From Desulfobulbus propionicus DSM 2032 (GTDB lineage: Bacteria > Desulfobacterota > Desulfobulbia > Desulfobulbales > Desulfobulbaceae): DNA of 32,000 nucleotides. Shown here piece after piece: positions 1 through 32,000 of the stretch. Where the stretch lies: positions 1,140,001-1,172,000 of the forward strand of contig NC_014972.1 in assembly GCF_000186885.1 (NCBI RefSeq). The letters run 5' to 3'. Each line of letters starts with the position of its first letter. Positions within the stretch are counted from its first letter, which is position 1. A model generated the notes under the pieces. That model was given only the letters and a program-made list of their open reading frames with translations. It did not search any database and had not been told where the DNA came from. A program made the translations under genes and the position numbers.

Positions 1-200
1 GCGTGGAGCATTTCATGGACCACAGATGTGGTAAATATTTCCTCGAAAGAAATTTCATTTGTTTTATCTGCACAGGCGTTTACCATCGCTTCAATATTTA
101 CAACAATCTTCGCCTCTGGTTCCGCTACAGATCCAGATAGATATCCAGCAAATGCAGGTATTTCGTTATTGGGCTTAATGCTAAATTTAATTTCCAGCAT
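1..200 (-). CDS. N-terminal 66 codons of a protein with an HExxH zinc-metallopeptidase-type motif (SprT-like?); the gene runs off the left edge
   Basis: ATG at 200..198 with GGAG 10 nt upstream (210-213 on the minus strand). Translation is MLEIKFSIKPNNEIPAFAGYLSGSVAEPEAKIVVNIEAMVNACADKTNEISFEEIFTTSVVHEMLHA. Composition looks natural and codons are AT-rich at the third position. The ORF is absent from the track because it is truncated. The opposite-strand frame is also open, so this is uncertain. Confidence 0.45.
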   Translation of the reverse strand, partial: MLEIKFSIKPNNEIPAFAGYLSGSVAEPEAKIVVNIEAMVNACADKTNEISFEEIFTTSVVHEMLH

Positions 201-287
201 AACAAGGTCGCTCCAGCCGACACCGGGAATCATCGCTCATCTTATCGGTATCTCAGCGGCCCGGTGCGGCTGATCTTGGCGTTAGAT
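197..287 (+). other. integron attC-like recombination site (attC-1)
   Basis: It begins with CATAAC (198-203, an RYYYAAC-type box) and ends with GTTAGAT (281-287, GTTRRRY). The internal imperfect inverted repeat pairs CAGCCG(A)CACCGGG 214-227 with CCCGGTGCGGCTG 260-272, leaving one bulged A. AAGGTC 204-209 pairs with GATCTT 272-277. Confidence 0.55.
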
Positions 288-327
288 TTCCCAAGAAAGC
301 ATTACCTGAACAATAAATAAAGGATAA

Positions 328-1845
328 ATGATGTCATTCGCAAGGCCGTCAGAATCAATACAAATGAGCCTATTTCCTCAATCAAAACCGGCAACTAAGA
401 GCGCTGATCTTGATGTTCCTAAAACTTATACCGGCTTGGCAGGTTTTCATAAATATTGGGGAAAGAAACCGATTGAAAGCTTGTGTTATCTTGTTGAAAA
501 ATGCACCAAAGAAGAAGATGTCGTGATGGACCCTTTTCTCGGCTCTGGTTTAATATCGCTGGAGTGCGTACTTCGAAATAGACGTTTTGTCGGTATTGAT
601 ATTAATCCGTTTTCAATCGAACATGCATCATTCCTACTCGATTTACCTACAAGTCAGGAATACTATCAGGCTTTGATAGAAATCGAAAATTCTGTTGCTG
701 AAAAAATCAGAAATACTTATCTGACTTCGGAAGGAAAAATTGCATCGCACTATCTTTGGGAAGGGGATCAAATCGTCTCTGTATGGATTAAACCTGAAAC
801 AGGGCGAAGCCGAATTGAACTAGTGCCGTCTGCGCTAGACTTAAATTCCTTTTCCACATACAAAGATTACAAGCCGTTACATTTCAGAAATCTCAGATTT
901 TTCACTAACTCTAGGATTAACGTAAAGCCGACTATGACTGTCAGTGATGTTTTTACTGGGCGGGCGATGCGAAATATCGATTTACTCATTGAATCATTTG
1001 CCAATTATCCAGCGCACTTGAAACGTGCGCTGCTTCTCACATTAACATCTTCGGCTGGTCAGATGTCCAACATGGTCTTTGCCATAAAAAATCGGAGTGC
1101 AGGGAAGAGAAATGGTAACGGCGACAAAATAGAAGTTGGTAGTTGGGTTATTGGGTTTTGGTTGCCGGATACACATTTTGAAATAAACGTATGGAATTGT
1201 TTTAAAAATCGTGCGAATAAACTTCTGAAGGCGTTGCCAGCGGAAAGGAAATACTATGCAGTTTCGAACGACGCAGCATCTGTTGAGAATCTTGGAAATG
1301 ATGCATGGCTTATAAATTCTGACTGTAGGTCAGCATTGAAAGAAATTCCGCCAGAGTCAGTAGCATTCGTTTGTACTGACCCGCCACATAGTGATCGTAT
1401 ACCTTATCTTGAATTGAGTGAGCTATGGAATTCCTTGTTGGGATATTCCGTTGATTTTGACAGTGAAATTGTTGTTTCGAATGCAAAAGAACGTAATAAA
1501 TCAAAAATTAACTACAATTCGGAGATGACCGAATTCTTCTTGGAAATATCAAGGGTTCTTAAACCAAATGGTTACATAGCATTGTACTTCAATGCTCGTG
1601 ACGAGGAAAGCTGGCAATACTTGAAAAACATCGAAAAGATATCTGGCACATTAAACTTTATTGGATGTTTTCCAATGACGTACTCAGCTACCTCCGTTGT
1701 GCAAGATAATCGGAAAGGGGCCATGAAGAACGACTACATCATTATTTATCAGAAGGGGCAACCCTACACTGGACATCCCTTGACGAGTGCTTTTGTACAC
1801 CTTCCTGGATGGTCGTCTCAATTCCCAGCAAATAAAGGAGAGTAA
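328..1845 (+). CDS. DNA methyltransferase (N6-adenine or N4-cytosine, amino-MTase)
   Basis: 505 aa. HKYWGKKP then DPFLGSG (aa 68-74) form the AdoMet-binding block. TDPPH (aa 350-354) is the catalytic DPPY-type motif, followed by LKPNGYIALYF. AAAGGA RBS lies before the ATG. Confidence 0.85.
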   Translation: MMSFARPSESIQMSLFPQSKPATKSADLDVPKTYTGLAGFHKYWGKKPIESLCYLVEKCTKEEDVVMDPFLGSGLISLECVLRNRRFVGIDINPFSIEHASFLLDLPTSQEYYQALIEIENSVAEKIRNTYLTSEGKIASHYLWEGDQIVSVWIKPETGRSRIELVPSALDLNSFSTYKDYKPLHFRNLRFFTNSRINVKPTMTVSDVFTGRAMRNIDLLIESFANYPAHLKRALLLTLTSSAGQMSNMVFAIKNRSAGKRNGNGDKIEVGSWVIGFWLPDTHFEINVWNCFKNRANKLLKALPAERKYYAVSNDAASVENLGNDAWLINSDCRSALKEIPPESVAFVCTDPPHSDRIPYLELSELWNSLLGYSVDFDSEIVVSNAKERNKSKINYNSEMTEFFLEISRVLKPNGYIALYFNARDEESWQYLKNIEKISGTLNFIGCFPMTYSATSVVQDNRKGAMKNDYIIIYQKGQPYTGHPLTSAFVHLPGWSSQFPANKGE

Positions 1846-1851
1846 GTCAAA

Positions 1852-2958
1852 GTGAAAGACTTCAACTATTGGAAGAAATTACACGAAAGTGAGAAATTAG
1901 AAGAGTTTAGCACAGATGAGCTAGGGCTTCTTTGGCTCAAAGTAAAATGTATTGTTAGAAAAGAACTGATTTCAGAGTTTCTCACAGCGAATAATATTGA
2001 ACTGAATGAAACGTCATTAAATGGGCAATTTGTTGAATTATACGCTTTGCTTGTAAAAAATCCAAAGGAATCACACAGGATATTGAATGAATACATAGAG
2101 GCGACAAATAAAAGCATTTTGGAGGCATTGGACACCAAAAAACTTGTTTCAGAGTTATACAAACTCAAATCATTTGATTGGGGTGGTGATTACCAAAATT
2201 CTCTAGATAAATATTTAGTAAGCCGTTATGTCAAGGTGATCCAATCTTATGACATACTTGTGTCAAAATTTGAAACAGAGATTAGCACGGCAGTTCAGGG
2301 ATACGTTCTTAATAGCTGGTACAACCACTGGTCTAGTATTCTTATTGAACATATTTTTAAATCAAATAATGCGGTGCTGCCAACTGTTGGCCAAATAAAG
2401 CATGTTGATTTTTTTATAGGCAATGTACCTTTTGACCTTAAGGTAACATATTTGCCAGCAGAATATCTAAAATCTAAAAGAAAAGAAAAAGGATATCCTG
2501 TTGAACTTACTTATTTGAAAGCGCAAGCGAAAAGTCTTGGAATTGATTTTGACAAGAAGGCAAATCCTGCCGATATATACTATGAAATTGTTGAAAAATT
2601 TAAAGACAAGGGCACAAAAGAATGTTTACTCGTAATCGAAACTTTGAAAAAAGAGAAATTGGAGATTCTCAACGAAGCAATAGCCAACCCAAAAGGTCTA
2701 GCAAAATGGCTATATGAAAATCAGGGCGAAATGCGTTTCGGGTCAGAAAACAGACTTTTTCTTGTGCTTGTCGATACAGATGATTTCACAGGGTCTTGGA
2801 AATTGAAGCGTAACATGGATTTGTTAAAGCCAGTAATTGAAGGCTACATTAATGATTTTCCCAAGAAAAAAACTTCAGACTTGAAAATTGAGTTTAAATA
2901 TAAAGGCAAACCACAGACATTCACAGCATTAACTGATGTCATATTTGTTATCAAATAG
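1852..2958 (+). CDS. putative type II restriction endonuclease partner (PD-(D/E)xK-like)
   Basis: 368 aa with a GTG start 6 nt after the MTase stop and AAGGAG upstream. HVDFFIGNVPFDLKV gives a D-x9-D-L-K pattern. The call rests on adjacency to the MTase; no family was recognised. Confidence 0.55.
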   Translation: MKDFNYWKKLHESEKLEEFSTDELGLLWLKVKCIVRKELISEFLTANNIELNETSLNGQFVELYALLVKNPKESHRILNEYIEATNKSILEALDTKKLVSELYKLKSFDWGGDYQNSLDKYLVSRYVKVIQSYDILVSKFETEISTAVQGYVLNSWYNHWSSILIEHIFKSNNAVLPTVGQIKHVDFFIGNVPFDLKVTYLPAEYLKSKRKEKGYPVELTYLKAQAKSLGIDFDKKANPADIYYEIVEKFKDKGTKECLLVIETLKKEKLEILNEAIANPKGLAKWLYENQGEMRFGSENRLFLVLVDTDDFTGSWKLKRNMDLLKPVIEGYINDFPKKKTSDLKIEFKYKGKPQTFTALTDVIFVIK

Positions 2959-2982
2959 GGCTCGGATGAATTATAAATCATA

Positions 2983-3076
2983 ATCTAACAACCGCATCAA
3001 CGCCGACGCCGGGAAGCTGGCCGAGGCGCTACGGAGGAAGGTTGTTGGCCGGCGCGGGTTATGCGGAACGTTGGGC
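2983..3076 (+). other. integron attC-like recombination site (attC-2)
   Basis: ATCTAAC (2983-2989) fits RYYYAAC. CCGCAT 2992-2997 pairs with ATGCGG 3061-3066. AAC(G)CCG(A)CGCCGG 2999-3012 pairs with CCGGCGCGGGTT 3049-3060, leaving two bulged bases. It ends GTTGGGC 3070-3076; an alternative R' is GTTATGC 3057-3063. It shares GCCGAC(A/G)CCGGGAA with attC-1. Confidence 0.55.
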
Positions 3077-3085
3077 CTTTTTCAC

Positions 3086-3296
3086 GATCGTTCCCACGCT
3101 CCAGCGTGGGAATGCCACCCTGGACGCTCCAGCGTCCCGATGTGTTCAGCGTCCTATGTGAGCATTTCCCCCCCCAAAAAAACCGCCAGCTCGGGCAGGT
3201 CTCTGTATCCGCACCGCTGGCCACGCGCTTTCTCCGTCGACTCGCCTACGCGGGCGCGTCTTGCCGGAACGCCCACGCTGGAGCATGGGCGCGATC
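3086..3296. repeat. REP/MITE-like element A with palindromic termini
   Basis: The left end is GATCGTTCCCACGCTCCAGCGTGGGAA, containing the perfect hairpin TTCCCACGC-TCCA-GCGTGGGAA at 3091-3112. The right end, GGAACGCCCACGCTGGAGCATGGGCGCGATC (3266-3296), is a degenerate inverted copy. Spurious ORFs here read PTLERGND / HAGAWARS, which is typical of this kind of repeat. Confidence 0.6.
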
Positions 3297-3356
3297 AACC
3301 CTTGCCCTTCGGAATAAAAAGTTCCCCGTCATGCCGCATCCTGTGTAATTGTTCGC

Positions 3357-3384
3357 TTGCAAAAGAATAACGCATGAATATGTT
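3357..3384 (+). promoter_or_regulatory. possible sigma-70 promoter for the YeeE/YedE pair
   Basis: TTGCAA (3357-3362), a 16-nt spacer, then TATGTT (3379-3384), about 85 nt upstream of the ATG at 3468. Confidence 0.25.
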
Positions 3385-3467
3385 TAAATCATTTCGTGTT
3401 GTCGATGGAAAGTGGACAGAAATGCGCAACATCCTTGTTCGATCCAAACCGAGAAAAGGAGGTGACC

Positions 3468-4010
3468 ATGCAGTGGAAAACAGAAGATGGTGGGTGGAGC
3501 CCGTATCTGGCCGGGGCATTGGTGGGGGTGTTAGCTATCGTTTCGGTGTATGCGACGACCCTATGGATGGGCAAGACCAATTATCTGGGCGCATCGACCA
3601 CCTTTGTGCGTGCCGCTGGGCTTCTTGAACGGACAGTTGCTCCGGATCGAGTGGCTGCCAACGAATACTTCACCAAGGAAAAAGTGCGGGTGGACTGGCA
3701 ATTCATGGTTGTTGCCGGCATCTTTTTGGGCGCCTTGATCGGTTCCGCAACCGACAAGAGCTTTAAACTGGAACATGTGCCGCCGACCTGGGAAAAACGG
3801 TTTGGACCGTCGATCGCAAAACGTGGCGCCGCCGCCTTTTTGGGCGGGATCGTCGCCATGTTGGGGGCCCGCATGGCCGATGGCTGTCCCAGTGGCCACG
3901 GTCTGAGCGGCATGATGCAGTTGTCGGTCAGCTCGTTCATCGCGCTGGCCATGTTCTTCGGCGTTGGGGTTGTCGTGGCCGGACTTATCTACAGGAGGCG
4001 AGCGTCATGA
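3468..4010 (+). CDS. YeeE/YedE-family (Sulf_transp) membrane protein, first half of a split pair
   Basis: The start was moved to the ATG at 3468, behind the strong RBS AAGGAGGTGACC. The protein is polytopic and hydrophobic, with DGCPSGHG. ATGA stop/start overlap with the next gene. Confidence 0.8.
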   Translation: MQWKTEDGGWSPYLAGALVGVLAIVSVYATTLWMGKTNYLGASTTFVRAAGLLERTVAPDRVAANEYFTKEKVRVDWQFMVVAGIFLGALIGSATDKSFKLEHVPPTWEKRFGPSIAKRGAAAFLGGIVAMLGARMADGCPSGHGLSGMMQLSVSSFIALAMFFGVGVVVAGLIYRRRAS

Positions 4011-4537
4011 GCATCGATCAGGTTCTGGGGCTGGTGACAGGGGTATTGTTCGGGTTTCTGCTGCAAAAAGGGCGTGTGCTGCGTTTTGATAAGCAGGTTG
4101 GCGCCATGCTGTTGCAGGACATGACCATCTTCAAATTCATGCTGTCCGCCATCCTGGTCGGCATGGTGGGCATTCAACTGCTTGCCGGTGCGGGAATCAT
4201 TGCCTTGAGCCACAAGGCCATGAACCTCGGCGCCGTGGTGGTTGGTGGCGCCCTGTTCGGCTGCGGCTGGGCAGTGATGGGGTTCTGTCCCGGCACCTCC
4301 ATAGGGGCTCTGGGCGAAGGGCGCTGGCATGCGGTGTTCGCCATTGCCGGCATGGTGGCGGGGGCGGCGATCTATGCCGAGCTTTATCCTGTTTTTAAAT
4401 CGACGGTTTTGGCATGGAAAGACTTCGGGAAGATCGGGGTGCCTGACGTCGTGGGCGTTTCTCCCTGGCTGATCATTCCGGTCTTCTGGGCCGGAGTTAT
4501 TGGGGTGTTTGTCTGGTTTGAGCGTAAGAACCTCTGA
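4007..4537 (+). CDS. YeeE/YedE-family (Sulf_transp) membrane protein, second half
   Basis: 176 aa and hydrophobic, with a GFCPGTS motif. Translationally coupled to the upstream half. Confidence 0.8.
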   Translation: MSIDQVLGLVTGVLFGFLLQKGRVLRFDKQVGAMLLQDMTIFKFMLSAILVGMVGIQLLAGAGIIALSHKAMNLGAVVVGGALFGCGWAVMGFCPGTSIGALGEGRWHAVFAIAGMVAGAAIYAELYPVFKSTVLAWKDFGKIGVPDVVGVSPWLIIPVFWAGVIGVFVWFERKNL

Positions 4538-4566
4538 ACATGTAGTGGGATGAACACGGGACTGAC

Positions 4567-4794
4567 GATTGTTCCCACGCTCCAGCGTCCCGTTGTGTTC
4601 AGTGCCCTCTCGGGTGGTTTCCGCCATCCCCCGTTTGTTGGGGAGAATTTGACCCGCTCCTTGTCCGCCAATGCTCGGGTAGGCCGCTGTGGCCGCCTTT
4701 GCAGTGCTGCCCCCTAGGCCATGCATTTGCTTCGCCAACTCGTCGACGCTGGAGCGTCCTGGCTGCGTTCCCACGCTGGAGCGTGGGAACGATC
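4567..4794. repeat. REP/MITE-like element B (same family as element A)
   Basis: The left end, GATTGTTCCCACGCTCCAGCGTCCCGTTGTGTTCAG, resembles the left end of A with an internal deletion. The right end at 4741-4794 (GACGCTGGAGCGTCC...GTTCCCACGCTGGAGCGTGGGAACGATC) is an inverted copy of 3086-3137. Confidence 0.6.
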
Positions 4795-4806
4795 AACGAC
4801 CAGATC

Positions 4807-4847
4807 CCATAAATACAAAAAGCACCTGACCAATGCTGATCAGGTGC
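4807..4847 (-). terminator. rho-independent terminator of the original hisHF 3' end
   Basis: The minus strand reads GCACCTGATCA-GCAT-TGGTCAGGTGC (11-bp stem with one mismatch), followed by TTTTTGTATTTATGG. It lies about 30 nt past the stop at 4878. Confidence 0.7.
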
Positions 4848-4877
4848 CTCGTTTGGGGGTGGGGCGAGAGGCGAGCG

Positions 4878-5229
4878 TTACGCCGGCCTGATCTCGACCT
4901 TATCCTGCAAATACCGCTTCACCTCGCCAATCGGCACCTCCTTGCGGTGGAAGATGCCGGCGGCCAGGGCGGCCTCGGCCCGGGTGCGGGTGAAGACTTC
5001 CAGGAAGTGGTCGGCACAGCCCGCCCCACTGGAGGCAATAACCGGGATGGTCACCGCCGAACGCACCGCGTTGATCAGTTCCAGGTCAAAACCCGAGTTG
5101 GTGCCGTCCTTATCAATGCAATTCAGCAGAATCTCCCCAGCTCCCAGTTGCTCGCAGACCTGGGCCAGGGTGACCGCGTCCACCGGTCGTCCCTCGCGAC
5201 CGCCCTTGACGGTGCACTGGTACCAGCAG
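4878..5229 (-). pseudogene. displaced native 3' fragment of hisHF (HisF C-terminal 116 codons plus stop)
   Basis: It encodes [55 protein letters not shown]...VEIRPA. By my manual count it differs at 12 of 116 residues from the C-terminus of the intact gene at 14020-14371. Homology stops abruptly at 5229 and there is no 5' part. Confidence 0.8.
5203..5229. repeat. 27-bp att core (left junction)
   Basis: CCCTTGACGGTGCACTGGTACCAGCAG is identical to 14345-14371. The sequences diverge completely immediately to the right (TTTAGGG versus AAGCGCT). Confidence 0.7.
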
Positions 5230-5413
5230 TTTAGGGAACGCGCTTCTTGTTTTTTAGTGGTTTCAATGTGTTGCGGGTGAGTTTTCTGTTTTGCCGTCCC
5301 ACCACCCAGCAACTTCCCAACCCGTCAAAGTGTGCGTCTCGGCTGACCCAAAGGCGAAGATTTCTTGCCTCAGCCGGGTCTCGAATCCCCACCCACTCAT
5401 CACCCAACCCAGC

Positions 5414-6595
5414 TCACGCCGGTGTTTTCTCCGCCGCTGCCGGTAGCCAGGGCACGTTTGATGCCGCCGCGTCCACAGCCGCCAGTAGAGTTTCCTGGCT
5501 GAGGTGTGCATATCGCTGGGTGGTTTTCAGCTGACTATGCCCAAGCACCTTGGCCACCTCGTAGATCGACCTGCCGGAGTTGACCATATTCGAGGCCATA
5601 CTATGCCGGAGATCATGCATCCGCACATCGGGCAACCCTGCAGCTTTACGGGCGTTATCCCAAGCTCGGTGCATCTGGACAAAGGGAAGCCTAGTGTCCG
5701 GATTGGGAATGACATAGGGGCATCCTTCCCACCGGGGGAGCTGACGCAGGATCTCCAAGGCTGATAGCGACAGAGGAACATGCCTGGCTTTCCCGGATTT
5801 GGACATAGGGATGCGCCAACTCCGTCGCTCCAGGTCGAACTCTTCCCATCGACTATCGAGCAGTTCCCGTTTCCGGCAACCGAGCAGCAGGAGCAGGGGG
5901 GCTATGTATTTGAGTTGGGTGTTCTTGCTTTTCTCCAGTTGCTCAAGGAGGCGTTGGGTTTCTTCGATCGAGAGATAGCGCTCCCTGGCCGTTGCCTCAT
6001 ACAGCTTTACATCTACAGCCGGGTTGACCTTGACGTCCGGTACTTCCCATTTGATTGCCAGATTGAAAATGTATTTAAGCAGGACCAAGACCCGGTTGGC
6101 CATACCCGATGCAAAACCATTAGCTCTCATTCCGTGATGCAGGTCGGCAACCATAATCTGAGTGATCTCATTCATGCGATACGTGCCAAGAGGAGGGAGG
6201 AGATGATTTCGGAGCAGGGAATCATCGTTCTTCCAACTGCGCTTGTATCCCTTAATGAAGGGGATATAACGCTCACTGCAGAACTCAGCTAGGGTGGGGA
6301 CGTCTTTCTTGCTCTTTCGTTGTTCAGCGGGGCTATCTCCCAGGACAACTTGAGAGCGCAACACCTTAGCGGCATTCCGGGCCTTGTCGAAGGTGATGGA
6401 CTTGGCATCTCCGATTTTATGCTGGATCTGCCTTCCATGCTGATCTTTATACCGAAGAGCATAGGTCTTGCCACCGGTGGACCGGACTTCGACAATGAAG
6501 CCAGTAATGGTGGAGTCATAGTAGTTATCTTTCTTCTTACCTTCAGTGCAGACAGCATTACGGACAAATTCTGCGGATAGTTTGACTACAGGCAT
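5414..6595 (-). CDS. int: tyrosine recombinase/integrase, P4-like with an N-terminal arm-binding (DUF4102-type) domain
   Basis: The start was set at the ATG at 6595 behind ACAGGAGGTATCAA. MPVVKLSAEFVRNAV...GFIVEVRSTGGKTYALRY is the arm-binding domain. Catalytic residues: R in GCRKRELL, HDLRHS, LGHSQLKTTQRYAH. The 100 Pro-rich codons upstream in the tracked ORF were rejected. Confidence 0.9.
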   Translation of the reverse strand: MPVVKLSAEFVRNAVCTEGKKKDNYYDSTITGFIVEVRSTGGKTYALRYKDQHGRQIQHKIGDAKSITFDKARNAAKVLRSQVVLGDSPAEQRKSKKDVPTLAEFCSERYIPFIKGYKRSWKNDDSLLRNHLLPPLGTYRMNEITQIMVADLHHGMRANGFASGMANRVLVLLKYIFNLAIKWEVPDVKVNPAVDVKLYEATARERYLSIEETQRLLEQLEKSKNTQLKYIAPLLLLLGCRKRELLDSRWEEFDLERRSWRIPMSKSGKARHVPLSLSALEILRQLPRWEGCPYVIPNPDTRLPFVQMHRAWDNARKAAGLPDVRMHDLRHSMASNMVNSGRSIYEVAKVLGHSQLKTTQRYAHLSQETLLAAVDAAASNVPWLPAAAEKTPA

Positions 6596-6817
6596 TTGAT
6601 ACCTCCTGTTTTGGATGATAATGGAAAAAGGATGACAGTGACCTGTGCTGCCGGAGTGGGGGCAGGGGAGCGGTCGCTGCCACCGGAGGGGGGGAGCGAG
6701 TGGGCACCCAGCGGGACCGGAGAGCAGCGTTTCGGGGGCGGTCATGGCCCAGGGTATGCGCCGGGGTGAGCGCCCGAGAGCGGGGCGACTCGGGGGGTAC
6801 TGGAGGGGGGGCTGGAA

Positions 6818-6832
6818 GTGGGAAAAGTGGGG
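6818..6832. repeat. inverted partial copy of the island box (GTGGGAAAAGTGGGG)
   Basis: Its reverse complement, CCCCACTTTTCCCAC, matches CCCACTTTTCCCAC at 9397-9410. A second partial copy, GAAAAGTGGGGG, lies at 6862-6873. Confidence 0.5.
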
Positions 6833-6869
6833 AAATTGCCCCAGCTCCCCTGGCTCCAATAGAAAAGTG

Positions 6870-6910
6870 GGGGAGGGTGCCCCATACCGCTTCACAACAC
6901 CACCCTCCCC
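6870..6910 (-). terminator. strong hairpin downstream of the primase-helicase gene (terminator-like)
   Basis: GGGGAGGGTG (6870-6879) and CACCCTCCCC (6901-6910) form a perfect 10-bp stem with a 21-nt loop. On the minus strand it is followed by CACTTTTCT. The T-run is short, so function is uncertain. Confidence 0.4.
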
Positions 6911-6914
6911 AGCT

Positions 6915-6937
6915 TGAAAAATCCACTTTATCCACTA
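6915..6937. repeat. island box copy X: TGAAAAATCCACTTTATCCACTA
   Basis: 20 of 23 positions are identical to copy Y at 9390-9412. It lies just 3' of the primase-helicase stop on the minus strand. Confidence 0.6.
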
Positions 6938-6952
6938 CTCTTGCGAGTGGCG

Positions 6953-8599
6953 TTACTGCTCGATAGATGTGACCTTGGGAACCGGCTTAAAAGCTACACC
7001 TCGAAAGATCTCGTAGCCGTCGAGAGAAGTGTGTGTGACACCGAGGCCAATGTTATGCGACAGGAGTTCTTTGACCCGGCCTTTTGAAAAAGGATGGCGC
7101 CCATTATCCTTGCACCATTCCTTGTATGCTGCGTAGAATTCTGCACGTCGAACCTTGTGTTCGTCACCCCGGATGCACTCTTCGTGGATGAATTCTAAGA
7201 GAGAATTAGCGGTGAGGCGCCATTTCTCCATCAGTCGATCATGAGCCTTCGAATTTGAGAACTTGCCGTTCTCTAAAAGCCGTTTAGCGCCTTCCAGTGC
7301 CCAGTGCGCAATACCAGAGAGCTCTTTCTGGATGATGCGATCGGCAATGCCTGGATCGATCGGCAACCCTGTACGTAAGCGACTATTGGGAAACTCAATG
7401 ATCAGCCAACGGCAAAAAAAAGCCTCACTGTGATCGTTGGTGGTGATGAGGTGGTTCGACATAAATAAATGAGCCGCCTCGTTTTTAAAAGTGAAAGGCC
7501 GTTGGCCTGGATGTCGTCCGGCAACCAAGTCTCCACCGGTGACCGTTTTGAACTCGGCAGACGGAATGGGCTTGGAATCTGGCAACTCACCAACCGAATT
7601 AAGCCGCTTGCCTGCCAATGAGGCCAGATAGTATTCGCCGTTCCATTTGAAGGGCGACACCGCTGAAACGAACTCCCCTGGAATCAGATTGGTTATGATT
7701 CTCTCCATGGTACCCTTTCCAGCGCGGCCGAATGGATCATAGAACAAAATAGCCTTCTGAAATTGCGCCATAAGGCCGAGAATGATGGCTCCAAAAATCT
7801 CCTGAAGGAGAGTCACTTGTTGTTCTTCGTCGCCCGGTTCACTGGATTTGAAAGTATCATGCAGAAAAATGTCAAATAGAGGTGTTTTCTGCTGCTGCGG
7901 AGTAACATCGACCATCACACGCTGCCGATGTGGGGCGGTTAGAGCTTCAACACATATCTGGTGATCTTTGAGATGGTGGAAGCCGTTGGCACAGGCCAAC
8001 CCAACCGGTACATTCGTAAAGAATGTATCGTCCGTGGTGATCATGATCAGGTGATTGGCGATCCCACAGTAGTCCGTACTCCTGGTGCAGTTCTCCTTAC
8101 CGTCATATACTTCGGCGATATGTCGGGTGAGTGTCTCGAACGGGAATTTGATCCAGATGGTTGTCTCTGAATCGAGTACAAAGAGACTGCCCTGATATGC
8201 TACCGGTCGATTACCATCGACAGTCAGTCTATCCGTCATGTCGGTGGCATAACCGTGATGGGTCTGGGCAAGGTCCTCGTTCTTGGTGGCAGTTGCTTTG
8301 ATGGCCTTATCAAGGCTGACTACGGAGATATCCTTGTTGGCCTTTAACTCAGCACGGATACGAGCAAACTCTGCCGGATCATGCTTGTTGATGAAAGCAA
8401 GAGTTTCGACAGCTTCTGGTTCAAAAGGAGCTCCGCAATCGTTTGCCGCCCTTTCGACAAGACGTTTTGCTTCTTCCTTGGCGTGAGTCAATTTGCATTG
8501 ATCGCTTTCCTGATCAATGAGCTGCAGGGTGGTTCCCATTTCACTGTCAGGTGATGCAGCGGTCGAAAGCTTAAGTTCCTGATTTTCTTTTTGTTGCAT
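6953..8599 (-). CDS. P4/D5-family primase-helicase C-terminal-type protein (SF3 NTPase)
   Basis: 548 aa. Walker A is FGRAGKGT. The block LNSVGELPDS...FKTVTGGDLVAGRH...FMSNHLITTNDHSEAFFCRWLIIEFPN has the layout of the phage/plasmid primase P4-family C-terminal domain. No clear TOPRIM or AEP motif was seen in the N-terminal 230 aa. Confidence 0.8.
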   Translation of the reverse strand: MQQKENQELKLSTAASPDSEMGTTLQLIDQESDQCKLTHAKEEAKRLVERAANDCGAPFEPEAVETLAFINKHDPAEFARIRAELKANKDISVVSLDKAIKATATKNEDLAQTHHGYATDMTDRLTVDGNRPVAYQGSLFVLDSETTIWIKFPFETLTRHIAEVYDGKENCTRSTDYCGIANHLIMITTDDTFFTNVPVGLACANGFHHLKDHQICVEALTAPHRQRVMVDVTPQQQKTPLFDIFLHDTFKSSEPGDEEQQVTLLQEIFGAIILGLMAQFQKAILFYDPFGRAGKGTMERIITNLIPGEFVSAVSPFKWNGEYYLASLAGKRLNSVGELPDSKPIPSAEFKTVTGGDLVAGRHPGQRPFTFKNEAAHLFMSNHLITTNDHSEAFFCRWLIIEFPNSRLRTGLPIDPGIADRIIQKELSGIAHWALEGAKRLLENGKFSNSKAHDRLMEKWRLTANSLLEFIHEECIRGDEHKVRRAEFYAAYKEWCKDNGRHPFSKGRVKELLSHNIGLGVTHTSLDGYEIFRGVAFKPVPKVTSIEQ

Positions 8600-8727
8600 A
8601 GTTGATTTCTCATCATAAGAAGTTCCCCGGTAGTACTGCTGTTAATCTGAGCCGTTGTCATGATGACCTCGACCGGTTCCGGTAAACACTCCGGAACTCG
8701 TGCCCCTTGGCTTACGAATTCTCGACT

Positions 8728-8743
8728 GACGCATAAATATGCG
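8728..8743. promoter_or_regulatory. operator-like inverted repeat upstream of the primase-helicase gene
   Basis: ACGCATA-AA-TATGCGT has 7-bp perfect arms and lies about 130 nt upstream of the start at 8599. The hairpin GTTCCGG-N8-CCGGAAC at 8675-8696 lies in the same leader. Confidence 0.3.
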
Positions 8744-8844
8744 TAAATGTGATTTTGTTATTTCTTGTTACGGTTTTCTTTCTTTTTTGATCACCTCCTT
8801 GAAAGTGTGAAACTTGCATTTTTGTGAGCAGCCCGTCCCCCGTC

Positions 8845-8867
8845 CTGAAAATCCACTTTGACTGTGG
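8845..8867. repeat. island box copy Z: TGAAAATCCACTTTGACTGTGGA
   Basis: It shares TGAAAA(A)TCCACTTT with copies X and Y, then diverges. Confidence 0.45.
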
Positions 8868-8873
8868 AAGGCG

Positions 8874-8928
8874 CGTTAGCTATTAGCTAACAGAAACCTT
8901 CCAAGTCCAACTTGCTGTTGGACTTGGA
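8874..8928. repeat. two adjacent perfect palindromes
   Basis: GTTAGCTA-T-TAGCTAAC occupies 8874-8890. TTCCAAGTCCAAC-TTGCT-GTTGGACTTGGAA occupies 8898-8928 (13-bp arms). No U-tract lies on either side. They directly abut a very AT-rich stretch at about 8935-9165. Confidence 0.6.
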
Positions 8929-9389
8929 AACCGATCATTTGCAGAATTATGCTAAAATTGCAAGCAAGTCAACTGTAATTTTTTAGAAATTAAAAAATTA
9001 AAGACTTAATGAATAAAAGATGTATAAACATTAGTAAATAGAATTCCTTGTTAAAGCGGATTGAATAGGTAGTGAAAATTTAATGAAGTTATATGTCTTA
9101 AACCTTATGTTTTGTTGATGCCTATTTGAGGCACTTTCGCTTAATGTATTTTCTATGCTGAAGTAAAGGTGCTTTACCTTGAATATTTTTCTCCAAGGAT
9201 AAATACCCCTACGTGAAGGTGAAATGGTAAGGTATCTCACGTTATCCTTATGCGGCAGAGCCAAAGCGATAAGCGGTAGAGCCTTTCGCTCATGAGAGAG
9301 CCGACAAGATTGATTTTTAGTTGTTAGCCTCCTCGGATCGATAGGGGGAGGAAAGGGGGCGCAATTTTTTCGGTAGCACTCCACCCCCT

Positions 9390-9412
9390 CTGAAAAACCC
9401 ACTTTTCCCACT
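9390..9412. repeat. island box copy Y: TGAAAAACCCACTTTTCCCACTA
   Basis: It lies just 3' (minus strand) of the stop of the 58-aa ORF at 9458. As with copy X, G-rich and C-rich arms sit beside it (AGGGGGAGGAAAGGGGG ... CCACCCCCTC). Confidence 0.6.
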
Positions 9413-9457
9413 ATTCGAGTAGGCGGGGCGGCGTCTTGATGCGTATCTCCTCGGAAA

Positions 9458-9634
9458 CTATAAAAATTTCCAGTAGAAGTACACGGCGATACCAATGGTC
9501 GCTAAAACCATGACCGGTATGGGGTACAGGAAAGCCAGGACAGTGATGCAGATAATCCCGATGCCTTGGGTTGAACGAAAGAACATGCTCAAGACGGCAG
9601 CGGTAATCAGGGCGCAGGTCAGTGAAAGGATCAT
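9458..9634 (-). CDS. small hydrophobic membrane protein (58 aa), not in the ORF track
   Basis: The ATG at 9634 overlaps the upstream TGA as ATGA, with GGAG 8 nt upstream. Translation is MILSLTCALITAAVLSMFFRSTQGIGIICITVLAFLYPIPVMVLATIGIAVYFYWKFL, giving 2-3 hydrophobic segments. It falls below the 60-aa track cutoff. Confidence 0.55.
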   Translation of the reverse strand: MILSLTCALITAAVLSMFFRSTQGIGIICITVLAFLYPIPVMVLATIGIAVYFYWKFL

Positions 9635-9981
9635 TTGAGCATCTCCTGTATGAAGGAACTTGGATCACAGCAGAGGTAGCTGTGCTTATCAATCAACTGA
9701 ACCAGGCCTTCGTTCAGGAGTGCGGCCAATAGAAATCCACCGGTATTGGCTGACTTTCCCTTGAAGATTGCTTGGAGCAAATCCGAGGAGATAGGCTTGT
9801 TATCTTCGACGCCCAGCCGCTCCAAGGTGACCCACTCTTTGCAAAAGAAACCACCATTCGAATTCCCATGGAGCTGGAGATAGATCACTTCTTCCCGCCT
9901 TCCAACGTGGTAGGTCAATGAGGTCTTGCCGGAGAGGGAAGGGCAATGACCTATCTTGATTATCTTGATAACTTCACTCAT
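9631..9981 (-). CDS. hypothetical protein (116 aa), middle gene of the coupled operon
   Basis: ATGA overlaps at both ends. Composition is plausible (MSEVIKIIKIGHCPSLSGKTSLTYHVGRREEVIYLQLHGNSNGGFF...). No family was recognised. Confidence 0.65.
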   Translation of the reverse strand: MSEVIKIIKIGHCPSLSGKTSLTYHVGRREEVIYLQLHGNSNGGFFCKEWVTLERLGVEDNKPISSDLLQAIFKGKSANTGGFLLAALLNEGLVQLIDKHSYLCCDPSSFIQEMLK

Positions 9982-10229
9982 GATTGAATCTCCCTGCTGA
10001 GTTCCCAGGCATCCAGCCCCATATCGATATAGTCGCGTTCATCCAGGTGGTGCTCGATGGCTGCTTTGACTTCCTCCATGGCGAGTTGGATGTCTTCCGG
10101 TGTGAGATAGAGGGCATCCGGTCCGAGCCGCTGGACGATTGCTTTGAGAACGGATTCGGAGGTGAAACTGTGAAGTGCGTCTTGGGGGCTGATTTGAGAG
10201 AGTTGGGTAATGATTTCTTGGTGTGTCAT
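9978..10229 (-). CDS. hypothetical acidic protein (83 aa), first gene of the coupled operon
   Basis: RBS TAGGAGCCCATT lies before the ATG at 10229, and an ATGA overlap links it to the next gene. No family was recognised. Confidence 0.65.
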   Translation of the reverse strand: MTHQEIITQLSQISPQDALHSFTSESVLKAIVQRLGPDALYLTPEDIQLAMEEVKAAIEHHLDERDYIDMGLDAWELSREIQS

Positions 10230-10907
10230 AATGGGCTCCTATTGGCTGGAAATAAAAAAGCCCCATGGCTGAGTAGCCGCAGGGCGATAACGGGACATGA
10301 AAGCTTGTTTAGGCTTTCATATAAGATGGCGGATTAGGCGAAATAGGAGCAGGTTCGTTATGGGATGCTGTTAGATTAGCCCTAGGGGAGGTAAATAAAA
10401 TTCTTCTATGTGTTGATTTTATGAGTCTGTATATACGTGGTTTTGATCGATGAATAGGTATATTTACCGGGGTTGATTTTTTGGTGTTGTAGGGGTAGAT
10501 GAAAATAAGATTCTATCCATCAAATCATGTGGTTCTGTGCGATAGAAGATTAGCACCGTTCCATATTGCGTTTTGCCTTATCAACGGCCTTTTATTTGGT
10601 GATGCTAAGTATAGCCGCATTTTATTGGAGTCTTTTTATGAAATAGGTGCCGTTGGATCCAATTTGGTGAAGTCAATATTCATTGGAACTATCTTGACCA
10701 GTTAAAAAACACCGCTTCTTCAATCTTGATTACCCTATCACTTTTTATCTTTTTTTGACTTTGTCTTATTTATTAATCTAACTACGAGAATTGTTTCAAT
10801 ATTGTGAAATTACATAAACATTTAACAAGTGCGACGGCTGAGTATCTCATATAAAAATTGGTCCAACCATATTGATATGTGTCCAAATATAAAAAGGAAT
10901 CACCCCT

Positions 10908-12671
10908 ATGTCACAACTCAGATTTCATGTTGACACGCGTTTAGCTTTTCTGCTGAGTGAGAATTACAGATCAACTGAAAATGCAATCAAAGAGCTTGTT
11001 GACAACGCTTGGGACGCAGATGCTGAAAGAGTAAAAGTGTTCTTACCTGAACCGCTAACAGTCAATCCTGAAATTATCGTTGAAGATGATGGAACAGGTA
11101 TGATCGAAGAGGAATTACGTCGAGAATATCTCTTTATTGCCAGTGATCGGCGGCAGAGGCGTGGAGAAAGAACTGCGTCAAAAAAGCGAAAAGTTAAAGG
11201 GAGAAAGGGTATTGGTAAATTTGCTGGTCTAATGACAGCATCAACCATGAAACTAGAAACTTGCGCACGAGGTATATGTTCTTCATTTTCCGTTACCAGA
11301 GATGAATTCAAGAAATTTGATGATATCGAGGGGATGCCCATTAATTTGTTTACAAAAAAGGTTTCTCAAGAAAAACATGGCACAAGAATAATATTATCAA
11401 ACTTGAACCAAGACCTAACCTTTCCAAATCCAACCAAATTAAAACAATTACTCATTCAAGAATACGGCAGGGAAATTGATTTCAATGTTGAAGTCAATGG
11501 GAAGGAGCTCGGTATTGACGATGTTCAAGGCAATTTTACTGAAATAAAAAAGGAAATTCCAAAAGTTGGAGAAGTTAATCTTCAGTTTACAATTAGCAAT
11601 CAGAAAAGAAAATTAAGACAGCCTGGTATAGCTATTAGAGTAGGTGGTAAAATAGTTGGAAATCCTAGCTTTTTTGGCTTGGAAAAGGTGGACGATTTTC
11701 CACCGAAGCTATTGGATAAACTATACGGTGAAGTTGAGGCTGATGGTCTTGCGGACCATGTTACTGCTGACTGGGGCGCATTAATCGAAAATAGTGAACT
11801 GCTTAAAAAGGTAGAAGATGTTTTTCAACCTATTCTGAAAGAAAAATTTAAAGAAGAATATGGCAGAGAAATTAATCTAGCTCAGGCAAGACTCAAAAAA
11901 AAGATAAATGAGAGGCTTGCATTACTACCTGAACACAAACGAGAATACGCAGACAAAGCTATTAAAAAAATCCTCCAAAGGTACTATGGAGAGCCAGAAT
12001 CAAAATTGGAGCCTATTGTTAATGTTGTCTTGGATTCACTGGAACGATCTGATTATAGGATAGTGATTGAGCATCTATATGAGGCAAGTAATTCTGATAT
12101 TGCCACATTGGCAGAAGTGCTTTGTGAGTTTGGATTAATTGAATTAGCAATTATGGCAGAACAGACAAATGGCCGTTTGACTTTCCTTGATTATCTTGAG
12201 CAAATCTGTATAAATCCAACAACATTAGAAGAACTTCCCCATAAAGCTATTGAGAATAATCTATGGGTAATTGGACATGAATTCACTCTATTCAGTTCGA
12301 ATAAAACACTTAAACGTCAAGTTGAGGAATATTTAGAGAAAGATTACAAAAGCAACATTGGAGAAAAGCGACCTGATTTGCTTCTCAATGAAAACATTCT
12401 TCAAGAATACCTTCTTATTGAATTTAAACGCCCAAGTCACAACCTGATATATAAAGATTATCAACAAGCCACTCGCTACAGAAATGACTTTGGGAAATAT
12501 ACAGACAAGGAAATCAAGGTGGTAATTATTGGCGGAAAAAGGGGGGGCGATCTACCACCAAAGAAGCACAGAGAGCCCTCAGTCGAAATACTTGTGTACC
12601 CTGAGCTTATTTCTGCGGCGCGTAAGCGTCTAGACTGGTTGTTGAAAGAGCTGAGAAATAGAACAAATTGA
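10908..12671 (+). CDS. GHKL (Bergerat-fold) ATPase fused to a C-terminal PD-(D/E)xK nuclease resembling the Shedu/DUF4263 core
   Basis: 587 aa. N-box is ELVDNAWDAD (aa 29-38), G1 is EDDGTGM (59-65), G2 is GRKGIGKFAG (98-107). The C-terminus reads FLDYLEQI...NNLWVIGHEF...RPD490LLL-x11-LLIE505FK507RP...YQQATRY. RBS AAAGGAAT lies before the ATG. Confidence 0.8.
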   Translation: MSQLRFHVDTRLAFLLSENYRSTENAIKELVDNAWDADAERVKVFLPEPLTVNPEIIVEDDGTGMIEEELRREYLFIASDRRQRRGERTASKKRKVKGRKGIGKFAGLMTASTMKLETCARGICSSFSVTRDEFKKFDDIEGMPINLFTKKVSQEKHGTRIILSNLNQDLTFPNPTKLKQLLIQEYGREIDFNVEVNGKELGIDDVQGNFTEIKKEIPKVGEVNLQFTISNQKRKLRQPGIAIRVGGKIVGNPSFFGLEKVDDFPPKLLDKLYGEVEADGLADHVTADWGALIENSELLKKVEDVFQPILKEKFKEEYGREINLAQARLKKKINERLALLPEHKREYADKAIKKILQRYYGEPESKLEPIVNVVLDSLERSDYRIVIEHLYEASNSDIATLAEVLCEFGLIELAIMAEQTNGRLTFLDYLEQICINPTTLEELPHKAIENNLWVIGHEFTLFSSNKTLKRQVEEYLEKDYKSNIGEKRPDLLLNENILQEYLLIEFKRPSHNLIYKDYQQATRYRNDFGKYTDKEIKVVIIGGKRGGDLPPKKHREPSVEILVYPELISAARKRLDWLLKELRNRTN

Positions 12672-12880
12672 AATCACATATCAAGTCAATAAACCTGACC
12701 GGAAATAGCGGCGTTCTTAAATGGTGGGCAATACGTCGGCCGGCAAATTATTTCACCGTTACGAGTCAATATTGCTCCTGTTTATTTTAACCTGAGTCGT
12801 TTCCTCTAATTTGAGGAAAATTTGGATCATAAACAATAGAAAGTATTTTTCAGTAAAACCTACGATCATTGGAGGCAATC

Positions 12881-13375
12881 ATGACAATTTCATCTTCTGA
12901 AGCTCAGCTTGAATTGACGCTCTTGAATGCAAAAACGAACGGTTTTGATGAGCACGATGCATTTACATCGTTTGTCAATGCTGGCTTGCCAATGGAAATA
13001 ATTTTAAGGTTAAAAGAGCTGTGGGGGGCAACCAAAGTTCTGGGGGGTAAGGTTATTCGTATTGGCAAGATAATAGTCATAGAGATCATTAAATTCATTA
13101 ATGAAAATCCAAATTTGGCCACAGGGGTTGCCGTGGGGGCCGCAGTCGGGTCATTGATCAGTCTTGTGCCTTATCTGGGTCCGTTGCTAGCGCCGCTTTC
13201 AACTGCTATTGGAGCTTTGTTAGGGGGGCTGGCAGGAGCAAGGCTTGATCGCACTAATAAAAATGCACAAGGAATCGTTGGAGTTGCTCAAGATGTCATT
13301 GTTGTAGCTCGCAAATTTTTTGAATTGCTTGCATCTATTTTTATGGCTCTAAAAGAAAAATTGAATGATGAATAA
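12881..13375 (+). CDS. glycine-zipper membrane protein 1 (164 aa)
   Basis: The start was moved to the ATG at 12881, behind GGAGG at 12871-12875; the track uses TTG at 12869. The central segment is NLATGVAVGAAVGSLISLVPYLGPLLAPLSTAIGALLGGLAGA (GxxxG/AxxxG repeats). Confidence 0.7.
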   Translation: MTISSSEAQLELTLLNAKTNGFDEHDAFTSFVNAGLPMEIILRLKELWGATKVLGGKVIRIGKIIVIEIIKFINENPNLATGVAVGAAVGSLISLVPYLGPLLAPLSTAIGALLGGLAGARLDRTNKNAQGIVGVAQDVIVVARKFFELLASIFMALKEKLNDE

Positions 13376-13386
13376 AAGATGCGAGT

Positions 13387-13944
13387 ATGAAAAAACCCAC
13401 GATTGATGAATATATTCAAGCCTTAGAAAAGATGAAGGAAAGCCCAGGTGACCGGATTGGGATATTGGGAGAATTAGGAGTGACAGGGTTAGGGGTTACA
13501 GCAGGAGTGGCACTTTCTGGTACTGTTGCAGGAGCCGCTGGAGCAGCTACCCTTGCTGGATCGACAACATTGGCATCTATTTTAGGCGGGATATTTGTAA
13601 CTACAACTCCTATTGGATGGGTGGTTGGTGCTGCATTCACAGGAGGAGTGTTGGCCTATACAGCAAGTCAGATGATACGAAGCGGAGAAAAATGTGATAT
13701 CTATAAAACAGAAACGATTAAAGAGCTTGAGAATAGAGTTAAAATTTTGCGAAACGAGGCTGAATATTCTTCGCTGCATGAAGAAAAGATGAAAAAAATA
13801 ATAACGAGTTTGCAATTTTTGGTAGCTAATACGATTGTGACTCAAGAAAAATCAACTGAATTGTTGGCAGCGATTGAATCGGGGATTTTGAGTATTGATG
13901 ATGCTTTTGATTTGGTCGAGGAATTGTTGAAAGAGAACAGATAA
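13387..13944 (+). CDS. glycine-zipper membrane protein 2 (185 aa) with a C-terminal helical or coiled region
   Basis: The hydrophobic stretch is GILGELGVTGLGVTAGVALSGTVAGAAGAATLAGSTTLASILGGIFVTTTPIGWVVGAAFTGGVLAY, followed by a charged helical tail. It lies 11 nt after the previous gene. Confidence 0.7.
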   Translation: MKKPTIDEYIQALEKMKESPGDRIGILGELGVTGLGVTAGVALSGTVAGAAGAATLAGSTTLASILGGIFVTTTPIGWVVGAAFTGGVLAYTASQMIRSGEKCDIYKTETIKELENRVKILRNEAEYSSLHEEKMKKIITSLQFLVANTIVTQEKSTELLAAIESGILSIDDAFDLVEELLKENR

Positions 13945-13962
13945 TCAATTTTTAATTTAATG

Positions 13963-13992
13963 AGGCGCCTGACCACAACGGATCAAGCGCCT
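13963..13992 (-). terminator. hairpin terminator after the island-supplied hisHF 3' end (possibly bidirectional)
   Basis: The minus-strand RNA AGGCGCUUGAUC-CGUUGU-GGUCAGGCGCCU forms a 12-bp stem with two G-U pairs, followed by CAUUAAAUUAAAAAUU. On the plus strand the stem has two C-A mismatches. Confidence 0.5.
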
Positions 13993-14019
13993 TTCTAAGT
14001 CAATGATTTGGGGAAGAAC

Positions 14020-15594
14020 TTACACCGGGCGAATCTCCACCTTGCCGGTCAGGAACTCTTTCACCGCACCGATCGGTACTTCCTTCCGGTGAAAGATGCC
14101 CGCTGCCAGGGCCGCTTCGGCGTTGGTCTTGGTAAACACCTCCAGGAAATGTTCCGCACATCCCGCACCGCTGGAGGCAATCACCGGGATGGTCACCGCC
14201 GCACGAACCGCATTGATCAGTTCAATGTCAAAGCCGGAGTTGGTGCCGTCCTTGTCGATACAGTTCAGGAGAATCTCGCCAGCTCCTAGCTGCTCACAGA
14301 CATGAGCCAGGGTGACCGCATCCACAGGGCGTCCTTCCCGGCCACCCTTGACGGTGCACTGGTACCAGCAGAAGCGCTCGCCATTGGGGCCGGGAAAACC
14401 AGTCTCGATCACCCGGTGTGGCACTGCCTCGGGGCTGTCAACATAGACCCGGCGCGGATCGATCGAGATCACCACCGCCTGGTTGCCATACACCCGGGCA
14501 ATCTGCTCGATGGAACTCAGGCCCGTGGCCTGGCCGGTTTTGAGCACCTGCTCGACGATCTCCACCGCGTCGGAACCGATGGACACCTTGTCCGCGCCGG
14601 CGCGGAAGTAGCGCGAGGCCACCTCCAGGGCGCTGTAGAAGCGGCCGTCGCGGTCGGTGAAGTCGCGGATGCCGCCGCCGATGGTTAGGGGAACAAAGAC
14701 GTTTTTCGAGGTCTGCTCCAGCACGTCGAGCATGGGCATGTCCTGGAGCGGAAAGTCGCGGAACCCGGTGATGTTGAGGAAGGTGATCTCGTCCGCGCCC
14801 TGCTCGTAGTAGTCGCCGGCCAGTTCCACCGGCTTGCCCAGATTGCGCACCGTGCCCTCGTCGCGGACATCGTACTGATCGCCCTTGGTCACCACCAGAT
14901 CACCCCGGTCGTTGGCGCGCACATCCAGGCAGGCGATGATGCGCTTGGCCAGGACCGTGGTCTGCGGGCAGGCGTTGGGACGCACGGCTTCGCGGTTGCC
15001 GGCGAGGAAATTCTCCAACAGCCTGAGGCCGGCGCGGCCGCTCTTTTCCGGATGGAACTGGGTGGCCACCATGGCCCCGCGCTGGATAGCGCTGACAAAT
15101 TCGTAGCCGTAGTCGGTGGTGGTGAGGATGTCGTCGCGCGAGGCCGGAGCCACATGAAAGGAGTGGACGAAATAGAACTTTTCATTGCCGGCCAGGCCCT
15201 GGAACAGCGGCGAGGCCTGGTGCATCTTCAGCCCGTTCCAGCCGATGTGCGGGATGGCGAGATCGCAGGTGAACCGCTGCACCCGGCCGGGCAGAATACC
15301 GAGCCCCGGTTCGTCCGGCGCCTCCTCGCTCGACTCGAACAGGGCCTGGAGGGCGACGCAGATGCCGAAAAAGGGTTTGCCCGAGTGCAGATAGCGGACC
15401 AGCGGTTCGCGCAGCTGTTTGTCGCGCAGGGTGTGCATCAGGGCGCCAAAGTTGCCCACGCCGGGAAAGACGAGCCGCTCGGCACGGTCGATGTCCGCGC
15501 CGCTGTTGACCAGCATCACGGTTTCGCCGAGCCGTTCGATGGCATTGATGACCGAGCGGACATTGCCGGCGCCGTAATCAAGAAGAGTAATCAT
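14020..15594 (-). CDS. hisHF: fused imidazole glycerol phosphate synthase (HisH glutaminase plus HisF cyclase in one 524-aa chain)
   Basis: The N-terminal part [15 protein letters not shown]...GICVALQ...QFHPEKS is a class I GATase (HisH). The C-terminal part [11 protein letters not shown]...IGGGIR...[13 protein letters not shown]...ASSGAG is HisF. Confidence 0.9.
14345..14371. repeat. 27-bp att core (right junction, inside hisHF)
   Basis: Identical to 5203-5229. Confidence 0.7.
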
Positions 15595-15790
15595 GGTTTT
15601 TTCTGCTCAGATACTTGCAAGGAGCGGAGAGAAACAGTACAAGGTCAGGCGTGCCGGTCTTCAGCGGTCCATGTGCCGGTTTTTCCCCGCGTTTGCCCGT
15701 AACGTGTGAAGTTGTTTATCCAATAGCCGGAAAAAAACGTTTTGTAGAGCAGTTTCCGGTTCAAGTCAAGATCAATTCCAGTCTCGCCCT

Positions 15791-16678
15791 ATGCAAGCCA
15801 TTCTCCTCGCCGCAGGCTACGGAACCCGTCTGCGTCCCTATACCGATATTCGGCCCAAACCGCTGTTCCCGGTGGTCAACCAGCCGCTGTTGCACCGTCT
15901 GCTTGGCCAGTTGCAGGCCCGCGACTGCTGGCCGGTGCTGGTCAACTGCCACCATCTGGCCGCCCAGATCGAAACCGCTCTGGCACCGTGGCCCGGGATA
16001 CTCATCCAGCACGAGCCGGAGATCCTCGGTACCGGCGGGGCGTTGCGCAAGGGACTCGATCGCCTGGACAACGATCCGGTGCTGGTGATGAACGGCGATC
16101 TCTATCACGACATCGATCCGGAGTGGGTTTACCACCGGCATCTGCTGTCGAAAAACGATGTCACCCTGGCCCTGCACGACTATCCCCGCTTCAATACCGT
16201 GGGCGTGGAGGGCGACCGGGTGCGGAGCTTCGGCGACGGTCAGGGCGAACAACTGGCCTTCACCGGCATCCATGTGGTCGATCCGGAGGTGATCGAGCGG
16301 ATACCGGCCGGCAGGTTCCACCACATCATCGATCTTTATCGTGAGTTGGCCGCAGCTGGCAAGGTGGGCTACTGCCGGGTGGATGGCCGCTGCTGGCGGG
16401 ACATCGGTACCCCGGCGGATTACCTTGACCTGCACCGGGAACTGCTGGCGGCACACGAGGGGTGGGTGATCGATCCGTCCGCCCGCCTCGGCAGTGGAGT
16501 GGTGCTGGAAGAGTGGGGCTGCATCGGCGCTGGCGCGATGATCGGCGATGGTGCCCGTTTGTGCCGCAGCGTGGTCTGGGACGGGGCGGAGATCGCGGCG
16601 GGCAGCCGGTTCAGCGATGCCATTGTCAGCGGCGATGCGGCCATCGACGCGGCGGCCTGTTCAGCGGGCCAGCCATGA
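15791..16678 (+). CDS. sugar-phosphate nucleotidyltransferase (MurU/GCD1-like) with a C-terminal left-handed beta-helix
   Basis: LLAAGYGTRLRPYTDIRPKPL is the nucleotidyltransferase signature. The C-terminus has hexapeptide-like repeats. Confidence 0.8.
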   Translation: MQAILLAAGYGTRLRPYTDIRPKPLFPVVNQPLLHRLLGQLQARDCWPVLVNCHHLAAQIETALAPWPGILIQHEPEILGTGGALRKGLDRLDNDPVLVMNGDLYHDIDPEWVYHRHLLSKNDVTLALHDYPRFNTVGVEGDRVRSFGDGQGEQLAFTGIHVVDPEVIERIPAGRFHHIIDLYRELAAAGKVGYCRVDGRCWRDIGTPADYLDLHRELLAAHEGWVIDPSARLGSGVVLEEWGCIGAGAMIGDGARLCRSVVWDGAEIAAGSRFSDAIVSGDAAIDAAACSAGQP

Positions 16679-17715
16679 ACGTGGCCCAGCTCATCAGCCT
16701 TGCCGCCCAGCTTCTGGGCAAACCGGAACAGGCCTGGAACGAGACCAGCGTGCAGGTGACTGCCGTGGTGCCGGACGGTTCCTCGCGCCGCTTTTTCCAG
16801 CTGCGGGACGCGGACGGCCAGGGCTGTCTGGCCATTCTGCCGCCGGAACAGGATCCGCGCGGCCGGGCCGAGGCCGAGGCCTTTTTCCGTATCGGCACCC
16901 ATCTGCAACAAACAGGCGCGCCGACCCCCGAGATCCTGGCCTTTGATCCGGCCACCGGCCTGGCCCTGTGCGAGGATCTGGGCGACCACCGGCTGTACGA
17001 GCAGGTGAGCGGCCAGGGGATCGAGCAATCCCTGGACCTGTACGAACAGGCCGTGCGCCGGTTGGCCCGCATGCAGGTGCGAGCGGCCGAGGGCTTCGAT
17101 CCTGCCTGGTGTTGGGATTCGCCCCGCTACGACCGCCAACTGATGCGAGAGCGGGAGTCGGGCTATTTTCTCCGTGCCTGCTGCACCGACCTGCTCGGGC
17201 TCGCCTTTGACCGCGAGGCCGTGGAGCTTGAATGTGCCCAACTGGCCGAGGCCGCCGCCCAGGCACCGGCCGATTTTTTCCTCCACCGCGATTTCCAGTG
17301 CCGCAACATCATGCTGACCGGAGGCGCGGTGCGGTTCATCGACTTCCAGGGGGGGCGCTTGGGCCCCCTGGCCTATGACCTGGCCTCGCTGCTGCTCGAC
17401 CCCTACGCGGCCCTGCCTTCATCGATGCAGGACCATCTGCTGACGGTCTATCTCGACGCCCTGCGCGAACTGATTCCCTATGACCCCGAGCAGTTCCGCC
17501 GTGAATATCTGTTGCTGGCCCTGCAGCGCAACCTGCAGATCCTCGGCGCCTTCGCGTATTTAAGTCAGGTGCGGCGCAAGCCTTTTTTCGCCCAGTTTCT
17601 CCGACCCGCCCTGGCCTCGCTCCGAGGGTTGCTTGCCAAACCCGAGGCCGCCGGGTATGCTGCCCTCAACCACTTAACCGACCAATGCCGCCAGGAGCTG
17701 AAACACCGATCATGA
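16675..17715 (+). CDS. aminoglycoside-phosphotransferase-fold kinase (AmgK-like anomeric sugar kinase)
   Basis: The start was set at the ATG at 16675 (ATGA overlap with the upstream stop). HRDFQCRN and IDFQG are catalytic motifs. Pairing with a nucleotidyltransferase resembles AmgK-MurU. Confidence 0.75.
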   Translation: MNVAQLISLAAQLLGKPEQAWNETSVQVTAVVPDGSSRRFFQLRDADGQGCLAILPPEQDPRGRAEAEAFFRIGTHLQQTGAPTPEILAFDPATGLALCEDLGDHRLYEQVSGQGIEQSLDLYEQAVRRLARMQVRAAEGFDPAWCWDSPRYDRQLMRERESGYFLRACCTDLLGLAFDREAVELECAQLAEAAAQAPADFFLHRDFQCRNIMLTGGAVRFIDFQGGRLGPLAYDLASLLLDPYAALPSSMQDHLLTVYLDALRELIPYDPEQFRREYLLLALQRNLQILGAFAYLSQVRRKPFFAQFLRPALASLRGLLAKPEAAGYAALNHLTDQCRQELKHRS

Positions 17716-19049
17716 CCAACGACAACGCCACCCTGGTGGCCCTCATCGGCCGCCCCAACGTGGGCAAATCCACCCTGTTCAACCGCATGGTCAAGCGCCG
17801 CGACGCCCTGGTCGACCCGACCCCCGGCGTCACCCGCGACCGCCACTACGCCCGGGTCAGCTGGGAGGAGCATCCCTTCATCCTAGTGGACACCGGCGGT
17901 ATCGACGACGAGGACGACACCATCACCAACCATATCCGCCATCAGGCCCTGCTGGCCATCGAGGAGGCGGACGTCATCTTTTTTCTCATGGACGGCCGTG
18001 AGGGGCTGACCCCCAGCGACATCGAGATCGTCGATCTCCTGCGCCGCACCGAGAAAAAGGTCTTTTTCATCGTCAACAAGATCGACAGCCCGGAAATCGA
18101 AGATGCCCTGCTCGCCCCCTTCTGGGAACTGGGGGTCGACCAGCTGTGGGCACTTTCCGGCGATCACGGCTACGGCTACCAGACCTTGATGGAAGGGTTG
18201 CTGCCGTATCTGGAGAAGACCGACCTGCAGACCGAGCTGCCGGACAACACCATGCGCATCGCCTTCCTCGGCCGTCCCAATGTGGGCAAGTCGTCGATGG
18301 TCAACGCCATCATCGGCCAGGAGCGGATGGTGGTTTCCGACATTGCCGGCACCACCCGCGATTCGGTCGATACCCTGGTCACCCGCGACCCGTACACCTA
18401 CCTGCTCATCGATACCGCCGGCATCCGCCGCAAGGGCAAGACCACCGACAAGCTGGAGAAATTCTCGGTGTTGAAAGCCCTCAAGGCCCTGGGCCGGTGC
18501 GACATCGCCCTGGTGCTGATCGACGCCGAGGAGGGCATCACCGAACAGGACACCAAGGTGATCGGCTACACCCAGGACCAGGGCAGGGCGCTGATCGTCC
18601 TGATCAACAAGTGGGATCTGATCAAGGACGACAAGAAACGGCAGGAGCAGCTGATGCAGGAAGTGGAGATAGCGATCAAGTTCATCCCTTTTGCGCCGGT
18701 GCTCAAGGTTTCGGCCCTGACCGGCACCGGGATCAAGCGGCTCTTTCCCGAGATCGGCAAGGTCCACCGCCAGTTTCATCAGCGTTTTCCCACCGCCGCC
18801 CTCAACCGGCTCCTGGCCGACGCCGTGGCCAGGCACGAGCCGCCCTACTACCACGGCCGCCGGCTCAAATTCTACTACACCGCCCAGTTGGGCACGGCAC
18901 CGCCCCTGTTCGCCGTGGTCGCCAGCGATCCCAAGGGGATCCATTTTTCCTATCAGCGCTATCTGACCAACTGTTTCCGCGAGGGGCTGGGGCTGGACAA
19001 GGTGCCGGTCCGGCTGTTGTTCCGCGAGCGCAGCGGGCGGAAGAAGTGA
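17712..19049 (+). CDS. der: ribosome-associated GTPase Der/EngA (two tandem GTPase domains plus KH-like domain)
   Basis: GRPNVGKST and GRPNVGKSS P-loops, DTGG and DTAG, NKID and NKWD motifs. The ATG at 17712 overlaps the upstream stop. Confidence 0.9.
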   Translation: MTNDNATLVALIGRPNVGKSTLFNRMVKRRDALVDPTPGVTRDRHYARVSWEEHPFILVDTGGIDDEDDTITNHIRHQALLAIEEADVIFFLMDGREGLTPSDIEIVDLLRRTEKKVFFIVNKIDSPEIEDALLAPFWELGVDQLWALSGDHGYGYQTLMEGLLPYLEKTDLQTELPDNTMRIAFLGRPNVGKSSMVNAIIGQERMVVSDIAGTTRDSVDTLVTRDPYTYLLIDTAGIRRKGKTTDKLEKFSVLKALKALGRCDIALVLIDAEEGITEQDTKVIGYTQDQGRALIVLINKWDLIKDDKKRQEQLMQEVEIAIKFIPFAPVLKVSALTGTGIKRLFPEIGKVHRQFHQRFPTAALNRLLADAVARHEPPYYHGRRLKFYYTAQLGTAPPLFAVVASDPKGIHFSYQRYLTNCFREGLGLDKVPVRLLFRERSGRKK

Positions 19050-19105
19050 ACGGGAAGGGGAGGCGGTGACCGAATCGCGGCGCGCGGACCGCCTCGGCCG
19101 GACGC

Positions 19106-19444
19106 TTATCGGTCGTCGCAGAAGCGGGACACCGTGTACTGCAAATTGGTGATCATGGCCTGAAAATCGTGGGAGCAGACGCCGTTTTTACACTGTTGTT
19201 CAAGAGCAGCGGCGGTCTCCGCCAGATCGTGCAGGCCGACATTGAGCAGGGCGCCCTTGACCGCGTGGCTGGCACGGCCCAACTGCTCCAGATCACTGTC
19301 GGCGGCCAGTTCGGCCAGCCGGTCCATGTGCGAGCGCAGGGCGTTGACGAACACCGGAATCATGGTTTCGGCCTTGTCCTCGCTGAGCAGGTAGGCGCTC
19401 ATGAGATGCTCTTTCATCCTGTGCAGATAGGCCGCGCGATCCAT
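19106..19444 (-). CDS. HPt (histidine phosphotransfer) domain protein, 112 aa
   Basis: The start at 19444 follows GGGAGGAGGAAAACC. The SHAVKGALLNVG motif is present. The longer tracked ORF was rejected. Confidence 0.75.
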   Translation of the reverse strand: MDRAAYLHRMKEHLMSAYLLSEDKAETMIPVFVNALRSHMDRLAELAADSDLEQLGRASHAVKGALLNVGLHDLAETAAALEQQCKNGVCSHDFQAMITNLQYTVSRFCDDR

Positions 19445-19546
19445 GGTTTTCCTCCTCCCTGTGCGAGTGGTCGTCCGGGAACATTCATCGCCACCAGCAT
19501 AGAGCATTTTTGCCCGTGATTCAAGGAGCGGACAAGGAAGACAACC

Positions 19547-20584
19547 GTGCTGCACCCGCTTGAACAAACTATCCGGCAGACCCTGCGGCGCGAGTCGCTC
19601 GCCGGCGCCGGGGATCGCATCCTCGTCGGCGTGTCCGGCGGCGCTGATTCCCTGGCGCTGTTGCATCTGCTGGCGGCGCTTCGCGGGGAAATATCCCTGA
19701 CCCTGATTGCCGCCTATGTCGATCATGGATTGCGTCCCAAGGAAACCCCGGCGGAATGGGCCTGCGTGCAGGAGGCCGCTGCCGTTCTGGGTATCAACAG
19801 CGTGCGCGCGGTCGCGGACGTGCATGGCCGCGCAGCCCGGCAAAAATTGTCGCTGGAACACGCGGCCCGGGAAGCGCGTTACCAGGCGTTGGGCGCATTG
19901 ATCCGACAGCAGGGGGCAAATCTCCTGGCCGTGGCCCATACCGCCGATGATCAAGCCGAAGAGATTCTGTTGCGGCTGTTTCGCGGCGGCGGCCGCAAGG
20001 CCTTATCCGGGATGCGGATGCGCGCCGGCCATCTGATCCGGCCCCTGCTGGCCACCCGCAAGGCGATGCTGTTGGCCTATCTCCGCGACCAGGGCATCGG
20101 CTACTGTCACGATTCGAGCAACGACGATCGCCGATTCCTTCGCAACCGCATCCGCCTCGACCTTCTGCCGCTCTTGGAACTGGACTACGATCCCGGCATC
20201 CGCCAGGCCCTGCTCAAGACGGCGGCCAATCTTCGCGAGGATGAGGACCTGTTGGAGCAGCTGCTGGCCGCCAGGTGGGAGGCTGTGGTGACCATCGAGC
20301 AGGCGGTCGAGGCCGCCTGTCCGATCGCCAGACTCGACCGTTCTCCTTTCCGAGGTCTGCATCCGGCCCTGCAGCGCCGCCTGGTGGAGCGGCTGCTGTG
20401 GACGTTGGGCGCCGTCGCCCGTTACGACCACATTCTTGCGGTGCTCGAAGCAGCCCGCCATGGCCGCACCGGCAGCGAGTTGCACCTCGGCCAGGGGTTG
20501 CGGGTCAGGGTGCGGCGCGATTCCCTCGAATTCTCCTATCCGCTGGGCAAAGGTCCCTGGCGCGGTCGCCTCGCTCGCCCCTGA
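19547..20584 (+). CDS. tilS: tRNA(Ile)-lysidine synthase
   Basis: PP-loop VGVSGGADSLALL. GTG start with AAGGAAG upstream. Confidence 0.85.
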   Translation: MLHPLEQTIRQTLRRESLAGAGDRILVGVSGGADSLALLHLLAALRGEISLTLIAAYVDHGLRPKETPAEWACVQEAAAVLGINSVRAVADVHGRAARQKLSLEHAAREARYQALGALIRQQGANLLAVAHTADDQAEEILLRLFRGGGRKALSGMRMRAGHLIRPLLATRKAMLLAYLRDQGIGYCHDSSNDDRRFLRNRIRLDLLPLLELDYDPGIRQALLKTAANLREDEDLLEQLLAARWEAVVTIEQAVEAACPIARLDRSPFRGLHPALQRRLVERLLWTLGAVARYDHILAVLEAARHGRTGSELHLGQGLRVRVRRDSLEFSYPLGKGPWRGRLARP

Positions 20585-20713
20585 GCCTTCCCGCCTCTCC
20601 TTCGACAATTCCGTCGAGCCCTGCCGCCAGGTTGTCGAAGTCTTGGACCCGCGTTTGTTCTGTTTTTTTTCTATCTGTTTGAATTGTTGTGCAAAAAAAA
20701 TCGGTAAATGCGT

Positions 20714-20729
20714 TGGCACGGATGTTGGA
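20714..20729 (+). promoter_or_regulatory. sigma-54 (-24/-12) promoter candidate for the zraP-like gene
   Basis: TGGCACGGATGTTGGA compared with the consensus TGGCACG-N4-TTGCW has one mismatch (TTGG for TTGC). It lies 76 nt upstream of the ATG at 20805. A sigma-54 activator gene is encoded nearby, convergent with this gene. Confidence 0.55.
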
Positions 20730-20804
20730 ATGAAAGAGGTGACAACGTATTGGTGGTTCCCGAGCGGGAACTGTTACTTGGAACACAAACAACGAGGTGC
20801 AACA

Positions 20805-21152
20805 ATGAAAACGATCAAAAAGAGTCTGCTGGTTCTCGCGACCCTGATGCTGGCCGCCACGGCTGCCTGGGCGGTGGATTATTCCAAGATGTCCACCGAT
20901 GAGTTGAGTGCGGCGCGCGGTACCCTGTACAATGCCACTCCCGAGGAGTGGAACGCCTTTCATACCGAGTGGTGGAAACGGCTGAGCCAGATGAGCCCGG
21001 AAGAGCGGCAGAAGTATCTGGGACCGGGCATGGGCCGCGGCATGGGTCGGGGAATGGGCAAAGGTATGGGCATGGGTCGCGGCATGGGGTGCTGCCCCTG
21101 CTGGGCGGTGCCGACCGCTCCGGGTCAGGCGCCGGCAGCCGCAGGTAAATAA
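20805..21152 (+). CDS. secreted ZraP/Spy-like protein with a Gly/Met-rich C-terminal tail
   Basis: Signal peptide MKTIKKSLLVLATLMLAATAAWA, then a helical core, then GPGMGRGMGRGMGKGMGMGRGMGCCPCW. As I recall it, the E. coli ZraP C-terminus is similarly GMGMG-rich. Confidence 0.6.
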   Translation: MKTIKKSLLVLATLMLAATAAWAVDYSKMSTDELSAARGTLYNATPEEWNAFHTEWWKRLSQMSPEERQKYLGPGMGRGMGRGMGKGMGMGRGMGCCPCWAVPTAPGQAPAAAGK

Positions 21153-21209
21153 CGTTTTCCTCCCGTGATCGGGTGCCGCTCTCCTTGGACGGAGACGCGG
21201 CGCCCGCCG

Positions 21210-22541
21210 TTATCGTTTTTTCTCGATGCCCAATCGTTCCATCTTGTAGCGCAGCACCCGCTCGCTGATGCCCAGGGACTCGGCGGCATGGGTCTGGACC
21301 CAGTTGTGGCGCTCCAGGGCTTCGATGAGCATCTGCCGTTCCACCTCGGCCAGGCGGTCGTTGAGATCGCCCTCGCTTGTCGCCCCGCGATAATCCCGGA
21401 TCTCGGGCGGCAGGTCACGCAGGCCGATGTTGGTTGAGCGGGCCAGGGTCACGGTCCGTTGCAGGACATGTTCCAGCTCCCGGATATTGCCGGGGAACGG
21501 ATACTTGCTCAGTTGCGCGAGGGCCTGGTCGTCGAACACGGCCGGGCTTTGGTATTTGTGGAGGAAAAAGCGGATCAGCTCAGGAATTTCCTCCTTGCGC
21601 CGCCGCAGGGGTGGGATGTCGAGGGCGATGACGTTGAGCCGGAAATAGAGATCCTCGCGAAAGCCGCCCGCTGCCACCATCTGCTTGAGGTCGCGATTGG
21701 TGGCCGCCAGGATGCGGACATCCACCGGCAGCAGCTGCTCGCCGCCCACCCGACTGAAGGTTTTTTCCTGCAGGGTCCGCAGCAGCTTCGCCTGCACCGC
21801 CAGGGGCAGCTCGCCGACCTCGTCGAGCAGCAGGGTTCCGCCGTGGGCTTGTTCAACCACCCCACGCCGCCGGTTGGCCGCGCCGGTGAAGGCGCCTTTT
21901 TCGTGGCCGAACAGTTCGGACTCAAACAACCCTTCGGGCACGGCCGCGCAGTTGAGGGGGATGAACGGGCCTTCCTTGCGCGGGCTGAGCAGGTGGATGA
22001 GCCGGGCGATGAGTTCCTTACCGGTGCCGGTTTCACCCTGGATCAGCACGGTCCAGGGGCTGGGCGCGGCCCGCATCACCAGGGAAAGGACCTGACGCAT
22101 GGCCGGGCTGGCGGCGATCATCCGCACCGGCAGGGCCTCGGTGTCAATGGTTTCCTCGACCCGGGCGACATCATCGGCGATAAAGAGCTGTTCCTCAATG
22201 ACGCGGATCTTGGCGAGCAGCGCCTCAAGATCGATCGGCTTTTCCAGGAAATCGTCCGCGCCCAGCCGCATCACCCGCACCGCGGTGTCCACCGCCCCGT
22301 AGGCAGTGATCATGATCACCCTGGCCAGCGGGCTCTGTGCCTTGATCCGGGCCAACACCTCGTCGCCGTTCATGTCCGGCATGCGGTGATCGAGTAGCAC
22401 CAAGTCGATCGGCTGGCGCATGAACTGGCTCAGGGCCTCGGTGCCGTTAGCCGCCTCGTGCACGGTATAGCCCTGCTTCTTGAGAAAGCCGCTGAGCATG
22501 TCCCGCTGCAACGGCTCGTCATCGACGATCAGAATACGCAT
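21210..22541 (-). CDS. sigma-54-dependent response regulator (NtrC/ZraR family)
   Basis: REC domain (MRILIVDDE...LLDHRMPDMNG), AAA+ domain GETGTGKE with ESELFGHEKGAFTGA, and a C-terminal Fis-type HTH. Confidence 0.9.
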   Translation of the reverse strand: MRILIVDDEPLQRDMLSGFLKKQGYTVHEAANGTEALSQFMRQPIDLVLLDHRMPDMNGDEVLARIKAQSPLARVIMITAYGAVDTAVRVMRLGADDFLEKPIDLEALLAKIRVIEEQLFIADDVARVEETIDTEALPVRMIAASPAMRQVLSLVMRAAPSPWTVLIQGETGTGKELIARLIHLLSPRKEGPFIPLNCAAVPEGLFESELFGHEKGAFTGAANRRRGVVEQAHGGTLLLDEVGELPLAVQAKLLRTLQEKTFSRVGGEQLLPVDVRILAATNRDLKQMVAAGGFREDLYFRLNVIALDIPPLRRRKEEIPELIRFFLHKYQSPAVFDDQALAQLSKYPFPGNIRELEHVLQRTVTLARSTNIGLRDLPPEIRDYRGATSEGDLNDRLAEVERQMLIEALERHNWVQTHAAESLGISERVLRYKMERLGIEKKR

Positions 22542-24147
22542 CCGCGTCCTCCTCTTTTTTCCCCGCCTCCATGACTCTATGCGCCGATCGGGAGCCGGTT
22601 CGCGGCAGGGTGACCGACACGGTCAGTTGTTCCTGCTCGGGATCGGCTACGATCCGCAGCCCGCCGCCATGCGCCTCGGCGATTCGCCGGCACAAGGCCA
22701 GTCCAAGACCGGTACCCCGAATCTTGGTGGTGAAATAAGGTTCGCCCAGGCGGGCGATGTCCTCGGTGGATAACCGGCAGCCGCCGTTGGTCAGGGCCAG
22801 GGTGAGGGTGTGGGGCGCCGGATACAGGCCGATGCGGACAAATCCTCCCTTGGGCTGGGCCTCGACGCTGTTGTTGAGCAGGTTTTCCAGCAGCTCGGCC
22901 AGCAGGTCGGGATCGGCGTCGACCATGTCTCCGGCGGCATCCGGCAGGATCAGGTCAATCCCCTGGTCCGTGCAGCGCTGCCGGTACAGGGGCACGATGC
23001 GTCGAAGCAGGGCCAGCGGATCCACGGGCTGCGGATGCGGCACCAGGGTGCGGGTGAACCGCTGCAATTCGGAGATGATGCCGCTGGCACGGCGTACCGC
23101 CTCGTTCATGGCCGCGATCAGCTGGCGGTGTTCGCCATCGAGATGGTCCGATTCCAGTTGGAGCCGCTGCAACCCCATGCTGATGGCATTGAGCGGATTG
23201 CGGACTTCATGGGCAATGGTGGCCGTGGCCCTCCCCAGGGCCGCCGCCTCGTGCTCCTTGGCCAGCTCCCGCTCGAAGGCACGGCTGCGGGCAAGGTCGG
23301 CCTGTTGGTGGCGGTACAGCAGCCAGGAGAAAAAAAGGCCAAGGAGCAGCAGCAGGACGCTGAAGAGCAAAAATTGATGCCGTAGCTGCCGCAGCCGATT
23401 GACATGGTTGGCCGCATCGAGGCCCACCGCCAGGGTGCCCATGGGCGTGGCCAGCCGTGCCTCCGCCGTTTGCCTGCCTTCCGAGGTCAGCAGCCGGATC
23501 GGATCCGCGTTGACGGGAGGCGCCGTGTGTTCCAGGCGGACAAAATGGATGCCGGGCAAACGGGAGAGGTTGGCCAGCAGCATCGGCAGGGCGGTCTTGT
23601 CGCGCAGCTCGATCATGGCGTGGGCATCGAGACCGACGCGGATGCAGTCGATCTCTGGTTCGGCGGCCGGATAGAGCAGCAGGGCGGTCTGCCGGCTCGG
23701 GTCATAATGGAGCTGATCAACACTCAGGTCACAGCGTTGTGGTCCCGACAGCCATTCAGCCGGGCCGCCGACCACCGTTTTGTCCTTGCGGACCAGGGCG
23801 ATGCCGAGCAGGCCGGTTTCCCGGGCGAGCGCGGTCAGTTCCTCGGGCTGCAACGGGTCGATGGTGTTGAGATATTCAACAAACCGGGCCTTGTCGCGGA
23901 GAAAGGAGGTGGTCACCGCGTCGATGGTGGCCTGGGCCTGGGCGGCGTTGGCCAGGTGCTCCTCGATGATCGCCGCCATCATCTGCGACCTTCCCAGGGT
24001 GTTGCGGTGGAGGTCACGGTCGATGGCCACCATCTGCCAGAAAAAGGCCCCCAGTACCAAGGTGATGAGCAGGCCGAATCCGATCAGGTTCATGGCCCAG
24101 GAGGGCAGGGGGAGGCGGTCTCCCGATCGGTTCACCGGCTTCGCCAT
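22519..24147 (-). CDS. sensor histidine kinase (ZraS-like; two TM segments flanking a periplasmic domain)
   Basis: H-box HEVRNPLNAI, N-box LLNNSVEA, G-box GTGLGLALC. The start was chosen at the ATG at 24147 (MAKPVNRS...); an alternative start is 24096. It overlaps the regulator start by 23 nt. Confidence 0.85.
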   Translation of the reverse strand: MAKPVNRSGDRLPLPSWAMNLIGFGLLITLVLGAFFWQMVAIDRDLHRNTLGRSQMMAAIIEEHLANAAQAQATIDAVTTSFLRDKARFVEYLNTIDPLQPEELTALARETGLLGIALVRKDKTVVGGPAEWLSGPQRCDLSVDQLHYDPSRQTALLLYPAAEPEIDCIRVGLDAHAMIELRDKTALPMLLANLSRLPGIHFVRLEHTAPPVNADPIRLLTSEGRQTAEARLATPMGTLAVGLDAANHVNRLRQLRHQFLLFSVLLLLLGLFFSWLLYRHQQADLARSRAFERELAKEHEAAALGRATATIAHEVRNPLNAISMGLQRLQLESDHLDGEHRQLIAAMNEAVRRASGIISELQRFTRTLVPHPQPVDPLALLRRIVPLYRQRCTDQGIDLILPDAAGDMVDADPDLLAELLENLLNNSVEAQPKGGFVRIGLYPAPHTLTLALTNGGCRLSTEDIARLGEPYFTTKIRGTGLGLALCRRIAEAHGGGLRIVADPEQEQLTVSVTLPRTGSRSAHRVMEAGKKEEDADAYSDRR

Positions 24148-24473
24148 CGTTCCCCGCCGCGATAGCGCTGTTGGGGACAGGCCTGGCCACGGTGCATGCC
24201 GTGCCCACCGTGGTGGCCCCGGCGGCACAGACCCAAACGGGCGCGAACACCGGTGGGATCCTGGCCATAGCGCTGTTTCAAGACGTGGATATTCTCCTGG
24301 CTTTCGGACGGGTCGGTGCGGGGCGGCGCGTTCCCGGCTTCCTGGGGCGTGACGGCGGTTTGGACGTGCTCGGTGGGGAGGCCATCTGGCTCGGCCGCCT
24401 GGAGGCACGGCGCCAGGCAGACAATCAGAATCAGGAGGAGCAGGATCAGGTGCGTTGGGCGTGGCAGCTTCAT
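24132..24473 (-). CDS. small secreted His-rich protein (113 aa), first gene of the kinase operon
   Basis: The start at 24473 gives the signal-like MKLPRPTHLILLLLILIVCLAPCLQA. The C-terminus reads GLCRRGHHGGHGMHRGQACP. It overlaps the kinase start. The coding call is moderate. Confidence 0.5.
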   Translation of the reverse strand: MKLPRPTHLILLLLILIVCLAPCLQAAEPDGLPTEHVQTAVTPQEAGNAPPRTDPSESQENIHVLKQRYGQDPTGVRARLGLCRRGHHGGHGMHRGQACPQQRYRGGERWRSR

Positions 24474-24699
24474 GCGTACGGAACAGAGAAGGGGAAAAGG
24501 GCCCGGACGGACCGGGGATTGTTTCAATCAGTTTTTATACATTATACATGCCAGATGCGGCGACGGACGGTCTCTCGGATTTGCCCGCCTGCAACAAGCT
24601 GATCGCCGTCTCGTCCCGTCCGTTCCTCGATGGGTTCGACATAATTGTCGAAACGATCCCCAAGACTGTCGATTGGGAGGCCCGTCGGGTATGCGAGAC

Positions 24700-24728
24700 T
24701 TGAAAAACAGCACCGCCCTTCCTATAAC
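24700..24728 (+). promoter_or_regulatory. possible sigma-70 promoter of the sulfur-relay cluster
   Basis: TTGAAA (24700-24705), a 17-nt spacer, then TATAAC (24723-24728), about 48 nt upstream of the ATG at 24776. Confidence 0.3.
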
Positions 24729-24775
24729 AACAAAGTTGATTCCACGGCAACACAACCTGTGTAGAGGAGATCGAG

Positions 24776-25594
24776 ATGACAGAAGCGTATCAGGATATTG
24801 ATGCGGAACGGCTACGCGCCTACATGGCCAGGCGGCAGGAGAACGAATATCTGCTGGTCGATGTGCGCCAGCCTGACGAGTACGCCAAGGGCCATATCCC
24901 CGGATCCGTGCTTATTCCCCTGGGCGAAGTGTCCGAACGGCTGCGCGAGCTGCCGGTGGACAAGGATATCGTCGTCTACTGCCGCTCCGGCAAGCGGTCC
25001 CGGGCCGCTGCCCTGTTCATCAGTTCACGGCCTTATGTGGCCGGGACGATCTTCAATCTGACCGGCGGCATTCTCGCCTGGGATGGCCATCTGCTGCCCG
25101 CGGTTCCAAGCATCAAGGTCTTTGATCGTGCCGGCGACGATCGGCAGGTCCTGCTGCGGGCCATGGACTTGGAGCGCGGCGCCCAACGGTTTTACACCGC
25201 CCTGCGTCAGCGCTACGGCGCCATTGCCTGGGCGGAGCGCCTGGCCGAACTGGCCGGCGCGGAGGAGGGGCACGCGCGGCTCATCTATGGCCACTGGGCC
25301 GAGGGGCAAAGCGATCCACCCGATTTCGCGACCGTGTATCAGGGGCTGGCCGGCGATATCGTCGAAGGCGGCTATTCCTTCAGCGCCCTGGTGGCCATGC
25401 TGGAAGAACAGCCTCAGCAACCGTGCCGATCCACCCTGGAAATGGCGCTGACCATCGAGTACTCGGCTTACGATCTTTCTCGCAACATGGCGCACCGCTT
25501 TCAGGGGCAGCCGATGGAAGCGGTGTTCAACACCATCGCCGAGGCGGAAAAGGAGCACATGCAGCTGGTGGCGCGGGCCTTGTCCCTCTGTTAG
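24776..25594 (+). CDS. rhodanese domain fused to a ferritin/rubrerythrin-like four-helix-bundle domain
   Basis: The rhodanese active-site loop is CRSGKRS. The C-terminal half has paired E...ExxH-type motifs (DLERGAQ, AEEGHARL, IEYSAYD, AEKEHMQL). Confidence 0.8.
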   Translation: MTEAYQDIDAERLRAYMARRQENEYLLVDVRQPDEYAKGHIPGSVLIPLGEVSERLRELPVDKDIVVYCRSGKRSRAAALFISSRPYVAGTIFNLTGGILAWDGHLLPAVPSIKVFDRAGDDRQVLLRAMDLERGAQRFYTALRQRYGAIAWAERLAELAGAEEGHARLIYGHWAEGQSDPPDFATVYQGLAGDIVEGGYSFSALVAMLEEQPQQPCRSTLEMALTIEYSAYDLSRNMAHRFQGQPMEAVFNTIAEAEKEHMQLVARALSLC

Positions 25595-25764
25595 GGGCGC
25601 TGAAAGATTGCTTGCGCGAATGCTGGGCTAATGGTATATTTTTTCAATAGAATAAGCAGGTTGGTTAAGTAAGGGGTTTTTCCGGGAAGTCATCGGCGGG
25701 GGGAGCTGTCGGCTTACGTCAGGGAAAGCGACGATAATTCTTGAACAGATTCAAGGAGGATTGT

Positions 25765-26427
25765 ATGCAGCACTTTTCGTACAGAAGCACCACCTATCAA
25801 GTCGATGATCAGGGCTTTTTGCTGGAGACCAAATTTTGGGACAGCAATTTTGCCGAAGGGGTGGCCAAGGAATTGAACATCGAAGGGCTGACCAACGAGC
25901 ATTGGGACGCGATCAACTTTCTGCGGGAAGTGTTTGCCTCAACCGGTGCCTGCCCCACCATCTTTGCGGTCTGCAAGGCCATCAACTTGCGGCCACGGGA
26001 GATGAAACAGCTGTTTCCCGCCGGCTATCACCGCGGCCTGTGCCGGATGGCCGGTGTCCATTACCGGATGCACCGTCTGCCGGACAACAGCCACCTGGCG
26101 GAGATGACCACCGATCTCGAAGCCCTGTCCGGGGACAAGCACTATCAGGTGGATGTGCGCGGCTTTTTGATCGATCCTGAGAGCTGGGATCCGCATTACG
26201 CCATGCACCGTGCCATGGAGATGAATATTCCCAACGGTCAGCTGACCGAACCCCATTGGCGGGTGATCAACTATCTCCGGGATGTACATCAGCGGGAACG
26301 ACGTATTCCCACTGTGTACGAGACGTGCGAGAATTGCCAGCTCGATCTCGAGGCACTCGGCGCCTTGTTTCCGGACGGCTATCATCGCGGGGCGGTGAAG
26401 ATCGCTGGCCTGCGCTTTGTCAAATAG
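25765..26427 (+). CDS. tandem double-domain DsrC/TusE-like protein (220 aa), paralog 1
   Basis: The ATG at 25765 follows CAAGGAGGATTGT. Two DsrC-like repeats are present: DDQGFL...LTNEHWDAINFLR...LFPAGYHRGLCRMAG and DVRGFL...LTEPHWRVINYLR...LFPDGYHRGAVKIAGLRFVK. The C-terminal PTGCV arm is missing. Confidence 0.8.
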   Translation: MQHFSYRSTTYQVDDQGFLLETKFWDSNFAEGVAKELNIEGLTNEHWDAINFLREVFASTGACPTIFAVCKAINLRPREMKQLFPAGYHRGLCRMAGVHYRMHRLPDNSHLAEMTTDLEALSGDKHYQVDVRGFLIDPESWDPHYAMHRAMEMNIPNGQLTEPHWRVINYLRDVHQRERRIPTVYETCENCQLDLEALGALFPDGYHRGAVKIAGLRFVK

Positions 26428-26542
26428 AGTTGCATTCATGGCACAGAGACACGTATTGGCCTGACGCGAAAAGCCTAACTAAAAGAGCGGGATGCGGCGC
26501 GACGATGTGCCGATCCCGCCAAGCATGGACAAGGGAGAGCAC

Positions 26543-27205
26543 ATGAAGTCGTTTCATTATAAGGATGCCACCTATGAACTGGACGAGCAGGGGTGCCTGC
26601 TCGACCCCAAGACCTGGACGCCTGAGTTTGCCGAGGGCATGGCGCGCGAGTGCGATATTCCGGTGCTGTCGGGCGAGCACTGGGACGTTATTCGCTATGT
26701 TCGCGACGCCTATGAAAAAACAGGCATCTGCCCCACCATCTTCGCCGCCTGCAAGGCCAGCGGCCTTCGGCCCCAGGAGATGCAGAAACTCTTTCCCACT
26801 GGCTACCATCGCGGCCTATGCAGGGTGGCGGGCGTGCACTACCGGGTCAGTCACATGCCCTACGGAGCCCATCTCCGTGAAAGCATGGCCGATCTGCGCG
26901 CCCTGTCCGCGGACAAGGTCTACTCGACCGATGTGCGCGGTTTTCTTGTCGACCCCGACTCCTGGGACGAGAATTTCGCCATCCACCGGGCTGCGGAGAT
27001 GCGCATTCCCGGCGGCCAGCTGACCGACGAGCATTGGCGGATCATCTACTATTTGCGGGATGTGTACCAGGTGCAGCGCCGGATTCCCAATATCTATGAA
27101 ACCTGCGAGAGCTGCGACCTCGACCTGGACAGCTTCGAACAGCTCTTTCCCGACGGCTATCATCGCGGGGCGCTCAAAATAGCCGGCCTGCGGTTCGTGA
27201 AATAA
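26543..27205 (+). CDS. tandem double-domain DsrC/TusE-like protein (220 aa), paralog 2
   Basis: The ATG at 26543 follows AAGGGAGAGCAC. Architecture and length match paralog 1 (…LFPTGYHRGLCRVAG… …LFPDGYHRGALKIAGLRFVK). Confidence 0.8.
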   Translation: MKSFHYKDATYELDEQGCLLDPKTWTPEFAEGMARECDIPVLSGEHWDVIRYVRDAYEKTGICPTIFAACKASGLRPQEMQKLFPTGYHRGLCRVAGVHYRVSHMPYGAHLRESMADLRALSADKVYSTDVRGFLVDPDSWDENFAIHRAAEMRIPGGQLTDEHWRIIYYLRDVYQVQRRIPNIYETCESCDLDLDSFEQLFPDGYHRGALKIAGLRFVK

Positions 27206-27225
27206 CGTCCGACAGGAGCGAAAGG

Positions 27226-27543
27226 ATGAAAACAACCTTGATGGTGTGCAATGCCGAGCCGGAGGTGGTGTGGAACGCCTTTCGGATGGGCAATCTCATG
27301 CTCGAGCAGATGGATGACGTCACCCTGTTCCTCAACGGGCCGTCGGTGCGGTATGCGGCGATGGACTCCGAGCGCTTTCCCCTGGTGGAACTGGCGAAAA
27401 TATTCACCTTGTCCGAGGGGGTGCTCCTCGCTTGAGGCAAACTCCTTGACCTCCACGGCGTGGAGGCATCGTTCCACCAGCGGGCCAAACAGACCGACCT
27501 CTATCGCTTGATCGTCGAAAGCGACCGATTCATCACCTTTTAA
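27226..27543 (+). CDS. DsrE-like protein with in-frame UGA (predicted selenocysteine at codon 70), 105 aa
   Basis: The tracked ORF stops at the TGA at 27433-27435. The same frame continues as GKLLDLHGVEASFHQRAKQTDLYRLIVESDRFITF to the TAA at 27541-27543, which matches the usual DsrE-family C-terminus. The TGA aligns where homologs carry the ACGxC cysteine. A hairpin lies 14 nt downstream, and selB is about 0.7 kb away. Confidence 0.65.
27446..27469 (+). promoter_or_regulatory. candidate bacterial SECIS hairpin
   Basis: CCTCCAC-GGC-GTGGAGG (27450-27466) is a perfect 7-bp stem, extended by TG/CA with a bulged A. The G-rich apical loop begins 21 nt after the UGA. Confidence 0.5.
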
Positions 27544-27603
27544 GTGCGCCGGTTGTTCCGTCTTTCTTCGGAGCAACCGGTTTTTTTGGGTAGTGAGAGG
27601 AGG

Positions 27604-28269
27604 ATGTTGTACAGCACCATGAATACCCAGCGAGAAGGGGTGATCCTGCTCCATGGCTTGGCCCGTACCCGCCGCTCGATGCGGTCGCTGGCGCTTTTTC
27701 TCGGGCAGCGCGGATACACGGTGGTCAATGCGGGATATCGGTCATGTCGCGAACCCATCGAAACCCTGGCCCAATCGACCATCCCGCCGGCCATTGCCCA
27801 ACTGCGGCGGCAAGGCGTCGCCACCATCCACTGCGTCACCCATTCCATGGGCGGCATCCTGTTGCGTTTTTTTCTTTCGGTTGAACGTGTGCCCGAACTG
27901 GGGCGGGTGGTGATGCTCAGTCCGCCCAATCAGGGGAGCGAGCTGGTGGATTGCTTGTGCCGGTTTGCCTGGTTTCGCCGAGTTTTTGGTCCAGCGGGCT
28001 GTCAGTTGACCACAGGAACCGAGGGCCTGCCCGCTCGACTGGGGCCGGCGGACTTTCCGTTGGGGGTCATCACCGGCAACCGGCCGGCCATCGGTCTCGG
28101 TCAATTTTTTCCCGGTCCGAACGATGGCAAGGTGTCGGTAGCCCGTGCCCAGTTGGCGGGCATGGCGGACTTTCTCGAGGTGGGGTGCGGCCATTCACTG
28201 ATCATGCGCCACCGCCGGGTACAGGAGCAGGTGGCCCATTTCTTGGGTAATGGCCGGTTTGAACGGTAA
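27604..28269 (+). CDS. alpha/beta-fold hydrolase (lipase/esterase-like)
   Basis: The ATG at 27604 follows GAGAGGAGG. The nucleophile elbow is THSMGG, with VILLHGL near the N-terminus. Confidence 0.75.
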   Translation: MLYSTMNTQREGVILLHGLARTRRSMRSLALFLGQRGYTVVNAGYRSCREPIETLAQSTIPPAIAQLRRQGVATIHCVTHSMGGILLRFFLSVERVPELGRVVMLSPPNQGSELVDCLCRFAWFRRVFGPAGCQLTTGTEGLPARLGPADFPLGVITGNRPAIGLGQFFPGPNDGKVSVARAQLAGMADFLEVGCGHSLIMRHRRVQEQVAHFLGNGRFER

Positions 28270-28271
28270 GC

Positions 28272-30197
<1,926 letters not shown>

Positions 30198-30239
30198 GAA
30201 CGGACGGAACGGGGAACGCTGCCGTGGCCCGGGAGTGGG

Positions 30240-30872
30240 CTAGAGCTCAAGATAGGGGTTGGTCCGCAGTTCGCGGGCCAGGGTGGACTGCGACCCGCCA
30301 TACCCATGGCCGGGCCAGACCAGGGTCTCCGGCGGCAGGGGCATCAGACGGTTCTTGATGGCGTCGATCATCTGGCGTATGGAGCCCCCGGGAAAATCGG
30401 TGCGGCCGACCGCGCCGACAAAGAGGGTGTCGCCGGTGAAACAATGCGGCGGGCTATAGAGGCAGATGCCGCCCGGGGTGTGACCCGGCGTATGGATCAC
30501 CTGCAATTGCTCCTGGCCCACGGTGATCAGGTCGCCGTCGTGAACGACGATGTCGACCGGCGGCGACTCGGGCAGGCCGAGAGAGGAAAAATAGTCACGG
30601 ATGCGGGGATCGCCGAAATAGTCCACGTCCTCGGCGTGCATGACGATCTTGGCGCCGGTGGCCTGCTGGATGCGGCCGTTGCCGCACACGTGGTCTGGAT
30701 GGCCGTGGGTGTTGATGATATGGGTGACCCGCAGGCCATGGCTGGTGCAATAGTCGAGGATGCGGTCCTCGTCGCCGCCGGGGTCGATGACCGCGGCCTC
30801 TTTGGTCTGGTCGCAGGAAACGATGTAACAGCAGACCCCCATCATGCCGACGGTGAGTTGTTTGACAAGCAT
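30240..30872 (-). CDS. MBL-fold metallo-hydrolase (glyoxalase II-like)
   Basis: THGHPDH (HxHxDH) motif. 210 aa. Confidence 0.85.
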   Translation of the reverse strand: MLVKQLTVGMMGVCCYIVSCDQTKEAAVIDPGGDEDRILDYCTSHGLRVTHIINTHGHPDHVCGNGRIQQATGAKIVMHAEDVDYFGDPRIRDYFSSLGLPESPPVDIVVHDGDLITVGQEQLQVIHTPGHTPGGICLYSPPHCFTGDTLFVGAVGRTDFPGGSIRQMIDAIKNRLMPLPPETLVWPGHGYGGSQSTLARELRTNPYLEL

Positions 30873-30941
30873 AAACCTGATCCTCTGCGGTGGTTCCGGC
30901 GGCCGGATCGGGGTTCGGCCGCCGGAAGGTTGAATGGGCTA

Positions 30942-31886
30942 TTATTTGAGGGAGGTGCCGCAACCGCCGGAGCTGCAAGCACAGCCACCGGCAAAGGGGT
31001 TGACCGTCACCGGACCGGGCGGAAGGCGCTGCTCGACCGCGGACACGACCGCGTCAAAGGCCTTGATTGCGGGGCTGTCCTCCTCGCCGGACAGATAGGG
31101 GGTGCCGGTGTCGCCGGCCATGACCACCCGGGGATCCATGGGCACCCGGCCAAGAAAGGGCAGGTCGAAGTCGCGCGCGGTCTGCTCGCCGCCGCCCTTG
31201 CTGAAAATATCCACGGTTTCGCCGCAGTGGGGACAGACAAAGCCGGACATGTTCTCGACCACGCCGACGATCGGCATCTCCACCGCCTTGCAGAAGTTGA
31301 TCGACTTGCGCACATCGGCCAGGGCCACGGCCTGCGGAGTGGTGACCACCACCGCATGGACGCCGGGCATGGTCTGAGCCACGCTCAGCGGTTCGTCGCC
31401 GGTGCCGGGGGGCGCATCGACGATCAGATAGTCCAGTTCGCCCCAGTCCATGTCGGCGATAAACTGGCGGATGGCCTGAATTTTCAGCGGGCCGCGCCAG
31501 ATGACGGCGTCGTCGCGGTTCTTCATCATGTATTCCAGGCTGACCACCTTGAGGTTGTCGCTGTACTTGAGCGGCGGGATCAGGTCGTCGGGGTTGGCCG
31601 GCGCTTCCAGTGAGCCGGTGAGGTTGAGCATCCGGCAGACGTCCGGTCCGTGCAGGTCGACATCCATCAGGCCGACCTTGTGGCCCTTTTTGGCGAGACA
31701 CAGGGCCAGGTTGACGGCCACGGTCGATTTGCCAACCCCGCCCTTGCCGCTCATCACCAGAATTTTATTCTTGATTCTGCCCAAGGATCGGGTAATGGCG
31801 ATATCCTGCTGGGCCAGCCGTGCGTCGGCTGAACTGCAACTGCTTTGTTGACCGCTCCCGCAGGAGCTACCACACGAACTGCTCAT
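30942..31886 (-). CDS. mrp: Mrp/NBP35/ApbC-family Fe-S cluster carrier ATPase
   Basis: Deviant Walker A SGKGGVGKST, a CPHCG motif, and Cys/Ser/Gly-rich N- and C-terminal tails. Confidence 0.85.
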   Translation of the reverse strand: MSSSCGSSCGSGQQSSCSSADARLAQQDIAITRSLGRIKNKILVMSGKGGVGKSTVAVNLALCLAKKGHKVGLMDVDLHGPDVCRMLNLTGSLEAPANPDDLIPPLKYSDNLKVVSLEYMMKNRDDAVIWRGPLKIQAIRQFIADMDWGELDYLIVDAPPGTGDEPLSVAQTMPGVHAVVVTTPQAVALADVRKSINFCKAVEMPIVGVVENMSGFVCPHCGETVDIFSKGGGEQTARDFDLPFLGRVPMDPRVVMAGDTGTPYLSGEEDSPAIKAFDAVVSAVEQRLPPGPVTVNPFAGGCACSSGGCGTSLK

Positions 31887-32000
31887 CTATTGCCTCCAAC
31901 GATAAAAATGGTGGTGAAGAAAAAAGGGGGGAAATCGCGGTGCGCATCGCCCAATGGATTGTGTGTGCTTTCTCCAACAGGTTGCCGAAGGGCAAACGGT

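What the first reader, a model, noticed from the sequence alone, without database searches (positions are those of the whole stretch)
10908..12671. GHKL ATPase fused to a Shedu/DUF4263-like PD-(D/E)xK nuclease, a candidate single-protein or core defence effector
The N-terminus has all three Bergerat-fold ATP-binding motifs (ExxxNxxD, DxGxG, GxxGxG), as in MORC/MutL-type ATPases linked to R-M and conflict systems.

The C-terminal roughly 140 aa carry NLWVIGHEF … RPD(490) … IE(505)FK(507)RP … QQATRY. This matches my recollection of the DUF4263 nuclease core of Shedu SduA, including the preceding FL-x-YLE helical element.

Shedu proteins are known to have highly variable N-terminal sensor domains. 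I cannot say from memory whether a GHKL-ATPase-regulated version has been characterised. ATP-driven clamp or dimerisation control of a nuclease would be a mechanistically distinct variant. The gene is cargo of an int/primase island, a typical hotspot context.
Basis: partly seen in the sequence, partly recalled or inferred. Interest (0 to 1): 0.8.

Follow-up and report, generated by a model that had tools for sequence, protein, structure and literature searches.

The report
GHKL ATPase–Shedu nuclease defence gene
This gene encodes an ATPase fused to a DNA-cutting domain of the Shedu anti-phage family and rides on a small mobile island; this kind of fusion is already catalogued, and one relative has been shown to block phages, so it is a new example of a known kind rather than a discovery.

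Summary
The 587-aa ORF at 10908-12671 (+) is real.

The N-terminus is a GHKL ATPase (PF13589, E 4e-27). In the model it continues into an Hsp90/MORC-like middle domain. The C-terminus is a PD-(D/E)xK nuclease, and its closest solved relative by sequence profile is B. cereus Shedu SduA (E 1.4e-5). E441, D490 and E505/K507 align with Shedu motifs I-III.

The gene is cargo of a 9.1-kb integrase/primase element inserted in the 3' end of hisHF. The element is bounded by a 352-nt repeat ending in an identical 27-nt core. In this protein's own clade no neighbouring gene is conserved beside it.

It was described as paraMORC3 in 2008 and classed as Shedu type I-D in 2023/2025. The V. cholerae member VcSduA needs both its ATPase and nuclease residues for phage defence (2025).

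I could not compare Despr_1024 directly with VcSduA. How the ATPase controls the nuclease is still unknown for the whole class.

Verdict: new member of a known kind; interest low to moderate.

The parts
10908..12671 (+). Despr_1024: 587-aa GHKL ATPase fused to a Shedu-type nuclease (end coordinate includes the stop codon)
   Evidence: ORF. 100% identical to P0001 / WP_015723739.1. Homologues share the same N-terminus and length, so the start codon is right.
10971..11384 (+). GHKL (Bergerat-fold) ATPase domain, residues 22-159, with motif I E29xxxN33xxD36, motif II D60xG62xG64, motif III G98xxG101xG103 and motif IV T159
   Evidence: PF13589 E 3.8e-27, 95 bits against a cutoff of 25. Motif positions. 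Motif residues invariant across the family.
11415..11777 (+). Mixed beta/alpha middle domain, residues about 170-290, resembling the transducer/S5 domain of Hsp90 and MORC
   Evidence: AF2 model, pLDDT 81-92 over this stretch. Foldseek alignments to TRAP1/Hsp90/MORC run about 370-440 columns, well past the ATPase domain. Gu et al. describe an Hsp90/MORC-like middle domain (N24) in GHKL Shedus. Domain boundaries are approximate.
11796..12212 (+). All-helical linker, residues about 297-435, including a long helix at 297-337
   Evidence: Secondary structure of the AF2 model; pLDDT is only 62-89 here. No family hit. A role in dimerisation or in coupling the two domains is inferred only.
12213..12668 (+). 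Shedu-type PD-(D/E)xK nuclease domain, residues about 436-587: motif I E441, motif II D490, motif III E505-x-K507, candidate motif IV Q520
   Evidence: PF14082 E 5e-5, below the gathering score. 37 of 38 relatives hit PF14082. Core profile against PDB: SduA 8ti8 E 1.4e-5. C-terminal AF2 model pLDDT 85.9. Foldseek top hits are NucS/EndoMS at prob 0.99. Conservation across architectures.
4878..5229 (-). Left boundary repeat: displaced 3' fragment of hisF (encodes [10 protein letters not shown]...VEIRPA*). The 27-nt identical core at 5203-5229 is the likely crossover site (attL).
   Evidence: Direct repeat D1. 352-nt alignment at 81% identity with an identical 27-nt end, translation, and GC of 62.7% that matches the host.
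14020..14371 (-). Right boundary repeat: the 3' end now attached to hisHF, probably brought in by the element. Identical 27-nt core at 14345-14371 (attR).
   Evidence: GC is 58.7% against 64.5% for the rest of hisHF.
5414..6895 (-). Tyrosine integrase of the element
   Evidence: PF00589 1.5e-27 and Arm-DNA-bind_3. phrog_1 integrase 2.6e-65.
6953..8599 (-). D5/DUF5906-type primase-helicase of the element
   Evidence: PF19263 and PF03288. phrog_864 DNA primase 3e-50.
12869..13944 (+). Two small glycine-rich, membrane-like ORFs (168 and 185 aa) downstream in the same island. They are not conserved partners of the nuclease.
   Evidence: ORFs. Only weak hits: glycine zipper 0.009, PADLOC LeoBC 8e-6. 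Absent next to the gene in 80 related loci and in the two closest relatives.

Best explanation
Despr_1024 is a single-gene anti-phage nuclease of the GHKL-ATPase class of Shedu, also called paraMORC3 or Shedu type I-D.

The polypeptide has four parts: an N-terminal GHKL ATPase, an Hsp90/MORC-like middle domain, a helical linker, and a C-terminal Shedu-type PD-(D/E)xK nuclease.

The most likely mechanism is as follows. The protein dimerises through its GHKL domains when ATP binds, as GHKL ATPases generally do. The middle domains form a clamp or cavity that engages DNA. The ATP cycle then licenses the nuclease to cut invading DNA. The active site would be E441, D490, E505 and K507, with Q520 as a likely fourth motif. 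The host survives, so this would be direct restriction rather than abortive infection.

The gene is carried as cargo by a 9.1-kb integrase/primase element inserted into the 3' end of hisHF.

Shown here: the domain architecture, the conserved catalytic motifs, homology to Shedu SduA, the absence of a conserved partner gene in this clade, and the mobile context.

Taken from a relative (VcSduA, PMC12137116): defence activity, the need for both the ATPase glutamate and the nuclease lysine, and the non-abortive phenotype.

Inferred only: dimerisation, DNA clamping, ATP gating of the nuclease, and what the trigger is.
For: - GHKL domain: PF13589 E 3.8e-27. All four GHKL motifs are invariant in 38 homologues.
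- Fold: the full-length AF2 model (pLDDT 77.5) matches TRAP1/Hsp90 and MORC2/3/4, including the middle domain, at E about 1e-13.
- Nuclease by Pfam: 37 of 38 members hit PF14082 at E <= 0.01, best 2.2e-7.
- Nuclease by PDB profile: SduA 8ti8 at E 0.004 with the family profile and E 1.4e-5 with the multi-architecture core profile. In both, E441/D490/E505/K507 lie over SduA E204/D249/E264/K266, the residues named in Gu et al..
- Nuclease by fold: the C-terminal model (pLDDT 85.9) is closest to NucS/EndoMS, the family Gu et al. name as Shedu's closest structural homologue.
- Modularity: the same nuclease subtype is fused to other sensor domains, namely Roc-COR, REC and REC-GGDEF. This is the Shedu pattern of variable N-terminus and constant nuclease.
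- No partner: no conserved neighbour in 80 loci apart from one R-M/ICE subclade that does not include Despr_1024. The six neighbourhoods inspected in detail all differ.
- Distribution: patchy across phyla, with copies on plasmids and a distant copy in a phage.
- Island: bounded by a 352-nt repeat and containing an integrase and a primase.
- Literature: paraMORC3, Shedu type I-D with a GHKL N-terminal domain, and VcSduA, whose E27A and K557A mutants lose defence.
Against: - Despr_1024 is below the PF14082 gathering score (23.9 against 27 bits), and only the first 40% of that model aligns.
- No Shedu structure appears in the top 50 Foldseek hits, and all Foldseek E-values for the C-terminal model are weak, 0.014 or worse.
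- Motif IV (SduA Q295) is not aligned to Q520 in any alignment. The Q520 assignment rests on invariance and its position in the helix after the third strand.
- No experiment exists on this protein or its 587-aa clade.
- Orthology to VcSduA could not be tested. The motif spacing differs by about 50 residues (K507 here, K557 there).
- The best curated NCBIfam match over the full length is a type II restriction-enzyme family.
- Oligomeric state and ATP dependence were not modelled.
Confidence: 0.75

Rival explanations
1. It is a sequence-specific type II restriction endonuclease of the BbrUII/HgiDII kind. Those enzymes have the same GHKL-linker-nuclease layout. On this reading a DNA methyltransferase encoded elsewhere protects the host.
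For: The best NCBIfam hit is NF050001, the BbrUII/HgiDII family restriction enzyme, at E 3.4e-46. The C-terminal half alone also matches it (E 1.7e-10, profile positions 342-581 of 659), so the homology spans the whole protein. PADLOC REase_II models hit the N-terminus. About 14 of 80 related loci have a methylase and a ResIII helicase directly upstream. An N6/N4 methylase lies at 328-1845 in the window.
Against: The score is 158 bits against a curated cutoff of 550, so the protein is not a member of that equivalog. The 9.1-kb element contains no methyltransferase. The window's methylase is 9 kb away, outside the element boundary, and is followed directly by its own 368-aa ORF of unknown function. 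The R-M-linked loci form a separate subclade. The six neighbourhoods inspected in detail contain no DNA methylase. A mobile element carrying a solitary sequence-specific endonuclease would kill a new host.
Confidence: 0.1
2. The nuclease serves the mobile element rather than the host. It might exclude competing elements or plasmids, interfere with a helper phage, or act as an addiction module that stabilises the island.
For: The gene is cargo of an integrase/primase element. Relatives sit in ICEs and on conjugative plasmids. The two small membrane-like ORFs downstream have no assigned role.
Against: Four of the six neighbourhoods inspected in detail, and most of the 80 related loci, show no integrase, primase or conjugation genes beside the gene. 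No antitoxin-like partner is conserved. The one tested relative protects the host against lytic phages without killing it. This reading overlaps with defence and does not exclude it.
Confidence: 0.1
3. It is a housekeeping GHKL protein, either a MutL-like repair factor or an HtpG-like chaperone, as some database names suggest.
For: One homologue is named 'DNA mismatch repair protein MutL' in NCBI. There are weak NCBIfam hits to MutL and HtpG models. The fold resembles Hsp90/TRAP1.
Against: All MutL and HtpG scores are far below cutoff, for example TIGR00585 at 30.7 against 180 bits, and they cover only the ATP-binding motifs. The C-terminus is a PD-(D/E)xK nuclease, not a MutL or Hsp90 C-terminal domain. 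The gene is low-GC cargo of a mobile island, and the family is patchily distributed.
Confidence: 0.02

Closest known systems
VcSduA of Vibrio cholerae (WASA lineage, VSP-II island), a GHKL-ATPase Shedu; PMC12137116
   Same: Same architecture: N-terminal GHKL ATPase with motifs I-IV and a C-terminal DUF4263-type PD-(D/E)xK nuclease. It is a single-gene system on a genomic island. The residues mutated there (E27 in GHKL motif I, K557 in the nuclease) appear to correspond to the invariant E29 and K507 here. That correspondence is inferred from motif identity, not from an alignment.
   Different: The spacing between the two catalytic residues is about 50 residues shorter here. Host, element type and phage range are all different or unknown.
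paraMORC3 family (Iyer, Abhiman and Aravind 2008; PMC2292703)
   Same: Defined as GHKL + S5 domain + a conserved C-terminal restriction-endonuclease-fold domain with an E-D-ExK motif. It is sporadically distributed, mostly in proteobacteria, and occurs both standalone and in R-M operons with methylases and SF2 helicases. Despr_1024 has all of these features: E441-D490-E505xK507, patchy distribution, and both standalone and Mod/Res-linked clades.
   Different: The family was defined by computation only, before Shedu was named. D. propionicus was not among the genomes analysed. Membership is judged here by the published description, not by a family model.
Canonical Shedu SduA of Bacillus cereus B4264 (PDB 8ti8/8ti9; Gu et al., Loeff et al.)
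   Same: The nuclease cores are homologous: profile hit at E 1.4e-5 with motifs I-III in register. Both resemble EndoMS/NucS structurally. Both are single-gene defence systems with a regulatory N-terminal region.
   Different: SduA has a small N-terminal sPC4/Whirly-like domain and no ATPase. It forms tetramers and octamers and senses DNA ends. Despr_1024 has an ATPase plus middle domain and a long helical linker. Only the first 40% or so of the PF14082 model aligns. A tetramer was poorly supported for the GHKL relative VcSduA.
BbrUII/HgiDII family type II restriction enzymes (NCBIfam NF050001)
   Same: Homologous over the full length, covering both the GHKL half (E 3.4e-46) and the linker-nuclease half (E 1.7e-10).
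   Different: The score is less than a third of the family cutoff. There is no adjacent methyltransferase here.
Eukaryotic and prokaryotic MORC ATPases, Hsp90/TRAP1 and the MutL N-terminal domain
   Same: GHKL ATPase plus middle-domain fold (Foldseek E about 1e-13 to 1e-11).
   Different: The C-terminal domains are different, and there is no significant sequence-family membership.

Membership tests
GHKL (Bergerat-fold) ATPase superfamily | Motif I (ExxxNxxD), motif II (DxGxG), motif III (GxxGxG) and motif IV (conserved T) | tested here: met
   E29xxxN33xxD36, D60xG62xG64, G98xxG101xG103 and T159 are all present and invariant in 38 homologues.
GHKL (Bergerat-fold) ATPase superfamily | Family model above the curated threshold | tested here: met
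   PF13589 HATPase_c_3 at 95.4 bits against a cutoff of 25, residues 22-159.
GHKL (Bergerat-fold) ATPase superfamily | ATPase domain followed by a transducer/S5-like middle domain | tested here: met
   The AF2 model aligns over about 370-440 columns with TRAP1/Hsp90 and MORC2/3/4 at E 1e-13 to 1e-11. Global TM-scores are low (0.25-0.37), as expected when domain orientations differ.
GHKL (Bergerat-fold) ATPase superfamily | ATP binding and hydrolysis, and ATP-driven dimerisation | not testable with these tools
   Needs biochemistry or multimer modelling.
Shedu (SduA_C / DUF4263, PF14082) | PF14082 match at or above the gathering score | tested here: inconclusive
   Despr_1024 scores 23.9 bits against a cutoff of 27, E 5e-5, over profile positions 8-65 of 159. 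37 of 38 close relatives hit at E <= 0.01, best 2.2e-7. About half of the listed homologues carry a precomputed PF14082 hit.
Shedu (SduA_C / DUF4263, PF14082) | Homology of the nuclease core to experimentally defined SduA | tested here: met
   Profile A3 against all PDB sequences: top hits are SduA 8ti8 (E 1.4e-5) and 8ti9 (E 1.4e-4). The next nuclease is NucS at E 0.2. Profile A2 gave 8ti8 at E 0.004.
Shedu (SduA_C / DUF4263, PF14082) | Nuclease motifs I (E), II (D) and III (ExK) in register with SduA E204, D249 and E264/K266 | tested here: met
   E441, D490 and E505/K507 align to those residues (SduA numbering, with a chain offset of +2). They are invariant or at least 90% conserved.
Shedu (SduA_C / DUF4263, PF14082) | Motif IV (Q295 in SduA) | tested here: inconclusive
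   Q520 is invariant across architectures and lies in the helix after the ExK strand. No alignment pairs it with SduA Q295.
Shedu (SduA_C / DUF4263, PF14082) | Elaborated PD-(D/E)xK fold closest to EndoMS/NucS | tested here: met
Shedu (SduA_C / DUF4263, PF14082) | Constant nuclease combined with variable N-terminal sensor domains | tested here: met
   The same nuclease subtype (E 1e-50 or better) is fused to Roc-COR with SIR2 or LRR, to REC, and to REC-GGDEF.
Shedu (SduA_C / DUF4263, PF14082) | Anti-phage activity that depends on the nuclease residues | not testable with these tools
   Shown only for the relatives SduA and VcSduA.
paraMORC3 (Iyer et al. 2008) | GHKL + S5 + C-terminal RE-fold domain with E-D-ExK; sporadic distribution; standalone or in R-M operons | tested here: met
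   Architecture and motifs. Relatives found in 399 species-level genomes across many phyla. Standalone and Mod/Res-linked clades both exist.
VcSduA orthologue group (Shedu type I-D with GHKL) | Direct sequence similarity to V. cholerae A1552VC_00276, or presence in that paper's hit list | not tested
   The sequence and Table 7 were not retrievable because the table was truncated in storage. Longer GHKL-nuclease variants carry no organism names.
BbrUII/HgiDII type II restriction enzymes (NF050001) | Score at or above the equivalog cutoff of 550 bits | tested here: not met
   158.1 bits.
BbrUII/HgiDII type II restriction enzymes (NF050001) | Adjacent cognate DNA methyltransferase | tested here: not met
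   There is no methylase within the element at 5203-14371. None is present in the six neighbourhoods inspected in detail.
MutL / HtpG | Family model above cutoff and the matching C-terminal domain | tested here: not met
   TIGR00585 scores 30.7 against 180 bits and HtpG models 27-30 against 371-455 bits. Only the N-terminal motifs match.

The most novel reading that the evidence does not exclude
The 587-aa clade of Despr_1024 may be a separate branch at the edge of the Shedu family, together with the Roc-COR, REC and REC-GGDEF proteins that share its particular nuclease subtype. Standard detection would largely miss such a branch, because many members fall below the PF14082 gathering score. 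It might also work differently from the end-sensing SduA tetramer, as an ATP-operated dimeric DNA clamp that gates a nuclease, loosely like TopoVI-B with Spo11 or MutL. If so, this clade would be a compact and highly conserved model for how a GHKL ATPase switches on a nuclease.
Probability: 0.25. Interest if true: 0.55.

Novelty: new member of a known kind. Interest (0 to 1): 0.25.

Why it matters
The finding adds one well-delimited example of a GHKL-ATPase Shedu, in a sulfate-reducing deltaproteobacterium and on a small integrase/primase element with clean boundaries.

Its practical value is threefold:
- Annotation. The protein is currently labelled 'hypothetical', 'ATP-binding protein' or even 'phosphonate ABC transporter permease'.
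- Detection. Much of this clade lies just under the Pfam threshold for the Shedu domain, so defence-system censuses may undercount it.
- Mechanism. The family is compact and strongly conserved, so it could be used to study how the ATPase controls the nuclease. That question is still open for the whole class.

It does not reveal a new kind of system.

Tried and rejected
**Searches that gave nothing useful**
- A homology search with the C-terminal 198 residues returned only truncated fragments of the same family.
- A homology search seeded with the 75-residue SduA segment, meant to build a canonical Shedu alignment for a profile-profile comparison, found nothing because the query was too short for the word index.

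**Attempts to link Despr_1024 to published lists**
- The VcSduA homologue table was truncated in storage.
- The supplements of Gu et al. are not held.
- The longer GHKL-nuclease representatives carry no organism names.

**Ideas tested and dropped**
- The two downstream glycine-rich ORFs as partner genes. They are absent from 80 related loci and from the two closest relatives.
- The window's methylase at 328-1845 as a cognate partner. It lies outside the element boundary.
- A tRNA or RNA gene as the integration target. None was found; the target is the 3' end of hisHF.
- The promoter/terminator scan showed no enrichment over shuffled sequence and was not used.
- The 125-aa ORF on the opposite strand inside the gene (10964-11341) is treated as spurious.
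Full report

Yes. An ATG-to-stop ORF of 587 codons occupies 10908-12671 on the + strand. It is 100% identical to Despr_1024 (ADW17196.1 / WP_015723739.1) of Desulfobulbus propionicus DSM 2032.

These are not chance matches. In an alignment of 38 homologues at 57-78% identity, the GHKL motif residues (E29, N33, D36, D60, G62, G64, G98, G103, T159) and the nuclease residues (E441, H445, W453, D490, E505, K507, Q520) are invariant.

**2. The N-terminal half**

Pfam HATPase_c_3 matches residues 22-159 at E 3.8e-27. An AlphaFold2 model built on the 38-sequence alignment has a mean pLDDT of 77.5. Foldseek against the PDB aligns about 370-440 columns of it with TRAP1/Hsp90 and with MORC2, MORC3 and MORC4, at E about 1e-13 to 1e-11.

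The similarity therefore extends beyond the ATP-binding domain into the mixed beta/alpha middle domain (about residues 170-290). A helical region follows (about 297-435), which includes a 40-residue helix and matches no known family.

Scores against the MutL and HtpG family models are far below their cutoffs and cover only the ATP-binding motifs.

**3. The C-terminal half**

Pfam SduA_C (PF14082) hits residues 445-520 at E 5e-5. That is 23.9 bits, under the gathering score of 27, and it covers only profile positions 8-65 of 159. PADLOC SduA models give E 5e-4 to 1.6e-4. Taken alone this is marginal, so I tested the assignment in four further ways.

- Family consistency. 37 of 38 relatives hit PF14082 at E <= 0.01, with a best value of 2.2e-7.
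- Family profile against all PDB sequences. The only nuclease hit was B. cereus Shedu SduA (8ti8, E 0.004).
- Multi-architecture core profile. I built a nuclease-core profile from 25 proteins of different architecture. Against the PDB it put SduA 8ti8 first (E 1.4e-5), 8ti9 second (E 1.4e-4), and NucS at E 0.2. Both alignments place E441, D490 and E505/K507 over the SduA residues that Gu et al. define as motifs I, II and III: E204, D249 and E264/K266.
- Fold. A separate AF2 model of residues 380-587 (pLDDT 85.9) has NucS/EndoMS as its top Foldseek hits (prob 0.98-1.00), followed by the Cap4 and Can2 nuclease domains. Gu et al. state that EndoMS is the closest structural homologue of the Shedu nuclease.

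The segment just before D490 has low model confidence in both models. This recalls the mobile 'motif II loop' of SduA, but I offer that only as an analogy.

**4. Modularity of the nuclease**

A profile of the C-terminal region, searched against 1.84 billion representative proteins, found 1,618 hits at E <= 0.001 and 143 at E <= 1e-30.

Several strong hits match only the nuclease core and carry different N-termini:
- Roc-COR GTPase with SIR2 or with LRR (P0247, P0248, P0251)
- a receiver domain (P0268)
- receiver plus GGDEF (P0255)

Two of these exceed the PF14082 gathering score. This is the Shedu pattern of a constant nuclease with variable sensors. The receiver-domain fusions correspond to the phosphoreceiver class that Gu et al. 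call type 1F.

**5. Genomic context in the window**

The gene lies in a low-GC stretch (38-45%) of a genome that runs about 62% GC.

A 352-nt direct repeat (4878-5229 and 14020-14371, 81% identity) ends in a perfectly identical 27-nt core, CCCTTGACGGTGCACTGGTACCAGCAG. The right copy is the 3' end of the fused hisHF gene (14020-15594, -). The left copy encodes a displaced 116-aa HisF C-terminal fragment at host-like GC.

The element therefore spans about 5203-14371 (9.14 kb). It integrated into the 3' end of hisHF and supplied a replacement gene end.

Its contents, in order:
- a tyrosine integrase (5414-6895, -)
- a D5/DUF5906 primase (6953-8599, -)
- small ORFs of unknown function
- Despr_1024
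- two small glycine-rich, membrane-like ORFs

The window contains no tRNA gene and no Rfam match.

**6. Is there a partner gene?**

A scan of one genome per species found relatives in 399 genomes. They include Gamma- and Betaproteobacteria, Desulfobulbales, Chlorobi, Nitrospirota, Verrucomicrobia, Cyanobacteria and others.

None of the window's neighbours recurs next to the gene in the 80 loci kept, nor in the two closest relatives at 75-78% identity.

Unbiased clustering of flanking ORFs found one recurrent arrangement in about 14 loci. An N6/N4 methylase and a ResIII helicase lie directly upstream, inside an ICE backbone marked by DUF4400 and a TraD/TraG coupling protein. On a neighbour-joining tree these loci form one derived subclade, plus one deep-branching exception (L066). 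Despr_1024 sits in a different clade that has no such partner.

Four further neighbourhoods from its broader group are all different from one another.

Family members also occur on 21 plasmids. A distant relative is in Yersinia phage P37. All are annotated only as 'ATP-binding protein' or 'hypothetical'.

The gene therefore behaves as a standalone cassette that moves horizontally.

**7. Comparison with what is known**

The architecture has been described three times.

- Iyer, Abhiman and Aravind (2008) defined paraMORC3 as GHKL + S5 + a C-terminal restriction-endonuclease-fold domain with an E-D-ExK motif. They found it sporadically distributed and either standalone or in R-M operons with methylases and SF2 helicases. 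Despr_1024 and its family fit every point.
- Gu et al. (2023 preprint; Mol Cell 2025) list GHKL (HATPase_c_3) N-terminal domains with an Hsp90/MORC-like middle domain among type 1D Shedu proteins.
- Adams et al. (Nat Microbiol 2025) showed that V. cholerae VcSduA, a GHKL-DUF4263 protein, protects against T1-like coliphages and vibriophage X29. Their E27A (ATPase) and K557A (nuclease) mutants both abolish protection. Protection held at all tested MOIs, which they read as non-abortive. A dimer with a clamp-like middle domain was predicted confidently, and a tetramer was not.

I could not obtain the VcSduA sequence, so orthology is untested. The spacing between the two catalytic residues differs by about 50 residues.

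One further point: the curated NCBIfam model for BbrUII/HgiDII type II restriction enzymes matches both halves of Despr_1024. Those enzymes therefore share the whole architecture. At 158 against 550 bits, however, Despr_1024 is not a member of that family.

**8. Mechanism**

Shown here: the architecture, conserved ATPase and nuclease active-site residues, homology to Shedu, standalone status and mobility.

Taken from VcSduA: anti-phage function that needs both activities and spares the host.

Inferred: ATP-driven dimerisation of the GHKL domains, DNA capture by the middle-domain clamp, and nuclease licensing by the ATP cycle. The trigger, and how self DNA is distinguished from foreign DNA, are unknown for the whole class.

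**9. Verdict**

The feature is a new member of a known and experimentally validated kind.

I set interest at 0.25. The residual value lies in annotation, in showing that much of this clade falls just under the Pfam Shedu threshold, and in the still-open mechanism of GHKL control.

Noticed in passing
window 328-2958: A very low-GC block (34-40%) holds an N6/N4 DNA methylase (PADLOC MTase_II 2e-47, Pfam PF01555). It is followed 7 nt later by a 368-aa ORF with no hit in Pfam, NCBIfam or PADLOC. This is probably a separate type II R-M pair with an uncharacterised endonuclease. It lies outside the integrase/primase element.
   Followed up: partly
window 3084-3299 and 4565-4797: Two copies of an element of about 215-230 nt, each bounded by 22-30-nt terminal inverted repeats (GATCGTTCCCACGCTCCAGCGTGGG / CCCACGCTGGAGCGTGGGAACGATC), so it looks like a MITE. 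The copies flank a truncated sulphur-transport gene (3396-4010, which matches only positions 161-308 of the 310-position model).
   Followed up: partly
window 4878-5229 and 14020-14371: The 9.1-kb element integrated into the 3' end of a fused hisH-hisF gene (524 aa) rather than a tRNA gene. It carries a diverged 352-nt replacement of the gene end (81% identity) that finishes in an identical 27-nt core.
   Followed up: yes
window 12869-13375 and 13387-13944: Two adjacent small ORFs (168 and 185 aa) with glycine/alanine-rich hydrophobic stretches. Hits are weak: glycine zipper, MscL, PADLOC LeoBC at 8e-6 and PDC-M09A at 1e-3. They are island cargo of unknown function and are not linked to the nuclease elsewhere.
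   Followed up: partly
proteins P0247, P0248, P0251, P0255, P0268 (representative library): The same nuclease subtype is fused to Roc-COR GTPases (with SIR2 or LRR), to a receiver domain, and to receiver plus GGDEF. The Roc-COR-nuclease and SIR2-Roc-COR-nuclease architectures look like candidate defence proteins in their own right.
   Followed up: partly
L015-L024, L028-L030, L045, L048, L049 (match at about 8001-9750 in each) and L066: In one subclade the GHKL-nuclease gene directly follows an N6/N4 methylase (about 600 aa) and a ResIII helicase (about 916 aa). These sit inside an ICE backbone with DUF4400 and a TraD/TraG coupling protein. L066, a deep-branching Nitrospirota locus, has the same methylase-helicase pair, which suggests the association arose more than once.
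   Followed up: partly
database names of P0001 and P0014: Public names for this family are misleading. UniRef calls Despr_1024 'Phosphonate ABC transporter permease', and NCBI calls the Zhongshania homologue 'DNA mismatch repair protein MutL'.
   Followed up: no
Yersinia phage P37 (MT239398.1, 493-2082, - strand): A 33-kb Yersinia pestis phage encodes a distant relative (25.6% identity over residues 20-510) annotated as hypothetical. PHROG family phrog_6203 (unknown function) matches Despr_1024 at E 7e-58.
   Followed up: no
window 9631-9981 (- strand): A 116-aa island ORF matches phage family phrog_28971 (unknown function) at E 1.6e-9. The 83-aa ORF that overlaps it at 9978-10229 has no significant hit.
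   Followed up: no

Follow-up and report, generated by a model that had tools for sequence, protein, structure and literature searches.

In Desulfobulbus propionicus DSM 2032, the 69-codon gene Despr_1041 is very probably a truncation of a 105-codon gene in which an in-frame UGA specifies selenocysteine (Sec). We analysed this gene within a stretch of 32,000 nucleotides of D. propionicus DNA (hereafter the window), and our best overall explanation, which we hold with high confidence, is that positions 27226-27543 form one gene for a 105-residue DsrE-like selenoprotein, the UGA at codon 70 being recoded by a selenocysteine insertion sequence (SECIS) and the elongation factor SelB. Computational support for recoding at this codon is good, and selenium incorporation is predicted from sequence comparison. 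The gene is thus a misannotated member of the published DsrE-like selenoprotein family and represents no new kind of system.

The reading frame opens with ATG at 27226, reaches TGA as codon 70 and continues past it for 35 further in-frame codons, GKLLDLHGVEASFHQRAKQTDLYRLIVESDRFITF, up to a TAA at 27541-27543; the frame, the TGA, the extension and the TAA each lie where an initial annotation of this DNA had placed them (Table 1). Despr_1041, labelled "hypothetical protein", is the identical 69-residue product and spans only 27226-27435. A strong intrinsic terminator follows the TAA, and the terminator search reported no terminator-like site between TGA and TAA. As the initial annotation had expected, gene callers misannotate the locus: a protein search yielded 355 relatives, and among the best 120 some 100 end exactly at residue 69; the few full-length relatives (105 residues) among the matches carry Cys or "Trp" at position 70. 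Database entries of this family are often named "sulfur reduction protein DsrE". For the read-through protein itself, no NCBIfam model was found at E ≤ 10, nor did the window sequence alone give a Pfam match at E ≤ 0.01.

Table 1. Coordinates of the selenoprotein gene, its candidate signals and its neighbours (positions in the window)
Feature	Position	Strand	Basis
Rhodanese-rubrerythrin fusion, possible sulfur donor (from context)	24776..25594	+	Pfam Rhodanese 9e-21, Rubrerythrin 4e-9
Two-DsrC-like-domain protein, paralogue A	25741..26427	+	Pfam DsrC 4.5e-39 in two stretches; syntenic in 21 loci
Two-DsrC-like-domain protein, paralogue B	26492..27205	+	Pfam DsrC 2.9e-40; TIGR03342 101.8 bits; syntenic in 21 loci
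Shine-Dalgarno-like AGGAG	27214..27218	+	7 nt 5' of ATG; seen in sequence
105-codon CDS plus TAA, probable DsrE-like selenoprotein gene	27226..27543	+	Translation; homologue gene structure; D. vulgaris match
In-frame UGA, probable Sec codon, residue 70	27433..27435	+	Comparative data; alignment to Cys78 of TusD/DsrE
Candidate bacterial SECIS core CCTCCAC-GGC-GTGGAGG (7-bp stem, 27450-27456 with 27460-27466; loop GGC, 27457-27459)	27450..27466	+	Comparative
Intrinsic terminator, 13-bp stem (8 G-C pairs) then T-run	27548..27581	+	5 nt 3' of the TAA of the extended ORF
selB, selenocysteine-specific elongation factor	28272..30197	-	TIGR00475 370 bits (cutoff 242); SelB winged-helix domains

Both the UGA and the frame behind it are conserved. 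Scanning a single genome for each species, we identified 298 species genomes with a relative, from which 80 loci were kept for examination, and codon 70 is TGA in all 80. In nearly all of these genes the frame stays conserved for about 35 codons after the TGA, and in 75 of the 80 the only stops are the TGA at codon 70 and the one that ends the gene at codon 106. The 35-residue tail combines strong amino-acid conservation with free synonymous variation across the 80 genes, and comparative codon analysis showed both gene halves to be under purifying selection. Homologues that end at the same codon with no conserved frame behind it had been named in the initial annotation as a possible argument against recoding; beyond that codon, the frame proved to be conserved.

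Full-length homologues do carry Cys at the position aligned with the UGA, as the same annotation had anticipated. Codon 70 is a genuine Cys codon at the four loci checked (TGC in L001, L002 and L084, TGT in L085). An exhaustive profile search extended this correspondence to a wider family of 317 cluster representatives, the full-length ones measuring about 106 residues; among the full-length representatives, position 70 is Cys in 93 of 104 and position 73 is Cys in 87 of 104, giving the motif A-C-G-x-C.

The sequence-based family assignment is weak when taken from single proteins: the window protein spans the whole Pfam DsrE profile (PF02635) but scores 14.4 bits (E = 0.043), below the gathering score of 22.7, and 8 of 12 close relatives match at E ≤ 1 (best 8.5e-5). 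We therefore place more weight on structure. An AlphaFold model of an 84 %-identical Cys homologue (P0001), computed from a 74-sequence alignment, reached pLDDT 98.0 and pTM 0.90, superseding an earlier model built with 11 close homologues (pLDDT 68, weak Foldseek matches). A Foldseek search against the PDB with the newer model returned as its top nine matches eight DsrE/DsrF-family or related structures and one designed protein cage (TM 0.72-0.86); the best was Escherichia coli YchN (1jx7; TM 0.86, rmsd 2.6 Å), and the seven family or related structures after it included DsrF of DsrEFH (2hy5_B). YchN was also the best match of the family profile among PDB sequences (E = 4.6e-9). In hhalign, the 74-sequence profile aligned over its full length with TusD and with DsrE of Allochromatium vinosum (probability 88 %, E = 3e-6), whereas a profile of 12 close homologues gave no PDB match and a meaningless hhalign comparison with TusD/DsrE (probability 0.5 %); the larger profile succeeded once the exhaustive search had brought in distant Cys homologues. 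Position 70, which in the P0001 model ends a strand (66-70) and begins a helix (71-76), lies in the hhalign alignment opposite Cys78 of TusD and DsrE, which we take from established Tus/Dsr biochemistry to be the persulfide-carrying residue. We regard the structural evidence as decisive over the sub-threshold Pfam score: the protein is predicted to adopt the DsrE/YchN alpha/beta fold, and both the fold and the placement of the UGA at the active-site Cys of the family agree with what the initial annotation had proposed.

The UGA is followed by a hairpin with the geometry of a bacterial SECIS. The published bacterial model specifies an upper stem of 4-16 bp, an apical loop of 3-9 nt with G in its first two positions, 16-37 nt between UGA and loop, and a minimum free energy of -7.5 kcal/mol or lower (PMC13188914). 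The hairpin at 27450-27466 starts 14 nt 3' of the TGA and fits all of these values, with a stem of 7 bp, the loop GGC, a UGA-to-loop spacing of 21 nt and an energy of -10.0 kcal/mol, so that the earlier judgement that its geometry suits a SECIS stands; 72 of 80 homologues likewise fold at -7.5 kcal/mol or lower. Compared with shuffled sequences, the fold energy of the 60 nt after the UGA is unremarkable for G+C-rich sequence (z = -0.15). It is the comparative evidence that sets the hairpin apart from chance, which single-sequence energy cannot do. Searching the whole window against Rfam at gathering thresholds gave no match, so that no curated RNA family covers the candidate SECIS.

Across the 80 TGA genes, 99.1 % of the alignment cells in the stem are paired, as against 44-58 % in controls with the 3' partners shifted by 1-3 columns, and RNAalifold applied to the homologues independently predicted the same stem. 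Covariation is concentrated mostly in one pair, 21-31, formed by the third base of the Leu76 codon and the first base of codon 80. In distinct sequences this pair is C-G 43 times, U-A 32 times and U-G 3 times, with no C-A and no mismatch; CTC at Leu76 goes with GAG (Glu) at codon 80, and CTT with AAG (Lys). Fisher's exact test gives p = 3e-19 for this association, a value that overstates independence owing to the kinship of the sequences. Both states occur in the high- and in the low-identity tiers of the locus list, which suggests that the pair switched between C-G and U-A more than once, judging by identity tiers and not by a tree. Because the stem overlaps the conserved codons of D-L-H-G-V-E/K, much of its conservation is confounded with constraint on the protein. 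All 80 genes use GTG for Val79 (0 bits), whereas the third position of the other conserved Val codons has 1.5-1.9 bits; 76 of 79 use CAC for His77, compared with a 44/33 split between C and T for the codon of His84; and codon 80 always has G at its third position. The third base of Gly78, which is the third base of the loop, is free (1.8 bits). Synonymous sites are frozen in the stem and free in the loop, which demonstrates RNA constraint directly. Among relatives with a Cys codon, the very close L001 keeps the hairpin intact, L084 has a weaker one (-5.9 kcal/mol) and L085 has lost it (-0.1 kcal/mol, with ACG as codon 80), a decay that is the expected relaxation, since UGA recoding is no longer needed there.

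We propose that UGA70 would be read as selenocysteine during translation, the hairpin acting as the SECIS that brings SelB-GTP-Sec-tRNA(Sec) to the ribosome, that translation would then run through the remaining 35 codons to the TAA, and that transcription would stop at the terminator 5 nt further on. A full-length selB lies 0.7 kb from the selenoprotein gene, which confirms that the organism encodes SelB, although we regard this adjacency as lineage-specific synteny and not as independent evidence for recoding; selA, selD and tRNA-Sec were not found within the 32-kb window. With the conserved TGA, the downstream frame, the Cys homologues and the SECIS pointing in the same direction, the central claim of the initial annotation, that the UGA encodes Sec and that the 69-residue ORF is a truncation, is supported.

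The initial annotation had also equated the surroundings of the UGA with the A-C-G-x-C loop of the family. This holds for the first position, where U replaces C, but not for the second Cys, since the window protein reads A-U-G-K-L. Among 81 genes of the Sec clade, the motif is UGKL in 73, UGKC in 6, UGKV in 1 and USKL in 1, and the second motif Cys is thus absent from 75 of 81. Once formed, Sec70 would sit at the strand-helix junction in the position of Cys78 of TusD/DsrE, where a single selenol nucleophile could take up sulfane sulfur (or selenium), carry it as an Se-S or Se-Se adduct and hand it on. The loss of the second Cys and the correspondence with Cys78 lead us to favour such a single-selenol carrier over a selenenylsulfide couple, and on the sequence data it is the most likely chemistry. 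The same Sec gene could instead encode a selenol/thiol oxidoreductase with another Cys, such as Cys8 near the end of strand 1, as its resolving residue. This assignment, which we consider doubtful, draws on the C-G-x-C pair kept by 87 of the 104 full-length representatives of the wider family, on the U-G-K-C retained in Desulfovibrio vulgaris as in the 6 clade members above, on the presence of Cys8 in 66 of 80 proteins and on the published grouping of the DsrE-like family with thiol-oxidoreductase-like selenoproteins (PMC1794560). A universal resolving Cys is nonetheless excluded, as 13 of 80 proteins contain Sec and no Cys anywhere, and the alignment of Sec with the persulfide-carrier Cys78 of TusD/DsrE likewise speaks for a carrier. 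To our knowledge, no oxidoreductase activity has been characterised in any DsrE-fold protein.

Other explanations deny the selenoprotein itself. If the TGA were a true stop, the gene would yield a 69-residue product followed by a 105-nt untranslated spacer with a fortuitous hairpin; this is how gene callers annotate the locus and most of its best database matches, and the ordinary energy of the hairpin for G+C-rich sequence would agree with it. We consider it very improbable: the frame downstream is conserved as protein in 80 species with a shared stop codon position, Cys-codon homologues are full length, the terminator comes after the TAA and not after the TGA, and a 69-residue product would, according to the model, lack two strands and one helix of the DsrE fold. 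The UGA might also be read without selenium, if the code assigned it to Trp or Gly or if a near-cognate tRNA suppressed it; several database entries with Trp at position 70 would fit this. In the DNA underlying one such entry (P0005, locus L003), however, the codon is TGA, translated under another code by the gene caller, and homologues have Cys at the aligned position and neither Trp nor Gly. TGA is moreover the ordinary stop for 9 of the 21 confident genes in the window, selB included, which excludes a reassigned code, and the conserved SECIS together with the presence of SelB makes decoding without selenium a scarcely credible alternative. Pseudogenes most often show themselves by a lone in-frame stop, but a nonsense mutation or a sequencing error is effectively refuted by the comparative data, in which the same TGA recurs at the same codon in every one of 80 species genomes, each assembled independently (58-87 % identity), and both gene halves are under purifying selection. 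We effectively exclude four readings: that the TGA is a true stop, that the gene is a pseudogene, that the TGA is a sequencing error and that the codon has been reassigned.

The surroundings of the selenoprotein gene hint at its partners. The string of genes at 24776-28269 is filled by the rhodanese-rubrerythrin fusion, the two DsrC-like genes, of which paralogue B lies directly 5' of the selenoprotein gene, the selenoprotein gene itself and a hydrolase. The translated rhodanese-rubrerythrin protein contains the active-site loop CRSGKRS, and its gene is syntenic in 16 loci. In about 20 loci of the Desulfobulbus clade the order is rhodanese-rubrerythrin, one or two DsrC-like genes, the selenoprotein gene and an alpha/beta-hydrolase, and it continues with a convergent selB (syntenic in 17 related loci of this clade), an MBL-fold hydrolase and Mrp/NBP35. 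No conserved neighbour was found outside the Desulfobulbus clade, and the rhodanese/DsrC-like context occurs in about 20 of 80 loci. A second DsrE/DsrH-type ORF or a DsrF/DsrH (TusC/TusB) partner was sought in 24776-28269 and not found; the protein is therefore not a subunit of a DsrEFH/TusBCD complex and resembles stand-alone proteins of the YchN type. A sigma-54 activator lies near the gene in 15 loci, in both orientations. A link to a sigma-54 promoter was considered and rejected, as consensus matches in the window are fewer than expected by chance and none lies upstream of the operon. A half-length Sulf_transp ORF (3396-4010) was likewise rejected as a second read-through gene, on account of several in-frame upstream stops and of a second half-size gene that follows at 4007-4537.

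The C-terminal Cys arm is the sulfur-accepting part of DsrC/TusE proteins. The DsrC-like neighbours end in ...KIAGLRFVK and have no C-terminal Cys residues; because this arm is missing, they may be regulators or scaffolds instead of acceptors. Overall, the context weakly backs a role in sulfur trafficking, and in Desulfobulbus the adjacent rhodanese and DsrC-like proteins are the likely partners, to judge by their position. Our tentative proposal is that the Sec clade dropped the C-G-x-C pair in favour of a single-selenol carrier, which in Desulfobulbus could take part in a relay from rhodanese through DsrE(Sec) to the DsrC-like proteins.

The practical consequences concern annotation. Correcting the gene structure reaches hundreds of genomes, given relatives in at least 298 species genomes, and with no NCBIfam model in place the 69-residue error will keep recurring in databases; the alignment and the SECIS from this analysis could underpin a family model that makes an exception for Sec. 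For function, a family published 20 years ago from three sequences now yields, from a larger sample, a testable hypothesis about its chemistry. Should the single-selenol carrier be correct, it would be the first DsrE-type protein to traffic sulfur or selenium by means of Sec, and the label "UxxC oxidoreductase" would be wrong for most members of the family.

The closest known relatives are the published DsrE-like selenoproteins. Zhang, Fomenko and Gladyshev (2005) described the "DsrE-like" family (Pfam02635, UxxC) from two Sargasso Sea sequences and one genome match, and Zhang et al. (2006) reported a member from D. vulgaris, with its sequence in supplementary file 4 (PMC1794560). A study of the Olavius symbionts in 2007 listed three DsrE-like selenoproteins, one of them in the delta-4 symbiont, from which locus L082 of our Sec clade also comes; a review from 2026 enters the family as PF02635, UxxC, WP_014524487.1, with no function assigned. 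By BLASTP, the window protein and the D. vulgaris protein share 46 % identity from end to end (E = 2e-35), U standing opposite U, and together with the 2005-2006 papers this match substantiates the statement in the initial annotation that DsrE-like selenoproteins had appeared in earlier surveys. Literature searches for the D. propionicus selenoproteome and for selenoproteins of the YchN type found nothing relevant. The window protein and the D. vulgaris protein are alike in length (105 and 107 residues) and in the context ...FxLSEGVLxA-U-GK..., and the deltaproteobacterial/Desulfobacterota host range is that of the published family. They differ in that D. vulgaris keeps the second Cys (U-G-K-C) and the window protein does not (U-G-K-L): the published family is described by UxxC, whereas Leu (or Val) stands in for the second Cys here and in 75 of 81 clade members. 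Judged by the aligned sequences, the descriptor suits the ancestral family with Cys and the smaller part of the Sec forms, but not the window protein. As UGKC and UGKL forms share one clade, UxxC is a descriptor that fails family-wide and gives no ground for excluding the window protein from the DsrE-like family.

Among Cys proteins, E. coli YchN, a member of the DsrE family with unassigned function, is the closest solved structure and the best PDB sequence match. Both it and the window protein are single small domains of about 105-117 residues, and YchN has a C-x-x-C at the equivalent strand-helix junction; it differs in carrying Cys for Sec and keeping both Cys residues, and is 19 % identical to the model. 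YedF is likened by description: its C-terminal DsrE-like domain (TIGR03527) has a C-G-x-C motif and is genomically linked to selenium utilisation (PMC5322559), and both proteins are DsrE-like, but YedF adds an N-terminal SirA/TusA-like domain and uses Cys. TusD (E. coli, 2d1p_A) and DsrE (A. vinosum, 2hy5_A), the subunits that carry the persulfide in TusBCD and DsrEFH, share the fold, although the window protein is about 25 residues shorter and the similarity is remote (17 %). Unlike TusBCD and DsrEFH, the window operon contains no TusC/TusB or DsrF/DsrH partner genes, and in contrast to the Tus and Dsr relays, in which DsrC/TusE-family proteins are the sulfur acceptors, the DsrC-like neighbours here are without the acceptor Cys. 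Common to the window protein and these carriers, nonetheless, are matching C-terminal sequences (...SD(R/K)xxxF with ...DRxVxF) and a connection to DsrC/TusE-family proteins, whose genes adjoin the selenoprotein gene in the window.

The selenocysteine insertion element of the DsrE-like selenoprotein gene has a counterpart in relatives that carry a cysteine codon in place of the in-frame TGA (codon 70), and among three of these (L001, L084 and L085) the former SECIS decays stepwise, from an intact stem through a shortened one to its loss. This gradation is consistent with a "fossil" SECIS left behind by Sec-to-Cys conversions within the clade of close TGA-bearing relatives. One homologue, from an uncultured deltaproteobacterium MAG (locus L070, 6208-6267), carries an additional in-frame stop, TAG at codon 85, versus Lys or Gln in other homologues, together with a His77-to-Tyr substitution. 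This homologue could be a decaying copy or reflect an assembly error; conceivably, its lineage uses Pyl and the TAG encodes pyrrolysine.

Features of the window and of homologous loci (coordinates of L001, L084 and L085 are internal to each locus)
Feature	Position	Strand	Remark
DNA methylase gene	328-1845		N6_N4_Mtase
368-aa ORF	1852-2958		follows methylase gene; no Pfam match
Sulf_transp genes	3396-4010, 4007-4537		YeeE/YedE-type membrane proteins, half-size; tandem, overlapping
Tyrosine integrase	5414-6895		between repeat copies
D5/primase-like protein	6953-8599		between repeat copies
HATPase_c_3 protein	10908-12671		between repeat copies
hisH/hisF fusion gene	14020-15594	minus	
Sigma-54-dependent response regulator	21210-22541	minus	
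Histidine kinase	22519-24408	minus	
Rhodanese with C-terminal rubrerythrin-like domain	24776-25594		unusual fusion; heads the gene string holding the selenoprotein gene
DsrC-like tandem paralogues	25741-26427, 26492-27205		two DsrC-like domains each (Pfam DsrC, two stretches per protein)
L001	400-459		TGC form, 84 % identical; SECIS stem intact
L084	1272-1589		Cys-codon relative; SECIS stem down to 6 bp
L085	3001-3318		TGT form; SECIS stem destroyed

Approximately 23 kb from the selenoprotein gene, the Sulf_transp pair is the split type of sulfur/selenium-compound transporter; nothing points to read-through there. Beyond this pair, the 300 nt at the 3' end of the hisH/hisF fusion gene (14020-14319) occur a second time, as a direct repeat, at 4878-5177 (80 % identity). 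The two copies enclose approximately 9.1 kb, and the repeat-bracketed region looks like an integrated mobile island whose target was the hisHF 3' end. The methylase gene and the ORF after it, the translation of which abounds in Lys, Asn and Ile, may constitute a foreign-derived module for restriction-modification or defence.

Directly upstream of the rhodanese gene, and divergent from it, lies the response regulator/histidine kinase pair, and 15 loci of other clades likewise have a sigma-54 activator in the neighbourhood of the selenoprotein gene; a search of the window for the sigma-54 promoter consensus found none. The rhodanese-rubrerythrin fusion protein contains the rhodanese active-site loop CRSGKRS and is kept in 16 related loci. 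The number of DsrC-like genes varies among related loci, with one copy in some and two in others. Both DsrC-like paralogues of the window end in KIAGLRFVK and, unlike DsrC/TusE, are devoid of the Cys-containing C-terminal arm.
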